Shown here one piece after another: positions 1 to 64,000 of a stretch of DNA of 64,000 nucleotides. The stretch is from Clostridia bacterium. Lineage in GTDB: Bacteria; Bacillota; Clostridia; Christensenellales; CAG-138. The notes below the pieces were generated by a model. The model ran no database searches, was not told the DNA's origin, and saw only the letters and a list, made by a program, of their open reading frames with translations. A program made the translations under genes and the position numbers. Numbering within the stretch: the first letter of the stretch is position 1; the number at the start of each line of letters is the position of its first letter. The stretch spans positions 115,376 through 179,375 of the forward strand of contig JAVBWI010000027.1 of assembly GCA_036677445.1 (NCBI GenBank), in the 5' to 3' direction.

Positions 1-684
1 CCTGGCGATCTCGACAATATTGCGCTCGAACAGGCCCAGCGTGCTGGGGTTGGTGAGCATAAGCCCCGCGGTCTGATCGCTGAGCTTTTCGCGCAGGGCA
101 TCTAAATCCACCCCGCCGTCGGGCGCGGACTTGATTTCCACCGCCTTGAAGCCCGCAAGCGCGGCGGAAGCCGGGTTGGTGCCGTGCGCGGCGTCGGGTA
201 TGAGCATTTCGGTCCGGCCATACTCCTGCCGCATGTCGTGGTAGGCCTTGATGACCATCAGCCCCGCCAGCTCCCCGTGCGCGCCCGCCGCGGGCTGCAA
301 CGTGAATTTATCCATGCCGCAGATCTCGCACAGCGCGCGGTCCAGCTCCGCCATCAGCTTAAAAACGCCCAGCAGGTCGCTTTCCTCCAGCAGCGGATGC
401 AGATCGTTAAAGAGCGCGGGCAGCTCCTCGTTCACCTTGGGGTTATACTTCATGGTGCAGCTGCCCAGCGGGTAGCTTCCGTTATCCACGCCGTAATTGC
501 GGCGGGAAAGGCGGGTATAGTGGCGGATGAGCCCGACTTCGGAAAGCTCGGGCAGCGGCAGGGCAGCGCCCAAGAGTTCCTCCGGCAGCAGGCCGTCCAG
601 CTGCGGCACGTCAAGCAGCGGCAGGTCCGCCGCGCGGCGGCCGGGGTGGCTCTGTTCAAACAGCAGCGGCGCTGTACTTCTCAT
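1..684 (-). CDS. gcvPB: Glycine dehydrogenase (decarboxylating) subunit 2, 5' part; runs off the window start
   Basis: Not in the ORF track. Manual translation from the ATG at 684, which overlaps the gcvPA stop, gives MRSTAPLLFEQSHPGRRAADLP...RHYT-like...YPLGSCTMKYNPKVNE...QPAAGAHGE...AHGTNPASA...MLTNPSTLGLFE, typical of GcvPB. Confidence 0.93.
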   Translation of the reverse strand, partial: MRSTAPLLFEQSHPGRRAADLPLLDVPQLDGLLPEELLGAALPLPELSEVGLIRHYTRLSRRNYGVDNGSYPLGSCTMKYNPKVNEELPALFNDLHPLLEESDLLGVFKLMAELDRALCEICGMDKFTLQPAAGAHGELAGLMVIKAYHDMRQEYGRTEMLIPDAAHGTNPASAALAGFKAVEIKSAPDGGVDLDALREKLSDQTAGLMLTNPSTLGLFERNIVEIAR

Positions 685-2018
685 TTTGCGCTCACCTCCA
701 ATGCATTCAGGAACGCGTCGATCTCTTCGCGCGTGTTCATTTCCGTGGCGCAATAAAGAATTCCACGGTCGCCGGGGAAATACCGGTTGAGCCGCAGTCC
801 GCCGATAAAGCCGCGGTCCCGGAGCTTGGCGTTGAGTACCGCGGGCTCCTTCGCGGAATCTATCACGAACTCGTGGAAGAAGGGGGTATCCATATAGCGC
901 CCGCGCATGCCGGGAACGGCGAGTATGCCGTCGCGGAGGTAATGCGCCTTTTGCAGGCAAAGCGACGCGACCTCTTTGAGGCCCTGCGGGCCCATCGCCG
1001 CAAGGTATACCGCGGCGCTCATGGCACACAGGCTCTGGTTGGAGCAGATGTTGGAGGACGCTTTTTCGCGCCGGATATGCTGTTCGCGCGCCTGCAGCGT
1101 CAGCACGAACGCGCGGTTGCCCTCGTTATCCGCCGTTTCACCCACGATCCTTCCGGGCAGGTTGCGGATATACTGCTGCTTTGCCGTCATAAACCCGAGA
1201 TACGGGCCGCCCGCGCAAAGCGGCATGCCCAGCGGCTGGCCCTCGCCCACGCAGATATCCGCGCCGCAATCGCCGGGGCGCTTCAACAGCCCTAGCGAAA
1301 TGGGGTTGGCCACCGCAACCAGGAGCGCCTTGTGCGCGTGCAGCAGCTCCGCCGCGGGGGTAAAAGCTTCGACGCAGCCGAAGAAGTTGGGGCTTTGCAA
1401 AAGCGCGCCCGCGGCGCCTTCCATATTTGCCTCCAGCGCGGACAGATCCGTGAGCCCCTCGCTAGTAAGCGGTATTTCGACGAGCTCAAAGCCCGCAAAG
1501 CGCGCATAGGTTTTGAGCGTGCCGACATACTGCGGGTTGAGGCCCGCGGAATAGAGCACCTTACTTTTGCGCGTCGCACCGCGCAGCATCACCATGGCTT
1601 CGGCGCAGGCCGTGCCGCCGTCGTATACGGAGGCGTTGGAAACGTCCAGCCCGGTCAGCTCGCAAAGAAGCGTCTGGTATTCGAATATGCTCTGCAGCAT
1701 GCCCTGGCTCATTTCCGCCTGATACGGGGTATAGGCGGTGTAGAACTCCGCGCGGGAAGTAATTGCGTTCACCACCGCGGGGATGTAATGGCGGTACGCG
1801 CCCGCGCCGCGAAAGAGCGGCAGTTCCCCCGCGCCGCCCGCAAGCGCCTTGAATATGCCGCGCACCTCCTGCTCGCTTTTCCCTGCGGGCAGATTAAGCG
1901 GGCGGTTGAGCTCCGCCTCCGCCGGGATATCCGCAAACAGGTCTTCCATGCGCTCTAAGCCGATGGCCGCAAGCATTTGCCGCCGCTCCTCCGGCGTGTT
2001 GGGTACATAGCTTCGCAT
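681..2018 (-). CDS. gcvPA: Glycine dehydrogenase (decarboxylating) subunit 1
   Basis: Motifs YTAYTPYQAEMSQG, GGPYLG and TLQAREQHIRREKASSNICSNQ; operon context. Confidence 0.96.
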   Translation of the reverse strand: MRSYVPNTPEERRQMLAAIGLERMEDLFADIPAEAELNRPLNLPAGKSEQEVRGIFKALAGGAGELPLFRGAGAYRHYIPAVVNAITSRAEFYTAYTPYQAEMSQGMLQSIFEYQTLLCELTGLDVSNASVYDGGTACAEAMVMLRGATRKSKVLYSAGLNPQYVGTLKTYARFAGFELVEIPLTSEGLTDLSALEANMEGAAGALLQSPNFFGCVEAFTPAAELLHAHKALLVAVANPISLGLLKRPGDCGADICVGEGQPLGMPLCAGGPYLGFMTAKQQYIRNLPGRIVGETADNEGNRAFVLTLQAREQHIRREKASSNICSNQSLCAMSAAVYLAAMGPQGLKEVASLCLQKAHYLRDGILAVPGMRGRYMDTPFFHEFVIDSAKEPAVLNAKLRDRGFIGGLRLNRYFPGDRGILYCATEMNTREEIDAFLNALEVSAK

Positions 2019-2029
2019 GCGCCCTCCTT

Positions 2030-2407
2030 TCAGCCCTGTTCGGCAATAAAGGCGTCGTAGGCCGCCGCATCCATCAGCGCGGCTTCGTCAATTTCATTCA
2101 CTTTAAATATGGCGATGTAATGTTCATAGGGCGCTTCGTTTAGAAGCTCCGGATTTGCGTCCAGCGCTTCGTTGACGGCAACAACCTCGCCGCCCACCGG
2201 CGTATAGACGTTGGAGACCGCCTTGACGGACTCGACCACCGCGAAACTGTCGCCCGCAGCAAAGCTGTCGCCTGCGGCGGGCAGTTCGGCGTACACAATG
2301 TCGCCCAGCGCCTCCTGCGCGTGCGCGGTAATGCCCACGCTGGCGTTTTCGCCCTCGAACAGCACCCATTCATGCTCACTGGTATATTTGCGGTCGTTGG
2401 GGGTCAT
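2030..2407 (-). CDS. gcvH: Glycine cleavage system H protein
   Basis: KYTSEHEWV, GITAHAQEALGDIVY and the lipoyl-Lys motif VESVKAVS; AAGGAGG 8 nt upstream of ATG 2407. Confidence 0.96.
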   Translation of the reverse strand: MTPNDRKYTSEHEWVLFEGENASVGITAHAQEALGDIVYAELPAAGDSFAAGDSFAVVESVKAVSNVYTPVGGEVVAVNEALDANPELLNEAPYEHYIAIFKVNEIDEAALMDAAAYDAFIAEQG

Positions 2408-2467
2408 AGACAATTCCTCCTTACATAATCATACTTTGCGCAATGAATCTGTTGATGTGGGTCCGCT

Positions 2468-3553
2468 TTACCTGCTTCGTTTATAGAACGGCATGGGAAC
2501 GACCTGCGCGCGAAGCGCGCGGGCGCGCACCATGATTTCCAGCTCCGGGGCATTTGCGGCTTCCTCCGTGACCAACGCCATGGCGTAATTGCCGCCGAGT
2601 GTCGGCGCGGGGGAGCCGGACGTGGTATGCCCGACAAGCACGCCGTTTTGCATGACCTCCATATGCTCCCGCGCGATGCCGCGGTCCAGGAGTTTTAAGC
2701 CTACGCGCCTGCGTTTCGGCGGTGCGAGCAGCGCGTCCCTGCCGATAAAGCTTTCTTTATTAAGCTTGACGGCAAACGCAAGCCCTGCTTCGAGCGGTGA
2801 AATTTCTTTTGTAAGCTCATGGCCGTAGAGTGGCATGCACGCTTCAAAGCGCAGCGTGTCGCGCGCGCCAAGGCCGCAGGGCAAAATGTCAAACGCCTTC
2901 CCGGCTTCCATCAGCGCCGCGTGCAGCGCGGGGCCGTTTGGTGATTCGCAGTAGATCTCAAATCCATCCTCGCCGGTATAGCCCGTGCGCGACACCACTG
3001 CGGGAATGCCCGCCACATTGATCCTGGATACAAAGGTATAGTTCTTCTCGGGCAGCGCCGTATCGCACAGGGGGGCAAGCAGCTGCTCCGCTTTCGGCCC
3101 CTGCAGCGCAAGCTGCGCCCAGGCGGCGGATTCGTTTTTGAGCACCGCGTCATACCCCGCGGCCTGCGCCTGCATCCATGCGAAATCCTTATCGGTATTG
3201 GACGCATTGACCACCACGAGATATTTTTCTTCGGTAAACTTGTAGACGAGTACGTCATCCACCGTGCCGCCGTCGGGATAGCACATGACGGAATACCGGC
3301 AGCGGCCGACCTGCATGGAAGCGATGTCATTGGTCAGGATGTTCTGCAAATAAGGAAGCGCCCCCGGCCCTTTTACGAACACCTCGCCCATATGGGATAC
3401 GTCGAACAACCCGCAGCGTTCGCGCACGGCCTTGTGCTCCTCCAATATAGAGGAATACTGCACCGGCAGCGCCCAGCCGCCAAAGTCCACCATTTTGCCG
3501 CAGAGCGTCAGATGCGTTTGGTAAAGCGGCGTTTTTTTCAATCCATCCTCCAT
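2468..3553 (-). CDS. gcvT: Glycine cleavage system aminomethyltransferase T
   Basis: GLFDVSHMGE, SRTGYTGEDGFE, GLGARDTLRFEA. Confidence 0.97.
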   Translation of the reverse strand: MEDGLKKTPLYQTHLTLCGKMVDFGGWALPVQYSSILEEHKAVRERCGLFDVSHMGEVFVKGPGALPYLQNILTNDIASMQVGRCRYSVMCYPDGGTVDDVLVYKFTEEKYLVVVNASNTDKDFAWMQAQAAGYDAVLKNESAAWAQLALQGPKAEQLLAPLCDTALPEKNYTFVSRINVAGIPAVVSRTGYTGEDGFEIYCESPNGPALHAALMEAGKAFDILPCGLGARDTLRFEACMPLYGHELTKEISPLEAGLAFAVKLNKESFIGRDALLAPPKRRRVGLKLLDRGIAREHMEVMQNGVLVGHTTSGSPAPTLGGNYAMALVTEEAANAPELEIMVRARALRAQVVPMPFYKRSR

Positions 3554-3627
3554 AGTGTGAACCTCCTGTTTTAGTATGTGTCACCCGAACGCCATATCCT
3601 GCTTGGCTCTCCCTTTGCCAAAAAGCA

Positions 3628-3660
3628 CAATAAAAGGCGCGCTAAACACATAGCGCGCCT
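3628..3660 (-). terminator. Intrinsic terminator forming the glycine riboswitch expression platform
   Basis: Stem AGGCGCGCTA/TAGCGCGCCT followed by a T-rich tract on the minus strand, overlapping the 3' end of aptamer 2. Confidence 0.8.
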
Positions 3661-3988
3661 CCGTCCTTGCGCCTGAGAGATTCCCCTTCTAAGTAACCTC
3701 TGATTAATTCGGAACGTTGTCTTGACGGCTGGTTTCATGTCCTGCTGCGTTAAGCTAAAATCTTGAAATAGCGCCGCTATTCCTTCGATTTTGCTCCTTG
3801 CAGGCCCAGATACCATCTCGTCAACCCATCATCCCTCATTTCATCAGTGCTTACCAAAAAGGGTTGCCCCGTCGGCGCCATAATCAAATGGCTTTCCGGA
3901 GTTTTGTCAGAGCACGGTTCTTTTGCCTGAGAGTTTTTGCTTTTCCCCTTCGGCGCCGCGTACGCGGTCTCTCCCGAGCCCGTCATCC
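3659..3988 (-). ncRNA. Tandem glycine riboswitch; aptamer 2 carries a large insertion
   Basis: The minus strand reads GGAGAG..CGCCGAAGGGGAA..AACTCTCAGGCAAAAG (aptamer 1), then CCGGAAAG..CGCCGACGGGGCAA..[long hairpin]..AATCTCTCAGGCGCAAGGACGGAG (aptamer 2). It lies directly upstream of gcvT. Confidence 0.92.
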
Positions 3989-4009
3989 AAACATATTCTG
4001 TTTTTACCG

Positions 4010-4081
4010 TCTTGTATACTTTATTCTTTTTTGAAATTATCTTGTATACTTTTAGTATAACAATCTCAAATATAATTGCAA
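4010..4081 (-). promoter_or_regulatory. sigmaA-type promoter of the gcv operon with two direct-repeat operator-like sites
   Basis: TTGCAA (4081-4076), 16 nt, TG-n-TATACT (4059-4054). TCTTGTATACTTT occurs at 4010-4022 and 4040-4052. Confidence 0.6.
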
Positions 4082-4229
4082 GCATAAGGTGGTAAGCTGC
4101 CTAAGGAATTACATCGCCCCTATGCAGCGCCGCCTACAGCGTCCGAATAATCAGGATACAGGTGACAAACAAATGGTTGGATATATGAAACGGATACTCA
4201 ACGGCGGTGACATTTGTCCATATGCTTCA

Positions 4230-4286
4230 TTGACATTGCCGCTGCGCAGGCTGTATAATTTAAACAAAGTGTCTGGAAACGTTTCC
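4230..4286 (+). promoter_or_regulatory. sigmaA promoter plus LacI-family operator upstream of malQ
   Basis: TTGACA (4230), 18 nt, TATAAT (4254); perfect palindrome GGAAACGTTTCC at 4275-4286. Confidence 0.7.
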
Positions 4287-4573
4287 GGCCGCCTGTGCGC
4301 GGCAAACCAGTTCATCAGCGGTTATCCAAAGACGCACGCCGCCTGATGGTTTGCTCGCCGGACGCCGGTATTCGCATGCCGATTTTGCCAATGCCGGGCT
4401 TATGTTCAGGCTGCTTAAACCCTTGGCATGGCTTGACTGCCCCATGAACGTTGCCCTATGCGCCGCCCCGTACCGCCCGGGTACAGGGCGGCGCAGCCCG
4501 TTTTGGGAAAACCAAACGTTTACGCGCCGCCCGCAATGTGCTATGCTCAACACATGACCTCAAGGAGGACGCC

Positions 4574-6052
4574 ATGCGTAAGAGCGGTATCTTACTGCAT
4601 ATCACTTCGCTCCCTTCCCCCCACGGCATCGGTACGATGGGGCGCGAAGCATTCGCTTTTGCGGAGTTTCTGCATGCGGCGCGCCAGCGTTATTGGCAGA
4701 TGCTTCCCTTAGGCCCTACCGGCTTTGGAGATTCGCCTTACCAATCCTTTTCCTCGTTTGCCGGCAACCCGTACCTGATCGACCTTACGCTGTTGACCGA
4801 GGACGGCCTGCTGAGCCCCGGCGAAGCGGATGCGGCCGATTGGGGCAACGACGCACGCCGGGTGGATTATAACGCAATATTCCGGCATCGGTATGCCCTG
4901 CTGCGCAGGGCATACCGCCGCGGCTATGCACGCGACGCCGCGCAGGTAGACGCGTTTATGCGGGAAAACGCGCACTGGCTGCCGGATTATGCGCTGTTTA
5001 TGGCGCTCAAGGCACACTTTTCCATGCGCGCATGGATGGAATGGGAGGACGCGGATATCCGCCTGCGCAAGCCGGAGGCGCTTGTCCGCTACCGGGAACT
5101 GCTTTTTGACGACATCCAATTCCACGCCTATGTACAGTACCTGTTCTTCTCGCAATGGGCCGCGCTCAAAGCGTACTGCGGGGCGCTTAATATATCGCTC
5201 ATAGGCGACCTGCCTATTTATGTGGCGCTCGACTCGGCGGACGTTTGGGCGCGGCCGGAAAACTACCTGCTGGATGAAGCGCGCCGCCCCGCGTACGTGG
5301 CGGGCGTACCGCCGGATTATTTTTCCGCCACGGGCCAGCTTTGGGGCAACCCCATTTACGACTGGGCGCACATGCGGGAGGACGGCTATGCCTGGTGGAT
5401 GCGGCGCATAGAGGCCTCGGCAGGGCTGTTCGACGTGCTGCGCATCGACCATTTCAGGGGCCTGGAAAGCTATTGGCGCGTACCCTACGGGAACGAGACC
5501 GCGCAAAACGGCGAATGGGTAAGAGGCCCCGGGCCGGGCTTTGTGCAGACGCTTAAGGGAAACTTCCCCAATCTTCCCATCATCGCGGAGGATCTGGGTT
5601 TTTTGACGGAGGATGTGCATGCGCTGTTGAAAAGCGCGGGATACCCCGGCATGCGGGTGTTGCAGTTTGCGTTTGACTCCCGGGAGGAAAGCCGTTATCT
5701 CCCCCATACCTATGAACCGCATTGCGTTTGTTACACTGGTACGCACGACAACAACACCGCCGCAGGCTGGATGCACGATGGCGACCCGGAGGCGGTGGGC
5801 TATGCGGACGAGTATCTGGGGCTCAACGCGCAGGAAGGGCTGCATTGGGGTATCATCCGCGGCGGCATGAGCTCCGTGGCGGAACTGTTCATCGCACAGA
5901 TGCAGGATTACCTGGGGCTTGGCGCACAGGCGCGCATGAATACGCCGAGTACGCTGGGCGGCAACTGGCAGTGGCGGATGCTGCCCGGCGAGGCGGACGC
6001 GGCGCTCTCGGAAAAGATCGCAAGGTATACAAAAATGTACGGACGGGGGTAA
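4574..6052 (+). CDS. malQ: 4-alpha-glucanotransferase (amylomaltase, GH77)
   Basis: RKSGILLHITSLP, DSPYQSFSSFAGNP, GVPPDYFSATGQLWGNP, RIDHFRG, AEDLG, YTGTHDN; RBS AAGGAGG before ATG 4574. Confidence 0.96.
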   Translation: MRKSGILLHITSLPSPHGIGTMGREAFAFAEFLHAARQRYWQMLPLGPTGFGDSPYQSFSSFAGNPYLIDLTLLTEDGLLSPGEADAADWGNDARRVDYNAIFRHRYALLRRAYRRGYARDAAQVDAFMRENAHWLPDYALFMALKAHFSMRAWMEWEDADIRLRKPEALVRYRELLFDDIQFHAYVQYLFFSQWAALKAYCGALNISLIGDLPIYVALDSADVWARPENYLLDEARRPAYVAGVPPDYFSATGQLWGNPIYDWAHMREDGYAWWMRRIEASAGLFDVLRIDHFRGLESYWRVPYGNETAQNGEWVRGPGPGFVQTLKGNFPNLPIIAEDLGFLTEDVHALLKSAGYPGMRVLQFAFDSREESRYLPHTYEPHCVCYTGTHDNNTAAGWMHDGDPEAVGYADEYLGLNAQEGLHWGIIRGGMSSVAELFIAQMQDYLGLGAQARMNTPSTLGGNWQWRMLPGEADAALSEKIARYTKMYGRG

Positions 6053-6151
6053 GACGGGGGAACAGGTAGAAGCCTTAAGAACCGTATCCGTTTCGATCAC
6101 GCGCATTGCGCGATCGTATTTTTATGCATTTTTTCATAAAGGGGCTAACGC

Positions 6152-6703
6152 ATGAGATCAGTCTATATTCTACTGACCCGGACCAACACGCTCTTTGCAC
6201 GGGCTATCCACCGAATCACAGGCGATTCCTACACGCATGCAGCTTTGGGAATGGACCGCAGCCTGCATAAATTATACAGTTTTGGAAGGCGGTATTCTTA
6301 CCTTATGCTGCCCGGCGGATTGATCACGGAGAATATCCATGCCGGCGTGTACGGGCGCAACGGGCAGGCGCCCGCCGTTTTATGCGAAATACGGGTTTCG
6401 GACGCCGTATACGGTAAAATTGAAAAAACCATAGGCGATATGATGCGCAACAGCAGAAAGTACCACTACAGCATCATCGGCGCCTGGGCCTGCTATTTCA
6501 ATATTCCCTGTCGCCGCAGCCGTCACTTTTTTTGCTCCCAGTTTGTTGCGGAGGTGATCCGGCAAAGCGGCGCGCTGCAGCTGCCAAAGGATCCTTCCCT
6601 GATGATGCCGGACGACTTTCTGCGTTTGCCCGATGTGGAAACCGTATACTCCGGCGCATTGGGAGCGATACGCGCTCCCGGCGTAAAACAGGCAGTTTCA
6701 TAA
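6152..6703 (+). CDS. Permuted papain-like amidase (YaeF/YiiX/NlpC-P60 superfamily)-like protein
   Basis: N-terminal YTHAAL His motif and C-terminal FFCSQFVA Cys motif followed by ..PDDF, matching the permuted catalytic order. Confidence 0.65.
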   Translation: MRSVYILLTRTNTLFARAIHRITGDSYTHAALGMDRSLHKLYSFGRRYSYLMLPGGLITENIHAGVYGRNGQAPAVLCEIRVSDAVYGKIEKTIGDMMRNSRKYHYSIIGAWACYFNIPCRRSRHFFCSQFVAEVIRQSGALQLPKDPSLMMPDDFLRLPDVETVYSGALGAIRAPGVKQAVS

Positions 6704-6704
6704 T

Positions 6705-6750
6705 AAAAAATCCGCCGGCAAAGCCCTTGGGACTTTGCCGGCGGTACTTT
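6705..6750. terminator. Bidirectional intrinsic terminator
   Basis: Stem CCGCCGGCAAAG/CTTTGCCGGCGG between convergent genes, with flanking A and T tracts. Confidence 0.8.
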
Positions 6751-6771
6751 CATTTTGGGAGAACAGCGCAA

Positions 6772-7320
6772 TTACGGAGTGGTCCCTGCTCCTCCGTTCG
6801 TACCCGCGGTACCACCGGTGCCGCCGACGTCGCTTGTACCGTTCGTGCCGTTCGTGCCGTTTGTACCGCCGGCGCCGCCCGTATTACCCGTACCGTTCGT
6901 TTCACCATTGGTTATGAACGTACCGTCGGGCGCGATGTAGGCCGTTTCGGTCTGGCCATCCTGCGTGGTATATTCCACTATATAGACCTGCTGCGTCCCC
7001 TGCAAACCGTGCGTGATGCGGCCGATACTGGCACCTTCATACCTTTCCTGCAACGCGGATTTGATATCCGGCACGTCGCTTTCCGTAACTTCCGTACCCT
7101 CGGCAAAATCCGGGATGGTTAAACCGGGGCCGCCCGGGATAGACGTGTTTCCGCCCGTGCCGTTTCCGCCTATGTCATCCGTGAGCGCCGGGGACGTTCC
7201 AAGCGGGGTTTGCGCGGGCAGCGGATTGGCCGTGGGTGTGGGCGTAGGCGTTGTGGTGCATCCTCCAAGGATCGCCGCAAGCAGCAGCAGCGCCATACCC
7301 ATGCTTAATGTGCGTTTCAT
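6772..7320 (-). CDS. Small Thr/Gly/Asn-rich lipoprotein with a PepSY-like central domain; possibly forespore-expressed
   Basis: Lipobox LGGC after a hydrophobic signal; GTNGTN repeats; RBS AAAGGAGG; sigmaG/F-like promoter upstream. Confidence 0.7.
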   Translation of the reverse strand: MKRTLSMGMALLLLAAILGGCTTTPTPTPTANPLPAQTPLGTSPALTDDIGGNGTGGNTSIPGGPGLTIPDFAEGTEVTESDVPDIKSALQERYEGASIGRITHGLQGTQQVYIVEYTTQDGQTETAYIAPDGTFITNGETNGTGNTGGAGGTNGTNGTNGTSDVGGTGGTAGTNGGAGTTP

Positions 7321-7390
7321 GTTTGTTCCTCCTTTAGCATTTGGCGCGCGGGATTACCCGCGCCGCGGGTTTTCCCGCCATCTTCGGGCA

Positions 7391-7419
7391 TAGTATGCCC
7401 ATGTTGACAAAATGTAAAC
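7391..7419 (-). promoter_or_regulatory. Forespore sigmaG/sigmaF-like promoter
   Basis: Minus strand GTTTA, 17 nt, CATACTA (within GGGCATACTA). Confidence 0.5.
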
Positions 7420-7433
7420 TTTTTTGCGCCGCC

Positions 7434-7462
7434 TGCAACCACGGCGCGCAATGCTGCGTATA
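7434..7462 (+). promoter_or_regulatory. ECF sigma (SigV/SigW-type) promoter upstream of the serpin
   Basis: TGCAAC (7434), 17 nt, CGTATA (7457). Confidence 0.55.
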
Positions 7463-7508
7463 TGGGATGTACGACCACAGGAGAATGAAAAGACGGAAGG
7501 TGCTTAAC

Positions 7509-8828
7509 ATGAAATCAACCAAACGCTTGGCAATATTTACGCTTTGCGCGGTTTTGCTTGTATCGTTTGCGGGGTGCGCCGTGCAGCAGCCCGCCCCCGC
7601 GCAGACCGGGGAACCCGCCGCGCCCGCCTTAGCGCAAACGCTTCGCCTGCCCGCGCTGCAGGAAGCGAAGCCGCTGTCCGCGCCCAGTTACGATACGGCG
7701 GAGCAATCCCCCGCCGCAGGCTACGGCGCCAACGAATTTTCCTTCGCGCTCGCCGCCGCGCTCTCAAAAAAAGGCGAGAACATGATCGTTTCGCCGTTTT
7801 CCGTATGGATGACGCTTGCGGCGCTCGCCAACGCAACCGGTACGGACGCATTGCCCGCGCTGCTGCAATCGCTGGGCGTGGAGGATCTTACCGTACAAGA
7901 GATCAACGACTCCGTATCCCGCATGCTCTATGAGCTGACCGGCAACGAGGGCGCGGATACGCACAACCCGCTTGCCATCGCCAATGCGGTGTTTGTGGAC
8001 AACGAGGTCACGCTGAAAAAGGCGTTTGCGCAAAGCTTCCTTGATTATTACCGCGGCGCCGCCATGAACGTGGATTTTAAAGACCCCGCCGCCATCGACG
8101 CCATCAACGGCTGGGCCAGCGAACACACCGGCGGCCTGATTAAGGATATCGTAAAGGAAATTCCGGATGAAACGGTCGTGGCGCTTGCCAACGCCATCTA
8201 TTTTTCCGACCGGTGGGCGTGGGAGTTCGACGAGGAAGAGACCGAGGAAATGACGTTCCACGGCGCAAAGAACGACGTGACGGCTCCCTTCATGCTGCGC
8301 GAAGGCGACGCGCTCTCTTACTATGAGGACAACGCGCTGCAGGGCATCAACCTGAACTTTAAAACCGGCGGCGGCCTGTATATCCTGCTGCCCAGGGACG
8401 GCGACGCGGACGCGCTTTTACAGGGTATGACCGCGGAACGCTTTGCCGAGATTGTAAAAGACACCCGCCCCGCCACCGGCAAACTGCTGCTGCCGCGGTT
8501 TGAATTGCTTTCGGATTTTAAGCTCAACGACGCGCTCAAGCAGCTGGGCGTACCGCTCTTGGACCCCGATACGGCGCCCGTATCCGGCCTTGTGGAAGAA
8601 ACGGATACCTACATTGCGGCCAGCCTGCACCAGGCGATGATTTCCGTGGATGAAAAAGGAACCACCGCCGCCGCCGTTACGGTGGAAATGATGGCCGGTA
8701 CCTCCCTGCCCATGCCCACCGAGCCGTTCTCCATGGTATGCGACCGCCCCTTCGTGTTTGTGCTGCACAGGTGGACGGCCGACGCGGGCGAACAGGTGCT
8801 TTTTACCGGCGTGGTCAACCAGCTTTAA
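7509..8828 (+). CDS. Serpin-family lipoprotein (serine protease inhibitor)
   Basis: Lipobox FAGC; serpin motifs ENMIVSPFS, INGWASEHTGGLI, LANAIYF, hinge DEKGTTAAAVT and DRPFVF. Confidence 0.92.
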   Translation: MKSTKRLAIFTLCAVLLVSFAGCAVQQPAPAQTGEPAAPALAQTLRLPALQEAKPLSAPSYDTAEQSPAAGYGANEFSFALAAALSKKGENMIVSPFSVWMTLAALANATGTDALPALLQSLGVEDLTVQEINDSVSRMLYELTGNEGADTHNPLAIANAVFVDNEVTLKKAFAQSFLDYYRGAAMNVDFKDPAAIDAINGWASEHTGGLIKDIVKEIPDETVVALANAIYFSDRWAWEFDEEETEEMTFHGAKNDVTAPFMLREGDALSYYEDNALQGINLNFKTGGGLYILLPRDGDADALLQGMTAERFAEIVKDTRPATGKLLLPRFELLSDFKLNDALKQLGVPLLDPDTAPVSGLVEETDTYIAASLHQAMISVDEKGTTAAAVTVEMMAGTSLPMPTEPFSMVCDRPFVFVLHRWTADAGEQVLFTGVVNQL

Positions 8829-8981
8829 GTATGATACACCAGTGATTTCCTGCCAATATACCCCGCGCAAGATTGCAATGCGGCGCATATCCTGTTATGA
8901 TTAAAATACGTATGTGATACGTACATAACGGATGGAAGGGGGCGCGCCGGGCGCAAAAGCCCCGCGCGGCAGGCGGAAGTT

Positions 8982-9497
8982 ATGGCTCAACAAACCCTGG
9001 AAGCGCTGTATGAAGCGCATGCCAAAACCGTATACTGGGCTGCCTACGGCGTATCGCACAACACGGAGGCTGCGGCGGACGCTGTGCAGAATGCGTTTTT
9101 GAGCGCGCACCAGCATATGGATACGCTTGCCGATTTGACAAGCGAACAATGCCGCGCATGGCTGTACCGCTGCGCGGTAAACAGCAGCATCGATATGCTC
9201 AGGCGCAACAAGCGCAGCATACCTATGGAGGATGCCGGCATTGCCGTGCCGGATACGGCGCACGGCCCCGAAACACAGGCGGAGATAAACGAGACCCGCG
9301 AGGCTATACGCCGCGAGTTGGACGCGCTGCCGGAAAAATACCGCGAGCCGTTGTACTTATACTACTTTGCGGAACTGGATTACCATCAAATTGCAGACTT
9401 GCTGAACATGAGCGAAGGTACGCTGAAATCCCGCATGTCGCGGGGGCGCGAATTGCTCAAAAAAGGATTGCGGAAAGGAGGCGAGCTGTATGCGTAA
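8982..9497 (+). CDS. ECF RNA polymerase sigma factor
   Basis: Region 2 (AAADAVQNAF..AWLYRCAVNSSID) and region 4 (LPEKYREPLYLYY..YHQIADLLNMSEGTLKSRMSRGR). Confidence 0.93.
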   Translation: MAQQTLEALYEAHAKTVYWAAYGVSHNTEAAADAVQNAFLSAHQHMDTLADLTSEQCRAWLYRCAVNSSIDMLRRNKRSIPMEDAGIAVPDTAHGPETQAEINETREAIRRELDALPEKYREPLYLYYFAELDYHQIADLLNMSEGTLKSRMSRGRELLKKGLRKGGELYA

Positions 9498-10281
9498 CGA
9501 ACAGGAAATTTCCATAGACGCTTTGCTTCGCGATATTGCGCGGCAGCAAAACGCCGCCCTGCCGCTCGACGACTGGAAGCGGGAGATATTGAAAAAAGCG
9601 CAGGCGGACAAAATGCCCGGTGCGCAGCCGCCCGCCTTTGACGAATTTGCAGCGCTGCGCCGCAGGAAGAACATCCGCAGGATCACCCTCGGGGTGGCCA
9701 CCGCCGCGGCGGCGCTCCTTATACTGTTGGGTACGCGCTCGCTCTGGCAAGGCGGCATAGGCATGAAAAACGCCGCGTCCGCTTCGGAAGCGCCCGTTGA
9801 GGATTGGCAGATGTACGCGATGGAAGCGCCGGCCCAAGAGCTGGCGGAAGCGCCGATGGACATCATGTCCCTGCCGGAAGAATCCACGCAGGCGCCCGCT
9901 GCGCCAGAACCCGCCGCGCCGGCGCCCGCTGAACGCCCGGCCGCGGATTCGGCCGGAGGCGCGGCATCCGGCACAGACTCCGGCGCCAATGAAAGAAATA
10001 TTCGCGGCGTGTTTACCGAGGAAGAAACCCAAGCGCTTTCTGCCGTACTTGCGGCGACAGCGCCCGGCAATGGCGATAGGGCGGTATACGACGGCGTGTT
10101 TACACAGATCACGCGCGCGGAAATGGCCAGCTTGACGGTGCAGCCGCTCGACGGCGGCGCGCAGCAAACGATCCAACGCGATCTGCTCTATAGGGTGGTG
10201 CTGGATACACGCGTTGAAAACGCGCCGATCTATGCGGTGGATGCGGCTACGTTCGAGGTGCTGGGCAAGATCGTAGAATAA
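9490..10281 (+). CDS. Putative single-pass membrane anti-sigma factor
   Basis: Overlaps the ECF sigma stop; short cytoplasmic N-terminus, one TM helix (ITLGVATAAAALLILLG) and an Ala/Pro-rich extracytoplasmic part. Confidence 0.7.
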   Translation: MRNEQEISIDALLRDIARQQNAALPLDDWKREILKKAQADKMPGAQPPAFDEFAALRRRKNIRRITLGVATAAAALLILLGTRSLWQGGIGMKNAASASEAPVEDWQMYAMEAPAQELAEAPMDIMSLPEESTQAPAAPEPAAPAPAERPAADSAGGAASGTDSGANERNIRGVFTEEETQALSAVLAATAPGNGDRAVYDGVFTQITRAEMASLTVQPLDGGAQQTIQRDLLYRVVLDTRVENAPIYAVDAATFEVLGKIVE

Positions 10282-10378
10282 CAGTATTGAAAACCATACG
10301 GGGCTTCGTTTGCCGGATATACGGCAGAACGAAGCCCTTTGGTATATTGGAACCGTCTGGGCGTGATGAGGTTAGCGT

Positions 10379-10663
10379 ATGGGAAAAGTGTATGCATTTG
10401 AAGCCATTATCCGCAAAGCGGAGGACATGGACGCCGCGTATATCGAAATTCCGTTTGATGTTCCGGCCGCGTTCGGAAAAGGACGGGTGCCGGTAACCGC
10501 TACTTTCGACGGGGAAGGGTATGAGGGCAGCGTGGTAAAGATGGGAACGCCCTGCCATATACTCGGTATCCGCAAGGATATCCGCGCGAAAATCGGCAAG
10601 CAGCCCGGCGACAGCGTAACCGTTACGCTGCAAGAGCGGGAGTACCCCCGCAAGAAGGGATAA
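10379..10663 (+). CDS. DUF1905 domain protein
   Basis: [54 protein letters not shown]. Confidence 0.85.
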
Positions 10664-10697
10664 TCCGGCGGGATTCAGGGCGCCTATCCAAAAAAAA

Positions 10698-11369
10698 TCA
10701 GCCCAGCAGGTCCCCGCCCACGAATCTTCTTCCCGCCGCCGCGCACGCGGCCAGTACGGAATAGCTGCCCGCCGCCGGGTCCAGTACCCAATCCCCCGGC
10801 AGCGTGACGCATTCGATCAGCCGCCTTTGCAGCTCGACGGGCTTGGCGTGCGGATGCCCTTTTTGCGCCTGCTCGCGCCATACGTCGGGTATGGCATGAT
10901 CCTTCCAAACGCCTTTTGCGCGTTTGGGGCGCTTTTGGAGCACCACAAGGTATTCCGACGTGCGGCGCGTGCGGTAGCCCATGCCGATGCGCACTTTTTC
11001 CCACACGACCATATCCACCAATTCCAGCTCGGTATCGGCAAGCCAGGGCAGCACGCCCTCGCATAAATGAAATTTATCGACCCACAAAAACAGGTGCCCG
11101 CTTTTTTGGAGCACACGGTTGAGATCCCGCAAGAAGGCACAGATCAGGCCCTCCTTCATCTGCGGCAAGCCGGACCGATCCCGCCCGCGGCGCACGCCCT
11201 CGTTGCCGTAGCAGAGCTTATCCAGTATGCCGCGGTATTGCGGGTCGAAAAACGCGGCGGCAATGCTCTCGTCGTGTACGGAGGCAAGCAAGGCAAGACC
11301 GTCGAGACGGTTTTTCGCATCGGGCAGTATACCGGCGTCAGGAAGTATGGGTTGATCGTATAACTGCAT
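10698..11369 (-). CDS. Orphan N4/N6 amino-DNA methyltransferase (beta-class motif order)
   Basis: Catalytic motif FFDPQY (DPPY variant) N-terminal; HPHAKP and SAM-binding VLDPAAGS C-terminal. Confidence 0.85.
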   Translation of the reverse strand: MQLYDQPILPDAGILPDAKNRLDGLALLASVHDESIAAAFFDPQYRGILDKLCYGNEGVRRGRDRSGLPQMKEGLICAFLRDLNRVLQKSGHLFLWVDKFHLCEGVLPWLADTELELVDMVVWEKVRIGMGYRTRRTSEYLVVLQKRPKRAKGVWKDHAIPDVWREQAQKGHPHAKPVELQRRLIECVTLPGDWVLDPAAGSYSVLAACAAAGRRFVGGDLLG

Positions 11370-11435
11370 AGCTCCCTCCGTATAAAATTAGAATACCTGT
11401 ATTGTACCATAACGCCGCGGAATATGCCAAAAAGC

Positions 11436-11465
11436 TTGCATTTTGGCGGACGGCTGTGCTACAAT
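11436..11465 (+). promoter_or_regulatory. sigmaA promoter of the pheST leader
   Basis: TTGCAT, 18 nt, TG-n-TACAAT. Confidence 0.55.
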
Positions 11466-11536
11466 AACTGAAAAATAAAAGTTATGCCGGTCTGCTTTTC
11501 GCCGGACGCGAAAAAGCAGTGCCGCATAACGGAATC

Positions 11537-11800
11537 TGCGATGACGGAGCCGGGTTTCCGATACAGCGCATGACCAGAGAACGCCGCCGGGGCGATTGCC
11601 CCGCGCTGGAAGCGGCGAGTGCGCGCAGGAATTTTCCCTTTCTCTCCCGAGCATCCCCGGTGAAGCCCATTTTGGGTGCGTAGTCGGCGGCGGGTAAGCC
11701 CGATACAGCGGCGAAGACCCCGTATTTGCGGGGTGAAACAGGGTGGTACCACGAGAGCGCGCAGCGCATCGTCCTTGGCGGGACGATGCGCTTTTTTGTT
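11537..11800 (+). ncRNA. T-box riboswitch (Phe) upstream of pheS
   Basis: Stem I with AGAGA and GCTGGAA loops and TTC near the specifier position; T-box AACAGGGTGGTACCACG; terminator GCGCATCGTCC/GGACGATGCGC followed by TTTTTT. Confidence 0.9.
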
Positions 11801-11878
11801 GTTTTTGCGTGTGTCAAAGCCCTGTGCGGCAGAATGAAAGAAATTTTACCCTTTCGGGGATCAGAAGGAGGCAGGAAT

Positions 11879-12901
11879 ATGCTCGAAACATTGGAAAAGA
11901 TCGGCCGCGAGGCATTCGAAAGCCTTGCAGCCGCAAAGGAAGAAGCCGACCTTGAAACGCTTTCGGTAAGCGTTTTAGGGCGCAGCGGCTCGCTCACGGA
12001 AATATTGCGCACCATGGGCAAGCTGCACAAGGACGTGCGCGCGCAGTTCGGCCAGCAGGCCAACAAGTTAAAGCGCGAGTTGGAAGAAGCCATAGCCGTT
12101 AAAAGGCAGGCCATCGCCGAAGAGGAAAAATCCCGCAGATTTTTGCGCGAGACGCTGGATATCACCGAGCCGGGCCGCCGTGTGCTGCCCCGCGGAAGGC
12201 TGCACCCCATGACGCGGACATACCGCGAAATCCGCGACGCGCTCATCGGCATGGGCTTCATCACCTTCGACGGACCGGAGGTGGAGCTGGATAAATACAA
12301 CTTCACAATGCTCAACCTGCCGCCCGACCATCCCGCGCGGGATATGCAGGATACATTCTATATCAACGACTCCGTGGTGCTTCGGACCCACACTTCTCCC
12401 TGCGAGGCGCGGGCTCTGCTCACGATGGAGCCGCCGTTCCGGGTAGTCATCCCCGGCCGCTGCTTCCGTGTGGACGAGGTGGATGCGAGCCATTCCCCCA
12501 TATTCATGCAGATGGAGGGGCTGGTGGTGGACCGCAACATCACGCTTGCGGATTTGAAGGGCACGCTGGAAGCCTTTGTGCACGCCGTGTTCGGCGAGGA
12601 TGTGAAAACACGCTTCCGGCCCAGCTACTTCCCGTTCACCGAGCCTTCGGCGGAGCTGGACATTTCCTGCACCATCTGCGGCGGCAAGGGCTGCCGGGTG
12701 TGCAAGGGCACGGGCTGGCTGGAGATACTCGGCTGCGGCGTGACCAACCCGCACGAAATAGAGAACTGCGGCCTTGACCCCCACGAATGGAGCGCCTTCG
12801 CCTTCGGGCTGGGCGTGGACCGCGTCGCAAGCCTCAAATACGGCGTAACCGATATCCGGCTCGAGTATGAGAACGACGCGCGGTTCCTGGGACAATTTTA
12901 A
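11879..12901 (+). CDS. pheS: Phenylalanine--tRNA ligase alpha subunit
   Basis: HPARDMQDTFY, LRTHTS, RFRPSYFPFTEPS, GWLEILGCG, FAFGLG; RBS AAGGAGG before ATG 11879. Confidence 0.97.
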   Translation: MLETLEKIGREAFESLAAAKEEADLETLSVSVLGRSGSLTEILRTMGKLHKDVRAQFGQQANKLKRELEEAIAVKRQAIAEEEKSRRFLRETLDITEPGRRVLPRGRLHPMTRTYREIRDALIGMGFITFDGPEVELDKYNFTMLNLPPDHPARDMQDTFYINDSVVLRTHTSPCEARALLTMEPPFRVVIPGRCFRVDEVDASHSPIFMQMEGLVVDRNITLADLKGTLEAFVHAVFGEDVKTRFRPSYFPFTEPSAELDISCTICGGKGCRVCKGTGWLEILGCGVTNPHEIENCGLDPHEWSAFAFGLGVDRVASLKYGVTDIRLEYENDARFLGQF

Positions 12902-12929
12902 CGGATAGTTGGTAATGTATAATGAATAA

Positions 12930-13035
12930 TTCAGGAAGGAATTCCTGAAGGGAATTTCTTTGAAACAATTTACAATGCATAGAATATTGTCCGCTTTCTT
13001 TTGGTTCTTTTCTTTTGCGGAAAGAAAAGAACCGT
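12930..13035. repeat. REP-like palindromic intergenic repeat
   Basis: Hairpins TTCAGGAA..TTCCTGAA and GGTTCTTTTCTTT-TGCGG-AAAGAAAAGAACC; the latter is related to GTTCCTTTTCTTT-AGC-AAAAGAAAAGGAAC at ~21166-21195. Confidence 0.55.
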
Positions 13036-13066
13036 CCCCAAATCTCTGTATGGAGGATTGCCTGAT

Positions 13067-15475
13067 ATGAAATTGCCTTTGAAATGGTTAAAGGAATACA
13101 TCGAATACGACGTGACCCACGAGGAGTTCGTGGAAAAAATGATGTGGCGCGGCTTTGAGGTGGCGGATATATTGCCCGAGCTTCCGGATGTTTATGGCGT
13201 GGTCGTCGGCCGTGTGCTGAGCGTGGAGCAGCATCCCAATGCGGAAAAGCTGCACGTCTGCACCGTGGACGCGGGCGAAGGCCGCATCCGGACAATCGTG
13301 TGCGGCGCGCCCAACGTGGTGCCCAACATGCTGACGCCCGTGGCGCTGCCCGGGGCAAAGCTGCCCGGCGGCGTGGAGATTTCCCCCACCGTGATGCGCG
13401 GTATTGCGAGCGACGGCATGCTCTGTTCCGGCAGCGAGCTGGGCCTGACCGACGCCGACTACCCCGGCAGCGAAGTATACGGCCTGCTGGCCATACAGGG
13501 CGAGCATCCGCTCGGAGAGCCCATCGCCGAGGCCGTGGGCTTAAACGACGTGGTGTTCAACATCGAACTCACGCCCAACCGCCCGGATTGCCAGAGCATC
13601 ATCGGCATGTGCCGCGAGGCCGCAGCCGCTTTAGGCAAGCCTTTTCAGACGCCGGTCATCAAAGAAATCCCCGGCGCCGGCCGCGCCGGCGAATACGCGA
13701 GCGTTACCGTGGAGAACGCGGAACTCTGCCCCCGCTACGCCGCGCGCGTGGTAACGGATATCCGCATCGCCCCCTCCCCCGCCTGGATGCAGAAAAAGCT
13801 TCGCAGCGTAGGCTTACGGCCCATCAACAACATTGTGGACATCACCAACTTCGTGATGGTGGAGTACGGCCACCCCATGCATGCGTTTGACCTCGCCTGC
13901 GTGGCGGACGCGCATATCATCGTGCGCAACGCCTATGAGAACGAGACCGTACGCACGCTGGACAGCAAGGACCGGCCCGTCGACCCTTCCATGCTGCTCA
14001 TCGCCGACCCCAAGAAGGGCGTGGGCATCGCGGGCGTAATGGGCGGCGAGAACTCCGAAATCAAACCCGAAACCAAAGCCGTACTCTTTGAGGCGGCGGT
14101 GTTCAAGAACAGCAACATCCGCGCGACCGCGAGAAAGCTCAAGCATATGACCGACGCAGCCGCCCGGTTCATAAAGGGCGTAGAGCCGGTCAGCGCCAAA
14201 AAGGCGCTGGACCGCGCCATTGAGCTGGTGGCGGAGTTTAAGGCCGGACGCATTGTGGGCGATACCATAGACGTTTGCGCGGCGGATTTGCGCGACCGCG
14301 AGATTGATGTGGATGTGCCGCACATCAACCGGCTGCTGAACACTTCTTTCTCGGGGCAGGAAATGGCGGATATGCTGGCCACCATCCATATACCGGCCAC
14401 GCCCGCGGGCGACAAACTGCACATCGCCGTGCCGCACTACCGCACGGATATCGAGAGCGGCGTGGAAGCGGACTGGGATATCGCCGAGGAAGTCGCGCGC
14501 ATATACGGCTACTACAACATCGCCCCCACGCTTATGCGCGGCGATACCTTCCGCGGCCGTTTGACGCCGCCGTTCCGGCTGGAGGACGCGGTGAAGGATC
14601 AGCTTGCCGCATTGGGCGCGTACGAGATGTACAACTACAACTTCACCGGCCCCGCCGCGCTGGACGCGCTGCTGCTGCCCGAAGGGGATGAAAAGCGGCA
14701 GGCGGTAAAGATATTGAATCCCTTCGGCGAGGACCAGAGCCTGATGCGCACCACGCTCATCGCCGGCATGCTTCGCGTCGCCGCGTTGAACCTCAACCGC
14801 CGCACCGGGCAAGGCCGCTTCTTTGAGGTGGGCAACGTACATTTTGACAACAACGCCGAGCTTGCGGAAGAGCGCAAGATGGTAGGACTGCTGTTCTTCG
14901 GCGAGGGCGAGGATTTTTACACGCTCAAGGGTACGGTGGAAGAACTGATGGATTCGCTGGGCATTTCCGGCCTGCGCTTTGTGCGCGGCGGCGGAGCGTA
15001 CCTGCACCCGGGCCGCAGCGCGCTTCTTTATGCGGGCGAGACGTGCATAGGTGAGCTGGGCGAGGTGCACCCCGACGTGGCCGACGCTTTCGGCGTGGAT
15101 GCGCGCGCTTATGTTGCGGAGCTTCCATTTTCGGAACTGTTTGCGCTGCACAACCGCGAGCGTACCTATAAGGCGCTGCCCCGTTACCCGGTGGTGCAGC
15201 GCGACCTCGCCGTGATTGCGGACGAAGCAGTTACCGCCGAGACGCTCAAGTCCGCCATCGAGCGGGTACAGGGTCTGCCTCTGGGCGTTCTAGTGGAGCA
15301 GGTGCGGCTGTTCGACGTATTTCGCGGCGGCACGATGCCGGCAGGCAAAAAGAGCATGGCGTACTCCTTCACGCTGCGCGCGGAGGACCGCACGCTCAAC
15401 GAGGAGGATATCGGCGCGGCCATGAACGCGATCATCGCCGCGCTGGATATGGCAGGTGGCAAGCTGCGGGAGTAG
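13067..15475 (+). CDS. pheT: Phenylalanine--tRNA ligase beta subunit
   Basis: HPNAEKL..IVCGAPN, SDGMLCS, TPNRPDC, RPINNIVDITN, C-terminal FDX-ACB (RDLAV..FDVF..KKSMAY). Confidence 0.97.
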   Translation: MKLPLKWLKEYIEYDVTHEEFVEKMMWRGFEVADILPELPDVYGVVVGRVLSVEQHPNAEKLHVCTVDAGEGRIRTIVCGAPNVVPNMLTPVALPGAKLPGGVEISPTVMRGIASDGMLCSGSELGLTDADYPGSEVYGLLAIQGEHPLGEPIAEAVGLNDVVFNIELTPNRPDCQSIIGMCREAAAALGKPFQTPVIKEIPGAGRAGEYASVTVENAELCPRYAARVVTDIRIAPSPAWMQKKLRSVGLRPINNIVDITNFVMVEYGHPMHAFDLACVADAHIIVRNAYENETVRTLDSKDRPVDPSMLLIADPKKGVGIAGVMGGENSEIKPETKAVLFEAAVFKNSNIRATARKLKHMTDAAARFIKGVEPVSAKKALDRAIELVAEFKAGRIVGDTIDVCAADLRDREIDVDVPHINRLLNTSFSGQEMADMLATIHIPATPAGDKLHIAVPHYRTDIESGVEADWDIAEEVARIYGYYNIAPTLMRGDTFRGRLTPPFRLEDAVKDQLAALGAYEMYNYNFTGPAALDALLLPEGDEKRQAVKILNPFGEDQSLMRTTLIAGMLRVAALNLNRRTGQGRFFEVGNVHFDNNAELAEERKMVGLLFFGEGEDFYTLKGTVEELMDSLGISGLRFVRGGGAYLHPGRSALLYAGETCIGELGEVHPDVADAFGVDARAYVAELPFSELFALHNRERTYKALPRYPVVQRDLAVIADEAVTAETLKSAIERVQGLPLGVLVEQVRLFDVFRGGTMPAGKKSMAYSFTLRAEDRTLNEEDIGAAMNAIIAALDMAGGKLRE

Positions 15476-15477
15476 AG

Positions 15478-15630
15478 GGTCGAGAATACGCGGGAGCCTT
15501 TTTAAGAAAGGTTCCCGCACCCTCTAAAAACCGCGGGCGGAAAATAGAGCTCTATGCCAATCGTGGGGTAAAGCAATAGGGTGTAACAAGTGGGGGACTG
15601 GAGCGCAAGCGAACAGTCCCCTAAAGTATT
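15478..15630. repeat. REP-like hairpin cluster after pheT
   Basis: GCGGGAGCCTTT..AAAGGTTCCCGC and GGGGACTG..CAGTCCCC hairpins in intergenic DNA. Confidence 0.45.
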
Positions 15631-15702
15631 TTCTGCAGTCATGATCCGGATACGGAAACCGCGATAAATCATAGAAAAACTTGGAAGCACAGGCAAATAG
15701 CC

Positions 15703-15731
15703 TGCGACAAAACGTCTCCCTTCCCCGTCTA
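15703..15731 (+). promoter_or_regulatory. Possible ECF sigma promoter
   Basis: TGCGAC, 17 nt, CGTCTA; same geometry as the serpin promoter. Confidence 0.4.
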
Positions 15732-15762
15732 CTATAAAAAGGAATAGAAGGGATTAGCTTAT

Positions 15763-17061
15763 ATGAAGAAGCGGTTTTTGTGCGCGTTGCTGTGCCTGGT
15801 TCTGTTTTTGGGAGCGCTTCCCGCGGCTTCGCTGGCGGCGAATACGCCCGCGCCTACCTACGACGACGCGAGCGCCGCGGCGGACATACTGGACGGGCTC
15901 CGGAATGACGGCGACTTTGCCGGGCTCTATCTCAAGGACAACGGCGCAAAGGTGGTCGTTATGCTCATCAACGCGACCGCGGCGCGCAAAAACGAGATCC
16001 GCGCCATGGTGCAGCGGCCGGATGTGGTGGAATTCAAGAGCGCGAAGTATTCCTATGCGGAGCTGGACCGAATCTGCTTTGAGGCCATCGCCGGCAACGG
16101 CACATTCGAAGTCACGACGAGCGGCCTCGACGAAATCAACAATTGCGTGGTCGTCACCGTCTATTACGGCGGCGAGGCGGCCGCGCGGGCCTATTACGCC
16201 AAAAAATACGGTAACCGCGTGAAGGTGATCGGTTCGGATTACGTATCCATGGGCGACCTGTATAACCCCATCGCGGTCTCCAACGAACAATGGATACGCG
16301 AGGTGTTTCCGGACGCGATGGAGCTGAGCACGGCGAACGCCCGCTTCGTGTTTTCCGGCGCGCCCAGGGCCGTAAAAACCCGCGCAGTGCTCAACACGCA
16401 GGGGGAATCCCTTACGCTGTACCGATTTAAAACACAACAGGATTACGAGAAAGCCAAGGCCATGATCCGCGGGACCACGGTGGTATCCGGCGGCAAAACC
16501 GTATATGTGGATACGGAATTTGCCTCCACGTATTTCTATAACGGCGCAAGCAACATGCTTGCACTCTACTGCGGCAGCACGCAGCGTACGTTCTCCACGC
16601 TCTACGAACGGAATTTCTATCCGGCCGGGGGTCTGGGCGGCTTCTTTTCGCTGCGGAACTCTGCGATTTACAAAGGAACGGAGGGCCGGGTCTTGCCGGA
16701 TGAACATACGCCGGAATCGCCGCAGGCTTTGCGCAAGCTTTCTGACGCCGTCTGTTTGGGCATCGTGAAGCGCACGCCGGATGTGAAGGGTAAGGCCGGC
16801 GAATACGAGATCGCCGTTACCGAAAGCATCCGCGGTGCGGCAAAGAACGCCATCCGTGTATCCGCCATGCCCGAAGTACTGGAAAAAGGGCGCACATACA
16901 TGCTGTTCCTTGTGAAGGACGGCGCGTCGGCGGGCTGGCGGCTGACAGACAACGTGTATTTCTCCGTATTCGAGCTTAACGATAAAGGATATGTGCTGCC
17001 CGTGCGCGAATACGGCATGACCAGGCCCGTTTCGCTCTCAACGTTTAAAAAGGGCCTGTAA
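15763..17061 (+). CDS. Secreted hypothetical protein
   Basis: Sec signal peptide (MKKRFLCALLCLVLFLGALPAASLA), 432 aa, host-like codon usage; no family recognised. Confidence 0.75.
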   Translation: MKKRFLCALLCLVLFLGALPAASLAANTPAPTYDDASAAADILDGLRNDGDFAGLYLKDNGAKVVVMLINATAARKNEIRAMVQRPDVVEFKSAKYSYAELDRICFEAIAGNGTFEVTTSGLDEINNCVVVTVYYGGEAAARAYYAKKYGNRVKVIGSDYVSMGDLYNPIAVSNEQWIREVFPDAMELSTANARFVFSGAPRAVKTRAVLNTQGESLTLYRFKTQQDYEKAKAMIRGTTVVSGGKTVYVDTEFASTYFYNGASNMLALYCGSTQRTFSTLYERNFYPAGGLGGFFSLRNSAIYKGTEGRVLPDEHTPESPQALRKLSDAVCLGIVKRTPDVKGKAGEYEIAVTESIRGAAKNAIRVSAMPEVLEKGRTYMLFLVKDGASAGWRLTDNVYFSVFELNDKGYVLPVREYGMTRPVSLSTFKKGL

Positions 17062-17064
17062 TCT

Positions 17065-18516
17065 TCACTTTTTCTGATGCAGCATGCCGGCCGCAAGCCG
17101 CCTGAGCCGCTCGGGGGTGTTGTCCTGCGGGTGGCGGGCGCAGTGCGCAAGCAAACGGCGCTTGACCTCCCCCACCTGCTCGCCGGGCGGCAGATTGAGC
17201 CACTCCATGATATCGCGGCCGTTGCAGCGCAACTCGCTTTCTGAAAACGGAGCGCCCTCCGCGCGCATGCGCGCGATCACCTCGCGCCAGCGCAGGGCCA
17301 TAAACGATGTAGCGAGGCCCGAGCCGCGCACATCGGCTTCGCGGATATCGCACAGCAGCAGCGCGCGTTCATAGCCTATTTCCGCAAAGCGGGCGCGCAG
17401 CGTGCTTTCCCGCGCGCGGCCGTTGAGGTCGTACATATGGTGCTCCACTAAAAACAGCACGTCTTCCACGATGGATTTTGGGAATCGCAGCCGTTCCAAT
17501 ATTTCCCGGGCAATAGGCACACCCAGCGTATCATGCCCCAGCATGGGCGTCTTGCCGTGCGGCAGCAGCCCCTCCGGCGTGGCGGCATGCCCGCCCGCAT
17601 CGGTGGGCAGGCCCTTTTCACGCAGCGCCGCAGGCTTGCCCACATCGTGCAGCAGCCCGGCCAGGCGCAGCGTCAGTGTCGCTGAGGCGGCGTCGCAGGC
17701 GTGCAGGTTGTGCCGCAGCACATCGTACGCGTGAAACTGCGGGCGCTGCGCTACCCCGTCCCCTTCCAGCAGCGCCGGGAACAAATACAGGAACGCGCCC
17801 ATTTCGTACAGCAGTTGCAGCCCGCGCAGCACGGGCGAACCCTGCCGTTCGGTCAGCGCGGGGTAGCGGATATCGCTGAGTAGTATCTTCGTAAGCTCGT
17901 CCCGCTTGCGCTCCCATGCGATATCCTGTAAGCCCGCCACGTTTTCGCAGGCCGCGGCCCATGTACCCGGATCAATGGAGAACCCCAGCTCGCACGCGAA
18001 GCGAACTAGGCGCAGCACGCGCAGGCCGTCGTCGCGCAATATGACCGCGGGATCGGGGGAGGTGGCGCGGATGATGCGCGCGTCGATATCCCCAATGCCG
18101 CCGGTCGGGTCGAACAGTTCGCCGGTAAGCACATCGGCATACAGCGCGTTGCAGGTAAAATCCCGCCGGAAGGCGTCGTCCTCTATGGTCTTACTGAAAC
18201 GTACCGCTTCCGGCCGGTGGGTACCGCCTTCGCCGTATACGTCGCCCCGGAAGGTGGTATGCTCGAAATGGAGTTCACCCATATGGATTTCCACCGTGCC
18301 GAACTGCGGCGCTTTTTCAATGCAGCGGACCGCGTTTTGATCGCATACCGCCTTGACTTCAATGGGTTTTAGAACAGAGCAGATATCCATGTCGCTGGGC
18401 GGCAAATTTAGCTGTGCGTTGCGCGGCAGGCCGCCGACGGCGTAAAGCGAAGCGCCCGCTTCAGAAAACAAGCGGGCGAGCTGGGTCAGTTCGATTGGAT
18501 AGCTGGGCAAGTACAT
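17065..18516 (-). CDS. cca: CCA tRNA nucleotidyltransferase with HD domain
   Basis: YAVGG..R....SDMDI, FGTV, EHTTFR, RRDFTCNAL, DDGLRVLRLVRFA, LLHDVGKP. Confidence 0.9.
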   Translation of the reverse strand: MYLPSYPIELTQLARLFSEAGASLYAVGGLPRNAQLNLPPSDMDICSVLKPIEVKAVCDQNAVRCIEKAPQFGTVEIHMGELHFEHTTFRGDVYGEGGTHRPEAVRFSKTIEDDAFRRDFTCNALYADVLTGELFDPTGGIGDIDARIIRATSPDPAVILRDDGLRVLRLVRFACELGFSIDPGTWAAACENVAGLQDIAWERKRDELTKILLSDIRYPALTERQGSPVLRGLQLLYEMGAFLYLFPALLEGDGVAQRPQFHAYDVLRHNLHACDAASATLTLRLAGLLHDVGKPAALREKGLPTDAGGHAATPEGLLPHGKTPMLGHDTLGVPIAREILERLRFPKSIVEDVLFLVEHHMYDLNGRARESTLRARFAEIGYERALLLCDIREADVRGSGLATSFMALRWREVIARMRAEGAPFSESELRCNGRDIMEWLNLPPGEQVGEVKRRLLAHCARHPQDNTPERLRRLAAGMLHQKK

Positions 18517-18544
18517 GGGTGATTTCTCCGCTATATGATGAACA

Positions 18545-21046
18545 TCATTCTTCCCCGTCGAACAGCTTTCCTTCCATCTGCGTGATGTCAAGCTCCGCTT
18601 CGGCAAACCCGTTTTCACCGTTTTCCGCCTTGGGCGCGATGGCGATGCTGACCACACGGGTGCCTTCATCCGCGCGCATGAGGCGCACGCCCTGCGTGTC
18701 CCGGCCGGCCGTCACGCTGATCTGCTCCATCGGCATGCGGATGACCATGCCGTCGTCGCGGATGAGCAGCAGGTCTTCCTCGCCCGTGACCATGGCAAGC
18801 CCGCACAGGTCGCCGGTCTTTTCCGTGATCTGCATGGCGATGATGCCCTTGCCGCCGCGCTTCTGGCCGCGGTAGGCGTCCTCCGGCGTGCGTTTGCCCA
18901 TGCCGTTTTCGGTCACGGTCAATACGTCCGCGCCGGGCAGCACGCGCACCATATCCACAACGAAGTCGTCCTCATCCAGGTGGATGGATTTTACGCCTGT
19001 GGCGGCGCGGCCCATGGCGCGCACGTCGTTTTCATCAAAGCGGATGCACTTGCCCTTGCTGGTCGCGAGCATGAATTCGTCCTTGCCTCCCGAAAGCTCC
19101 ACGGCGATCAGCTCATCCCCCTCGCGCAGGTTCTGCGCGTTGAGGCCGCCGCGGCGGATGTTTTCAAAATCCGAAAGCGGTGTTTTCTTAATGACGCCCT
19201 GCCTGGTCGCCATGACAAGGTACTCGCCCTCGTCGTCTTTTGTGACGGGGAACATCGCCGTAATGCGCTCGCCGCCCTGCAATTGCAGGAGGTTAACGAT
19301 GGCCGTGCCCTTGGCGGCGCGCCCCGCCTCGGGGATGACATAGCACTTGATTTTGAACGCGCGGCCATAGTTCGTAAAGAACAGGATATGCGCGTGGGTG
19401 GAGCTGACGAACAGGTGCTCCACAAAATCCTCCTCGCGCGTGCCCTGCCCCATCACGCCGCGGCCGCCTCTGTTTTGCGCGCGGTAGGTATCCGAGGCAA
19501 GGCGCTTGATGTAGCCAAAGCGCGTGAGCGTGACGCACATTTCCTCTTCCTGTATGATGTCGTCCATATCGATATCCTCGATGATATCCGTGATATCCGT
19601 GCGGCGCGCGTCGCCGAATTTGCGTTTTATCTCGAGCGCCTCGTCCCGGATAATGGAAAGCAGCAGCTTCTCGTCGGCAAGTATGCTCTGCAGGTAGGCG
19701 ACCGTTTTCCTAAGTTCCTCGAACTCGTTCAATATCTTTTCGCGCTCCAGCCCTGTCAGCCGCTGCAGACGCATATCCAGTATGGCCTGCGCCTGTTTTT
19801 CGCTGAACGCAAACCGCTCCATCAGGCGCGCCTTGGCCTCGGGGGCGTTGGGCGACTTTTTGATGATATCTACGACCTCGTCGATATGATCCAGCGCTTT
19901 GATGAGGCCTTCCAACAGATGCATCCGTTCCTGCGCGCGCTCCAGGTCGTACTGCGTGCGGCGGGTCACGACCTGCTTCTGGTGTGCGAGGTAATGCACC
20001 AATATTTCGCGCAGGGTGAGCACTTTGGGCTCGCCGTCCACCAAGGCGATCATAATGACGCCGAAGGTATCCTGCATGGCGGTGTGCTTGTAAAGCTGGT
20101 TCAATACCACGTTGGCGTTGACGTCCTTCTTGAGGTCAATGACGATGCGCATGCCGGTGCGGTCGGTCTCGTCCCTAAGGTCCGCAATGCCTTCGATCTT
20201 TTTATCGTGCACCAGCTCCGCGATACGCTCGACCAGCCGTGCCTTGTTGACCTGGTACGGTATCTCCGTGACGACGATACGGCTTTTGCCCTGCGGCAGC
20301 TGCTCGATCTCCGCCTTGGCGCGCACGACAATGCGCCCGCGGCCGGTATGGTAGGCGGAAGCGATGCCGGCGCGGCCCATGATGACGCCGCCGGTGGGAA
20401 AATCCGGCCCCGGCAAATACTCCATCAGGTCATCCACCGTCGCGTCGGGGTTATCGATCAATGCGCAGAGCGCGTCAATGGTTTCGTTCAGGTTGTGCGG
20501 GGGGATGTTGGTCGCCATGCCCACCGCGATGCCGCCCGAGCCGTTGACCAGCAGGTTCGGAAAGCGCGCGGGCAGCACGGTGGGCTGCAGCAGCGTTTCA
20601 TCGAAGTTGGGCATGAAATCCACGGTGTTCTTATCGATATCCGCCATCATTTCGGTGGCGAGCTTTGAAAAGCGCGCCTCGGTGTAACGCATGGCGGCGG
20701 CGGAGTCGCCGTCGACGGAACCGAAGTTGCCGTGCCCTTCCACCAGCGGATAGCGGGTATTGAAATCCTGCGCCAGCCTGACCATGGCGTCGTATACGGA
20801 GCCGTCGCCGTGGGGGTGGTATTTGCCCAAGACGTCGCCCACGATACGGGCGGATTTACGGAAGGGCTTGTCCGGCTGCAGGCCCAGCTCATCCATGGAA
20901 TAGAGTATGCGGCGGTGCACCGGCTTCAGGCCGTCGCGCACATCCGGCAGGGCGCGGTTGATGATGACGGCCATTGCATAGGAAATGAAGGAGTGCTTCA
21001 TTTCCCGTTCGATGGGCAGCGGCTGGATGCGGAGGATATCGCTCAT
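18545..21046 (-). CDS. gyrA: DNA gyrase subunit A
   Basis: [31 protein letters not shown], GyrA-box QNRGGRG, C-terminal beta-pinwheel repeats. Confidence 0.97.
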
Positions 21047-21076
21047 AAGTCTCTTTCGTACCTTTCTGCTGTTTTA

Positions 21077-21197
21077 AGGGTACGTCGGGGGCTTTGCCCC
21101 CAAACCCCTACCAAAGGGACGTAACGTCCCTTTGGAATCCCCATATAGGGCGCCGGTTTTCTTTTGTTCCTTTTCTTTAGCAAAAGAAAAGGAACGT
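21077..21197. repeat. REP-like palindromic repeat between gyrB and gyrA
   Basis: GGGGGC..GCCCCC, then CCAAAGGGAC..GTCCCTTTGGAATCCC; near copy at ~29930-29982. Confidence 0.65.
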
Positions 21198-21204
21198 ACT
21201 CTTT

Positions 21205-23235
<2,031 letters not shown>

Positions 23236-23270
23236 TCACGGCTGCACGCGCCGTATGCATTGCCGCGGGT

Positions 23271-23534
23271 TTACAGTTCGTTGATGCCGTCCATCGCGAA
23301 CCGTTTTTGCAGCGTGGCGGCGCTGATGGCGGAGGCAACCACGCGGGTTTCCTCCCCTTCCTTCACGAGCAGGTAGGCGCGTTCCCCTTCCGGGCAGGGG
23401 GTAAAGCGCCCGGCCTGTTTTGCGCGGCGGATGAACGCAGCGGTCTCCGGCGCGCAAAGCGCGCTTTTGGGGGAGAGGATTGCGATAATATCCCGCGAGG
23501 GGACGCAAACATCCCATCCGATGTGTACGATCAT
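23271..23534 (-). CDS. remB: DUF370 / RemB-like protein
   Basis: MIVHIG.D..V..RDIIAIL...SAISAATLQKR; canonical position between recF and gyrB. Confidence 0.8.
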   Translation of the reverse strand: MIVHIGWDVCVPSRDIIAILSPKSALCAPETAAFIRRAKQAGRFTPCPEGERAYLLVKEGEETRVVASAISAATLQKRFAMDGINEL

Positions 23535-23571
23535 ACAGGGTCCTCCGTTGTTTTTTCTGCCGCCCTATCGT

Positions 23572-24687
23572 CTATTGGCAAGTATCCCCAATTTCCGAAA
23601 GTACAACAGCGCCGTCCCCCACGCGATACACCGTCATATCCGAAATGCCCGCGGCGGAAAGCCCCGCAAGCTGCGTGCAGGTCAGAAACGTCTGGCAGCC
23701 CTGCATGGCGGAAGCAAGCAGGCGCTGGCGCGCGCAATCCAGCTCCGAAAGCACATCGTCCAGAAGCAATACGGGCGGCTCCTGCTTAACATCGCGCACC
23801 AGCGCAAGCTCGGAAAGCTTGAGCGAAAGCGCCGCGGTGCGCTGCTGCCCCTGCGAGCCGTAGGCGCGCACATCCACGCCGTCCAATTCCAGAAAAATAT
23901 CGTCCCTGTGCGGGCCGACGGATGTGCTGCCGCGCTGCGCGTCGCGCTCCGCCATACCCGAAAGCGCTTGGAGCATAGCAGCCGTGAGCGCCGCGGTATC
24001 GTCCGGCTCCAGCGCGGGCTGGTAGAGTACGCGGAGCGTTTCGCGCCCGCCGGAAAGCGTGCGGTGCAGTTCCGCCGCCATGACGGAAAGTTTTTCCATA
24101 AACGCCGCCCGCGCACAGATGAGCTCGGCGCCAAGCGCCGCCAACTGTTCATCCCACGGGGCGAGCAGCGCCTTTGTTACGTGCGGTTCCCGCAGCAGCG
24201 CATTGCGCTGCTTGAGGGCCAGATTGTACTGCTGCAGGCGGTAATAGTACGCGGGCTGCAGCTGTGAAAGCTCCATATCCAGAAACCTGCGCCGCTCGGA
24301 CGGACCCTGCTTGATAAGGCGCAGATCCTCCGGCGAAAACATCACCACATGCAGGCAGCCCATCAATTCCCCCGAGCGGGAAAGCGGCATGTTGTCTATA
24401 CGCAGTTCCCGCCGCTGTTCGCGCGAAAGGCGGCACTCGATGCTATGGGAGCCGGTGCGCTTTTGAAGCCCCAGCCCGACAAACGCCCCCGGCTGCCCCT
24501 GACGGATCAGCTCCGCGTCGTGCCGCGTGCGGTGGCTGCGGCCCAGCGCGCAAAGAAAGAGCGATTCGAGCACATTGGTTTTGCCCGCCGCGTTTTCCCC
24601 CACAAGCACGCAAAGCCCGGGCGCGGGCTTCAGTGCGAGGCTCGCATAGCTGCGAAAGTCGTGTAGGCGGATGCTCTCTACCTGCAT
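23572..24687 (-). CDS. recF: DNA replication/repair protein RecF
   Basis: FRSY, Walker A GENAAGKTN, GPSERRRFLD, GPHRDD, SQGQQR, LLDDVLSELD. Confidence 0.96.
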   Translation of the reverse strand: MQVESIRLHDFRSYASLALKPAPGLCVLVGENAAGKTNVLESLFLCALGRSHRTRHDAELIRQGQPGAFVGLGLQKRTGSHSIECRLSREQRRELRIDNMPLSRSGELMGCLHVVMFSPEDLRLIKQGPSERRRFLDMELSQLQPAYYYRLQQYNLALKQRNALLREPHVTKALLAPWDEQLAALGAELICARAAFMEKLSVMAAELHRTLSGGRETLRVLYQPALEPDDTAALTAAMLQALSGMAERDAQRGSTSVGPHRDDIFLELDGVDVRAYGSQGQQRTAALSLKLSELALVRDVKQEPPVLLLDDVLSELDCARQRLLASAMQGCQTFLTCTQLAGLSAAGISDMTVYRVGDGAVVLSEIGDTCQ

Positions 24688-24862
24688 GGGGGATTCCTTT
24701 CCGTCTGCACCCAAGGCGGATTTTTTGCATGCGGTGTCTCTTTGCGCAAAGTTTGTGCAAAAATTGTAAAACAAAGCGCCGTACACAAAAAAAGCCCGTC
24801 GGGTCTATGGAATAAGTATACCATATCGGACGGGTTTTGTATATATATTTAAGAAGAAAACC

Positions 24863-25585
24863 TTACAGCAGCAATGCCGGCGCGTATTTTTTGATGTAGC
24901 CCAGCGTGGTCTGTGCGAGCCGTTCATGGCCGCGCGCGTTGGGGTGCAGGCCGTCGTCGCTGACGCAGACGCGGTAGTCTTCATCTTCAAGCATGGAAGC
25001 GCGCAGCAGTATGAGCGGCGTTTTGGTGGTTTGCGCCACGCGCTCCACTACGGCATTATACCGTTCATGCCACCAGTAGATACGGCCCACGCTGCCCAGG
25101 AACTGCAGTATGCGGTTTGCACGCTCGGGCTCGCCGCGGGTAAAAAAGCGGAAGTAGCGGTCTGCGTCGATAGGCGGCAAATCGCACAGTATGGGCTGGC
25201 TGCCCGCCTCCTGCACGGTGGTCACGATTTCGAGCAGATTTTTCTCGTATTCCGGCAGCGGCGTGTTGGGCTGGTGGGGCGAGAGCGGGTCGCGCGCGAC
25301 GGCATCCCAATCGAAATCGCAGTCGTTGCCGCCCACCTCCAGCAGCACAAGCGAGGGCTTTTCGCCCTGCGTAAGCTTTGCGCGCAGGGAACTGACCAAC
25401 TCGCCGCTTTTGCAGCCAAAGTGAGAAATGTTTTCCACCGCAGGCTTGAGAAACTGCGCCACCTGCGTGCAGAAGCCTTCACGCAGCAGCACGTGCCTGC
25501 CGCGCGCGGCATCGTAGCTCACGCCCTTGGATATGGAATCCCCGGCCACCAATATGGGCCCGCAGTTTTTGATTTCCTTGAGCAT
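24863..25585 (-). CDS. SGNH/GDSL hydrolase
   Basis: GDSIS block I, GGNDC block III, DGLHPN block V. Confidence 0.9.
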   Translation of the reverse strand: MLKEIKNCGPILVAGDSISKGVSYDAARGRHVLLREGFCTQVAQFLKPAVENISHFGCKSGELVSSLRAKLTQGEKPSLVLLEVGGNDCDFDWDAVARDPLSPHQPNTPLPEYEKNLLEIVTTVQEAGSQPILCDLPPIDADRYFRFFTRGEPERANRILQFLGSVGRIYWWHERYNAVVERVAQTTKTPLILLRASMLEDEDYRVCVSDDGLHPNARGHERLAQTTLGYIKKYAPALLL

Positions 25586-25587
25586 AC

Positions 25588-26151
25588 TTATTCCTCCGTC
25601 AGCAGGCGGTGCAGCACGCTCGCGTCGAGCTGCTCCGTCAGCAGCATGTGCAGCGCACACCCGTCGAGCAGCGCAAGGTACGCGCGGCTGTAGGCGCGAA
25701 AGCGCTGCGCGCCGGGGCCCGTCATACGCAGCGAGCCCACTTCCAGCATCACGGCCCATTCCCGCTGCTTGGCGACGACGCGTTTTCTGAGCGCGCCATC
25801 CTCGCGCAGCGCCTCGCTCATGAGCGCGAAGTGCAGGCGCATGGCGTCCCGGTCAGAGAGCAGCGAATCCGTGAGCAGGGAAAGCGCGTCCATCGCCGGG
25901 CGGTTATCGGTAAGCGCATCGATCCAGGCGAATATGATCTCGGTCATACGCCCGAGGTGTTCTTCCGCTATATCCAGAACCAAATATTCTTTGGAAGGGT
26001 AGTGGTAATACAAAGTCCCCTTTGAAAGCTTTACCGCCTTTGCAATATCGGCCAAACTTGTGGCATGCACGCCGCCCGTCATAAAAAGCGCCGAAGCCGT
26101 CTGGCGAATCCCTTCGCGCGTGCTTTCCGCTTCCATGTTCTTCTTTGCCAT
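25588..26151 (-). CDS. TetR/AcrR-family transcriptional regulator
   Basis: HTH TSLADIAKAVKLSKGTLYYHYPSKE. Confidence 0.93.
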   Translation of the reverse strand: MAKKNMEAESTREGIRQTASALFMTGGVHATSLADIAKAVKLSKGTLYYHYPSKEYLVLDIAEEHLGRMTEIIFAWIDALTDNRPAMDALSLLTDSLLSDRDAMRLHFALMSEALREDGALRKRVVAKQREWAVMLEVGSLRMTGPGAQRFRAYSRAYLALLDGCALHMLLTEQLDASVLHRLLTEE

Positions 26152-26170
26152 ATCCGCTCTCCCCTTTCAG

Positions 26171-26240
26171 TCGGTCGGCCGACCGATTATGCGTTTAGTG
26201 TAACGCATGGATTGCACGTTGTCAAGCCCTGGGTTATAAT
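26171..26240. promoter_or_regulatory. Overlapping divergent sigmaA promoters plus a TetR-type operator
   Basis: Minus strand TTGACA (26225-26220), 17 nt, TACACT (26202-26197). Plus strand TTGCAC (26212), 17 nt, TATAAT (26235). Perfect 16-bp palindrome TCGGTCGGCCGACCGA at 26171-26186. Confidence 0.75.
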
Positions 26241-26342
26241 ATTAGCATTGACGCGGACAATAACAAATATTGCATTGCAGGTTCGATTGCTATGAGCCTG
26301 TTTAAAAAAAATAACAGACAGTAGAAATGAGGTATTGCTCAC

Positions 26343-27557
26343 GTGAACTATCCCGAAGCGCCTGTCAAGATATTCGAAGGCATCCATTGGGTCGGTGCGC
26401 TCAACCCGGAATTGAAGCGATTCGACGTCATCATGGAAACCAAATACGGCACCAGCTATAATGCCTATCTGGTGCGGGGCACGGAAAAAACCGTGCTGAT
26501 CGATACCGTGAAGGATGGGTTCCTTGCGCAAAGCATGGGGCTGATCCGCCAGCTTATCGACCCGGCGGATATTGACTATATCCTGCTGCAGCACACCGAG
26601 CCCGACCATTCCGGCTCCATCGCGCAGATGATGGAGCTGGCGCCCAAAGCACGCATACTGTGCTCCAAGGCGGCGTCGCTGTATTTGCCGCACATCGCCA
26701 ACCACGAGCTGCCCATAGACGTGGTGAAGGACGGCGACGTACTGCAACTGGGCGGACGCACGCTGCGCATCATTTCCGCGCCGTTTTTGCACTGGCCGGA
26801 TACCATGTTTACGTACGACGACGCATCCGGCGCGCTCTTTACCTGCGACGCGTTCGGCTGCCACTTTGCGCCTGAGCGTATATTGGAAAGCCTGACGGAT
26901 GAGCGCTTCAAGCAGGCGCGCCGGTATTATTACGACTGCATCGTGAGCCCCTTCGCGCCGCATGTGACGCGCGCCATCGCGCATGTGGAGGAACTGAAGC
27001 TTCCTAAGATTTCCGCCATACTCCCCTCGCACGGACCGGTGCTGGACCGTGACCCGATGGGCGCCATTGCGCTCTACGCCGAGTGGGCGAAAGAACGTGC
27101 GCCGTTAAAGGGCGACCGCGTATTTATTGGATATGTCACCTGCTACGGCTATACCCGCGCCATGGCGGACAAGCTGGCCGGATGCCTGCGGGAGCGGGGC
27201 GTGCAGGTAGATATGAGCGACCTTGCGGATATTTCACCCGAAGAGGCCGCGGACCGTATCCATCAGGCGGACGTGCTGGCGATCGGAACCCCTACCGTCA
27301 ATGCGGACAGCCTGCCCCCCATCTGGGCGGCGCTTTCGCACGTATCGGTGCCCGTTGTGCGTTCCCGAACGGCAGTCGTATTCGGTTCCTTCGGGTGGAG
27401 CGGCGAAGCCGTACCCATGGCGGAGCAAAGGCTGATAGGTTTGGGGTACAAGGTGATCGGCACGGTGAAATCTCGGTTTAAGCCGGATGCCGCCGTACTC
27501 GACGATATGTCCGTGCTGGCGGATAAAATTACCGCCGTGATGAAATTGGATAAATAA
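26343..27557 (+). CDS. fprA: Flavodiiron protein (FprA, A-type flavoprotein)
   Basis: GTSYNAYL, HTEPDHSG, LHWPD, CDAFGCH, PSHGP, flavodoxin domain with FGSFGWSGEA. Confidence 0.93.
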   Translation: MNYPEAPVKIFEGIHWVGALNPELKRFDVIMETKYGTSYNAYLVRGTEKTVLIDTVKDGFLAQSMGLIRQLIDPADIDYILLQHTEPDHSGSIAQMMELAPKARILCSKAASLYLPHIANHELPIDVVKDGDVLQLGGRTLRIISAPFLHWPDTMFTYDDASGALFTCDAFGCHFAPERILESLTDERFKQARRYYYDCIVSPFAPHVTRAIAHVEELKLPKISAILPSHGPVLDRDPMGAIALYAEWAKERAPLKGDRVFIGYVTCYGYTRAMADKLAGCLRERGVQVDMSDLADISPEEAADRIHQADVLAIGTPTVNADSLPPIWAALSHVSVPVVRSRTAVVFGSFGWSGEAVPMAEQRLIGLGYKVIGTVKSRFKPDAAVLDDMSVLADKITAVMKLDK

Positions 27558-27587
27558 GCCTGAACAATCGAATTGAGCAAAATATAC

Positions 27588-27714
27588 ACCGCGCGCGCCA
27601 AAGGGGTTTTGGCGCGCGCGGCTTTGTATTCCCACTTCATTTGCAAGTGGTAATTGCCTATTAGGCAATTACATCAAATCCTTATTGATGTACCCGAATG
27701 TACCATTCGGGTGC
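27588..27714. terminator. Terminator plus a multi-hairpin cluster between convergent fprA and spoIIR
   Basis: Stem CCGCGCGCGCCAAA/TTTGGCGCGCGCGG followed by GTAATTGCCT/AGGCAATTAC, CATCAA/TTGATG and CCCGAATG/CATTCGGG. Confidence 0.6.
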
Positions 27715-27723
27715 AGAAAGTGG

Positions 27724-28326
27724 CTAAGTTTTGTTTTCCGACGACTTCCATTCTTCGATCAGCTTGAGGATATCGCTTTCAAATACCAGCTCGTCGCTGC
27801 CGGGGATATCCGTAACGCCGATATCCACGAGGCATAGCGGCGGGAACAGTACGCACCACCAGTTTTGCCCCCGCGCTTGCCCCAGTTCCACCCGCAGGGC
27901 TTCATACGCGCCCGCGGGATAGGTAACTTCCCCATAGGCTTTATCCGGGAACTGCATTACGCCAAAGCGCAGCTGCGCGTCATAGGCGCAGCCCTCTTCA
28001 CGCAATACCTCCTTCACCGTTTCAAGCACGCCGCCGCCGGAATTAAGCAATACTTCTTCCGCCTCGTCCAGGCTGCCCGCGGGCGCGAATTCCTGAAGCA
28101 GCGCGTCGCGCACAAGCAGCTTTACACGCTGGTCTTCCTCTGAATCGCTGTTGGCCACCACATGCAGCCGCAGCACCCCCGGCGCGCCGCCTTCAAGCAG
28201 CGCCGAGGCATGCGCGCTTGCCGCCTGCGCCTGCGCACTCAGCAGTTTGGGGCTTGCGGCTTCCCAGAAGAAAACCGTGAACAGAAGCACCGATACCAAT
28301 ATTCCAAGCCGGCGTATGAAACGCAT
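27724..28326 (-). CDS. spoIIR: Stage II sporulation protein R
   Basis: LRLHVVANSDSEEDQRVKLLVRD, FP.K.YG...YPAG.YEALRV.LG.A.GQNWWCVLFPPLC; N-terminal signal/TM segment. Confidence 0.95.
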   Translation of the reverse strand: MRFIRRLGILVSVLLFTVFFWEAASPKLLSAQAQAASAHASALLEGGAPGVLRLHVVANSDSEEDQRVKLLVRDALLQEFAPAGSLDEAEEVLLNSGGGVLETVKEVLREEGCAYDAQLRFGVMQFPDKAYGEVTYPAGAYEALRVELGQARGQNWWCVLFPPLCLVDIGVTDIPGSDELVFESDILKLIEEWKSSENKT

Positions 28327-28354
28327 ATGATCCCTCCTGTGCGTGGATTGCTTA

Positions 28355-28384
28355 GAGTATGCACAGGTGAAACGATATTTAGAC
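28355..28384 (-). promoter_or_regulatory. sigmaF-like promoter of spoIIR
   Basis: GTCTA, 15 nt, GTGCATACTC; spoIIR is sigmaF-dependent in Bacillus and Clostridium. Confidence 0.5.
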
Positions 28385-28448
28385 ATGTTACACACAAAAA
28401 ACAGGGCCCGCTCTATGGCAGGCCCCGATTGATGCATCATATATTACA

Positions 28449-29894
28449 TTAGTCTAATTTTTTTCGTCCTATCACAAGCCGCCGAAGCGATTCTTCGCGC
28501 CCGAGCAGCAATCCGATTTCGATGGCGCCGCCGGGGGTCACGAGCCTGCCCGCGAGCGAAATGCGCACGGGCCAAAGCAACGTGCCGTTTTTCATGCCCT
28601 TTTCCTGCGCCATGCCGATGAGCGTATCGTGCAGGGCGGTTTCCGTCCATTCCGGCAGCGCGGCGAGCGCGGGGATGACCAGATCCAGCACCTCGCGGGA
28701 GACTGCGGAATCTGTTTTCGACTTCTTGTTGGTGAACAGCTCCGCGTCGTAGCTTTCATCCAGCGCATACAGAAAATCGATCATATCGGGAATCTGCGTG
28801 AACACCTCCACGCGGGGCTGAAGTATGCGGCAAAGCACATCCGTATCCATATTGCCCACGCCCGCCATGATATAGTAGGACAGCGCATGGGCGGTGAACG
28901 CTTCGGGTGAAAGCGCACGGATATATTCGGCGTTGAGCCACGTCAGCTTGGCCGGGTCGAATATGGCGGGCGATTTGCTCATGCCCGAAACATCGAATGC
29001 TTCCACCAGTTCGTTTAGCGTAAACACTTCGCGGTCGTCGCCCGGGTTCCAGCCCAGGAGCGCAATGTAATTGAGCACGGCTTCCTTAAGGTAACCCTTT
29101 GCGATCAGATCCTGGAAGGAAGCGTCGCCCGTGCGCTTAGAAAGCTTATGCTGCGAATCCTTCATGATGGGCGGCATGTGGATGTAGGCGGGAATCTCCC
29201 ACCCGAACGCCCGGTACAAAAGATCGTACTTTGGCGCGGAGGAAAGGTACTCCATGCCGCGCATGACGTGCGTGATGCCCATCAGGTGGTCGTCCACCAC
29301 GTTTGCGAAGTTGTAGGTCGGCATGCCGTCAGCCTTGATGAGTACGTTGTCGTCCAGCGTGGCGTTTTCCACCGTGATATCGCCAAAGAGCAAATCGGAA
29401 AACGTGGTCGTTCCCGTAAGCGGCACATTCTGGCGCACGACATAGGGCATGCCGGCGTTCAGGCGCGCCCGTACCTCCTCCCCGCTCAAATGCAGGCAGT
29501 GCTTGTCGTACTTGAATGTCTCCCCCCGCGCAGCGGCCGCTTCCCGGCGCTCCTCGAGCTCTTCCTTTGTGCAGAAGCAGCGGTAGGCGTGGCCGGTTTT
29601 GATCAGCTCTTCCGCGTACGGCGCATAGAGCGGCTTGCGCTCGCTCTGCACGTAGGGGCCGAAGCCGCCGCCGATATCCGGGCCTTCGTCCCATTCCATT
29701 CCCACGCTTTTCAATGTTTCGTAAATGATTTCCACGGCGCCTTCGACGTAACGCTCCTGATCGGTATCCTCTATGCGCAGCAAAAACACGCCGTCGTTTT
29801 TGCGCGCAAACAGATATGCGTAGAGCGCCGAGCGCAGGTTGCCTATGTGCATATAGCCCGTGGGGCTGGGGGCGAAGCGGGTTCTGACTGTCAC
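28449..29894 (-). CDS. gltX: Glutamate--tRNA ligase
   Basis: RFAPSPTGYMHIGN, LRIEDTD, KLSKR; GTG start at 29894 with RBS AAAGGAG. Confidence 0.97.
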   Translation of the reverse strand: MTVRTRFAPSPTGYMHIGNLRSALYAYLFARKNDGVFLLRIEDTDQERYVEGAVEIIYETLKSVGMEWDEGPDIGGGFGPYVQSERKPLYAPYAEELIKTGHAYRCFCTKEELEERREAAAARGETFKYDKHCLHLSGEEVRARLNAGMPYVVRQNVPLTGTTTFSDLLFGDITVENATLDDNVLIKADGMPTYNFANVVDDHLMGITHVMRGMEYLSSAPKYDLLYRAFGWEIPAYIHMPPIMKDSQHKLSKRTGDASFQDLIAKGYLKEAVLNYIALLGWNPGDDREVFTLNELVEAFDVSGMSKSPAIFDPAKLTWLNAEYIRALSPEAFTAHALSYYIMAGVGNMDTDVLCRILQPRVEVFTQIPDMIDFLYALDESYDAELFTNKKSKTDSAVSREVLDLVIPALAALPEWTETALHDTLIGMAQEKGMKNGTLLWPVRISLAGRLVTPGGAIEIGLLLGREESLRRLVIGRKKLD

Positions 29895-29924
29895 TGTGTA
29901 TGCTCCTTTGGTCGTAATAAAGAA

Positions 29925-30068
29925 ACGTATGGGGGGCCGCCCCCATACCCCGCCAAAGGGGCGTGTCCCTTTGGAATCCCATTCAATAAAACGCATCCTG
30001 CGTTTTATTTATGGGTTCTTAGGGTTGTTACAGCCCTAAGCGGGAGTTTGAGGGCGGGGCCCTCAACG
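29925..30068. repeat. REP-like palindromic repeat between glnS and gltX
   Basis: ATGGGGG..CCCCCAT, CCAAAGGG..CCCTTTGGAATCCC (as at ~21111), CTTAGGG..CCCTAAG, TTGAGGGC..GCCCTCAA. Confidence 0.6.
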
Positions 30069-30081
30069 TATTTTATTTCTA

Positions 30082-31722
30082 TTACCCTTTCCAGCTGTCC
30101 TTCAGGCCGACGATGCGGTTGAACACGGGCGTTTCGGGCGTATGCGCGGTATCCGCGCAGAAGTAACCCATACGCATGAACTGTGATTTATCGCCGGGTT
30201 TTTCGTTGGCCAGGGCCGGTTCCACCATGGCGGCCGTGACCACGCGGCTGTTGGGGTTGAGGTTTTCGATAAAATCGTCCTTGTCCACCACGTCGGCGAG
30301 TATCAGCTCCTCATAGAGCCGTACGGACGCGGGCACCGCGTCCGCGGCGTTCACCCAGTGCAGCGTACCCTTTACCTTGCGTGCGCATTCGCCGCTCTTG
30401 CTTTCGGGGTCGTAGGTGCATTTGATAAGGGTGACGTTACCCGCATCATCCGTTTCATAGCCCGTGCATTTGACGATATATGCGGATTTTAAGCGTACTT
30501 CACCGTCCGGCTGGAGCCTGAAATATTTTTTGGGCGGGTCCACCATGAAATCCTCGCGCTCAATATACAGCTCGCGGCCGAAACGCACTTTGCGCGTGCC
30601 CATTTCCGGCGCGTTGGGGTGGTTTTCCATCTCGATTTCCTCCGTCTTGCCTTCGGGCCAGTTTTCCACCACCAGCTTGACAGGGTCGAGCACGGCCATC
30701 ATGCGCGGCGCGCGGACGTTCAAATCCTCGCGCACGCAATGCTCCAGCATGGCGGTATCCACGACGGAATCCGATTTGGCGACGCCCACGCGGTTCAAAA
30801 AATCGCGTATCGCCTCCGGCGTGTAGCCGCGCCGCCGCAAACCGCACAGCGTGGGCATGCGCGGGTCATCCCAGCCTTCCACGTAGCCGCCCTCCACCAG
30901 CATGCGCAAATAGCGCTTGGACATGATGGTGTTGGTAAGGTTGAGTCGGGCGAACTCGATCTGCCGGGGCTTGGGGTCGAACTCGCACTGCTCCACCACC
31001 CAGTCGTAAAGCGGGCGGTGGATTTCATACTCCAGCGAGCAGAGCGAATGCGTCACGCCCTCGATGGCGTCCTGTATGGGGTGGGCGAAATCGTACATGG
31101 GATAAATGCACCATTTATCGCCGGTGTGGTGGTGCGTGGCGTGTATGATGCGGTACATGGCGGGGTCGCGCAGGTTGATATTGGGCGAGGCCATATCGAT
31201 TTTTGCGCGCAGCGTACGGGAGCCATCCGGAAATTCGCCTTTTTTCATGCGCTCGAACAGATCGAGGTTTTCTTCAACGGAACGGTCGCGGTAAGGGGAA
31301 TTTTTGCCCGGCTCGGTCAGCGTGCCGCGGTATTCGCGCATTTCGTCCTTCGTAAGGTCGCAGACATACGCCGCGCCCTTTTTGATGAGCTTGACGGCGA
31401 GCTCGTAGCAGGTATCGAAATAATCCGAGCCGTAGAACACGCTGCCCCACTGGAAGCCCAGCCAGCGGATATCCTCCTGTATGGCGTCGACGTATTCCTC
31501 ATCCTCTTTGGTGGGGTTGGTGTCGTCGTAGCGGAGGTTACAAATACCGCCGTACTGTTCGGCCATGGAAAAGTCGATAAACAGCGCCTTAGCATGCCCG
31601 ATATGCAAATAACCGTTGGGTTCGGGCGGGAAACGGGTCCGCACATAGGAGACCTTCTGCTGCTGCAGATCCTGCTCGATGGCTTCCTCGATAAAGTTTT
31701 TGGATCTTTGCAGCTCTTCCAT
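30082..31722 (-). CDS. glnS: Glutamine--tRNA ligase
   Basis: [49 protein letters not shown]. Confidence 0.97.
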
Positions 31723-31865
31723 AGTAACTCTCCCCTTTTCATTCATACTCTAAAGGCTTTCTCCGCGCGTATCTTCGGCGGGGCATACCCTTTTTTCCAT
31801 TTCATTATTATCCTGCACCGCTTGAGTCTTGTCAATAAAAACACCCGCAATACACCGCGCAAACG

Positions 31866-34800
31866 CTATACCGCCACTGCCACCCCCGCCGCGAGCAACA
31901 CAACGATGCGCTCGCGCACGGGCAGGCCGGAAAGCTGCTCCAACGCGTCCGCATACCATGCAAGCTGCCCGGCGTGCGCGGCGGCAGCCGTATCCACACT
32001 TTCATACGGGGTGACATGGTCGGTTTTATAATCGAGCAGCACCCAGCCACCCTCTTCCACAAAGCAGCAGTCGATCACGCCCTGCAGCAGCACATACTCC
32101 TCCTGCCCCGCGCCAGGGAGGGACTCGGCGGGGATGTTGGCGGCGAACTCCAGCTCGCGCTCCACACGCTTGGCCCGGCGAAGCCGAAGCCCGAGGTTGC
32201 TTTCCAGAAACCGTGCAAGTTCGGGCGCGGAGACCGCTTGTGCCTCCTTGGGGGAAAGCCGGCCTTCGCGCACCATGCGCAGCATCTCCGCCTCCACAAA
32301 GGGCAGCGTATCGCCTGCGGGGCAGGCGGCAATATTAAGTTCCCGCAATGCGGCGTGCACCGCGGTGCCGCGCTGCGCGGCGGTCAGCTGCTTATCCCCG
32401 CGCGTAAAGGCGGGGGCTGTTCGCAACACCACATCGTGCGCGTGCGTCAGCTCGCTGACGCTGCGTTTGCTGGGTACGGCCGTCGCCTGCGCGTACGGGT
32501 AACGCCACGCAAAGCGCGCGCGAATCTGCTCCAGCAGCCGTTCCTGCCCGATTCCATCGTTCTCCGGCTGCGCGGCTGCGGGCGCCGCAACGGGTATTTC
32601 GCGGCGGTCATGCAGGAACAATGGCAGCGCCCCGCTTTGTTGGGCGACGGGAAGCAGCCAGTGAAGGTAATGCTCCGCCTTTGCGCAATAGGCGGGGGTG
32701 ATTTCCGCCTGCGCCGCTTCCCGCGCGCGCCCGGCCGCATCCTTCAGGCAGCCGATGAGCAGGAGCCGCGTGCGCGCGCGGGTCATGCCCACATAGAGTA
32801 TGCGCATTTCCTCCGCAAGCTGCTGCCGGTGCAGGCGTACGGCGATGGCGCGGCGGTACAGCGTATCCCGGCGTACATTGTTCAACCGCATGCGCACGCC
32901 TAAGCCCAGCTCGCGCTCGCACAAAAGGTCAGCCCGGTCGCTCTGCCGGTTGAAGCGCTGGCCCAGGCCCGCGCAGATGACCACAGGGTATTCAAGCCCT
33001 TTGGCGGCGTGCATGGACAATACGCGCACCACATCCGCCGCGCCTGCCTGCGCGCGGCCCATATCCGCCGTGGCCGCCGCGCGGTCCATATACTGCAGAA
33101 AACTCCATATGTCGCAGGGGAAGCCCGCCGCCGCGTAATCGCGCGCGCGGATTAAAAGCGCGTCGAGGTTCCCCTGCCGTTCCCGGCCGCCGGGCAGCGC
33201 GCCCGCGCAGTCGTAAAAACCCGTTTCATCCAGCAGCTGCGCCAAAAACTCCGGCAGCGGCAACAGCTTCGCCTCCCGCCGCCATCCCTCCAGCCGGAGA
33301 AGAACGCCGTTCGCCCTGCTTGCAAGCGGCGCGCCGCTCTCTGCGCACAGCTCCAGGCGCTCAAGCAGGGTTTCCGCGGGAAAGGCGGTGTTGAGCTCGA
33401 TCAACGCTTCCACCGAAAAACCGAACACCGGCGAGCGGAGCACGCTTAAAAGCGGGATATCCTGCCGACGGTTGTCTATCACCCGCAGGAGGTTTAAAAA
33501 AACCTGTACCTCGATGGCGTCAAAATACCCACCGGTCAACTGCACATACGCCGGAATGCCCATTTTCGCGAGCGTCTGCGCCCAGACCTCCGCCGCGCGG
33601 CGGTGCGCGCGAAGCAGCACCGTGAAATCCGCATAGCGCAGGGCGCGGGGCTCCCCCGTTTTGGGGTCGGGGTAACGATGCTCCCGCATCAGCGCGCGGA
33701 TGCGCCGCGCGGCGAGCGTCGCTTCCGCTTCGGCGTCGCTGACAGCTTCGGCTTCCGCCCGCTCGTCTTCCGCCTGTTCGTTTTCAGGCGCTTCCCCGTT
33801 TTCTTCATCCTCTTCGGCCGCAGCGGCGTCGGGTACGGCTTCCGTATCCCCGCGCTCGATAATGTGCAGCTCGCAGCCCGCAAGCGGCGCCGCGTCATCC
33901 TGCCCGCCCTCCGGCCGCGCGGGCAAATGCAGCGCGGCGCGCTCGTCATACGAAAGCTCGCCCACTTCCGCCGACATGATGCGGGAGAATACGCCGTTGA
34001 CGGCATCGATGACGGGCCGTTCGCTGCGGAAATTCACGTTGAGGTGTATCTGTGCGCCGGGCGCGCCGGGCAGCCCGGTAAAAGACGCAAGCTTTTCCAG
34101 GAACAGCCCCGGGTCGGCCTGCCGGAAACGGTAAATGGATTGTTTGACGTCGCCGACGAGGAACACGTTATCCTCCCGCCGCACGGCGCTGATGAGGCAT
34201 TCCTGTATGCGGCTGCTGTCCTGGTATTCATCCAGAAACACATATTGAAACCGGGTGCGAAGCGCGCTTTGCACGTCCTCTTCCCTTAGCGCGCGCAAGG
34301 AAAAATGCTCCATATCCGAGAAATCCACCACGCCGCGCTCCCGCTTCAATTCCGCGTACGCCGCGTCCATATCCCGCACAAAAGCGCACAGCGCGGCAAT
34401 GGGCGTCTTGAGCTCCGCCATACACGCGGCCTCTTCGGCAAGCGGGCGAACGAGCGACTTCTGCTGCGCCCTGATAACCGCTTTCGCCGCGTCGCGCAGC
34501 GCCTGTACCTGTTTCTTTTCCTCTGGATAACTATCGCCGCGGGGCCATTTGTTGAACTTCGCGAACTCGATGGATAGCAGCTGCGTGCGGTAGGCGGCAA
34601 GGCTTTTGCACCTCTTGAGTGCGCGAACCTGCGCCGCATCCTCATCCAGTATGCCAAGCGAAGCGATCAGCTCCGAAGGGACGATATCCCGCGCCTGTTC
34701 CAGCGCGCTTACCGCCCCGGCGGCCTGCGCCCGCATATCTTCTAAAATCACATTAAGCGCCGGATGGTGCAAAAATTCCGTTTCGCCGCCCGCATACGCC

Positions 34801-35387
34801 CGCTCCGCTAAATCGAGCCATTGCCACGGGTCGGGCTGGGCAAGCAGGAAGCCGTATAACTCCTGTGCTTGGGAAAACAGCTTTTCCTCGCCGCCCACCG
34901 CGCGCAGCAGCCCCAAAAACGCGGGGTCTTCGGCCTCATAGCGCGATTGGGCCGTATCCTCGAGCGCCTGCTGCTGTAGCATGGCGGACTGTACCTCGTC
35001 CGCCGGGCGAAAGCCGGGATCCAGCCCCAGCCGGTGGAAATTGCGCCGAAGCACATATAAACAGAACCTGTGCAGCGTGGAAATATTGGCGCGGCCGACG
35101 GAAAGCGCCTGTGTCCGAAGCCGCGCGCCCGCTTCGGGAGCGGCGGATGCTTCGTCCGCCTCCTTCGCGGCCTGAAAAAGGCGCGCGGATATACGCCGCT
35201 TCATTTCGGCGGTGGCGGCTTCCGTGAACGTAACGACCAAAAAGCGGTCGATATCCGTACCCGCCGCGACCAGCCGCACGATGCGCTCTGTCAATACCGC
35301 CGTTTTGCCGCTGCCCGCGGCGGCGCTTACCAAAAGATTACAGCCTTCCTGCCCGATCGCGGCCTGCTGCTCGTTTGTCCAGTTCAT
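31866..35387 (-). CDS. addA: ATP-dependent helicase/nuclease subunit A
   Basis: AAAGSGKT, DEYQD, VGDVKQSIYRFR, HAAKGLEY, YVGMTRA, C-terminal RecB-type nuclease QGVID..DYKTD. Confidence 0.95.
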   Translation of the reverse strand: MNWTNEQQAAIGQEGCNLLVSAAAGSGKTAVLTERIVRLVAAGTDIDRFLVVTFTEAATAEMKRRISARLFQAAKEADEASAAPEAGARLRTQALSVGRANISTLHRFCLYVLRRNFHRLGLDPGFRPADEVQSAMLQQQALEDTAQSRYEAEDPAFLGLLRAVGGEEKLFSQAQELYGFLLAQPDPWQWLDLAERAYAGGETEFLHHPALNVILEDMRAQAAGAVSALEQARDIVPSELIASLGILDEDAAQVRALKRCKSLAAYRTQLLSIEFAKFNKWPRGDSYPEEKKQVQALRDAAKAVIRAQQKSLVRPLAEEAACMAELKTPIAALCAFVRDMDAAYAELKRERGVVDFSDMEHFSLRALREEDVQSALRTRFQYVFLDEYQDSSRIQECLISAVRREDNVFLVGDVKQSIYRFRQADPGLFLEKLASFTGLPGAPGAQIHLNVNFRSERPVIDAVNGVFSRIMSAEVGELSYDERAALHLPARPEGGQDDAAPLAGCELHIIERGDTEAVPDAAAAEEDEENGEAPENEQAEDERAEAEAVSDAEAEATLAARRIRALMREHRYPDPKTGEPRALRYADFTVLLRAHRRAAEVWAQTLAKMGIPAYVQLTGGYFDAIEVQVFLNLLRVIDNRRQDIPLLSVLRSPVFGFSVEALIELNTAFPAETLLERLELCAESGAPLASRANGVLLRLEGWRREAKLLPLPEFLAQLLDETGFYDCAGALPGGRERQGNLDALLIRARDYAAAGFPCDIWSFLQYMDRAAATADMGRAQAGAADVVRVLSMHAAKGLEYPVVICAGLGQRFNRQSDRADLLCERELGLGVRMRLNNVRRDTLYRRAIAVRLHRQQLAEEMRILYVGMTRARTRLLLIGCLKDAAGRAREAAQAEITPAYCAKAEHYLHWLLPVAQQSGALPLFLHDRREIPVAAPAAAQPENDGIGQERLLEQIRARFAWRYPYAQATAVPSKRSVSELTHAHDVVLRTAPAFTRGDKQLTAAQRGTAVHAALRELNIAACPAGDTLPFVEAEMLRMVREGRLSPKEAQAVSAPELARFLESNLGLRLRRAKRVERELEFAANIPAESLPGAGQEEYVLLQGVIDCCFVEEGGWVLLDYKTDHVTPYESVDTAAAAHAGQLAWYADALEQLSGLPVRERIVVLLAAGVAVAV

Positions 35388-38300
35388 GCGTCGCCCTCCC
35401 CTTCGCCGTTGTGCGCGAGCGCCCGGAAGAATTCCTGCTGCGAGCGCTTTTTGATTTGCCGCACGCGGCAGCCGGGCAGGCGCGTATCAAAGCGGCAAAC
35501 GCTTTTATAATCGCAATAGGCGCAGGCGGTGCCCTGCCCCTGCTTCACGGGCGCAGCTTCCGCGCGGCCGGAAAGCAGCTCCGAAGCGATCTCCGCCGCG
35601 CGCCGCATGGCGAACCGCAGCAGCAGTTCCATCTGTTCGTTGGTAAGCAGGCGGGGGTTCTCCTTCAGCGTATCGTCCTTTTTTCGCATCAGCCCCGCTA
35701 CCACCTGCGAGCTTCCGCTAAGCGCCCGCTCGGTCGCCTCCACCGCGCCTTCTTGATGAAGCAGCACGCCGTTTAAGCGCAGTTCCGCCGCGGCTTTCTC
35801 CTCCTTGCCCTCCTCCGCAACCGGGTCATGCACAGGCTGGTAGAACATGCCCGCGGGCGCGCCTCCTTCCGCGGCCGAAACCGCGGCAAGGTAAACGGGC
35901 AGCTGCAATAAGAGCCCGTCCGCAACGTCGCCGTAGTTGAACGCCCGGCTGCCGGTTTTATAATCCACTACGCGTAGCAAACGTTTACCGCCCTCGGTTT
36001 GCGCCGCATCCACACGGTCGATAACGCCGGAAAGCTCCGCCTCGCCATCGGGCAGCCGCAGCGTGAGCGGAGGAAGCGCGTCGTCCTGCCCAAAACGCAG
36101 CTCCGTACCCACGGGCCTGAAATCGCCCGCCGCGAAGAAACGGCACAGCGCCCAGGCCGTTTCGCGCACGGCGTCCGTCCAGAATACCGAAAGCGCACGT
36201 GCGCGCGGCGTAGCGCATAAGAGGCCGTCCTGGTAGCGCCTGAGGCAATCCGGGAATATAGCGTCGAGCATGGCCTCCGCCTCTTCGCGGGTGATAGCCG
36301 CCCAGTCGAGGCCGCGCGCGCCGACTTCCCGCACGAAGGCTTCCAGCGCCATGTGCGAAAAGCTGCCGATATCCGCCTTCTTTTCACGGAATTCCCTGCG
36401 CGGAAGCGCTTTGAGGCCGTATTGCGCGAAGTGCCGGAAGGGGCAGGCGCGGAATGTCTCCAAACGGCTGACAGTGCTAAAAAGCCGTTTGCCGTATAGC
36501 TTCTTAGCCAGCGGCGCGCCGAAGGATTTGGGCGCGGCGGGCTCACGCGCGAATGCTTCCGCCTGCTGTAGCCGCTCACGAAAGCCCGGCTGCTCTTTAT
36601 AATAGGCGCGCAGCGCCGCGGTCAGCTGCGCCTGCGGCCCGCCCATGTTGCGCGCGAGCAGCGCGAAACCGCTCTGCGGGGTTTCGGGCAGCGCGTCCGG
36701 CGTAAGGTTTCCCGTGGCGGCATACTCCGTGCAGCCGGGAAACAGTTCGCGCACACGGTCAATGAGCGTGGAAGGCACCAGCTCCCGCGTGCCGTCGGCA
36801 TACGAAAAACCCAGCCACAACCCTTCGTTCGCGCGCGAAAGCGCGCGGTAAACGGATAGCCTGTCCGCCTCGGCGCGGCGCGCCGTATCGCCCCAGGGAG
36901 CAATTTCCAGCTTGGAAAGCGCCGCAAGCTCGGTGTCGTCGATGATATCGTCATCCACGCGCGGGGCGGGCAGAAGCCCTTCGTTGCAGCCCAGCAGAAA
37001 CAGCGCGCGCACCTCGCGGCTTCTGGTGCGGTTGACATCGCCAAAGAGCACCTGATCCGCCGTTGCGGGGATGATTCCCACCTGATAGGCGGAAAGCGCT
37101 TCGGTCAACACCTCAAGGAACTCGCGTTTGTCCATTTTCGCCGCGCCGAGTATGGCATGGAGCTGCTCAAAGAGCTCTATGAGTATATCCCATACCTGCG
37201 CGTGCTCCTCCATCAGCGCAAAGCGGCTCTCTTCCCGCAGGCGCTGCACGCCTCTCAAGAGCTGTGTTTCGACATGCAGCGCGCGGAGATATTCATACAA
37301 TGCCTCCGTCATCTCCCCCGCTGTATGGGCGGTAAGCCCCTTGCGAAGCGCGGCAAGCGGCGGTATCAGCGCGGCGCGCACGCGTTCGGCCGCTTCTTCC
37401 TCCGGCGGGAAAGGGGCTTCAAACACCTTGCCGCCCAACAGCCCGCGGCGCAGACAGTAGTTTTCAAATGCTTCCGCATCGGCGGGCGAAACACCCGCAA
37501 GGCCGGTTTTGGCAATGCGGAACAGTTCCGCGCGCGGCAGGCCGCCCGTGGCGGCGCGCGCCGCGCACAGCAGCAGCTCCACAGTCGGGTGCCCCTGCAT
37601 ACTGCGCCGCGCATCCATAAACACGGGGATATCGCGCCGGGCGAACGCGCGCTGCACCGCATGGGCGTAGGCGGGCATGTCCGAGGCGATAACGGCCATA
37701 TCGCGGTATCGTACGCCCCTTCTCGCGGCTGCCGCCACGGCGTCGGCCATATTCTCCACCTCCGCGGTGCGGTCGGTGGCGCCCACAACGGCGATCGCAG
37801 CCGCTTCCCCCTGATAGGGGCGGGACGGATAGGCGTACAGTTCCTGCTCCAAACGAACGAGCGCCGGATCCTTGCCGGGGGGCGGCGGTACGGAGGATAA
37901 GGATTTGACAAACACGGCACATCCTAAATCCGCCGCGGCCTGTGCGAGCCGCTCATACGCGCGGCGTTCCGGGGCGAACAGCGCGGCGTCCCGCGCATCC
38001 GGGTCGGGATCCATACAGAACGTGACGGTCAGCGTTTTGCATACGCGCATCATCTGCTCCAGTATGGCGTAAAGCTGTTCGGTCAGCAGTTCAAACCCGT
38101 CAATATATACTTCCGCGCCGCTTAAAAAGGAGTTGGGCAGCGCGGCTAAGAGCGCGTTCTGCGCGCCCTCGCTGTCAATATAGTGTTCCTCCAGATATTC
38201 CTGCGTGGCGGCATAGAGCGTGGCGATATCCGAAAGCTTGGCCGCAAGCGCGGAGGCTTCGGGGAGCTTTTGTGCGGCTTCGCGCAGCATATCCGGCGTG

Positions 38301-38686
38301 ATGAAAAACCGCCTGCACGAGACAAACAGTTCATCCATGCGCGCGGCAAAGCCCGCGCGCCGCGCAACGGCGCCAAACGCGACAAGTTCCGCGCGGTGTT
38401 TGTGTGCCGCGCGGCGCACCACCATCCGCCGCCCCTGTGCGGAAAGGAAGGGACGTTCCTGTGCATGTACGGCGCGCTCGGCAAGGCGCGCAAAGCTGAG
38501 CACCTGAATGCCCAGCAACCCGCCCAGCTGCATGGAAAGCGCGCGCTCGGTTTCGAACGTGAACTGCTCGGGCACGATGAGCACGGCGCGGCGTCCTTCG
38601 TTCATGCAGGCGCGCAGTTCATTTTTTATGAAATACGTTTTCCCCGACCCGGCGCGGCCGATTAAAAAACGGACTCTTGCAGGCAT
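35384..38686 (-). CDS. addB: ATP-dependent helicase/nuclease subunit B
   Basis: GRAGSGKT, IVPEQFTFETE, CPFRHF, GVIDRVD..VVDYKTG, LQLPVY, Fe-S Cys motif CAYCDYKSVC. Confidence 0.94.
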   Translation of the reverse strand: MPARVRFLIGRAGSGKTYFIKNELRACMNEGRRAVLIVPEQFTFETERALSMQLGGLLGIQVLSFARLAERAVHAQERPFLSAQGRRMVVRRAAHKHRAELVAFGAVARRAGFAARMDELFVSCRRFFITPDMLREAAQKLPEASALAAKLSDIATLYAATQEYLEEHYIDSEGAQNALLAALPNSFLSGAEVYIDGFELLTEQLYAILEQMMRVCKTLTVTFCMDPDPDARDAALFAPERRAYERLAQAAADLGCAVFVKSLSSVPPPPGKDPALVRLEQELYAYPSRPYQGEAAAIAVVGATDRTAEVENMADAVAAAARRGVRYRDMAVIASDMPAYAHAVQRAFARRDIPVFMDARRSMQGHPTVELLLCAARAATGGLPRAELFRIAKTGLAGVSPADAEAFENYCLRRGLLGGKVFEAPFPPEEEAAERVRAALIPPLAALRKGLTAHTAGEMTEALYEYLRALHVETQLLRGVQRLREESRFALMEEHAQVWDILIELFEQLHAILGAAKMDKREFLEVLTEALSAYQVGIIPATADQVLFGDVNRTRSREVRALFLLGCNEGLLPAPRVDDDIIDDTELAALSKLEIAPWGDTARRAEADRLSVYRALSRANEGLWLGFSYADGTRELVPSTLIDRVRELFPGCTEYAATGNLTPDALPETPQSGFALLARNMGGPQAQLTAALRAYYKEQPGFRERLQQAEAFAREPAAPKSFGAPLAKKLYGKRLFSTVSRLETFRACPFRHFAQYGLKALPRREFREKKADIGSFSHMALEAFVREVGARGLDWAAITREEAEAMLDAIFPDCLRRYQDGLLCATPRARALSVFWTDAVRETAWALCRFFAAGDFRPVGTELRFGQDDALPPLTLRLPDGEAELSGVIDRVDAAQTEGGKRLLRVVDYKTGSRAFNYGDVADGLLLQLPVYLAAVSAAEGGAPAGMFYQPVHDPVAEEGKEEKAAAELRLNGVLLHQEGAVEATERALSGSSQVVAGLMRKKDDTLKENPRLLTNEQMELLLRFAMRRAAEIASELLSGRAEAAPVKQGQGTACAYCDYKSVCRFDTRLPGCRVRQIKKRSQQEFFRALAHNGEGEGDA

Positions 38687-38703
38687 AGGCTCCCCTTCCT
38701 TTT

Positions 38704-38908
38704 GTGTCGACAAAGTGCCAAATGGCACTTTGTTGGGATTTACCGCGTAAGTTAGCGTTCGGTTTCCTGCATACGCAGGAAAGCTGTCGCGCTAACTTCG
38801 CTCTAAGGTGTCGTCATTTTGCACCGCACAGGTCGCTGCAAAATGACGGATTAAAAGCCTCCAGTTACGCACATTTTTATATTCTGAAACTGAGGCTTGT
38901 CGAATCTG
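38704..38908. mobile_element. MITE-like multi-hairpin repeat (family 1)
   Basis: Starts with hairpin GACAAAGTGCC..GGCACTTTGT; the core CGGTTTCCTGC.TACGCAGGAAAGCTGTCGCGC..GTCATTTTGCA..TGCAAAATGACGGATT.AAAGCCTCC is nearly identical to ~46900-47000. Confidence 0.7.
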
Positions 38909-38948
38909 GAATGTGAGAAATTTTGATTCCCCCCTGATAATGGATTTG

Positions 38949-39500
38949 TTAGAATTTCGCTTTGTGCAGCGGCGTATATTGCATGCGCCCGCCCACGTTC
39001 TCGCTTTCATACAGCACCAGCTGGTTGGCGGTGAACGCCGCGCCCTCCGCCGCGTCGCCGGCGATATTGGAAAGCGCCGGGGGCACCTCCTCTGCGTGCT
39101 GCACGTTTCGCGCAAGCGTGATATGCGGCGTCAGCCGCTTGTGGGAGCCTGTGAGCGGAAACCCGCGCGCACAAAGCGCGGCGGTAAGCGTTTCGTGCAG
39201 GCGGTACAGCTCGGCAAGCTCGCCCGAAAGGCTGATAAAGCCCGTACGCGCGTCGCCGCGCAAAAAGCTGCCGTAGCCCGAAAGCCGAAGCACAAACGGC
39301 CGGATGCCGCGCACGGCCTCTTCGCAGGCCGCCGCTGCACCCGAAAGATCCGAACTTTCGCCGATAAAGTGCAGCGTGATATGAAAGTTTTCCGGCGGCA
39401 CATACCTGCCGCCGGCGGAAGCCCCGCGCAGGCGCTGCTGCGCGCCGGCGAGCGCGCGGCGCACATCCGGCGGGAGCGGTATTGCAATAAATAAACGCAT
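38949..39500 (-). CDS. thpR: RNA 2',3'-cyclic phosphodiesterase (2H superfamily)
   Basis: MRLFIAI start; two HITL motifs; LVLYES..G..YTPL. Confidence 0.92.
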   Translation of the reverse strand: MRLFIAIPLPPDVRRALAGAQQRLRGASAGGRYVPPENFHITLHFIGESSDLSGAAAACEEAVRGIRPFVLRLSGYGSFLRGDARTGFISLSGELAELYRLHETLTAALCARGFPLTGSHKRLTPHITLARNVQHAEEVPPALSNIAGDAAEGAAFTANQLVLYESENVGGRMQYTPLHKAKF

Positions 39501-39673
39501 TGATTGAACCTCCAAAGAGTGGGTAACTATATTATAGCACAGCCCGCCGTACCGTTTTTGGTACTGCTTTGGTATTGCTGCAAGATTTTACTTGACAAAA
39601 TGGCCAAAACTGTGTTAAACAAACATGATGGGCAATATGTTCAAATGACAAACGGCAGAAAGGAGTGATAGCT

Positions 39674-39907
39674 GTGAAGATTAAGAACATCAACAACCCC
39701 AAGCGCTTTTTTGAGGTGCTCAACCAGTGCCACGGTCGCGTGGAGCTGATAACCTCCGAAGGCGACAGGCTCAACCTCAAGAGCACGCTGTGCCAGTACA
39801 TCGCGCTCACGCAGATGTTCAAGGATGCCCGCATCGACGATGTGGAGCTGATCGTCTCCGAGCCTGAGGATTTTGCCAAGCTCTTGGAGTTCCTGGTGCG
39901 CGGCTAA
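39674..39907 (+). CDS. Small conserved clostridial hypothetical protein (HPr-like)
   Basis: RBS AAAGGAG then GTG; MKIKNI...FFEVLNQC.GRVELITSEGDRLNLKS; terminator downstream. Confidence 0.8.
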   Translation: MKIKNINNPKRFFEVLNQCHGRVELITSEGDRLNLKSTLCQYIALTQMFKDARIDDVELIVSEPEDFAKLLEFLVRG

Positions 39908-39956
39908 ATCCCACACAAGCGTCGGCCCGTGCGCCGACATGATTTTTGCATGATTC

Positions 39957-39984
39957 CGGAGGGTTCTTTGCCCTCCGTTTTTTT
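39957..39984 (+). terminator. Intrinsic terminator
   Basis: CGGAGGG/CCCTCCG stem followed by TTTTTTT. Confidence 0.75.
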
Positions 39985-39989
39985 GTGTT

Positions 39990-40345
39990 GCGGACTTTTC
40001 AACAGTAAAAGGCTCCGGTTTTAATACGCCAACGGTACAACGGCCAGCAGCGCCGTTTTCCCCAGCGTCATGTCGAAGAGTTGCGCGGCAAACCTGCGTA
40101 TTCCCTTTCGATCCGCGCAAAAAATAGTATCCCGATGCGTCGGAGCAGACATGCGCAGCTAGAGGCTCGTATTCGAAATTATCATTGCGCTGCCCTATTG
40201 TCAGCAGGTTCTTACTATCCGGAAACGGCGCAGGATGCCCGCATCCACCCCCGCCCAGAATAAGGCATCCGCTAAAAAGCATGCAGAACAGCAGGAGGCA
40301 AGCAAGCTTCAGGAACTTGAAAACACGGGAACGGGGGTTATGCAT
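39990..40345 (-). pseudogene. Probable truncated lipoprotein gene
   Basis: RBS AAGGAG and ATG 40345, lipoprotein signal (FKFLKLACLLLFCMLFSGC). The frame then runs through a terminator and antisense across the 39674 gene, which suggests the real 3' end is lost. Confidence 0.45.
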
Positions 40346-40440
40346 AAAGAGTCTCTCCTTCTGGCGCTGTATATGAATGGCCTTGCAGAGGGACGGGCTG
40401 GATACATCACCAGTATATAGCACACCGTTTATGCGCACAA

Positions 40441-40483
40441 GAAAAAACGGAGCGGAAAGGGATTACCCCCGTGCCGCTCCGTT
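40441..40483 (-). terminator. Terminator closing the phage-like cluster
   Basis: AACGGAGCGG/CCGCTCCGTT stem with a T-tract on the minus strand. Confidence 0.7.
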
Positions 40484-40543
40484 CAAATACTCCGTCGAAC
40501 GTTTTAACCCCATGTTACACGCCCACATGAGAGAGCGCAGACG

Positions 40544-41062
40544 TTATGCGCCCGTCTCACCCCGGCGCAGTAGACGCTTCCGTTTGCGATGCTGGAGGGA
40601 TGCGCTCGCAAACAGGGAAATCAGTATACTCAACGCGGCCGAGGCGAGATAAGTGATGGGCAAGCCGAGAAGATAGAATCCATCCGCATCTCCCTCTGTC
40701 ACAAACAATCCGGAAATTTCCATTCCGGGAGATAACCCCATAATTAATAAATCAATGCCCATATACAGCCAGTACCCGGCAAACACAGCAGCGCCCAAAC
40801 AGACCCATTTGAGTATGACAATTCCCTCCGTATCAAATTTGTCATAAAGGGACGAAAGGCCGCGCTGTTTTCTTAAGCGGCCAGCATACCAAGAAAAGGC
40901 GAAGTATGCCGCAAGCAGACCGAATACGAGTAGCAGCATCAAAAGCGTATCAACTAGATTTCCTTTTCGGGAATTGGAAACAAAAGTCAAAACCAACTGA
41001 GGGATGGCCCAAAGGACTAGTATCACGAACAGTACGACGCGTGCTGCGGTAAGCGGTTTCAT
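40544..41062 (-). CDS. Four-TM membrane protein; candidate immunity protein
   Basis: RBS GGAGGAGG then ATG 41062; four hydrophobic segments; AT-richer than the host; directly downstream of the lysozyme-like effector gene. Confidence 0.7.
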   Translation of the reverse strand: MKPLTAARVVLFVILVLWAIPQLVLTFVSNSRKGNLVDTLLMLLLVFGLLAAYFAFSWYAGRLRKQRGLSSLYDKFDTEGIVILKWVCLGAAVFAGYWLYMGIDLLIMGLSPGMEISGLFVTEGDADGFYLLGLPITYLASAALSILISLFASASLQHRKRKRLLRRGETGA

Positions 41063-41126
41063 AGGCTCCCTCCTCCGAATTGGTAATTCCATATTAGCAT
41101 AATGGAAGGTTAAATGGGAGTCACTA

Positions 41127-42467
41127 TCAATCTAATAGTACATATTTCATGATCTCAGGCATATGCCTATTCATATCCTTTCCATAGGAGTATCCCGATG
41201 CCTCTTCATAGGAGGCGCCCGCCCCAATGTTATATCGGCTGGCGATCGTTGCAATCTGATCCAAAGAAAGCTTATTGGAGGGGATATCCGCAAAATCAAT
41301 TTTCTTCAGGTCTGCAAGATGCTTAGCAGAAATGAAGATGCTGAATTTTGGATTCTGGAGAGCTTTGATGATTTCTTTTTCCATAGTCGTATTTAGAATG
41401 TTTGGGGAAATCCCAAGTGTTTCGGCGGCAACTCTTATCTGCATACTAAGATCGCCAAATGATGTTTTATTAGGGTCCTTGGTAGCATCCCGCCACATAT
41501 CGCTCCACAATCCGCCAATTAATGGAAGGTTGGCAATTTCATCTGGAGTCTTGCCCCAATACTGTTCAGGAATCACTGGTGTTGTTCCCTTTCTAACAAA
41601 GTATGCAGCGGGATCGATCCATGGCGGATCGCCGCCCACTTCGGACCATGCCACACCGGCCAGGAGTTCCACAGGTATATCATATTTTTTCGCGGCGGCT
41701 TTAATAACGTCCCGATAGCCATATACCCACTGATTTTTAAACCCATATAAAAATTGGCTACCTTTATTATAAAGTTTCATATATTGCCACTCTATTGCCA
41801 ATAATGTATTCCAAGGCACATGAGAATTCGTCGGTATATCTTTGTAAGCTGCTTCAATTTCAGTAATCTCATCTTCTAAATGCTGCATGTTCTTGGTAAC
41901 AACTTCTGATTCTTCAAGTGAAGACAAGTTTGATTCGTTAATCTTCGGCTCTTCAAAATTCGATTGCTGACCATATGACGTAGGCACCGGCATAGTTCCC
42001 AATACTAGATCCTGCTCAATGTATGGATTGGCTGCTTCTTCTGTATAAGATCTTGGCATTATAGAAACCATATACTTTTCCTGCGCCTGCTTCTCCTTCG
42101 CGTTGCCATTTCCATTCACTACCATGGCCTGTACTTGCGCAGCTATGCCCGATAGGTCCGCGATAGATTTCTTGTTCTTTACACCGAGGTTTTCTAAATA
42201 CTCCGCATAAGCCACATAAGGATCGCCGCCGCTGAATGAAGCATCCGTCATGCTCAAAATCCCTTTATCTACCTTGTTATCGGATAAAATAAAATCCGGC
42301 ATGTCATTCGTTTGTAAAAGCCTATCTTTATCATAGGCGGTCTGCGTCTTAGGACCCCATATACCATCCACCTTAACGCCCAGCCGTTGCTGCTCTTTGC
42401 GCACATCGTCGGTGCTTTGTATGTACGCAGGAACCCGGGATCTATCCACTATAAATCTGCCCGCCAT
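41127..42467 (-). CDS. Candidate virion-cargo effector: N-terminal PG-binding-like tag and C-terminal lysozyme/lytic-transglycosylase-like domain
   Basis: RBS GGAGG then ATG 42467. N-terminus VRKEQQRLGVKVDGIWGPKTQTAY. C-terminus IKAAAKKYDIPVELLAGVAWSE (SLT-type catalytic Glu helix), TSFGDLSMQIR, LQNPKFSIFISAKHL, ASRYNIG. Confidence 0.7.
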   Translation of the reverse strand: MAGRFIVDRSRVPAYIQSTDDVRKEQQRLGVKVDGIWGPKTQTAYDKDRLLQTNDMPDFILSDNKVDKGILSMTDASFSGGDPYVAYAEYLENLGVKNKKSIADLSGIAAQVQAMVVNGNGNAKEKQAQEKYMVSIMPRSYTEEAANPYIEQDLVLGTMPVPTSYGQQSNFEEPKINESNLSSLEESEVVTKNMQHLEDEITEIEAAYKDIPTNSHVPWNTLLAIEWQYMKLYNKGSQFLYGFKNQWVYGYRDVIKAAAKKYDIPVELLAGVAWSEVGGDPPWIDPAAYFVRKGTTPVIPEQYWGKTPDEIANLPLIGGLWSDMWRDATKDPNKTSFGDLSMQIRVAAETLGISPNILNTTMEKEIIKALQNPKFSIFISAKHLADLKKIDFADIPSNKLSLDQIATIASRYNIGAGASYEEASGYSYGKDMNRHMPEIMKYVLLD

Positions 42468-42582
42468 TATAATTGCCCCCTCCATATCATTTGTGTGATG
42501 CATGGGTTCGCTCGCCATGTTTGGGGAACACCCTAACCTGACGCATTTATCCATTGCGCGTGCGGGGTCTTCTTCAAAGCCG

Positions 42583-42660
42583 CGGGTCATTGACAAACCC
42601 TGCGTTTTAACCCACAAAAATTCCGCTGACAAAGTCTTTTGGACTTTGTCAGCGGCTTGA
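42583..42660. mobile_element. Short MITE-like repeat (family 1b)
   Basis: Hairpin CCGCTGACAAAGTC..GACTTTGTCAGCGG, homologous to the ends at ~61889 and ~62877. Confidence 0.6.
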
Positions 42661-42691
42661 AAAAGTGGATGCATCCGCTTATTCAGCAGGT

Positions 42692-43543
42692 TTACGCGCC
42701 CGGATAGATCGCCTGTACCTGCAAATAGCCTGCTTCGCCCAGGCTGGCGATCAGCTCGTCGCGGTAGACGCGGTCCTGCGCCGTCGCGCCTTTATATATA
42801 TTGCCGCGCTGCGCGCCCGTAAGGCCCGCCAAAAACCGCATGCAGTTTTCCGGTGTGGTGATGCGCGCATATTCCTTGGCGCTGCCGCCGGATTTCTTTT
42901 GCGCCGCCTGCAGCTGCGCGATATAGTCCGCATACGCGCTCTGCGCGGTGGAAAACGCGAGCTGTCTCGTCTCTGCCTGCCGATTGGCGTTATACATCTG
43001 CACCTCCAGCGCGCGCGCCCGCTCCCGCTCTACGGCCTCCATCAAAAGCTGCGCCAGCGTGGCGGAATACTGCGCCTCCATCTGCGCGATGTCGTCCGCC
43101 TCCGCGTCCATCTGCCTGTCCTTCATGTCGGTCACATAGGTGCTTCTGCCCATGCCGCGCGCCCACGCGTCCGCGTCCAGCTCGGCGCGATTTTCCTCGG
43201 TCAACTCCTTGCGCCGTTCGATGGCCTGGTCCACGCCGGGGCGCAGGCTGCTTGCAAGCTGTGCCCGCAGGGACGCCGTGGATTGCGGCGTGTAAGAAAG
43301 GGCGGGCGTCTGCAGCAGCGACTGTATGCCCTGCATGAATGCGCCCAGGCCGCCCGTCAACTGGCTGACTGCCGTAGCGGGCCCCTGCTGCGCCTGATAC
43401 GCCGCCTGTGATTTCGGGCCCCATACGCCGTCCACCTGAAGGCTCGCGCCCTGCGCGTTGAGCTGCCGCTGCAGGCGACGGACCCCCTCACCGTCGGTCA
43501 CGCCCACAGGCGGCGTGTAACCCGGGATAAAATAGCCTGTCAT
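42692..43543 (-). CDS. Putative internal virion/ejection-like protein with N-terminal PG-binding-like domain
   Basis: VRRLQRQLNAQGASLQVDGVWGPKSQAAY; Ala/Gln-rich helical body with an AWARGMGRS motif reminiscent of podovirus ejection proteins; lies after the nozzle gene. Confidence 0.6.
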   Translation of the reverse strand: MTGYFIPGYTPPVGVTDGEGVRRLQRQLNAQGASLQVDGVWGPKSQAAYQAQQGPATAVSQLTGGLGAFMQGIQSLLQTPALSYTPQSTASLRAQLASSLRPGVDQAIERRKELTEENRAELDADAWARGMGRSTYVTDMKDRQMDAEADDIAQMEAQYSATLAQLLMEAVERERARALEVQMYNANRQAETRQLAFSTAQSAYADYIAQLQAAQKKSGGSAKEYARITTPENCMRFLAGLTGAQRGNIYKGATAQDRVYRDELIASLGEAGYLQVQAIYPGA

Positions 43544-43554
43544 ACTTTCCTCCT

Positions 43555-44208
43555 TTACCCGCCGTAGCCTGCAAGCAGCTCGTCAGCATACCGGTCAAGC
43601 TCTTCTTCAAGATACGCTTCCCACGTTTTCTCTTCATCGATCTCGGCCTCGATAGCGCCCGGCACATCGTCGTCCTCGTCCGACCTACGCCGGAAGGCCG
43701 CGCCTTCAAAGCCCGGCACGCGGGAGCCGGGCTTTAGGCCCGTCACGCTGCTGGGCGTGTAGCCAAGCATATTTCCATACGAATCAAACGCCTTCGCATA
43801 CTTGGCAAACTGCCAGCCGTTGCCGATATCGTAATACATGCCGTTGGGGCTGATCTTCGCGCCCATCGGGTAATAGAACCCGTCCTCGCGCAGCAGCGCG
43901 CCGTAATCCGTGTAAGCGCGCCCGTCGCTGCCGCGGTATACGTTGCCGGTATATCCGCTGATATGGGTGTATACGGGCGGCGCGGCGGATGCGCCCGAAC
44001 CCCTGCCGGTTGTGCCGCCGGACGTACCGCCGCCCTGCATGCCGGTATACGCCTTGTACGGGTCCGCGCCCGCGCCGTAAAGCGCGTCCAGCGCCGCCTG
44101 GGATTTATTCCCCCACGCACCGTCCATTTTGACGCCCAGCGTTTGCTGCAGCGCGCGCACCTCCGTGGTGGAAAGCCCCGGTACGCGGTAATCGCTTCTT
44201 ACTGCCAT
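43555..44208 (-). CDS. Putative virion-associated protein with N-terminal PG-binding-like domain, Gly-rich linker and acidic tail
   Basis: VRALQQTLGVKMDGAWGNKSQAAL; RBS AAGGAGG; inside the cluster. Confidence 0.6.
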   Translation of the reverse strand: MAVRSDYRVPGLSTTEVRALQQTLGVKMDGAWGNKSQAALDALYGAGADPYKAYTGMQGGGTSGGTTGRGSGASAAPPVYTHISGYTGNVYRGSDGRAYTDYGALLREDGFYYPMGAKISPNGMYYDIGNGWQFAKYAKAFDSYGNMLGYTPSSVTGLKPGSRVPGFEGAAFRRRSDEDDDVPGAIEAEIDEEKTWEAYLEEELDRYADELLAGYGG

Positions 44209-44290
44209 TTGGTATCCTCCTTATTTGGGATGGCCTGCAGCCACTTCTCCGGTTCCAAGGCCCCTTTGCAGCGGAACCTGATAGCACAGG

Positions 44291-44476
44291 CTATCCATTC
44301 TGCAGTTGTTCCTCCATCTCCAGCAGCTTCTGATAGAGTATGGAAAAGTTCTGGTTCAGGTTGTTTTCATTCTGGGCGACCTGCGTGTCGTATTCCTCGG
44401 GGCTTGCCTCCTTATCCATGCGCCGGAGCAGCAGTACGGGGAAAAGCGCCTGTACGCCGGTGGGAATGTACGCCAT
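44291..44476 (-). CDS. Small coiled-coil phage structural-type protein (61 aa)
   Basis: RBS AAGGAG then ATG 44476; NENNLNQNFSILYQKLLEMEEQL helix; follows the nozzle gene. Confidence 0.6.
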   Translation of the reverse strand: MAYIPTGVQALFPVLLLRRMDKEASPEEYDTQVAQNENNLNQNFSILYQKLLEMEEQLQNG

Positions 44477-44515
44477 GCTGCATTCTCCTTTCTTGTTAAA
44501 TGACATCCGGCAATG

Positions 44516-45997
44516 CTAAAGCGCGCGCAGACGGTGCTCGAATACCATTTGTACGCCGCCCAGTATGCGGAAGCGGGAGCCCGCCTCGTTGGAAAAGCGG
44601 AAGGCGAATGTGCGCCCCTCGTTGCGAAGCGGTATTTCCAGCACGTCTTCCTCCCGTTCCGGCATCAGGCAGCGGTAATTATGGAGGTTCCGGCCGATGC
44701 GGGCGTCCAGCAGCAGCACCGCGCCCTCTCCGGCGCTCTCCCCCGCGCCGCGTATATACATCTCCTGCAGGCACTTGATGCCGGGCTTGCTGCCCAAATC
44801 CGTCAGCGGCGTGTGCCAGTAGGCGTCGATGGGCGCGCCGTCGTAATCCGGCCCCTCGTCAAAGCGGTATACGGTGCGCGCTTCGTTGATAAGGTAGAGC
44901 GTACCGTCGTGCGCGCAGATGTCGGATACCGTAAAGCCGCGCCGCAGCATATAAGCTTGCCGCGCCGTATCGTAAACGATCAGCGCGTTGTCCGCCGTAC
45001 GGGCGGCGCCCGCACCGCTTTGGTCGCGGCTTTGTTCATATGCGGTGAAAATGAGCTTTTCGCCCAGCTTGGCGGCGCGGCAGTTGGTGAAGGACGCCCC
45101 TTCGAGGAAGCCGCGTATGCGCCGCGCGCTGCGGCTTCTAAGAGCCGTCTGCCCGTCGAAGTAATACAGCCCCGCGCCGGTCATCCAGTAGGGCACGTCG
45201 CCGTAGAGTACCCGCGCGGTGTTCTGCATCTGCTCCACCTCGGCATACACGCGGTACACGCGGAAATTGCCCGGCCTGTCGCCCAGCAGCCGGTAAACGG
45301 AGCGGCGCTTGAATATCAAAAGCTGGTTGGAAAGCGCGCACAGCCCCGTAATGGGGTCGCCTGAGGTATCGCCCACCTCCACATGCCCGCCGCCAGTGTT
45401 TTCGCTCGCCTCGTCCACTGCCCAGCTTTCGATCGTCCGCTCGTCCCCCGGGGCCTGGCTCCAGTACAGTCGGCAGGGGTGCGCAGGGTCGCCCGCGGAA
45501 AACAGGCGGCCGTAATGCATGGCAAGGAAGTTGACGGAAATGTTGGAAAGCTTCGCTTCGCTGCCGAACGCCTGCATGGCGTTTATGCCGTCCCATTTGA
45601 CGATTGCGTGTTCGCCGCAGGCAAGAAGCAGGTAGTCGGCGCTGCCGATCTGCGTCTCGCAGGCGTCAAAGCGCAGGCCCTTCACCGTTTCGGGGTAAGA
45701 GAACAGCAGCGTCCACGCGGGGGCCTCGTCGGTGATGACATACGCGTATACGTCGTTGCCCGCGATGGCGAGAAAGCGCTCGCTCACCAGCCCCTGCCAG
45801 TGCAGGAGCTTCCGTATGGGCTTTTCCCCCGGCACCGCCGCCGCGATATGCTTCACATACCCGCGCGCCACGGCAAGGCTGCCGTCGGCGGTATCCATAT
45901 TGCAGGCGTCGGGGCTGCTGCCCGGTTCTATCGCGCCCTCCTGCGCGCTTTGGTCGATGCCCAGGAATGCGGGTATGCGGTACTCGGCCACGGCCAT
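44516..45997 (-). CDS. Podovirus-type tail nozzle/stabilization protein (P22 gp10 / T7 gp12-like beta-propeller)
   Basis: ~493 aa and beta-rich; N-terminal FLGIDQS...SPDACNMD..DGSL..ARGY; YGRLF..GD...P.RLYWS; GDPITGL...NQLLIFKRRSVYRL.GD. Position after the adaptor gene fits. Confidence 0.72.
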   Translation of the reverse strand: MAVAEYRIPAFLGIDQSAQEGAIEPGSSPDACNMDTADGSLAVARGYVKHIAAAVPGEKPIRKLLHWQGLVSERFLAIAGNDVYAYVITDEAPAWTLLFSYPETVKGLRFDACETQIGSADYLLLACGEHAIVKWDGINAMQAFGSEAKLSNISVNFLAMHYGRLFSAGDPAHPCRLYWSQAPGDERTIESWAVDEASENTGGGHVEVGDTSGDPITGLCALSNQLLIFKRRSVYRLLGDRPGNFRVYRVYAEVEQMQNTARVLYGDVPYWMTGAGLYYFDGQTALRSRSARRIRGFLEGASFTNCRAAKLGEKLIFTAYEQSRDQSGAGAARTADNALIVYDTARQAYMLRRGFTVSDICAHDGTLYLINEARTVYRFDEGPDYDGAPIDAYWHTPLTDLGSKPGIKCLQEMYIRGAGESAGEGAVLLLDARIGRNLHNYRCLMPEREEDVLEIPLRNEGRTFAFRFSNEAGSRFRILGGVQMVFEHRLRAL

Positions 45998-46001
45998 ATT
46001 C

Positions 46002-46544
46002 TCACCACCTGTTCTCGAACCGGTAGCGGTCCGGCTCGCCCAAAGCGGCGCGCAGGCTGCGCTTGCCCGCGTTGTACAGCTCGAAATACACGTTTGCCCC
46101 GCGCTGCATGGCAGGGTCGGCGCTCGCGCGCTCGCGCGCCACCACATAGGTTACGATCATGCCGTGGCAGAAGTCGGGCAGCTCCGGCACGTCGGTGGGG
46201 GAGCTCATATCATCGGGCAGGTAGCGGTAGTGAACGAGCACCGCGCCGTCGTCGCACAGCACGCGCACGCGCGTGCTGGAAGGCCCGGTGATAAAGGGCA
46301 CGCGCGCCATGCCGCGGGATACGGAAAGCACCTTGGCGCAGCAGCGCGGCAGCTCCGCGATATCCGCAATACCGCCGGAAACATTGAGCGGGTCGCTGCG
46401 GCGAAGCTGCAGAACGGTCGCAAGGTCCGTTACGGCTTCGTTGGCGTAACGGGTCAGCTTGTCACGCCAGGTATCCACCGTCTGGCTGTCGTGGCCGCGG
46501 TCAAGCTGCGCCAAAGCGGAGACGATGATATCGTTGAGCGTCAT
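46002..46544 (-). CDS. Head-tail adaptor (P22 gp4 / tail tubular A-like)
   Basis: MTLNDII..AL..L.........L.RYANEA..DL..; V.YRYLP.DM....DVPELPD..H..IVTYV; synteny after the capsid gene. Confidence 0.7.
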   Translation of the reverse strand: MTLNDIIVSALAQLDRGHDSQTVDTWRDKLTRYANEAVTDLATVLQLRRSDPLNVSGGIADIAELPRCCAKVLSVSRGMARVPFITGPSSTRVRVLCDDGAVLVHYRYLPDDMSSPTDVPELPDFCHGMIVTYVVARERASADPAMQRGANVYFELYNAGKRSLRAALGEPDRYRFENRW

Positions 46545-46549
46545 GCCCC

Positions 46550-46825
46550 TCACCCGACCTTTTTACCGCGCCCGCGGTAGGCGCGCACCTTCTCTTCGCT
46601 TTCCACACGCACGCGGGCGCTCTGGGCGATGAGCGCGGCGAGGCTTTGCGGAAGCGCCACCTCCACGCCGGTCTTGATGCGGAAGAAGTGGCCGTTGATG
46701 CCGCCCTCCCAGTAGCCGCCCAGGTTATCCGGCGATATGGTAACGCGGACTTTGGGCTCGGATTGCAGCGCCGCGCCGGTATCCGAGGCGAGGCGGTCGA
46801 TCTGCTGTTCGGTTAAGTAATTCAT
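46550..46825 (-). CDS. Small phage head-associated hypothetical protein
   Basis: 91 aa; PKVRVTI...GGINGHFFRIKTGVEVALPQSLA, a pattern I associate with proteins encoded right after N4-gp56-type capsids; RBS AGAGGAG. Confidence 0.65.
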   Translation of the reverse strand: MNYLTEQQIDRLASDTGAALQSEPKVRVTISPDNLGGYWEGGINGHFFRIKTGVEVALPQSLAALIAQSARVRVESEEKVRAYRGRGKKVG

Positions 46826-46844
46826 ATATTTTCTCCTCTCATGT

Positions 46845-47230
46845 TTTCGAGAAAGTGCCTTGCGGCACTTTCTCGAGGTTCACCGTGCAAGTCGTCGCTC
46901 GGTTTCCTGCTTACGCAGGAAAGCTGTCGCGCCAACTTGCGCTTCAAGGTGTCATTTTGCACCGTACATGCCGCTGCAAAATGACGGATTGAAAGCCTCC
47001 GGGGGCAGGCCCCCGAAGCCCCTGGGGGGTATTTACTCAACGCAGCCCTGCATTCCCCTATACGGCTTCCAATCGTCAAAACGGATGACATGCGCATCCG
47101 TTTTGACACCTTGCACGGCCGCCGCCCGGGGAATGCCGCAGCATTCCTAGGCGGCCGTGTGGAATCCGTCCCAATGCGCTGATGCGCATTGGGACGACCT
47201 CAGAAAAATGGCCAACGCCATTTTTCTGAC
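46845..47230. mobile_element. Composite MITE-like repeat (family 1) inside the phage-like cluster
   Basis: End hairpins TCGAGAAAGTGCC..GGCACTTTCTCGA and TCAGAAAAATGG..CCATTTTTCTGA; core shared with ~38760-38865. Confidence 0.7.
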
Positions 47231-48465
47231 TATGCGCTTACACTGTGCTCGATGCGTACCACCCACAGCGGGTTGAGTATGGTGGCGGTGTAGGCCGCGA
47301 CCTTTGCGCCCACCGTACCGCGCTGGTCAAGCGGATCGGCCGCGCCGGCGCTGCCGGGGCGTTTGACGATGGTCTGCAGCGTGCCGGAGCCCATCACGTC
47401 CACCACGCCGTAGGAATCAGCGCCGAACACCAGCGTGGCGTGGATATCCAGCCCCGCTTTGGTGGTGTCGTCCAGAGCGCCCGCGTCCTCGCTGTACACC
47501 AGCGTGTCCGCGGCAATGGCGGAGGCGACGACAACGGAAAGCGTAATGGTATTGGCCGCCTGGCTGACGCCGGCGACAGCGTATTCCGTACTGCCGATCC
47601 TGATCTTCGCGCCCTCCTGCGAAAGGTAAGCGCGGGCGGCGTCGGAAATGCCGTCCACCACCACGTCCGCGCTGCCCGCGGCGTGGCTTGCGACGGCGGT
47701 CAGCACGCTCTGGCGGTACACCTTTGTTTCGGTGCTTTCCACAAACACCACGCCGAACAGGCGGCCGATCTCGCCGGAATAGATCTGCTCCGCGTTAGAG
47801 TATTTGGAGACGTCCTGCCACAGGCTGTCGCTCTGCAGGTCATAGGTGGCCTCCGGCGAGCAGATGCAGATAAAGTGCGGCTTGCGCGCCTCGCCCTTTT
47901 CGTTGGCGGTGAAATGGCGCGCCTTGGCCTTTTTGAGCGTCCGTACGGCCTTTCGCACCTCGGAAACGCTCAGCTTGTCGTTCACGGTGACCTGCAGGCG
48001 GGACGTACGGCCGCCCGCATACTGTACGTTGGTGCCGGCGCACATGGCGTCGCGGGTGATCCACTCCACTACGGTGCCCAACTGCTCGCCCAAGAGCTCC
48101 GCGCTGTCGGATACCACCTCGTCGTAGGCGGTCGCTTCCAGAACATCCGAGATCTCCACATACGCGCCGTACTGCGCGACCTCGGCCTCCACCCTGCTTT
48201 GGGAGAGAGACTGCCCTTCCGGCGTTACGCCTTCCATGAGCGGGGCGGCGGCCAGTTCCGGCGAAAACAGGTCGTAGCGCCGGAACTCCACGCGCTTGCC
48301 GTTGTTGCGCGGTATGGAGCGCTTCTGGCCGAATTTGGCGAATACCAGCTTGGTGCGCGCGGTCTCCAGCAGCTTTTTGTCGTAGAAGTTTTTGTTGAGG
48401 TACGTCTGGCTGCCGCCGCCCGGAAGGGCCGCGGCGGTGTTGATGGTGGTTTGTGTATTGGACAT
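47230..48465 (-). CDS. Major capsid protein, N4-gp56 family (HK97 fold)
   Basis: FYDKKLLE.A...LVF.KFGQKRSIPRNNGK.VEFRRY, PLMEGVTP.G, QYGAYVEISD, GEIGRLFGVVFVES, FGADSYG, DPLDQRGTVGAK; RBS AAGGAGG. Confidence 0.9.
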   Translation of the reverse strand: MSNTQTTINTAAALPGGGSQTYLNKNFYDKKLLETARTKLVFAKFGQKRSIPRNNGKRVEFRRYDLFSPELAAAPLMEGVTPEGQSLSQSRVEAEVAQYGAYVEISDVLEATAYDEVVSDSAELLGEQLGTVVEWITRDAMCAGTNVQYAGGRTSRLQVTVNDKLSVSEVRKAVRTLKKAKARHFTANEKGEARKPHFICICSPEATYDLQSDSLWQDVSKYSNAEQIYSGEIGRLFGVVFVESTETKVYRQSVLTAVASHAAGSADVVVDGISDAARAYLSQEGAKIRIGSTEYAVAGVSQAANTITLSVVVASAIAADTLVYSEDAGALDDTTKAGLDIHATLVFGADSYGVVDVMGSGTLQTIVKRPGSAGAADPLDQRGTVGAKVAAYTATILNPLWVVRIEHSVSA

Positions 48466-48483
48466 ATGCTTCCTCCTTATGTA

Positions 48484-48725
48484 TTATCAAAAAAGCGGCA
48501 TCCGCCGCTTTTTTGAGTTTCCACATGCAGGTTCGCTCACCGCTCACCTGCGACCTTTGTTTGTCGCCGTAGGCGACATCGGTGGTGCCCGAAGGGTGCC
48601 TGCAAGGTGTCATTTCTGACGCACCTGTCGTCAGAAATGACGGATTTTATGGTTTCTCCGATATTTTACGCAAGTGGGGCGGCGGAGCGCCCCGCTACGT
48701 GGGCCTTTGATGGGTTCTCAGGCGC
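48484..48725. mobile_element. MITE-like repeat (family 1) between the scaffold and capsid genes
   Basis: TCAAAAAAGCGG..CCGCTTTTTTGAGTTTC end (compare ~59443) and AAGGTGTCATTT..AAATGACGGATT module (compare ~46946 and ~38806). Confidence 0.65.
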
Positions 48726-48743
48726 GTTACGCTTCCACATTCT

Positions 48744-49265
48744 TTACAGCTTGACCTTTACGCCCCGGCGGGCCTTTTCGCGGTATTCGTGCTCCAGCTT
48801 CGCGAACTCCTCCGGCGACATGGAAAGGTAGTCCCGCGCAGGCGCCGCGGCGGTGTCCGCGCGGGCGGCGCGGGGCAGCCCTTCGCGCGCGCGAAGGCGG
48901 GTGACGATGGCCTGCATGGCGTTGCGCTCCGCCTCGGCGGCGCGCTTTTCCGCCTGGTATACGCGTACGGCGGCGTAGGCGGGCATCTCGATTACCAGCC
49001 GCACAAAAGCCGGGTCCTGTACGGCGGCTTCCAGGTCGAAATCCTCGGGCAGCAGGTTCTGCTGCAGCAGTGCGTCGATCTCGCGCTTGAGGCTCTCCGG
49101 GTCAAGGGCGCGGGCATTGCCCGCGGGGGGCGGCGCAGGCTGCGCGGGCATGCGCCCGGGCATTGCGCCCGCGGGCATACCGTCCGCGGGCGCGGCGGGC
49201 GCCAGGCCTGCCTGCGGCGTATATTCGAATGCGCTCTCGGGGAAACGGGTAAATTTCTCTTTCAT
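48744..49265 (-). CDS. Putative capsid scaffolding protein
   Basis: Lies between portal and capsid; Pro/Ala-rich N-terminus, helical core and C-terminal DYLSMSPEEFAKL..RRG.KVKL tail typical of scaffolds; RBS AAGGAGG. Confidence 0.65.
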   Translation of the reverse strand: MKEKFTRFPESAFEYTPQAGLAPAAPADGMPAGAMPGRMPAQPAPPPAGNARALDPESLKREIDALLQQNLLPEDFDLEAAVQDPAFVRLVIEMPAYAAVRVYQAEKRAAEAERNAMQAIVTRLRAREGLPRAARADTAAAPARDYLSMSPEEFAKLEHEYREKARRGVKVKL

Positions 49266-49301
49266 AAGCTCCTCCTTTTTCTTTGTGGGTCGTATGTGGT
49301 T

Positions 49302-49313
49302 GAACGGTGGTTC
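49302..49313. promoter_or_regulatory. Possible LexA (Cheo) box between portal and scaffold
   Basis: GAAC-GGTG-GTTC in a 56-bp intergenic gap. Confidence 0.35.
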
Positions 49314-49321
49314 TTAACGGG

Positions 49322-51019
49322 TTAGTTGGCCGCCCGCTTTGCGCGCGCGCCGCCCCGCGGGGCCATCAGCCGTTTTACGCGCGCCGCTATGCCGCCTCCG
49401 CCGCCGGTTTCCCCCGCGGGCCCATTGGGGGCGGCCGGGCCGCTCTGCGGCGGGGCGGCCGCAGGCTGCTCCGCCTCATCTGCGCGCTTGGCCTGTCTTA
49501 GCACCTGCTCCTTGCCGTCGAAGTGCATCAGCTCTACCGCCTGGTCGGGGCGGAGTACGCCAAGCTGTATCATCTGCAGCACCAGCTCGTTCTGGCTGAT
49601 GACACTCCAGCGGTTCTCCTTCTGCACCTTGATGGATATGGAAAACTCGACGGGCAGGCTGCGTCCGTCGGGCAGCGCGCGGGTGAGCATGCTTCCGTCG
49701 AAAACGCGCCGCTGCACCTGCCCGTCCATGGCGACGGAAACGACGCGCGGCAAGAGGTTAAACTCGCGTTCCACCTCGATTTCCATGCGCACGGCGTCGC
49801 GATAGGCCTCGTGCATCTGCCGGGAGGCCATGCGCGCGCGTTTGCTGCTCATTTCCTGCAGCGCCGCGATGGCGGAGGCCGCCGTGATGCCGCCCGCCGT
49901 CCCCCCGCGGGAAAAGTCGTTCGCTCCGCTTTCTTCCTTAATGGATTCGAGCATGCCTCGGATGTACTGCATGATGTACGAGGGCAGCGGCGGCGTGGCG
50001 AACCAGCTCACGCCGTTGAGGCTTTCGCCCGTGTGCACCTCCTTCGCCCAGTCGCGCAGGTCATCCGCGTCAAAGCCGCTCGCCTCGGTGATGAGCAGCT
50101 TGTTGTGCGAGGCCATCAGCGCGTTTTTGAGCACGATCTGGTCCAGCTTGTCGGCGTACTGCTGCTGCGCCGCAAACATGTCCACAAGGCCCAGCCCCAG
50201 CGGGCTTCCTTTGCGCGTGAATAGCGGCGTCACGATAAACGGGTACTGCCCGTTGGAAAAATAGCCTTGCGGCTTCAGCTCCCGGCTGTCCAACAGCACC
50301 TGCCCGCCCGCAAGCTGCGCCATGTGCACGCGGCAGCCGCCGGTTTTTTCGTCGTACTCGCGCCACCAGTATTCCAGCAGGAGCGCGGTCTTGGTGCGGT
50401 CGGCGGTGAGGAGTGAATCCTCCATCACGGATTGCTGCGCATACCCGTCCGAATCCCCGTCATAAGCGGGGAAGCGGGCGGACAGCCACTCGCGCGTGCG
50501 CACCGCGAACTTGAACACCGCGCGTCCGTCCTGAATATCTGTGCACAGCGGGTCGAAGAGTACGCCGCGATTGTCCGCGTGGCGAATGAACGCGCCGCCC
50601 AATCCGTTGTTGAGCGCGGGGTCATAGCCTACCTCCTGCACCATGTAGCCGCCCACGAGCAGGTCGTGCACCAGACGCCGGTATTCGCGCTCGTAGCAGG
50701 CGGCGTCGTGGTTCTGGCGGATCACCGCCTCCAGCACACGGGCGGCCGCCGTATCCTCCGGCGTTTCGGGCGAGATCACCGCCTCCGGCAGCGAATCCAT
50801 CAGGTCCGCCGCGATGTTCTCCACCGTGCTCTGTATTACGGGGGTCACGGGGCGCGGCTCGTTGGGGTCGCCTTGCGGAATGTCGTGCCAATGGTCGCCG
50901 CAGTACATGCGCTCGGCATGCTCCAGCCGCCGCCACTCGCCCGCGTAGGCGGCGCGGAATTCCTCGAACAGCGCGTACGCGCGGGCGCGCAGCGCATCCC
51001 GGCCTTCTTTTTGGTTCAT
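49322..51019 (-). CDS. Phage portal protein (P22-like podovirus type)
   Basis: 565 aa; W......RMYCGDHW......PRPVTPVIQSTVE, P.TPED...ARVL, LFDP, YPFI..P, N..SRG....G.TAASAI.ALQE; first gene of the cluster. Confidence 0.85.
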   Translation of the reverse strand: MNQKEGRDALRARAYALFEEFRAAYAGEWRRLEHAERMYCGDHWHDIPQGDPNEPRPVTPVIQSTVENIAADLMDSLPEAVISPETPEDTAAARVLEAVIRQNHDAACYEREYRRLVHDLLVGGYMVQEVGYDPALNNGLGGAFIRHADNRGVLFDPLCTDIQDGRAVFKFAVRTREWLSARFPAYDGDSDGYAQQSVMEDSLLTADRTKTALLLEYWWREYDEKTGGCRVHMAQLAGGQVLLDSRELKPQGYFSNGQYPFIVTPLFTRKGSPLGLGLVDMFAAQQQYADKLDQIVLKNALMASHNKLLITEASGFDADDLRDWAKEVHTGESLNGVSWFATPPLPSYIMQYIRGMLESIKEESGANDFSRGGTAGGITAASAIAALQEMSSKRARMASRQMHEAYRDAVRMEIEVEREFNLLPRVVSVAMDGQVQRRVFDGSMLTRALPDGRSLPVEFSISIKVQKENRWSVISQNELVLQMIQLGVLRPDQAVELMHFDGKEQVLRQAKRADEAEQPAAAPPQSGPAAPNGPAGETGGGGGIAARVKRLMAPRGGARAKRAAN

Positions 51020-51049
51020 GTGCCAACTCCTTTCTGTTTTGCGCGCAGC

Positions 51050-51080
51050 AAAAAAGCCCGCGCAAGTGCGTGAGCTTTTT
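51050..51080. terminator. Terminator-like hairpin just upstream of the portal gene
   Basis: AAAAAAGCCCGCGCAAGTGCGTGAGCTTTTT, with T-tracts on both strands. Confidence 0.6.
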
Positions 51081-51086
51081 ATAATG

Positions 51087-51138
51087 CGAACAAATGTTTT
51101 TATGTTAGCAGTATAGCACAGATATCCGAACGGTACAG
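51087..51138 (-). promoter_or_regulatory. Extended -10 promoter with a downstream LexA (Cheo) box
   Basis: Minus strand TG-c-TATACT (51115-51110); CGAAC-AAAT-GTTTT at 51087-51100 matches the Firmicutes SOS box GAAC-N4-GTTY. Confidence 0.6.
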
Positions 51139-51194
51139 GTGAGAAGCTTTCTTAGAAGGCATGGCGCAGGAATGCACCGCCAAACGCCCTGGCG

Positions 51195-52535
51195 CTAATG
51201 CATTACAAGCTCCCACGGGCAAACGAATTCTTTGCCGTCCAGGTAGAAAAGCGGCGAATCCTGTGAAAAATGCAGCGCCAGCCTGTAAGCAAGCAGCGCC
51301 TGCCTGCGCCTGTGCGCGGCCTTGTTCGCTGCGCGGTCGCCGTATTTGTCGTCGCCCAGCACGGGGTGGCCGGTATGCGAGAGATGCGCCCTGATCTGGT
51401 GCGTGCGGCCGGTGTACAGCCGCACTTCCAATAAGCTCTGTTCGCCGTCCGTTTCCAGTACGCGATAGCCGGTTTTGATGAGCAGCGCGCCGGGCGAGGG
51501 GGAATCGAACACATACAGCCTGCCCGCTTCCGCATCCTTTTTCGCCCAGGCTTCCAATATAGCCTCCTGCCGCTGCATGCGGCCCAGAACGATGCAGCGG
51601 TAGTACTTCTCGATACGCTGCTCCTTTATCGCCGCGGCCAGATCCCGCTCCGCCTCCGGCGTGCGCGCGAAAAGCAGCAGGCCTTCGGTGTTCGCGTCCA
51701 GCCGGTGTACGGGGTACAGCGCGCCAAAGTATGGTTCCAGCCTTGCCTGCAGGGAGTCTTTTCCGCCGTCCGCCGCTGTAACCTCAACGCCCGCGCGCTT
51801 TGCCACGACGAGCAGGTTTTCATCCGCATATACGACGTCACTGGCATCCTGCACAGGCAGCGCTGTGATTTGTGTGGAAAAAGGCGCGAACGCGCCGCCA
51901 TGCGGCAGGGAAAAGAACTGCATGCGCTCCTTTTTCGTGGGATGCTCGAATGCGAGCGAATATGCCCACAGCGCAATCTGTCCGCGCGCGGGCGAAGGAT
52001 GGTAACGCTGGTCAAAACGGATGGGCCAGCCGTGCGCGGCCAGCTGCGCGCGGATCTGGTGCTTGCGGCCGGTCAGCAGCGCAATGTCAAGCAGCGCATA
52101 CGCCCCTTCGCGCGCGAGAACCTGATAGCGCAGTACGGCCTGCCTGGCTTCCGGCGCGGGGTCGGGGGATACCTCCACCCGCAGCGCGCCTTCTGTATCG
52201 CGGATATAGTCGGTAAGCTCGCCGGATGGGGGGATATCCCCCTCCACTACTGCGGCATAGCGCTTTTGTGCCTGTCGAAGAGCAAACTGCGCAGAAAGCC
52301 GCGCCGCCGCCTTGCTGGTGCGCGCGAACACCATTGCGCCGCCCACGGGTCTATCCAGCCGGTGGCACAGGCCAAGGTATACCGCGCCCGGCTTGTTATA
52401 TTTTTCTTTGATATAGGCTTTGAGTATGGAAAGAAGATCCTCGTCGCCCGAAGAATCCGCCTGTACCGGCGTGTTCGCGGGCTTTTCCACAACCAGGATA
52501 TGATTGTCCTCGTACAAAATGGGGGGTACGCTCAC
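51195..52535 (-). CDS. RluA-family pseudouridine synthase with two tandem catalytic domains
   Basis: Domain 1: VVEKP, HRLDRPVGG, TGRKHQIR. Domain 2: VVAKRAG, HRLDANTEG, TGRTHQIR, HPVLGDDKYG. Confidence 0.9.
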   Translation of the reverse strand: MSVPPILYEDNHILVVEKPANTPVQADSSGDEDLLSILKAYIKEKYNKPGAVYLGLCHRLDRPVGGAMVFARTSKAAARLSAQFALRQAQKRYAAVVEGDIPPSGELTDYIRDTEGALRVEVSPDPAPEARQAVLRYQVLAREGAYALLDIALLTGRKHQIRAQLAAHGWPIRFDQRYHPSPARGQIALWAYSLAFEHPTKKERMQFFSLPHGGAFAPFSTQITALPVQDASDVVYADENLLVVAKRAGVEVTAADGGKDSLQARLEPYFGALYPVHRLDANTEGLLLFARTPEAERDLAAAIKEQRIEKYYRCIVLGRMQRQEAILEAWAKKDAEAGRLYVFDSPSPGALLIKTGYRVLETDGEQSLLEVRLYTGRTHQIRAHLSHTGHPVLGDDKYGDRAANKAAHRRRQALLAYRLALHFSQDSPLFYLDGKEFVCPWELVMH

Positions 52536-53380
52536 AGCCACCACGCCCTCCCCGATGCGCCGCAGGGCAGCGTAAGCTCCCCGCGCTCAATGGGCAGGCC
52601 GACTTCATCGGATTCCACCCTCGCGCCGCGGCCAGATAAAGCCACAGTAAGCACATTTTTCAGCACGCTGGGCGCCAGGCCCGTCGTGTAGGAATTGATC
52701 AGAAAAAACAGCGGCGTATCCGAAAGCAGCTTTACCGCCGCATCCACCAGAGGGTAAAGATCCTGCTCGATCTTCCACATCTCGCCGTCCGGCCCGCGGC
52801 CGTAGCTGGGCGGGTCCATCAATATGCCGTCGTAGCGGTTGCCGCGCCGCTGCTCCCGCAGTACGAATTTCATTACGTCGTCCACCAGAAAGCGTACGGG
52901 TGCATCCTGCATGCCGCTTGCCGCAAGGTTGTCCTTCGCCCAGGCGGTCATGCCTTTAGCCGCGTCCACATGCGCCACCTGCGCGCCCGCTTTGGCGCAG
53001 GCGCAGGTAGCGCCCCCCGTGTAGGCGAACAGGTTCAATACCTTTGCGCCGGGGCGCCGGTCAAGAAGCGACCGCATCCAGTCCCAATTCACGGCCTGTT
53101 CGGGGAACAGCCCCGTATGCTTGAAGCCCGTTGGCCGCACGAGGAATGTAAGGTCGCGGTAGCGTATGCGCCAGCCTTCGGGGAGCGTCCGCCTATATTC
53201 CCAATGCCCGCCGCCTGTGCTGGAGCGGATATAATGCGCATCCGGCGCGGACTCCGTCCGCAGGGGCCATACGGCCTGCGGATCGGGGCGCAGCAGGGTA
53301 AACTTGCCCCAGCGTTCCAGCTTTTCGCCGCCGCCCGCGTCAAGCAGCGCATAATCCTCCCAGCCGTCTGCCAGATACAT
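52532..53380 (-). CDS. Class I SAM-dependent methyltransferase (RlmI/RlmK-like)
   Basis: FKHTGLFPEQ, VLNLFAYTGGAT, DPPSYGRG. Confidence 0.9.
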   Translation of the reverse strand: MYLADGWEDYALLDAGGGEKLERWGKFTLLRPDPQAVWPLRTESAPDAHYIRSSTGGGHWEYRRTLPEGWRIRYRDLTFLVRPTGFKHTGLFPEQAVNWDWMRSLLDRRPGAKVLNLFAYTGGATCACAKAGAQVAHVDAAKGMTAWAKDNLAASGMQDAPVRFLVDDVMKFVLREQRRGNRYDGILMDPPSYGRGPDGEMWKIEQDLYPLVDAAVKLLSDTPLFFLINSYTTGLAPSVLKNVLTVALSGRGARVESDEVGLPIERGELTLPCGASGRAWWL

Positions 53381-54432
53381 TACTCTCCCTCTTCCTCTGC
53401 GTTTTCAGGCAGCACCGTCTTCGGGCGGAGGCCGTCCGCCACAACGGCGATCAGGCCCAGCCCGAGCGCGCTGTAATAGGTGATCAATCGCCACAGCAGC
53501 AGGGCGGGGAAACGCGCCGCGGGCGTAAACAGCTTGGCAAACACCATGTAAAAGCCGCCTTCGCTGGCGATAGAAGCGCCGGGCAGCGGAACAAAGCATA
53601 CGGCGATGTACAAGAGGCCCTGCAGCAGCACCACATACAGAAAGCCGTGCGTCGAAAAGCCCAGCCCACGGTAGATAAAATACGTTACCGCCATATACGC
53701 TGCCGCTTCGCCCGCAGACACCAGCCAAATAAGGAACATACCCAGCCGCTGTTTGAGCGCGAAGCGTACCGCGCCCTGATAATCCACAATGATGCGCTTC
53801 CAGTTTTTGTGAATATTCTCGACGGTCTCGGCTTTTTTGATCAGGCGGTGGCGCGCCAGGAAATCTATAAGACTCTCTCCTGTGCGAAATATCCAGTCCG
53901 GCTTGGTAAACGCGAGCAAGGCAACCACCAGAATGCCAAGGCACAGCAGGTAGCCGATGATGTACAGCACGATCATGGTGATGCCGCCTTCGAGCACATC
54001 TCCGGAAATGAATATAAAGCCCAGCGTGCCTAACAGCGTGAGCGTAAACTGCCAGGCCAAAAGCTTGAGCATCAGTACGGAGGTCGCCACGCCCACCCGC
54101 ATGCCGCGCCTGCGCATCTGCAGCACCTGCATGGGCTGCCCGCCGGAAGAGAACGGCGTGAGCGCGCTGTAAAAGAACCCCAGCATGGTGGTCAGTACGC
54201 TCTCCCCGAGCGGCTGGGGGGCTTCCATGTATTTGCAGGCAAGCTGATACATCAGCACATCGAAATAATAGTAAAGCAGCATACTCCCGACCGCTGCGAT
54301 AAACCAGAGAGGGTCGATCTGGCGAATGACCTCGCTGATATCTGCAACGTTCGGGTCAAGCAGCGCCATCAATGCAAGTATAACGAGCGGCAGCAGCACC
54401 AGGAGGATCTTTTTCCAAAGCCCTTTCCGCAT
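53380..54432 (-). CDS. Lysylphosphatidylglycerol synthase TM (flippase-like) domain protein
   Basis: Multi-TM; LTPFSSGGQP, VPLPGAS..SEGGF, LLWRLITYY. Confidence 0.85.
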   Translation of the reverse strand: MRKGLWKKILLVLLPLVILALMALLDPNVADISEVIRQIDPLWFIAAVGSMLLYYYFDVLMYQLACKYMEAPQPLGESVLTTMLGFFYSALTPFSSGGQPMQVLQMRRRGMRVGVATSVLMLKLLAWQFTLTLLGTLGFIFISGDVLEGGITMIVLYIIGYLLCLGILVVALLAFTKPDWIFRTGESLIDFLARHRLIKKAETVENIHKNWKRIIVDYQGAVRFALKQRLGMFLIWLVSAGEAAAYMAVTYFIYRGLGFSTHGFLYVVLLQGLLYIAVCFVPLPGASIASEGGFYMVFAKLFTPAARFPALLLWRLITYYSALGLGLIAVVADGLRPKTVLPENAEEEGE

Positions 54433-54610
54433 AGAAACCTCTCTTCTTCTGAATTATGCCTATAGTATCATGCCCACTGCATACACGCAAGCCGGATGGA
54501 GTTAGTTCCCAGTATCTTCACATTGCAGTCCGAATGGCTTTCCATTCCAGAAAAGGGGCCTTCTTGCGCTTGCCGTTCCCTGCGGGTATACTACAGTGGG
54601 AGGTGGCAAT

Positions 54611-55927
54611 ATGCAACAGCAGGATCTGTTCTCCGCCGCGCGCAAAAACGCGGCGCCCCTTGCAGACCGCATGCGCCCGCGTACGCTGGATGAATTTATA
54701 GGCCAGCAGCATATCGTGGGGCCGGGGCGGCTTCTTCGCCGCGCCATCGAGATGGACCGCCTGCAAAGCAGCATATTTTTCGGCCCCCCCGGCTGCGGCA
54801 AAACGACGCTCGCCTCCGTCATCGCGAACGCCACGGGCGCGGCGTTCGAAAAGCTCAACGCCGTCACGGCGGGCGTAAAGGACGTGCGCGAGATCATCGC
54901 CCAGGCGGAGGACAGGCTGTCGCTCTACGGGAAATCCACCTACCTGCTGCTGGACGAATGCCACCGCTGGAACAAGGCGCAGTCGGACAGTATTTTGCCC
55001 GCGCTGGAAAAGGGCACGCTGCGTTTTATAGGCTCCACCACCGAAAACCCCATGATCAGCATGACGGGCGCTATCGTAAGCCGCTGCCGTGTGTTCCAAT
55101 TCTATCCGCTTTCCACAAAAGATATCGAGTCCGCGGTGCGGCAGGCGCTTTTTGACAGCGAGCGCGGGCTGGGAAAGTACCATGCGGAGCTTTCGCCCGA
55201 AGCGATGGAACACATTTGCCGCATGGCCAACGGCGATTGCAGGACTGCGTTAAACGCGCTGGAGCTTGCCGTGTTGACCACCGCGCCGGATACGGACGGC
55301 GTTATCCGCATCACGCAGGAGATCGCGGCCGAATCCGTGCAGCAAAAGGTCATCGCGCTCGACGAACAGCTGTATTACGATATGCTCAGCGCCTTTTGCA
55401 AAAGCCTGCGCGGCAGCGACGCGGACGCCGCGCTCGCGTGGTTCGCGCGGCTCATTTACGCGGGCATGGATCCTCGCATCATCGCCCGGCGGCTCATCGC
55501 CCACGCCAGCGAGGATATCGGTATGGCCAACCCGCAGGCCATGGTGCAGGCGGTTTCCGCCGCGACGGCGCTCGAGTACATCGGCATGCCGGAAGCGCGG
55601 CTGCCGCTCACGCAGGCGATATTGTATTTGTGCGAATCCCCCAAATCCAACGCCGTGGTTATGGCGGTGGATGCGGCCATGGCCGACGCCGCTTCTACGT
55701 TTGACGAGCCCGTTCCCGTGCATTTAAGGGATACCTCCTACAGCGGCGCGAAAACGCTGGGCGCGGGCAAGGGCTACAAATACCCGCACGACTTTCCCGG
55801 CCATTATGTGGAGCAGGACTACCTGCCCCCCTCGTTGAAAAACAAACGATATTACCAGCCAAGCGATCAGGGCAGCGAGGCGGCCATCCGTGAAAACCAT
55901 AAAAAGCGGGGAAAAATAAAAGAATAA
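54611..55927 (+). CDS. rarA: Replication-associated recombination protein A (AAA+ ATPase)
   Basis: PLADRMRPRTLDEFIGQ, GPPGCGKT, DECHR, TTENP, KSLRGSD, ASEDIG, GYKYPHD. Confidence 0.95.
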   Translation: MQQQDLFSAARKNAAPLADRMRPRTLDEFIGQQHIVGPGRLLRRAIEMDRLQSSIFFGPPGCGKTTLASVIANATGAAFEKLNAVTAGVKDVREIIAQAEDRLSLYGKSTYLLLDECHRWNKAQSDSILPALEKGTLRFIGSTTENPMISMTGAIVSRCRVFQFYPLSTKDIESAVRQALFDSERGLGKYHAELSPEAMEHICRMANGDCRTALNALELAVLTTAPDTDGVIRITQEIAAESVQQKVIALDEQLYYDMLSAFCKSLRGSDADAALAWFARLIYAGMDPRIIARRLIAHASEDIGMANPQAMVQAVSAATALEYIGMPEARLPLTQAILYLCESPKSNAVVMAVDAAMADAASTFDEPVPVHLRDTSYSGAKTLGAGKGYKYPHDFPGHYVEQDYLPPSLKNKRYYQPSDQGSEAAIRENHKKRGKIKE

Positions 55928-55931
55928 AAAC

Positions 55932-56312
55932 GAGGCTGCCTCAGATGCAAAAATCCGAGACAACCTACATTCACGAAAAGTAATGGAAAATTGGCTATAC
56001 GCTCATCCGATTTGGTAGTACAGCAGGTCAAACGCGCACCAAAGGGGGCGCGGGGGGCGAAGCAGCGCGCCCCCTGCGGCGGAGCAAGTGCGACGGAAGG
56101 CCAGTGGGCAAAGGAGTGCAAGGAAGCGGCGCTTGCCGCTTTCGATGCGCGACTATTGCGAACTGCTAAAGCCCGCCCGCTATTAAATAAAATAATCGAT
56201 CGCGACGGCCCGCAGGCCTAGTGTCCGAGGCGTCTCCCGCCGAGGACGCGCCGCTGTATCGGCGATACCATAAGAATGTCAGCTGACAAGTCTGCATGCC
56301 GGAGACAGCCCC
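55932..56312. mobile_element. MITE-like element (family 2) with GRGGCTGYCTC terminal inverted repeats
   Basis: Left end GAGGCTGCCTCA; right end GGAGACAGCCCC (reverse complement GGGGCTGTCTCC); non-coding, multi-hairpin interior between convergent genes. Confidence 0.5.
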
Positions 56313-56329
56313 ATTCTATGCAAATTGTC

Positions 56330-56917
56330 TTAAGTATTGCCTTGACCGGGGCGCGGGCACGCCGCAGGCTCCGCCCGCTCCAGCCGCAGCACACGCGCCA
56401 CCGCCTTGTACAGCAGGAAGGTCAATAAGCCGTTCGCGCCCGCCTTTACGGCGTTAAAGGGCACGATGACGGGCAGCAGCATATCCACCACGACCTGCCG
56501 CGGCACGCCCATAAAGCCAACCGTGAATATGAGGTTGAGCGGTATCATCATCAGTATCATGGCCACACCGCCGCACAAGAGCGCCGTAACCGCACCCTTG
56601 CGGCAGCGCCAGCGGCGGTAAATTGTCCCCGCCACCAGCACGAACGCGCCTGTGGCGCAAAAGTGCATCAGCGCGCCGACCCAGCCGCTCACCTGGGAGA
56701 CGAGGAGCCATTGCAAGAGGCTTACCACCGCCGTCAAAAGCAGCCCCCACAGCGGCCCGTAAAGGAATGTACCGATCAATATGGGCACATCCGCCATGTC
56801 GTACTCCAGGAACGAAGCGCTGGGGAATATGGGGAAGCGAATGAAATACACCAGCAGCAGCGAAAGCGCCGCCAGCATCCCCAAGCGAACCAACCGACCT
56901 GTGTTTTCCCGTTTCAT
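56330..56917 (-). CDS. ECF transporter S component, probably riboflavin-specific (RibU-like)
   Basis: FLEYDMADVPILIG..LYGP..G, ..PFNAVKA; multi-TM; under an FMN riboswitch. Confidence 0.85.
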   Translation of the reverse strand: MKRENTGRLVRLGMLAALSLLLVYFIRFPIFPSASFLEYDMADVPILIGTFLYGPLWGLLLTAVVSLLQWLLVSQVSGWVGALMHFCATGAFVLVAGTIYRRWRCRKGAVTALLCGGVAMILMMIPLNLIFTVGFMGVPRQVVVDMLLPVIVPFNAVKAGANGLLTFLLYKAVARVLRLERAEPAACPRPGQGNT

Positions 56918-56952
56918 TTTTCCCTTCTCCGTTTCAAATAGCGTATGCTTCT

Positions 56953-56985
56953 GCAAAAAAACGCCCCCGGTTCGGGGGCGTTTCA
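56953..56985 (-). terminator. FMN riboswitch terminator
   Basis: AAACGCCCCCG/CGGGGGCGTTT stem with a T-tract on the minus strand. Confidence 0.8.
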
Positions 56986-57014
56986 ATCAAAGTGCGGCGC
57001 AAAAAAATCGTCGC

Positions 57015-57160
57015 GCTTCTCTCGTCCGGACTATACCGTCGGCGCCAAATTCGCATTGGCTCAACCCTGCAATCACTTGCCGGGCTCGCGGGCTCGTCGG
57101 TAAGGCTCTCGCCCTGCCGCATCACCGCCGGTGGGGAATTGCACCCCGCCCCGAAGCATC
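57015..57160 (-). ncRNA. FMN riboswitch (RFN element)
   Basis: Minus strand CTTCGGGGCGGGGTGCAATTCCCCACCGGCGGT..AGCCCGCGAGC..GCCGACGGTATAGTCCGGACGAGAGAAG. Confidence 0.95.
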
Positions 57161-57237
57161 GCACACAGTATAGCAGATTGGAACGCGGGATTCAATACCC
57201 TGCGTGTGAATAACGCGTGTAATATGTATCCAGCAGA

Positions 57238-57822
57238 TTATTGTTCTATCAATACGGCCCTGCAGAACGCCCCTTCCGCGCCCGCAATTTTTACGGGCGG
57301 CGCAAACAGCGTGTAGCTCCCCTCCGGCACATTGCAAAGGTCAAGCTGCTCGATGATGGCGACATGGTTTTGTAACAGCGCCGTGTGCACGGGCAGCTCC
57401 TCATCCGGCCGCGCAACGCTCAGCGCGTCGGTGCCTACCGTGACGACGCCGCGGGAAACGAGGTATTCCGCCGCCGCAGGCGACAGGTACGCGTTCCCGC
57501 CACCCTTTAACAGCAGGCGCAAAGTATCTTTGGGCAGATAGCTTTCCAAATAGGCCGCGTCCAAACGCGCGTTTTCGGGCACGGCAAGGACGGTGCAGGG
57601 GCCGATGTAATGCGTGAGCGGCATGGCGGCAATATCCGCCCCGCCCTCGTAGAAATGCAAATACGCGTCGCAGTGCGTGCCCGCGTGCAGGCTCGCGTGC
57701 AGCGTGGAAAGGTTATAGGAATCCCCCCGGGCCATGCTGCAGTTCGTTTGGAGCTCGGCCGGCGGGGTGCCGGGGTAAAGCGGCGCGGAACGAAGTTCGC
57801 GCGAGATGTCGTAGATGCGCAC
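57238..57822 (-). CDS. Cyclase-family metal-dependent hydrolase (kynurenine formamidase-like)
   Basis: YDISR, HAGTHCDA, GTDALS, H..LL....IIEQL, GAEGA.CRAV. Confidence 0.88.
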   Translation of the reverse strand: MRIYDISRELRSAPLYPGTPPAELQTNCSMARGDSYNLSTLHASLHAGTHCDAYLHFYEGGADIAAMPLTHYIGPCTVLAVPENARLDAAYLESYLPKDTLRLLLKGGGNAYLSPAAAEYLVSRGVVTVGTDALSVARPDEELPVHTALLQNHVAIIEQLDLCNVPEGSYTLFAPPVKIAGAEGAFCRAVLIEQ

Positions 57823-58152
57823 AGGGCATACCGCCTCGCATGTTTTTCACCAGTATAGCATATCGGATTGTCGTATGGCGTTTTGCCGGAGTATTTCATA
57901 TATAATTCGCTTTCCAACCCGCTCCGCCTTTGATATGGCTGCCGATTATGCTAAGATATACATGCTGTCACGCATATGCTGCGTGCGCAGTTTTACAGCG
58001 GTTTTTCAGGGACAATGGGGTCCGCACAGATAAATATATACATAGCGTGATAAGAATGCCTGCGCCAATCAAATTTGCCGTGCCATTCGCGGCAAATATT
58101 ACGCCCGGCCGGTGCCTTCAGTTGCCGGCGGGTATAAGGAGGTTTCCTATCC

Positions 58153-59352
58153 ATGTTACACGACCTGAACAAAAAAGGCTTCGCCACACGGCAGATCCAC
58201 ACCGGCGCAGTCGGCATTCCCGGCATCAATCCTCTTTCCACCCCTATTTTCCAGACCAGTACGTTCATATTCGACGATGCGGCGCAGGGTGGGCGGCGCT
58301 TCAAACTCGAAGAGCCCGGCTACATTTACACGCGTCTTGGCAACCCCAACGCGGGGCAGGTGAGCGAAAAGCTTGCTTCGCTCGAAGGCGGGGAGGCGGG
58401 GCTCACGCTGGCGTCCGGCATGGGCGCGATCACCACCGTGTTCTGGACGGTGCTGCGTGCCGGCGACCATGTGCTTGCGGATGAGACGCTTTACGGCTGC
58501 ACATTCGCCTACCTCTCGCACGGCCTTACGCGCTATGGGGTAGAAGTCTCCTTCGTAGATTTCACCGACCCGCAAAATGTTACAAAGCATCTGCGCAAGA
58601 ACACAAAGATCGTCTATTTCGAGACTCCGGCCAACCCCAACATGAAGATCATCGACATAGAAGCCGTTTCCGCCGCCGCGCACGCTTACAGCAGCGATAT
58701 CAAGGTGGTGGTGGATAACACCTTCTGTACGCCGTATATTCAGCGTCCGCTGGAATGGGGCGCTGATGTGGTGGTGCATTCGGGCACAAAGTACCTGAAC
58801 GGGCACGGCGACGTGATCGCGGGCATGATCGTGGGCAAAGCGGACTTTATCGGCGAATGCTGCATATTCGGGCTGAAGGATATGACCGGCGCGGTCGTCG
58901 GCCCGTTTGAAGCGTATCTGATCGCCCGCGGCCTGAAAACGCTGGATATCCGCATGGAACGGCACAGCAAAAACGCCATGGCCGTCGCGGAGTTTCTGGA
59001 GGGGCACGAAAAGGTCAAAACGGTCTACTATCCCGGCCTGAAAAGCTGCGCGGGCTATGAGACGGCCAAAAAGCAGATGCGCCTGCCCGGCGGCATGATC
59101 ACATTCGAGCTGGACGCGTCCAAGGCGGAGTGCGAGACATTTATCAATTCCCTGGAGCTGTGCTCGCTTGCCGTATCGCTGGGCGATACGGAAACGCTCA
59201 TACAGCATCCGGCCTCCATGACACACAGCACCTACACGCCCGAGGAACTCAAAGAGGCGGGCATCAGCGAAGGCATGATCCGCCTTTCCGTCGGCTTGGA
59301 GGACCCGGAGGATATCATAGCCGATATTCAAAACGGCCTGTCAAAAATCTGA
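58153..59352 (+). CDS. megL: Methionine gamma-lyase
   Basis: YIYTRLGNP, ASGMGAI, TLYGCT (MGL Cys), PLP-Lys HSGTKYLNGHGD, GLKDMTG, AVSLGD.ETLIQHPASMTH. Confidence 0.9.
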   Translation: MLHDLNKKGFATRQIHTGAVGIPGINPLSTPIFQTSTFIFDDAAQGGRRFKLEEPGYIYTRLGNPNAGQVSEKLASLEGGEAGLTLASGMGAITTVFWTVLRAGDHVLADETLYGCTFAYLSHGLTRYGVEVSFVDFTDPQNVTKHLRKNTKIVYFETPANPNMKIIDIEAVSAAAHAYSSDIKVVVDNTFCTPYIQRPLEWGADVVVHSGTKYLNGHGDVIAGMIVGKADFIGECCIFGLKDMTGAVVGPFEAYLIARGLKTLDIRMERHSKNAMAVAEFLEGHEKVKTVYYPGLKSCAGYETAKKQMRLPGGMITFELDASKAECETFINSLELCSLAVSLGDTETLIQHPASMTHSTYTPEELKEAGISEGMIRLSVGLEDPEDIIADIQNGLSKI

Positions 59353-59436
59353 TACTTTCTGCGGCGGGCGGCGCAAATGGCGGTGCAGCCGCCCGCAGTC
59401 GGAATAAAGGCCGCATGGCAACGCGTGCGGCCTTTT

Positions 59437-59630
59437 AGAGTGTCAAAAAAGTGACTGCGTCACTTTTTTGAGTTTCACAGGAACCGCCTGCATCTTCGAT
59501 GCGGTCGGCGGTTCCTGCAGGGAAAGCCTTGCGATGCAAGGCTTTGCGCTCGCGCCGCACATGTCGCCGCTCGCGAATAAAGCCTATTGCGACAGTCGTT
59601 TGTTATCCATCAAAGACTTTTTGCCACTCT
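59437..59630. mobile_element. MITE-like element (family 1) with clear terminal inverted repeats
   Basis: Left end AGAGTGTCAAAAAAGT; right end ACTTTTTGCCACTCT (reverse complement AGAGTGGCAAAAAGT); abuts the megL terminator hairpin. Confidence 0.7.
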
Positions 59631-59726
59631 GAGGGACTGTACAATTTCGGATGCCTTTGCCTCCTGCGGCGTGTCAAGCGCCCGCTTTTTTTCGAACAGC
59701 GTGTACAACAAGCATAGAAGCAACCA

Positions 59727-59987
59727 TTACAGCAGCGTATACAGCCACAGCCCGGTCGCAACGATGCCGACAAGCGCGTTTAATATTAACAGCGCCATGG
59801 GCAGGCGGCGCTTTTTTTTTGTTTTGACCGCACGGTATTCCATGCCCGCAATCAGGAGCCCCACAAGGGCGGCAGCCGTAGCGGAAAATGCCGGATACTG
59901 CGCGTAAAACGCGCCTTCACCGAGCAGCCGGTCGTAAAGCAGGAAGCCCGCGCCCGTACTGCACAGAAACGACAGGAATAGCGCCAT
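59727..59987 (-). CDS. Small three-TM membrane protein
   Basis: RBS AAGGAGG; three hydrophobic segments. Confidence 0.65.
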   Translation of the reverse strand: MALFLSFLCSTGAGFLLYDRLLGEGAFYAQYPAFSATAAALVGLLIAGMEYRAVKTKKKRRLPMALLILNALVGIVATGLWLYTLL

Positions 59988-60178
59988 CGTTATAACCCTC
60001 CTTCATAACAGTACATGGATCAGCCGTATTATAGCATAGAAATTATGCAAAAAATAGCTGGAAGCGCCCGATATATGCATGCTATACTATAACATGAAGC
60101 AATAGGGCCCGGCACGGTTTGCCCGCCCTGCTGTAAGCAAGTTTTTATTATACACGATGATAAGGAGGGCTTTTCAGC

Positions 60179-60871
60179 ATGCAATACTCCCGCGAAGTGG
60201 AGGAAATGGTATGCGTCGCAAAAGGCGCAAAGCATGACCCCGCGCCCATACCCGAAGAGGGCAAATGGGTAAAGGCCAAACAGATTACCGATATCAGCGG
60301 CCTTACGCACGGCGTAGGCTGGTGCGCGCCGCAGCAGGGCGCATGTAAACTGACGCTCAACGTCAAAAACGGCGTGATCGAGGAAGCGCTTGTCGAGACG
60401 CTCGGCTGTTCCGGTATGACGCATTCGGCGGCCATGGCCTCCGAAGTGCTGCCCGGCAAGACAATACTCGAGGCGCTCAATACCGACCTCGTTTGCGACG
60501 CCATCAACACCGCCATGCGCGAGCTGTTCCTGCAGATCGCTTACGGCCGTACGCAGAGCGCTTTCTCGGAGGGCGGCCTGCCTATCGGCGCGGGCCTCGA
60601 GGATCTCGGCAAGGGCCTCAGGTCCCAGATCGGCACCATGTACGGCACAAAGTGCAAGGGCGTCCGCTACCTGGAAATGGCGGAAGGCTATGTGCTTAAC
60701 ATCGGCCTGGATGAGAACGGCGAGGTCATCGGCTACCGCTTCGTATCCTTGGGCAAGATGATGGACGCCATCAAGAAGGGCGTCGACCCAAAGGAAGCGT
60801 ATGAAAAGAATATCGGCACCTACGGCCGTTTTGCGGACGCCGCCAAAGTGATCGATCCGCGCCACGAATAA
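60179..60871 (+). CDS. IscU/NifU-like Fe-S scaffold-fold protein (GGGtGRT-associated type)
   Basis: GWCAPQQGAC, ETLGCSGMTHSAAMASE, LNTDLVCDAIN. Confidence 0.85.
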   Translation: MQYSREVEEMVCVAKGAKHDPAPIPEEGKWVKAKQITDISGLTHGVGWCAPQQGACKLTLNVKNGVIEEALVETLGCSGMTHSAAMASEVLPGKTILEALNTDLVCDAINTAMRELFLQIAYGRTQSAFSEGGLPIGAGLEDLGKGLRSQIGTMYGTKCKGVRYLEMAEGYVLNIGLDENGEVIGYRFVSLGKMMDAIKKGVDPKEAYEKNIGTYGRFADAAKVIDPRHE

Positions 60872-60887
60872 GAGGGGAGGGAGTAGC

Positions 60888-61883
60888 ATGATCCAATTTG
60901 AAGGGTACGACAGAAGAATAGAAAAGATCAACCGCTCCCTCGCCGAATACGGCATCAAGGGATTGGAAGACGCGCGCGCCATCTGCGACGCCAAGGGCGT
61001 GGACGTGGAAGGTATTGTGCGCTCAATACAGCCCATCGCGTTTGAAAACGCCGTTTGGGCTTACATTGCGGGCGCCGCCATCGCCATCAAAAAAGGCTGC
61101 AAGTGTGCCGCGGACGCCGCGGAGGCGCTGGGTGTCGGCTTGCAGGCGTTCTGCATCCCCGGTTCCGTCGCCGACCAGCGCGCCGTCGGTTTGGGCCACG
61201 GCAACCTCGCGGCCATGCTGCTGCGCGAAGAGACCAAGTGCTTCGCTTTCCTGGCAGGCCATGAAAGCTTCGCCGCGGCCGAAGGCGCCATCGGCATCGC
61301 AAAGACGGCCAACAAGGTGCGAAAATCGCCACTGCAGGTTATACTGAACGGCCTCGGCAAGGACGCCGCCACCATCATTTCCCGCATCAACGGCTTCACG
61401 CTCGTCGAGACGGAGTATGATTATTACACAGGCGAGCTCAAAGTGTTGTTTGAAAAGGCCTACTCCACCGGCGACCGCGCGAAGGTGCGCTGCTACGGCG
61501 CGGACGACGTGAACGAGGGCGTGGCCATTATGCGCCACGAGAGCGTGGATGTTTCCATCACCGGCAACTCCACCAACCCCACCCGCTTCCAGCATCCCGT
61601 CGCGGGCACCTACAAGAAGTGGTGCGTCGAAAACGGCAAGAAATATTTCTCCGTCGCATCCGGAGGCGGCACGGGCCGCACCCTGCATCCCGACAACATG
61701 GCGGCCGGCCCCGCTTCCTACGGCATGACGGATACCATGGGCCGCATGCACTCTGACGCGCAGTTCGCAGGCTCCTCCTCCGTGCCCGCGCATGTGGAAA
61801 TGATGGGCCTCATCGGCATGGGCAACAACCCCATGGTGGGCGCTTCCGTCGCGGTAGCCGTCGCCATCGAACAGGCGGGTTAA
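60888..61883 (+). CDS. GGGtGRT protein
   Basis: Signature SVASGGGTGRTLHPDNM. Confidence 0.93.
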   Translation: MIQFEGYDRRIEKINRSLAEYGIKGLEDARAICDAKGVDVEGIVRSIQPIAFENAVWAYIAGAAIAIKKGCKCAADAAEALGVGLQAFCIPGSVADQRAVGLGHGNLAAMLLREETKCFAFLAGHESFAAAEGAIGIAKTANKVRKSPLQVILNGLGKDAATIISRINGFTLVETEYDYYTGELKVLFEKAYSTGDRAKVRCYGADDVNEGVAIMRHESVDVSITGNSTNPTRFQHPVAGTYKKWCVENGKKYFSVASGGGTGRTLHPDNMAAGPASYGMTDTMGRMHSDAQFAGSSSVPAHVEMMGLIGMGNNPMVGASVAVAVAIEQAG

Positions 61884-61885
61884 TC

Positions 61886-62054
61886 TGGCCGCTGACAACA
61901 TCCTATAGACTTTGTCAGCGGGTTTTCTGAAGGTCAGATTGCCGCTATGAGCGGCATTCTCCCACAAATTCGGTGAGTGAATCGCCGAATTTGAATGGGA
62001 TGTGGGGGATTGCGTCCCCCACACCCCCTAACGGGCGTTTTCAGGAACACCTGA
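61886..62054. mobile_element. MITE-like repeat (family 1b)
   Basis: CCGCTGACAA..TTGTCAGCGG-GTTTTCTG..TGCCGCT..AGCGGCA..GTGGGGG..CCCCCACACCCCC; homologous to 62871-63136. Confidence 0.7.
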
Positions 62055-62325
62055 CCTGAATGGAACATTCGTGTATTCTTCAGGGGAAGATGTGCTCCAG
62101 TTAGCCGCACAATCAATCGCCCGCTCCCGAATGAAGCCTAAAACGAAAGCATCCGGATGGTTTTTGTTGCGGGCTTTCCGACAGCTATGCTGTCCGGTGG
62201 TATCATCATCGGGCAGCTGTTTTATAAGAAAACGGGTTTTATTCCCGTAAACGTGTTTAAAATTAAGGCAGTGCTTTTTCGCCGCAGATACGAAGGAGCA
62301 TGCCCGGAAAGAAAGGAGATATACT

Positions 62326-62865
62326 ATGAAGTCGCTGAAAGGTACCAAAACCGAAGCCAACCTGTTGACCGCTTTTGCCGGTGAATCCCAGGCACGCACC
62401 AAGTACACCTATTATGCATCCCGCGCCAAGAAAGATGGCTACGAGCAGATCGCCGCGCTGTTTATGGAGACTGCCGAGAATGAGAAGGAGCATGCGAAGC
62501 TCTGGTTCAAACTGCTGCATGACGGTATCCCCGCCACGTCGGAAAACCTGAAGGACGCCGCCGCAGGCGAAAACTACGAGTGGACGGATATGTACGCCAA
62601 CATGGCGAAGGATGCCCGCGAGGAGGGTTTTGAGAATATCGCCAAGATGATGGACGGCGTTGCGGCGGTCGAAAAGCGCCACGAAGAACGCTACCGCAAA
62701 CTGCTTGCCAATATCGAGGAGGGCAAGGTGTTCAAGCGCGACACACCCGTCAAGTGGCAGTGTGCCAATTGCGGCCATGTACATGAAGGTACCGACGCGC
62801 CCGACGTATGCCCCGTTTGCGCGCACCCCTTAAGCTTCTTCCAGATACTCGCGGAGAATTATTAA
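62326..62865 (+). CDS. rbr: Rubrerythrin
   Basis: [35 protein letters not shown]. Confidence 0.96.
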
Positions 62866-62870
62866 TCATT

Positions 62871-63136
62871 TCAGGCCATCGACAAAGTCCTACTGACTTT
62901 GTCGATGGGTTTTCTGCGGGTTAAAATGCCGCTCATAGCGGCATTTTTTCCGCCAATTTGACGCACAAAGACGCTGCGCTGTCAAATTGGATTAAATGTG
63001 GGGGGCTTCCCGTAGGGAAGCGGGTTCGTTGGCTCATGAGAGCCAAAAATCGATCCTGTGAATCGATTTTAGAACCCCGAGTACCTCGATGCGAATCCCC
63101 CACACCCCCAGGGCGGGTTTGTCGATACTTGGCTGA
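62871..63136. mobile_element. MITE-like repeat (family 1b)
   Basis: Imperfectly inverted ends TCAGGCCATCGACAAA and TTTGTCGATACTTGGCTGA; interior homologous to 61886-62054. Confidence 0.7.
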
Positions 63137-63364
63137 CGCGCATGTCGTCAGCTTTGATTTATTTTATGGGGTTTATCATCAACGACTGCGTGAACGGAGT
63201 GTTTCACCGTTGCTCATGTCGGCATCATATCATTCATATAATTCGTCATTTCCGGTGGCATGCCACGGAATCGCATATTTCAGCCTATCGTTAAAAATCT
63301 TTCCTTTTAAGGCACCCTTCCGATGCGCATACTAACAAAAAATCCGAACAAGGAGTGCTGCGGT

Positions 63365-64000
63365 TTGATTCAACTCACCCATGCGCGCGTCACGGTGCCC
63401 GAAGGCGGCAAGCTCATGCGGCTAAAAGGCGCTTTGCTCAAAGAAAATACCGGGCAGGGCCGTCTGCCCGTTCTGCACGATTTCACGCTGTGGCTGGGGC
63501 GGGGCGAAGCCTGGGCGGTGCTTGGCGAGCCGGGCGCGGGCAAAACCACGCTGCTCCGGGTCATCGCCGGGCAGATCATACCGGAAAAAGGCTCCTGCAC
63601 GGTGCACGGCCGCGCCGCGGCCGCCATCGGCCTGGACGGACTGCTGCCCCGCGAGACGGGCGCGGGAAATGTAAAGCTAAGCTGCGGCATGCAGGGCATG
63701 GACGCGGCGGGCACCCGCGGACACATCGCGGCGGTGGGCGCGCACTGCGGCCTGGGCGAACAGTACTATAAGCCGGTATCCGGCTATGACAAGTCCATGC
63801 GGGCGCGGCTCCTGCTATCCATGGCGCTGGTGCAAAAGCCAGACGTTTTGCTGCTTTCGGATGTGCTGGAGCATTGCGACCTGCCGTTTCAGCAGGCCTG
63901 CGTGACAGAAATCCGCCGCATGCAGCGCGCGGGCATGACGCTGCTGATGGAAAGCGAAATCCCCGCGCTGCTGCGCCGCCTGTGCGAGAGCGCGCTGTGG
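63365..64000 (+). CDS. ABC transporter ATP-binding protein (TagH/Wzt-like, degenerate motifs); runs off the window end
   Basis: Not in the ORF track. Manual translation from TTG 63365 (RBS AAGGAG) gives Walker A GEPGAGKT, TGAGNV, signature region YDKSMRARL and Walker B LLLSD. Confidence 0.8.
   Translation, partial: MIQLTHARVTVPEGGKLMRLKGALLKENTGQGRLPVLHDFTLWLGRGEAWAVLGEPGAGKTTLLRVIAGQIIPEKGSCTVHGRAAAAIGLDGLLPRETGAGNVKLSCGMQGMDAAGTRGHIAAVGAHCGLGEQYYKPVSGYDKSMRARLLLSMALVQKPDVLLLSDVLEHCDLPFQQACVTEIRRMQRAGMTLLMESEIPALLRRLCESALW

What the first reader, a model, noticed from the sequence alone, without database searches (positions are those of the whole stretch)
40544..51138. Domesticated, terminase-less podovirus-like particle cluster ending in an effector/immunity-like pair (candidate new capsid-based delivery system or GTA)
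Seen in the sequence: 11 co-oriented genes in the order portal, scaffold, N4-gp56-type capsid, small protein, adaptor, nozzle, small coiled-coil protein, three PG-binding-tagged proteins and a 4-TM protein. They sit between housekeeping genes (RluA/RlmI-like on one side, thpR/addAB on the other). I find no terminase, integrase, att repeats, repressor, replication, holin/endolysin or tail-fibre gene. All frames are intact with good RBSs, the structural genes have host-like GC (hand count 38/60 at 45841-45900), and host MITE-like repeats occupy the intergenic gaps. Established: this order is the head-to-ejectosome module of P22/N4/T7-like podoviruses, whereas characterised domesticated phage machines (tailocins/diffocins, eCIS, RcGTA, PBSX) derive from long-tailed phages. 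Inference: a host-maintained short-tailed particle that either delivers protein cargo without DNA, or acts as a GTA whose terminase and lysis genes lie elsewhere.
Basis: partly seen in the sequence, partly recalled or inferred. Interest (0 to 1): 0.93.

Follow-up and report, generated by a model that had tools for sequence, protein, structure and literature searches.

The report
Split podovirus-type gene transfer agent
This is the head-and-short-tail part of a phage-derived particle system that the host lineage has kept for a long time, with its DNA-packaging and its fibre/lysis genes elsewhere in the genome; it most likely works like the gene transfer agent recently described in Faecalibacterium.

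Summary
Eleven co-oriented minus-strand genes (portal, scaffold, N4-gp56-type capsid, small protein, SU10-type adaptor, nozzle, small protein, three further proteins, a 4-TM protein) lie between host genes, with no terminase, integrase or tRNA in the window.

The missing parts exist elsewhere in this genome. An orphan TerS/TerL pair lies beside spo0A on contig C17. A fibre/lysis operon lies 16 kb further on, beside mnmE.

In many relatives TerS-TerL-portal-scaffold-capsid-g4-adaptor-nozzle-g7-g9 is one block between host genes. A capsid homologue is present in 21 of 24 other genera of the family. Different genera have broken the block at different points while the genes stay intact, with dN/dS 0.11-0.20.

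This is a vertically inherited, multi-locus, podovirus-derived particle system with the genomic layout of a gene transfer agent (GTA). The nearest published precedent is FpGTA of Faecalibacterium (Borodovich et al. 2026). Sequence homology to FpGTA could not be tested.

The "effector/immunity" pair (g10/g11) is not part of the conserved system. It has low GC, is found in no relative, and is missing in other strains. g10 looks like a lysozyme/SLT-type wall hydrolase.

LexA-type operators head the split loci in this clade.

Packaging and transfer are inferred, not shown.

The parts
49322..51019 (-). portal protein (P22/SU10 type)
   Evidence: PF16510 E 2e-17, PF23899 3e-13, phrog_156 5.6e-41. 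It is the only match to this protein in the genome. Homologue found in 52 of 80 related loci. dN/dS 0.15-0.19.
48744..49265 (-). scaffold-position protein (no family hit; named by position and composition)
   Evidence: No Pfam or PHROG hit. Homologue between portal and capsid in 77 of 80 loci. dN/dS 0.27-0.39.
47230..48465 (-). major capsid protein, N4-gp56 family, with an inserted domain at about residues 253-337
   Evidence: TIGR04387 8.7e-78; phrog_1357 2.1e-69. Present in 21 of 24 other genera of the family. In some lineages the match falls into two pieces that lack residues about 253-337.
46550..46825 (-). g4, small conserved protein of unknown role
   Evidence: No family hit. Homologue in 65 of 80 loci, always between capsid and adaptor.
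46002..46553 (-). head-to-tail adaptor (SU10 type)
   Evidence: PF24175 SU10_adaptor E 8.9e-10. Homologue in 73 of 80 loci.
44516..45997 (-). tail nozzle / tail hub protein
   Evidence: AlphaFold model from 18 sequences: pLDDT 90.2, pTM 0.89. Foldseek against PDB: Pa223 tail 9nwi_Y E 3.7e-22 TM 0.81, VP1 8zkk_O, P22 gp10 8eap_D, SU10 7z4b, T7 gp12 7boy. Homologue in 72 of 80 loci.
44291..44506 (-). g7, small conserved protein
   Evidence: No family hit. Homologue in 58 of 80 loci, after the nozzle.
43555..44208 (-). g8, clade-specific protein with a PG-binding-like N-terminal motif (seen by eye)
   Evidence: No family hit. Homologue only in the 4 closest of 80 loci, plus G003 and G007.
42692..43543 (-). 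g9, last gene of the conserved block: conserved helical core, with a PG-binding domain at the N-terminus in only some lineages
   Evidence: Homologue in 70 of 80 loci. Alignment A3 shows an invariant core (ELDADA..RGMG.S) and an N-terminal PG-binding motif in only part of the rows. PG_binding_1 E 0.0057; phrog_2649 8.8e-6 on residues 18-53. No PDB sequence match.
41127..42674 (-). g10, accessory strain-variable gene: PG-binding motif plus lysozyme/SLT-like C-terminal domain
   Evidence: GC 0.43. Only 8 homologues in 5.8 billion clusters. SLT Pfam weak in 4 of 8 of them, best E 0.003. Atlas lead to SLT+PG_binding_1 clusters. Low-confidence model (pLDDT 51) with weak top fold hits to Tse3 muramidase, MltF, MltE and g-type lysozyme, E 0.06-1.7.
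40544..41092 (-). g11, accessory small membrane protein with four hydrophobic segments and a basic C-terminus
   Evidence: No Pfam, PHROG or NCBIfam hit. Hydropathy. Homologue in 0 of 80 related loci.
40482..42366 (.). strain-variable segment (all of g11 and most of g10)
   Evidence: Contigs of runs X5 and X4 join 40481 to 42367 with 58 other letters between. X5, X7 and X12 show no cover over about 40.9-42.4 kb while the flanks are covered.
51088..51099 (.). LexA-type (GAAC-N4-GTTC) box with one mismatch, about 70 nt upstream of portal, just after a TGnTATACT -10-like element
   Evidence: Kept at the same place in G003, L069, L070 and L071; not in G007 or L072.
49302..49313 (.). perfect GAAC-N4-GTTC box in the 56-nt portal-scaffold gap
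   Evidence: One of 41 perfect sites in the 3.40 Mb genome.
46826..47229 (.). intergenic gap filled with dispersed host repeats (MITE/REP-like)
   Evidence: 109 blastn hits in the genome, 82-92% identity over 130-165 nt for the best. Depth spike in 4 runs.
48466..48743 (.). intergenic gap with a dispersed repeat, absent in one strain
   Evidence: 23 blastn hits in the genome. A contig of run X12 joins 48478 to 48743 with 7 other letters between.

Best explanation
The window holds the head-and-tail-hub locus of a domesticated, podovirus-derived particle system of the gene-transfer-agent kind. In this genome the system is split over three chromosomal loci.
- Locus Ib (the finding): portal, scaffold, capsid, g4, adaptor, nozzle, g7, g8, g9.
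- Locus Ia (G000:C17:74487-76567): P22-gp3-type small terminase and large terminase, beside spo0A.
- Locus II (G000:C17:91559-95797): BppU_N-type fibre base, glycine-rich fibre protein, CBM5/12 protein, NlpC/P60 hydrolase and two small membrane or coiled-coil proteins, beside mnmE.

Shown: the genes, their homology or fold, their conservation, the flanks, purifying selection and the splits.

Inferred mechanism:
1. On a signal, here probably DNA damage through LexA, a fraction of cells express the three loci.
2. Procapsids assemble on the portal with the scaffold.
3. TerS/TerL fill them by the headful with pieces of host DNA.
4. Adaptor, nozzle, g7/g9 and fibres close and arm the particle.
5. 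The hydrolase and membrane proteins lyse the cell.
6. The particles deliver DNA to related cells.

The coding DNA (2.1 + 8.3 + 4.2 kb) lies in three places at least tens of kb apart, so the system cannot move itself.

g10/g11 are a strain-variable add-on. They are most likely an extra wall hydrolase with a membrane partner, either a lysis pair or an effector/immunity pair.
For: 1. The packaging genes exist and belong with the head genes.
- TerL (Terminase_6N 1.4e-11, phrog_979 4.4e-52) and TerS (GP3_package 5.2e-12) lie between PNPOx/Spo0A and host genes.
- Their orthologues lie directly upstream of portal in G004, G006, G008, G018, G019 and G023, and TerL is found in 42 of 80 named loci.
- The same split, in the same LytR-Spo0A-PNPOx-TerL-TerS context, is seen in G003 and G007.

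2. Long residence and vertical descent.
- Capsid is present in 21 of 24 other genera of the family, at 40-86% identity in full-length matches, with one locus per genome. TerL is present in 22 of 24.
- In a class-wide sample 62 of 399 genomes have the capsid family, mostly all-or-none per family: 14/14, 7/7 and 12/13, against 0/15, 0/15 and 0/14.
- Identity to G000 tracks a host marker, MgsA: rho 0.70 for capsid and 0.75 for TerL. Capsid against TerL gives 0.87. n = 19 of 40 relatives.
- The nearest records in 50,697 phage records are below 46% identity.

3. Selection. dN/dS is 0.11-0.20 for portal, capsid, adaptor, nozzle and TerL. Host PNPOx and LytR give 0.16-0.21, with similar dS. Indels seen between strains lie in intergenic DNA among those listed.

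4. Fragmentation with retention. The block is cut between TerL and portal (G000, G003, G007, G014, L069-L072), between portal and scaffold (G002, G022, about 25 of the 80 loci), or rearranged (G005, G016, G021). The genes remain open in all cases.

5. Flanks are host genes: SpoIIR and YpeB upstream in G004 and G006, and a DAGK/YegS-like gene downstream in G004, G006, G008 and G019. No integrase, replication or repressor gene was seen in any locus read.

6. Locus II.
- The BppU_N fibre gene is present in 20 of 24 family genera and in 0 of 16 other families of the order.
- It follows g9 directly in G002, G005, G021 and G022.
- In L112, L114, L131, L125 and G023 it lies with an NlpC/P60+PG_binding hydrolase gene and a Phage_holin_4_1 gene.

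7. Short tail. SU10 adaptor, nozzle fold, and no tape-measure, tube or sheath family among any gene of the three loci.

8. Precedent. FpGTA has the same two-operon content, produces about 40 nm capsids carrying about 9 kb of host DNA, and GTA-like packaging was also seen in Christensenellaceae MAGs (PMC12946183, section 9 read in full).

9. LexA-type boxes.
Against: - No particle, packaged DNA or transfer has been observed for this organism. No RNA run holds the sequence, so expression is unknown.
- Sequence homology to FpGTA was not tested, because no named Faecalibacterium sequence was available. The human-gut virome contigs closest to this capsid have GC 0.43-0.48, unlike Faecalibacterium (recalled GC about 57%).
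- The head block is not at one fixed chromosomal site across genera. G000, G003/L070/L071, G007/L069 and L072 have different host flanks.
- 3 of 24 genera gave no capsid match. One of them, G011, a single-contig genome, keeps only TerL copies, one with a stop, so loss does occur.
- dS is near saturation (0.8-1.5; 'sat' against L072), so the ratios are rough.
- The correlation test uses related genomes that are not independent, and one marker only.
- The LexA boxes are absent upstream of TerS in 36 of 37 contiguous-type loci and upstream of the fibre gene in G007. recA of G000 shows no such box within 400 nt.
Confidence: 0.65

Rival explanations
1. A PBSX-like killer or defective particle. The same loci make DNA-filled short-tailed particles that are released by lysis, but these kill or mark competitors and do not deliver usable DNA.
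For: All the genomic evidence for the best explanation fits this equally well. The authors of the FpGTA paper leave this open for FpGTA (PMC12946183, Discussion passage). PG-binding tags occur on g8, g9 and g10, and a variable hydrolase sits at the end of the block.
Against: No toxin-like or pore-forming family was found in the conserved genes. A variable-tip fibre with a conserved N-terminus fits adsorption but does not distinguish killing from transfer.
Confidence: 0.15
2. A capsid-forming satellite or helper-dependent element (cf-PICI-like). It makes its own heads and borrows the remaining functions from a helper phage.
For: It is a small phage-derived module with packaging and head genes only at the main locus. 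G000 carries other prophages, with TerL_ATPase hits at C23:8211-8729 and C6:284408-284854, and a siphovirus-type tail, holin and lysin with a serine recombinase on C15.
Against: No integrase, replication or regulation module lies beside any of the loci read. The genes are scattered over three loci. The system has its own adaptor, nozzle and fibre genes. It is present family-wide with identity tracking the host.
Confidence: 0.05
3. Decaying prophage remnants with no present function.
For: No self-sufficient phage genome is present. Pieces are scattered. One genus (G011) keeps only TerL copies, one interrupted by a stop.
Against: All 9 conserved genes plus TerS/TerL and the fibre gene are open in G000 and in most of about 100 loci from different species. 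dN/dS is 0.11-0.20 for the core genes, as for host genes. The same gene set is retained through at least three independent kinds of split.
Confidence: 0.05
4. A DNA-free capsid-based protein delivery machine with g10/g11 as cargo effector and immunity protein.
For: The best, though weak, fold match of g10 is a type VI muramidase effector, Tse3 (E 0.06, model pLDDT 51). g10/g11 behave as a swappable cassette in which the first about 100 codons of g10 are kept, as in polymorphic toxin loci (that comparison is recalled).
Against: g10/g11 are found in no related locus (0 of 80 for g11; only the PG-binding motif matches for g10). They are missing in other strains. The conserved system therefore works without them. 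The terminase pair is conserved and tracks the capsid in divergence.
Confidence: 0.03

Closest known systems
FpGTA of Faecalibacterium prausnitzii (Borodovich et al., Nat Commun 2026, PMC12946183; preprint 10.1101/2024.11.15.623857)
   Same: - Operon I has ten ORFs starting TerS, TerL, portal, scaffold, major capsid, then short-tail-type proteins. The contiguous form in relatives of this genome also has ten ORFs in that order.
- A separate operon II carries baseplate, fibre, RBP, holin and endolysin genes. Here this corresponds to C17:91559-95797.
- No replication genes, a Gram-positive anaerobe as host, and near-ubiquity within the host group.
- That paper also saw GTA-like packaging in Christensenellaceae MAGs without naming a gene cluster for them.
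   Different: - Sequence homology was not tested here.
- In this genome operon I is itself cut, so the terminase pair stands alone beside spo0A, giving three loci.
- The host is a sediment/sludge organism of a Christensenellales-type family by the record titles of its nearest relatives.
- LexA-type boxes are present.
- There is no experimental evidence here.
RcGTA-type GTAs of Alphaproteobacteria (and CcGTA, BaGTA)
   Same: Phage-derived head and packaging genes are kept vertically in a host lineage under purifying selection. The 'genome' is multi-locus, with fibre and lysis genes apart from the head cluster. There are no replication or integration genes. This is established knowledge, from the listing and abstracts of PMC5026251, PMC9662315 and PMC9632790 seen.
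   Different: Those are siphovirus-like, with tape measure and tail tube. This one has the P22/SU10-type portal-adaptor-nozzle set. The phylum is different and the proteins are unrelated.
PBSX of Bacillus subtilis
   Same: A Gram-positive, SOS-inducible defective particle that packages host DNA and is released by lysis (recalled; mentioned in PMC12946183). TerL here gives a weak hit to the PBSX-family terminase model TIGR01547 (E 1.5e-11, below its cut-off).
   Different: PBSX is a contractile-tailed particle encoded at one locus and acts as a killer particle.
Podophages of Gram-positives (Paenibacillus phages API480 and SV21, Bacillus phages Pony and PK1) and structurally solved P22, SU10, Pa223, VP1, T7
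   Same: Capsid 34-35% identical to API480 and SV21, and portal 25% identical to PK1. The nozzle fold matches Pa223, VP1, P22 gp10, SU10 and T7 gp12.
   Different: Those are complete 40-65 kb viruses with replication and lysis modules. Here there is only about 15 kb of structural, packaging and lysis genes, scattered in a chromosome.

Membership tests
Gene transfer agent / viriform (general definition) | Phage-derived structural and packaging genes in the chromosome, without replication, integration or lysogeny modules | tested here: met
   Every ORF of the three loci was scanned in Pfam and/or PHROGs. The flanks are host genes. The tyrosine integrases of the genome lie on C6, C13 and C19 only.
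Gene transfer agent / viriform (general definition) | Vertical inheritance in a host lineage with purifying selection | tested here: met
   Capsid in 21 of 24 and TerL in 22 of 24 other genera of the family. dN/dS 0.11-0.20 for the core genes. Identity tracks the MgsA host marker, rho 0.70-0.75, n = 19. Caveats: one marker only, non-independent genomes, dS near saturation.
Gene transfer agent / viriform (general definition) | The element cannot transfer all its own genes (loci dispersed, or larger than head capacity) | tested here: met
   There are three loci. TerS/TerL and the fibre/lysis locus are 15 kb apart on C17, and the head block is on contig C27. Head capacity itself is not known.
Gene transfer agent / viriform (general definition) | Particles carry random host DNA of a fixed short length and deliver it to recipients | not testable with these tools
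   No virome or RNA run of this organism is listed.
FpGTA (Faecalibacterium) | Operon I content and order: TerS, TerL, portal, scaffold, MCP, then short-tail proteins, ten ORFs in all | tested here: met
   Met in the contiguous relatives G004, G006, G008, G018, G019 and G023, and in 37 of 80 loci that carry TerS through g9. In G000 the same genes are present but split. The comparison rests on the paper's text only.
FpGTA (Faecalibacterium) | Operon II with baseplate/fibre/RBP plus holin and endolysin | tested here: met
   C17:91559-95797 carries BppU_N, Gly_rich_2, CBM_5_12, NlpC/P60 and two small proteins, one with a TM segment. A holin family hit (PF05105) was obtained only for the G000 homologue of the relatives' genes, which in G000 lies in a prophage on C15.
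FpGTA (Faecalibacterium) | Sequence homology to FpGTA proteins (MCP RCH50849.1, portal RCH50851.1) | not tested
   No tool gave a named Faecalibacterium sequence. The one scan of named genomes returned only the 80 closest loci. Supplements are closed.
P22/SU10-type podovirus tail | Portal, adaptor and nozzle of the short-tail type, with no tape measure, tube or sheath | tested here: met
   PF16510 and PF23899 for portal, PF24175 for adaptor. Nozzle fold E 3.7e-22, TM 0.81. No long-tail family in any locus gene.
LexA (SOS) regulon | GAAC-N4-GTTC operator at the promoter, conserved in relatives, and like the operator of lexA itself | tested here: inconclusive
   - The 12-mer upstream of lexA recurs only once in the genome, 17 nt upstream of TerS.
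- The TerS box is kept in G003 and G007.
- The portal box is kept in 4 of 6 close relatives.
- There is a perfect box at the fibre locus.
- Against this: boxes are absent in 36 of 37 contiguous-type loci, and none lies before recA.
- Binding was not tested.
   The lysozyme/SLT-like domain is supported only weakly. g11 has no family hit. The pair is present or absent together among strains. No data show which role it plays.

The most novel reading that the evidence does not exclude
A whole family of Christensenellales-type anaerobes, and several other Clostridia families, carry an ancient podovirus-derived GTA. Its 'genome' has been repeatedly broken into two or three chromosomal loci. In this clade it has been placed under LexA, so that DNA damage triggers altruistic lysis and export of host DNA. 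The end of the head locus would additionally serve as a landing pad for swappable wall-hydrolase cassettes (g10/g11) that ride on or arm the particle. This would make short-tailed GTAs a widespread, SOS-linked route of gene flow in Gram-positive anaerobes of guts, sludge and sediments, rather than a Faecalibacterium curiosity.
Probability: 0.3. Interest if true: 0.8.

Novelty: new variant of a known kind. Interest (0 to 1): 0.6.

Why it matters
- Until the FpGTA report, GTAs were known almost only from Alphaproteobacteria and a few isolated cases. That paper saw GTA-like packaging in several Clostridia families, including Christensenellaceae MAGs, but could assign a gene cluster only in Faecalibacterium.
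- The loci described here are a concrete candidate for the genes behind such packaging in a second order. They give conserved markers for surveys: N4-gp56-type capsid, SU10-type adaptor, nozzle, g9 and the BppU_N fibre.
- The layouts show domestication in progress: one block in some genera, two or three pieces in others.
- The shared LexA-type boxes give a directly testable handle on regulation.
- For annotation, the finding warns that 'orphan' terminases and 'terminase-less' head clusters in these genomes are halves of one system, not debris.

Tried and rejected
- Linking to FpGTA by sequence did not work. The search for homologous proteins with the capsid listed only close relatives, none named Faecalibacterium. 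The Atlas gave only 'N4-gp56 family' clusters. Class-level hits are unnamed, and those I fetched had GC 0.40-0.57 and mostly other layouts. The human-faecal 'Bacteriophage sp.' contigs MT836150.1 and MT835662.1 carry TerL-portal-capsid at GC 0.43 and 0.48. Paper searches for 'N4-gp56' with 'Faecalibacterium' found 0 papers. 'FpGTA' found 1 paper. 'gene transfer agent' with 'Christensenellales' found 3 papers, of which the only relevant one was the same paper. A further search on GTA/podovirus/Bacillota added nothing relevant in the 12 listed of 87. Supplementary files, which hold the FpGTA proteomics table, are closed.
- PDB sequence searches were uninformative: capsid gave only marginal hits; nozzle, g10 and the g9 profile gave nothing useful.
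- Rfam at gathering threshold over 38000-53000 gave 0 matches. The sigma-70 and terminator scan gave no excess over shuffles.
- Shared k-mers among the three upstream regions were few. The LexA-type box was recognised by eye and then tested.
- Expression: no RNA holder is listed for the stretch.
- Parts without contig cover in runs X5, X7 and X12 are used only where a contig bridges the gap.
- No complex-prediction job was sent, because no binding claim is made.
- The idea that the holin and endolysin on C15 belong to this system was rejected. In G000 they sit in a siphovirus-type prophage with a serine recombinase.
- Rows dropped before the correlation: of 40 relatives, 19 were used. Left out were genomes without both a capsid and a TerL match, and genomes whose best MgsA match was 43-46% (G001, G009, G010, G018, G025, G035), which I read as a paralogue.

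Full report
WHAT IS IN THE WINDOW

Between 40544 and 51019 there are eleven open frames, all on the minus strand.
- Portal (49322-51019) matches P22_portal (E 2e-17), SU10_portal (3e-13) and phrog_156 (5.6e-41).
- Capsid (47230-48465) is an N4-gp56-family major capsid protein (TIGR04387 8.7e-78; phrog_1357 2.1e-69).
- Adaptor (46002-46553) matches SU10_adaptor (8.9e-10).
- Nozzle: the 543-codon frame really starts at 45997, giving 493 aa. Its AlphaFold model from 18 sequences has pLDDT 90.2 and pTM 0.89. Its best PDB matches are tail nozzle or hub chains of podophages: Pa223 (E 3.7e-22, TM 0.81), VP1, P22 gp10, SU10 and T7 gp12.
- The scaffold-position ORF, g4, g7 and g8 have no family hit.
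- g9 and g10 touch PG_binding_1 only below threshold.
- g11 has four hydrophobic segments.

The flanks are host genes: LigT/ThpR-type and AddB on one side, a double pseudouridine synthase and a methyltransferase on the other. The window has no tRNA.

THE MISSING PARTS ARE ELSEWHERE IN THE SAME GENOME

The window is G000:C27:115376-179375, in a 3.40 Mb assembly of 27 contigs.

Packaging locus. A Terminase_6N search of the genome finds one gene, at C17:74487-75944. Immediately upstream of it lies a P22-gp3-type small terminase, C17:76001-76567. The pair sits between a PNPOx-like gene with spo0A on one side and unrelated host genes, with an alanyl-tRNA-synthetase-like gene, on the other. Two further large terminases of another type (C23, C6) belong to ordinary prophages. 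The three tyrosine integrases are on C6, C13 and C19.

Fibre/lysis locus. I found this through genes that sit beside the block in relatives. It spans C17:91559-95797, directly after mnmE, and encodes:
- a BppU_N-type fibre or baseplate protein (380 aa);
- a glycine-rich protein (Gly_rich_2);
- a 108-aa protein;
- a CBM5/12 protein;
- an NlpC/P60 hydrolase;
- a 69-aa protein with a hydrophobic C-terminal stretch (seen by eye; below the Kyte-Doolittle threshold);
- a 128-aa protein with an N-terminal TM segment.

RELATIVES SHOW THAT THESE PIECES ARE ONE SYSTEM

In G004, G006, G008, G018, G019 and G023, which are other genera of the same family, the order is TerS-TerL-portal-scaffold-capsid-g4-adaptor-nozzle-g7-g9 in one run.

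Among 80 loci from different species taken from named genome records, the counts of homologues are: capsid 80, scaffold 77, adaptor 73, nozzle 72, g9 70, g4 65, g7 58, portal 52, TerL 42 and TerS 37. Misses are partly due to contig ends and partly to splits.

The splits differ between lineages.
- G000, G003, G007, G014 and L069-L072 are cut between TerL and portal.
- G002, G022 and about 25 of the 80 loci are cut between portal and scaffold.
- G005, G016 and G021 are rearranged.

G003 and G007 carry the terminase pair in the same LytR-Spo0A-PNPOx context as G000.

The fibre gene is found in 20 of 24 family genera and in none of 16 other families of the order. It follows g9 directly in G002, G005, G021 and G022. 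In L112, L114, L131, L125 and G023 it is accompanied by an NlpC/P60+PG_binding hydrolase gene and a Phage_holin_4_1 gene.

RESIDENCE AND SELECTION

- Distribution in the family. The capsid is present in 21 of 24 other genera, at 40-86% identity in full-length matches, with one locus each. TerL is present in 22 of 24.
- Distribution in the class. In a sample of the class, 62 of 399 genomes have the capsid family, and the pattern is close to all-or-none per family.
- Tracking of the host. Identity to G000 tracks a host marker (MgsA): rho 0.70 for capsid and 0.75 for TerL. Capsid and TerL track each other at 0.87, even where they lie on different contigs. This uses 19 of 40 relatives. The genomes are related, so the p-values overstate.
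- dN/dS by Nei-Gojobori against four close genera. It is 0.11-0.20 for portal, capsid, adaptor, nozzle and TerL, and 0.21-0.43 for scaffold, TerS, g8 and g9. Host PNPOx and LytR give 0.16-0.21 and Spo0A 0.05-0.09. dS is similar for all (0.8-1.5), which is near saturation.
- Flanks in relatives are host genes. SpoIIR and YpeB lie upstream in G004 and G006. A DAGK/YegS-like gene lies downstream in G004, G006, G008 and G019. In the closest relatives the flanks are again host genes, but they differ between sub-clades. The block has therefore moved with genome rearrangement and is not at one universal site.
- Phage relatives. No record among 50,697 phage records exceeds 46% identity to the capsid or 31% to the portal. 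The nearest cultured viruses are podophages of Paenibacillus and Bacillus.
- Host repeats. Dispersed host repeats fill two intergenic gaps. One of them is absent in another strain.

g10 AND g11

These two genes have low GC (0.43-0.51). No related locus has them: 0 of 80 for g11, and for g10 only the PG-binding motif matches. In G003, G007 and L069-L072 host genes follow g9 directly.

In metagenome contigs from another study (run X5), and in part of the population of run X4, position 40481 is joined to 42367 with 58 other letters between. This removes g11 and about 410 codons of g10.

g10 has only 8 homologues in the large protein collection. Four of the eight touch the SLT model weakly, best E 0.003. 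The language-model search points to SLT+PG_binding_1 clusters. A poor model (pLDDT 51) gives weak best fold matches to Tse3 muramidase, MltF, MltE and g-type lysozyme. In the alignment an invariant E is followed by S.Q and YN.G blocks. From memory, these resemble the SLT motifs.

I read g10 as an accessory wall hydrolase and g11 as its membrane partner. Whether they form a lysis pair or an effector/immunity pair cannot be decided. Either way they are not part of the conserved machine.

REGULATION (noticed here; inference)

The genome has 41 perfect GAAC-N4-GTTC sites and 1016 with at most one mismatch, about 0.3 per kb.
- The box before lexA itself is a 12-mer that recurs exactly once more in the genome, 17 nt before the TerS start.
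- TerS of G003 has a perfect box, and TerS of G007 a one-mismatch box, at the same place in otherwise diverged DNA.
- A one-mismatch box follows a TGnTATACT element about 70 nt before portal in G000. It is kept in G003, L069, L070 and L071, but not in G007 or L072.
- Perfect boxes lie in the portal-scaffold gap and at the head of the fibre/lysis locus.

Against a general rule: only 1 of 37 contiguous-type loci has such a box before TerS, and recA of G000 has none within 400 nt. SOS control is thus a clade-level hypothesis and is not shown.

COMPARISON WITH WHAT IS KNOWN

Borodovich et al. (PMC12946183; I read the abstract, sections 9 and 26 in full, and passages of the Discussion) describe FpGTA of Faecalibacterium prausnitzii.
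- Operon I has ten ORFs: TerS, TerL, portal, scaffold, MCP and short-tail-type proteins.
- A separate 5.5 kb operon II carries baseplate, fibre, RBP, holin and endolysin.
- The particles are about 40 nm capsids holding about 9 kb of host DNA.
- The authors call it the first podovirus-like GTA-like element.
- They saw GTA-like packaging also in Christensenellaceae MAGs (3 of 25 events), but name a cluster only in Faecalibacterium.

The system here has the same content and order. I could not test sequence homology, so I do not file it as a member of FpGTA. I file it as a new variant of the GTA kind: three loci, an orphan terminase pair, another host order, and LexA-type boxes. Record titles of the nearest loci (Feifaniaceae, Christensenellaceae bacterium, Candidatus Pelethousia, Candidatus Aphodomorpha) place the host in a Christensenellales-type family. 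The runs that hold the sequence are sediment and sludge metagenomes from at least four studies beyond the probable source.

VERDICT

Domestication and the three-locus architecture are well supported. GTA function (packaging of host DNA, release, transfer) is the best-supported mechanism by analogy and by the intact terminase, but it is untested. A PBSX-like killer role is the main rival. Interest is moderate to high for specialists. It is lowered because a podovirus-like GTA is already in print. It is raised by the breadth across families, by the repeated fragmentation, and by the testable regulatory link.

Noticed in passing
G000:C17:76891-78012 and 78372-79604 (outside the window): Two paralogous ORFs (373 and 410 aa) lie divergently beside TerS and are kept beside TerS in G003 and G007 (41-45% identity). 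They have no Pfam or PHROG hit. They may be host genes or unknown parts or regulators of the system.
   Followed up: partly
window 27724-28440 (-); relatives G004, G006: SpoIIR lies 12 kb from the head block in G000, and directly upstream of ypeB and the TerS end of the contiguous block in G004 and G006. The terminase pair of G000, G003 and G007 lies beside spo0A. This recurrent neighbourhood of sporulation genes is unexplained.
   Followed up: partly
window 39641-40438 (-): ORF between thpR and g11 with a lipoprotein-like signal (by eye, a hydrophobic stretch ending in a Cys) and no family hit. It is not part of the strain-variable segment, because contigs of other strains cover it, and it is not seen beside the block in relatives.
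   Followed up: partly
G318:C1:1908550-1910022 and G058:C34:4304-5521 (class-level hits, family f36): In family f36, 12 of 13 sampled genomes have the capsid family. In the two loci read, G318 shows only capsid and g4 homologues and G058 only the capsid, with no portal or TerL found elsewhere in the stretches read (up to about 12-18 kb to either side of the capsid). This could be a still more scattered version or a different use of the capsid.
   Followed up: partly
capsid residues about 253-337 (window about 47455-47709): An inserted domain is present in this family's capsid and absent in several other lineages, where matches fall into two pieces (1-252 and 337-410). It may be a decoration or stabilising domain.
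   Followed up: no
G011:C1:1940688-1941917 and 442690-443976: A single-contig genome of the same family has two TerL homologues (59% and 55% identity; one has a TGA inside), no capsid match and no fibre match. This looks like loss of the system with terminase remnants.
   Followed up: partly
G000:C15:7034-16061 (L168 3034-12061): An ordinary siphovirus-type prophage end in G000: Sipho_Gp37 minor tail protein, head/virion protein, Phage_holin_4_1 holin, NlpC/P60+PG_binding endolysin, and a large serine recombinase. It is the nearest G000 homologue of the holin and lysin that accompany the GTA-like block in other genera.
   Followed up: yes
window 51020-51090 and 48494-48506 (-): GC-rich hairpins followed by T-runs lie between the putative promoter/LexA box and the portal start, and just before the capsid start. 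These are terminator-like leaders that could allow anti-termination control. The simple scan showed no excess of such sites over shuffles.
   Followed up: partly
MT836150.1 and MT835662.1 (L172, L173): Unverified 'Bacteriophage sp.' contigs from human faecal viromes carry TerL-portal-capsid of this family (capsid 38-45% identical) at GC 0.43-0.48. They may be pieces of bacterial chromosomes packaged by related particles rather than phage genomes.
   Followed up: partly

Follow-up and report, generated by a model that had tools for sequence, protein, structure and literature searches.

The analysed window, a stretch of 64,000 nt from contig JAVBWI010000027.1 of a Clostridia bacterium, carries three consecutive ORFs on the minus strand, referred to here as A (43555–44208), B (42692–43543) and C (41127–42467). 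In all three, a module of about 50 aa, which we call the tag, is located at residue 1, directly after the Met. The features of the locus are the following:

49322–51019, minus strand: portal protein (P22/SU10 type), first particle gene of the locus (PF16510, PF23899)
47230–48465, minus strand: major capsid protein of the N4-gp56 family (TIGR04387, 261.8 bits against a cut-off of 60; phrog_1357)
46002–46553, minus strand: SU10-type head-to-tail adaptor (PF24175, 39.8 bits against a cut-off of 27)
44516–46147, minus strand: nozzle-like virion protein, 543 aa (phrog_3287, phrog_511; conserved synteny)
44291–44506, minus strand: p71, small conserved post-nozzle protein, untagged, lying between the nozzle and A/B in most of 39 loci
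43555–44208, minus strand: protein A, 217 aa, with tag, Gly-rich linker, conserved beta-rich core and acidic tail
44053–44208, minus strand: tag of A, residues 1–52 (alignments; HMM domain score 69 bits; Shine-Dalgarno before ATG 44208)
42692–43543, minus strand: protein B, 283 aa, with tag and predicted long helical hairpin (helices 89–128 and 135–217)
43373–43543, minus strand: tag of B, residues 1–57, with a 5-aa insertion within the loop (alignments; AlphaFold2)
42623–42655, minus strand: hairpin with a 14-bp stem in the gap between B and C, resembling an intrinsic terminator, tail AATTTTTGTG (best-ranked site of the scan)
42312–42467, minus strand: tag of C, residues 1–52 (alignments; HMM domain score 79 bits; Shine-Dalgarno GGAGGGGG before ATG 42467)
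41130–41909, minus strand: lysozyme-like/lytic-transglycosylase-like domain of C, residues ~187–446, conserved Glu in AWSEVGG
40544–41092, minus strand: membrane protein of 182 aa located 3′ of C, with hydrophobic segments within residues 10–167 (maximum KD19 2.62, 37 windows >1.6)

Shine-Dalgarno sequences were detected 7–9 nt 5′ of ATG 44208, 43543 and 42467. An alternative longer ORF for C starts at 42674, but it would have to cross the strong terminator hairpin at 42623–42655, and thus 42467 is the likely start. The N-termini of A, B and C showed 40–44% identity to each other across about 55 aa, with 13 invariant columns, and phmmer cross-matches between the three proteins arose from the tags only, the bodies being unrelated. 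The original prediction, which had described three consecutive proteins with the same N-terminal tag followed by unrelated bodies and had assumed this start for C, was therefore right on these points. It had also proposed scanning with an HMM of the three N-termini, and this HMM alone retrieved three further copies in the 3.4-Mb genome (E 1.6e-14, 1.5e-12 and 6.4e-5), all of them N-terminal, in proteins denoted by D, E and F. With a six-member HMM, the six tags scored 66–86 bits per domain, and the best single domain among the canonical PG_binding_1 proteins of the same genome scored 17 bits.

No signal peptide or membrane helix was found in any tagged protein (KD19 maxima of 0.13, 0.84 and 0.95 for A, B and C, with zero windows >1.6), which fits release via a particle or via lysis. 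The missing signal peptide does not set tagged proteins apart, as 8 of 13 canonical PG_binding_1 ORFs of the genome, with starts roughly called, also have no N-terminal hydrophobic stretch.

The genes of A, B and C belong to a podovirus-like, domesticated element that resembles FpGTA, a podovirus-like gene transfer agent described in Faecalibacterium (PMC12946183, Nat Commun 2026). The gene order is portal, scaffold-like, capsid, p91, adaptor, nozzle, p71, A and B, followed by C after the terminator. The position after the nozzle gene of a podovirus-like particle is as originally described, whereas the statement that all ejectosome-position proteins carry the tag was too broad, since p71 is untagged and C is a strain-variable add-on, present only in the window among the sampled loci. 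A match to p71 was missing in 4 of the 39 loci (L043, L064, L068 and L069). The portal gene has no adjoining terminase, its upstream gene encoding a pseudouridine synthase; the TerL orthologue is on another contig (G000:C17:74490-76088), where a second locus includes TerL, D, NlpC/P60, BppU_N and amidase genes. D, at G000:C17:86599-87174, is a paralogue of A. The two particle loci together account for 4 of the 6 tagged genes in the genome. The remaining two, E and F, are among ordinary host genes, and their bodies were beside particle genes in none of the fetched loci. Neither E nor F has an export signal or a link to particle genes, which counts against an anchoring role of their tags in a wall.

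The capsid gene was detected in 131 of the 151 genomes of the bacterial family and in 46 of 50 genera, mostly with one match each. The element is flanked by host core genes, which vary from genus to genus, and in 4 loci with annotated flanks neither an integrase nor a replication gene turned up. The element shares with FpGTA a vertical, near-universal presence within the taxon, with host-gene flanks and no replication or lysogeny genes seen in those 4 loci, an operon with N4-gp56 capsid, portal, adaptor and nozzle, and a second locus with BppU-like fibre and lysis genes. Its genes also follow the FpGTA order, in which TerL and portal are succeeded by a small protein, capsid, two genes, nozzle, one gene and the last gene, but TerL is on another contig in this genome, and any packaging of DNA by the element is putative. 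In other members of the element, NlpC/P60 and holin genes follow B or a BppU-like gene. A search of viral contigs with the nozzle protein alone confirmed zero related loci.

On the profile comparisons, the tag is an autonomous mini-domain derived from PG_binding_1 (PF01471), a resemblance that had been noted originally and that was upheld here. The alignment by hhalign of 23 tags with 19 canonical PG_binding_1 domains from the same genome gave a probability of 96.7% (E 3.4e-10), matching tag columns 17–46 to domain columns 27–56, i.e. helix 2, loop and helix 3 only. Of the domain, the tag retains helix 2, the D-G-hydrophobic-W-G loop and helix 3, roughly two thirds in all; in place of helix 1 it has an extended cap, Y-Y-x-x-G-Y-T-P-P-x-G-V, which packs on the loop. 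Against PDB, the tag profile matched 15 sequences at E <= 1 (best 7rum_A, E 4.6e-5), 11 of which are named as peptidoglycan-acting or -binding proteins, namely endolysins, L,D-transpeptidases, spore cortex-lytic enzymes and a DD-carboxypeptidase. Unlike canonical copies, single tags are below the PF01471 gathering threshold of 23 bits (B 17.2, C 16.5, E 19.9 and F 19.8, with zero match for A), whereas multi-tag proteins exceed it (76 bits for P0015 and 67.7 bits for P0016). The best 150 matches of a profile search against 1.84 billion proteins were mostly canonical PG_binding_1 proteins with multiple repeats.

The loop, D-G-[VIA]-W-G-[PNK]-K-[ST], is present once per tag (D-G-A-W-G-N-K-S in A, D-G-V-W-G-P-K-S in B and D-G-I-W-G-P-K-T in C) and follows the D-G-hydrophobic-aromatic-G-x-x-T pattern of PG_binding_1, with Trp where most canonical copies carry Phe or Val. 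It also fits the consensus D-G-(Pho)2-G-K/N-G/N-T that PMC3352856 reports for experimentally confirmed N-terminal binding domains of KZ144-type endolysins. AlphaFold2 predicted the tag of B, with high confidence (pLDDT 81–95 for residues 1–50), as a folded unit with its own N-terminal cap, in which the N-terminal strand is bridged to residue 41 and is accompanied by helices 18–30 and 43–52; the modelled tag is hence two helices plus a strand rather than a three-helix bundle. Like PG_binding_1, and as fits a wall-binding repeat, the tag is found alone or in tandem arrays, which reach 6 copies per protein (L008), and the body of this 6-copy protein matched that of the single-tag protein E (E 1.5e-8). 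The aromatic-x-(V/I)P stretch that had been described as a segment ahead of the tag was indeed present, but it is a part of the module and not a separate element; it also precedes the internal copies of the L008 array. The first copy of the tag starts at residue 1–4 in 29/29 loci of relatives and in all 6 proteins of the window genome. An invariable position of the first copy at residue 1 in these 29 loci is not something required of a generic wall-binding repeat.

Within the bacterial family, 63 of 151 genomes have the tag, compared with 0 of 300 from other families, so that, among the genomes searched, it is limited to one family, which is not the case for PG_binding_1. It spans 23 genera, with its start position kept and frames intact, apart from one stop in one of about 150 listed matches. 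Among tagged orthologues of B, mean identity was highest in the tag (66%), lower in the body (47%) and lowest in the C-terminus (34%), and 14 tag residues were invariant in 24 sequences (the window and 23 relatives). The body of B was present without a tag in 20/20 sampled tag-negative genomes sharing the portal, capsid and nozzle genes, and the capsid tree implies at least 3 switches between the tagged and the tagless state. Genera with sampled tagless B had zero tag matches (g17 0/8, g19 0/5, g20 0/8, g30 0/8 and g31 0/7), and the N-termini of some tagless B proteins resemble decayed tags. B is the sole tagged protein in many genomes, e.g. those of genus g27 except G118 and most of g32; several tagged proteins alongside a tagged B were also found within the same genomes. 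In the clade nearest to the window, 8/8 loci have a tagged orthologue of A together with a tagged B.

B, the last gene of the conserved operon, was kept in 19/20 and 20/20 sampled loci, 5 of the latter set being rearranged in order, and encodes a conserved post-nozzle protein with a predicted long helical hairpin. Since B persists tagless in many lineages, the tag appears dispensable for its belonging to the particle, and any anchoring role would be non-essential. Foldseek with the B model found zero PDB matches at E <= 0.001; the alpha-pore-forming toxins in the top rows (E 0.35–0.4) were taken as generic helical hairpins, and the match to gp14 is inside the range that helical hairpins attain by chance. 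In BFVD, there was one match (E 7.1e-4), an uncharacterised protein of an uncultured podovirus. A search of viral contigs with the B alignment yielded 8 loci, all of the same element, with B tagged in 3 of them, and the B profile had zero matches in 299 genomes of other families. As the B profile and the tag had no match outside the family in the genomes searched, the last-gene products of FpGTA and of the window are not detectably related; cluster accessions also gave no link between B homologues and FpGTA RCH50844.1. In purified FpGTA particles, RCH50844.1, encoded at the position of B, ranks third in abundance, with 914 spectra compared with 20 for the nozzle (Table S2 of PMC12946183). Given this abundance and the scarcity of the nozzle, we ranked a P22 gp26-like tail needle low as an identity for B.

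Neither A, nor D, E and F, belonged to any PHROG or NCBIfam family, A also had no Pfam family, and its body had zero usable matches in the protein atlas. C, past the terminator, is its own transcription unit with a GC content of 47% vs ~60% around it. It has a lysozyme-like/lytic-transglycosylase-like fold with a conserved Glu. Its family profile had 0 matches among PDB sequences, and a linker of ~150 aa was modelled with low confidence. One homologue of C has canonical PG_binding_1 and PG_binding_3 at the equivalent N-terminal place and another has two tags; the catalytic domain was also found behind other N-terminal heads, one of which presumably resembles DUF4157. Some strains lack the C cassette or carry a decaying form of it.

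The best reading, to which we give about an even chance, is that the tag serves particle-borne proteins of the ejected type as an accessory anchor in peptidoglycan. We infer that the module binds peptidoglycan and that A, B and C reside in particles and are ejected; the motif, its homology to PG_binding_1, its position, its repetition, its gain and loss and the fold of C are shown by the data. A, B and, in this strain, also C would be carried by the particle and exit via the nozzle; the N-terminal module would then bind the thick peptidoglycan of the target cell and keep the proteins in the wall, where the helical hairpin of B might build or lengthen a conduit and the transglycosylase-like domain of C might locally cleave glycan strands, with the module acting as an accessory avidity or anchoring device. 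As the module is without one helix of the canonical bundle, it might have lost peptidoglycan binding.

To our knowledge, almost nothing is known about how short-tailed phages or phage-like particles traverse the thick wall of single-membrane bacteria. Here, a whole bacterial family has a podovirus-like, FpGTA-like element whose post-nozzle proteins are often headed by a compact derivative of a wall-binding domain. If this module anchors ejected proteins in peptidoglycan, it offers a testable handle on the wall passage of the particles and a wall-binding unit of 50 aa, smaller than the canonical domain. The element also provides candidate genes for the GTA-like DNA packaging reported in Christensenellaceae genomes, for which the relevant passage of the 2026 paper names no gene cluster (PMC12946183).

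The genes of A, B and C resemble those of T7 gp14–16-type ejection proteins in their place after the nozzle gene, with p71 between, but the three proteins have no sequence homology to gp14, gp15 and gp16, and they have no membrane helices, unlike gp14 and gp16 homologues. According to the sections on ejection proteins in a review, gp14-like proteins have a hydrophobic helix, which B does not have, genes for ejection proteins have not turned up in phi29-like podoviruses infecting Gram-positive bacteria, and no wall-binding head on such proteins is described there (PMC8954989).

It is unlikely, in our view, that the module targets the wall from the producer side at lysis, as in KZ144, with C and the membrane protein forming an extra lysis cassette and A and B helping lysis or release. 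C does have the attached peptidoglycan glycosidase-like domain, and KZ144, EL188 and OBPgp279, endolysins of phages of Gram-negative hosts, likewise combine an N-terminal binding domain with a C-terminal lysozyme-like domain. A protein with several hydrophobic segments comes after C, C is a transcription unit of its own, NlpC/P60 and holin genes follow B or a BppU-like gene in other members, and endolysins, too, have no signal peptides. However, those endolysins have a full binding domain, whereas C has a cut-down module, a linker of ~150 aa that is unusual for endolysins and a place at the end of a structural locus. B, with its long helical hairpin, is conserved within the structural operon, where it follows immediately on nozzle and p71, a place not typical of lysis genes; NlpC/P60 and amidase genes are already at the second locus, and C is absent in some strains.

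Capsid loading or portal docking, the other function offered by the original prediction, would require that scaffold, portal or shell reads the tag as a signal that sends unrelated proteins into the particle, and we regard it as quite unlikely. N-terminal addressing signals of particle cargo are found in the T4 capsid-targeting sequence, the payload signals of contractile injection systems and MuF-fused toxins. The tag resembles these as an N-terminal module common to unrelated bodies beside particle genes, and its strictly N-terminal place (residue 1–4), the concentration of tagged genes at the two particle loci, the missing signal peptides, its being the best conserved part of tagged B, the tag-free genera with tagless B and the other heads of the C catalytic domain are all consistent with loading. 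Yet the tag is a folded, repeatable domain whose sole detectable homology is to peptidoglycan-binding domains, and up to 6 internal tandem copies are unexpected for an address label. With B tagless in 20/20 sampled tag-negative genomes whose particle genes (portal, capsid and nozzle) are the same, a tag state that switched at least 3 times, and E and F away from particle genes in all fetched loci, this function is disfavoured as the main one, and the cell-wall anchor, the second of the two functions first suggested, fits the evidence better. We see little probability for a related reading, in which a recycled wall-binding fold serves the GTA-like particle as an address or docking label specific to the family, and tagged proteins, including the strain-variable C and the orphans E and F encoded far from the particle loci, are cargo delivered with DNA; if it were true, the particle would double as a protein-injection device whose payloads could be listed from sequence alone.

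It is very improbable that cut-down domains pair with each other, so that tagged B would bring tagged A, C, D, E and F along into or onto the particle. The absent first helix could expose a surface that needs filling, and several tagged proteins occur with a tagged B per genome, including A in all 8 loci of the nearest clade; but B is the single tagged protein in many genomes (g27 except G118, most of g32), and its tag is predicted by AlphaFold2 as a closed, capped unit. Spread of a merely tolerated tag among neighbours by duplication or recombination, with no common function, could account for tag gain and loss on B, for the decayed-looking N-termini and for the unstable C cassette, but is the least credible, given the 14 invariant residues, a tag more conserved than the body, and starts and frames intact across 23 genera with one stop in ~150 listed matches.

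The membrane protein of 182 aa located 3′ of C had zero Pfam, PHROG or NCBIfam family and is possibly a holin or an immunity partner; it was deleted jointly with C in one contig of run X8. The hairpin between B and C also matched many other contigs in the metagenome runs, and thus it is a repeat.

The minus strand of the window carries a compact series of particle genes, from the portal through C, plus a membrane protein. A, B and C are the three consecutive proteins behind the nozzle and p71 genes, and a Shine-Dalgarno sequence was found ahead of the ATG of each, which puts their common motif at residue 1.

49322-51019, minus strand, portal of the P22/SU10 type
after the portal, minus strand, scaffold-like protein, 173 aa
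47230-48465, minus strand, major capsid protein, N4-gp56 family
ahead of the SU10-type adaptor, minus strand, p91, a 91-aa protein
between p91 and the nozzle-like protein, minus strand, SU10-type adaptor
ahead of p71, minus strand, nozzle-like protein, 543 aa
between the nozzle-like protein and A, minus strand, p71, 71 aa
43555-44208, minus strand, A, 217 aa
42692-43543, minus strand, B, 283 aa
42623-42655, minus strand, terminator hairpin (14-bp stem, T-rich tail) between B and C
41127-42467, minus strand, C, 446 aa
40544-41092, minus strand, membrane protein behind C, 182 aa

The common N-terminal tag that had been proposed for A, B and C proved genuine, as these regions share 40-44% identity and 13 of the aligned columns do not vary. 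A profile built from these three N-termini alone and scanned over the genome (3.4 Mb), as the original prediction had proposed, recovered three further copies (E 1.6e-14, 1.5e-12 and 6.4e-5), all of them N-terminal in their ORFs and all on another contig, C17:

C17:86599-87174, D, a full-length paralogue of A
C17:282921-284291, E, 456 aa
C17:28404-29876, F, 483 aa

With a profile of all six members, the six tags scored 66-86 bits, whereas the top single domain of any canonical PG_binding_1 protein of the same genome reached 17 bits. Since the profile finds D, E and F and separates the tags so widely from the canonical domains, the tag is, as judged from sequence, a distinct and tight sub-family rather than a chance resemblance.

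The likeness to the peptidoglycan-binding domain PG_binding_1 was also confirmed. Matches to Pfam PF01471 were below threshold for B (17.2 bits) and C (16.5 bits), and A had no PF01471 match; proteins with more than one tag exceeded the threshold. When 23 tags were compared at profile level with the genome's 19 canonical PG_binding_1 domains, the match had a probability of 96.7% (E 3.4e-10). It pairs tag columns 17-46 with domain columns 27-56, which cover helix two, the D-G-x-x-G loop and helix three. Among sequences from solved structures, the tag profile matched 15 chains at E <= 1, 11 of which are named as peptidoglycan-acting or -binding proteins, the top one being the endolysin 7rum_A (E 4.6e-5). 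In the AlphaFold2 model of B, computed with 23 orthologues, residues 1-50 were at pLDDT 81-95 and formed a short strand at the N-terminus, bridged to residue 41, and two helices, 18-30 and 43-52. From the alignment and this model, the tag is about two thirds of a PG_binding_1 domain, with a cap, Y-Y-x-x-G-Y-T-P-P-x-G-V, in place of the first helix. The aromatic-x-(V/I)P segment previously noticed ahead of the tag corresponds to this cap and belongs to the module. The tag loop, D-G-[VIA]-W-G-[PNK]-K-[ST], agrees with D-G-(Pho)2-G-K/N-G/N-T, given as the consensus of the N-terminal binding domains of KZ144-type endolysins, whose binding was demonstrated by GFP fusions (PMC3352856).

The tag was detected in 63 of 151 genomes of the same family, CAG-138, covering 23 of 50 genera (E <= 1e-6), and in none of 300 genomes representing 76 further families of the class (E <= 1e-8). 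It also recurs inside proteins, as in a 549-aa protein of L008 with six copies, each capped, whose body is related to that of E. In 29 of 29 loci of relatives, its first copy began within three residues of a Shine-Dalgarno-led ATG.

The capsid gene was found in 131 of the 151 family genomes (46 of 50 genera), as a single match in most, and full-length matches to the conserved element were 55-86% identical, with a few divergent ones at 36-49%. Apart from a few rearrangements, the genes around it keep one order: TerL, portal, scaffold-like, capsid, p91, adaptor, nozzle, p71, (A), B. The portal of the window has ordinary host genes on its upstream side (pseudouridine synthase, methyltransferase and an LPG-synthase-like protein), and the locus has a 2'-5' RNA ligase-like gene and addB on its downstream side, the latter two names being read off the translations. 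In four fully annotated loci, host core genes stand on either side, and which ones they are varies with the genus, for example KsgA, IleS and FtsH, rpoA with rplQ, or RsmI with a MatE transporter. The TerL orthologue of this genome lies on a separate contig (C17:74490-76088), near D and genes for an amidase, an NlpC/P60 protein and a BppU_N fibre-like protein. Conserved order, host-gene flanks and the placement of TerL, D, lysis and fibre genes elsewhere together are the pattern of a domesticated, split, GTA-like element derived from a podovirus, to which window 40544-51019 and the second particle locus, C17:74490-96000 (L001), belong.

Several minor features of these loci were recorded. The pseudouridine synthase adjoining the portal (51195-52544) is long, at 449 aa, and its C-terminal half matched phrog_9266, a phage family of unknown function (E 5.6e-54). 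At L043 (G035:C30:59468-79467), the sporulation gene spoIVA is wedged between the TerL-portal pair and the remaining particle genes, and rpoA and rplQ lie directly beside the cluster; here the element is broken up and fixed among core genes. L038 (G078:C2:326228-346227) is a more phage-like relative with a TerS gene upstream, in which tagged B is followed by a 2340-aa LPD3-domain protein, a BppU_N protein, a BclA_C-like fibre and a PG_binding_1 protein; the branch leading to its capsid is long (0.87). On the plus strand, two paralogous surface proteins flank D (L001 8283-9419 and 10236-11627); both have a hydrophobic tail and a sorting-signal-like PKTGD motif at the end, which points to an envelope with a single membrane and sortase-dependent anchoring.

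Capsid genes related to this one, at about 40-44% identity, occur throughout other families of the class (11/11, 7/7 and 10/10 genomes), and the B profile had no match outside the family in the class-level genome search. In one of these families (11/11 genomes, e.g. G343:C2:20439-21380), the capsid matched as two adjacent pieces in different frames or ORFs, corresponding to query residues of about 7-253 and 333-408 with the intervening part absent; the cause may be an insertion, a frameshift or a split gene.

The element itself is of a kind already published. According to that report (PMC12946183, January 2026), the gene transfer agent FpGTA of Faecalibacterium forms podovirus-like particles about 40 nm in size and has TerS, TerL, portal, scaffold and N4-gp56-family capsid in its 10.5-kb operon I, and a BppU-like fibre, a receptor-binding protein, holin and endolysin in operon II. 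By its genes, the family element matches this description, and particle genes of the present type could be behind the GTA-like packaging that the report mentions for Christensenellaceae (PMC12946183). Five genes after the FpGTA capsid, the position of B, lies RCH50844.1 ('TolA'), the third most abundant protein in purified particles, at 914 spectra, compared with 1321 (portal), 1226 (capsid) and 20 (nozzle) (PMC12946183, Table S2, as far as available). The two share gene position, but no relationship was detected, either with the B profile, which had no match outside the family, or through cluster accessions. The main text of the FpGTA paper does not contain 'TolA', 'peptidoglycan', 'nozzle' or 'internal virion', and its available parts make no mention of a post-nozzle protein function or a wall-binding head (PMC12946183). 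No description of such a head on ejection, virion or GTA proteins was found in the accessible portions of the open-access literature and bioRxiv.

The conserved operon ends with B. Its tag leads into a low-complexity linker, after which the AlphaFold2 model (mean pLDDT 83.6) places a long helical hairpin (helices 89-128 and 135-217); the structural likeness of this hairpin to gp14 may be a hint only, as helical hairpins reach such Z by chance. The B body (profile positions about 40-290) was retained in all 20 loci examined from capsid-positive, tag-negative genomes, its N-terminus being short and either basic or rich in Gly where other B proteins have the tag (L056-L075). In a quick maximum-likelihood capsid tree of 39 proteins, picked by tag state (19 from loci with tagged B and 20 with tagless B), that state changed at least 3 times, against a mean of 13.4 for label shuffles, and the all-tagged clade of 8 holding the window was nested among tagless relatives with 98% SH-aLRT support. 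Given the retained body and these changes of state, the particle machine probably continues with or without a tag on B. A few tagless N-termini resemble decayed tags, e.g. M-G-S-Y-Y-G-A-G-T-K-P-P...D-L-G-V-K. Remnants of the tag pattern (Y-Y-G-x-G-T-K-P-P, I-G-Q-x-D-L-G-V/I) were seen in several tagless B, as if the tag had decayed in place.

A combines a conserved core rich in beta structure with an acidic tail; no known family was found for it, and it is present and tagged in 8/8 loci of the clade nearest the window. C is a strain-variable add-on together with its membrane partner, since at the other 39 element loci compared it was never seen behind B, and it is deleted in some metagenome contigs from other studies. 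In a contig of run X8, 40482-42366 is missing, which takes away the membrane gene and C from codon 34 on; 58 other letters stand between 40481 and 42367, and only 33 codons remain at the start of C. X4 contains this junction as a minor form. A contig of X5 is without 40981-41632, and 465 other letters replace 40081-40531. A and B were covered in the runs with these deletions. The C region has 47% GC, against about 60% in its surroundings. Homologues of C carry other heads, one with two tandem tags and one with canonical PG_binding_1 plus PG_binding_3, and others are tagless.

It is well supported that the tag derives from a peptidoglycan-binding domain, folds, can be repeated and is specific to the family, that it heads post-nozzle proteins of a GTA-like, podovirus-derived particle, and that it is accessory, not essential, for the conserved member B. 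We give about even credence to a joint reading in which the tag would still bind peptidoglycan, while A, B and C would ride in the particle, exit via the nozzle and be held by their N-terminal tags in the wall of the target cell; so held, B might form or extend a conduit and C might cut glycan strands. A producer-side, endolysin-like role of the tagged proteins, for which C makes the strongest case, is unlikely. No signal peptide or membrane helix was found in the six tagged proteins of the genome. This absence does not by itself separate the readings, because 8 of 13 canonical PG_binding_1 ORFs of the genome, with starts called roughly, are likewise without an N-terminal hydrophobic stretch. 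Slightly less probable still is a label for loading into the capsid; four of the six tagged genes are at the two particle loci, E and F lie among host genes (P-type ATPase, flavodoxin-like protein, fumarase; PEP carboxykinase), and their bodies adjoin particle genes in none of the fetched loci. Assembly through tag-tag contacts seems improbable. That the tags share no function we consider the least credible, the tag being the most conserved part of tagged B (66% mean identity, against 47% in the body and 34% in the C-terminus).

Two further observations concern C and its surroundings. In the C family (P0004-P0014, L021:1280-2758), the same transglycosylase-like domain stands behind different heads or none, one head resembling what we take to be DUF4157, and the tagged relative in L021 (1280-2758) shares the central region of C with a Gly-zipper-like hydrophobic tail in place of the enzyme; by analogy, its modular build seems to resemble that of polymorphic toxins. 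The hairpin after B (42623-42656) matched many unrelated contigs in four metagenome runs, with a summed depth of 193 in X4 against about 44 around it, and looks like a dispersed repeat, not merely a local terminator.
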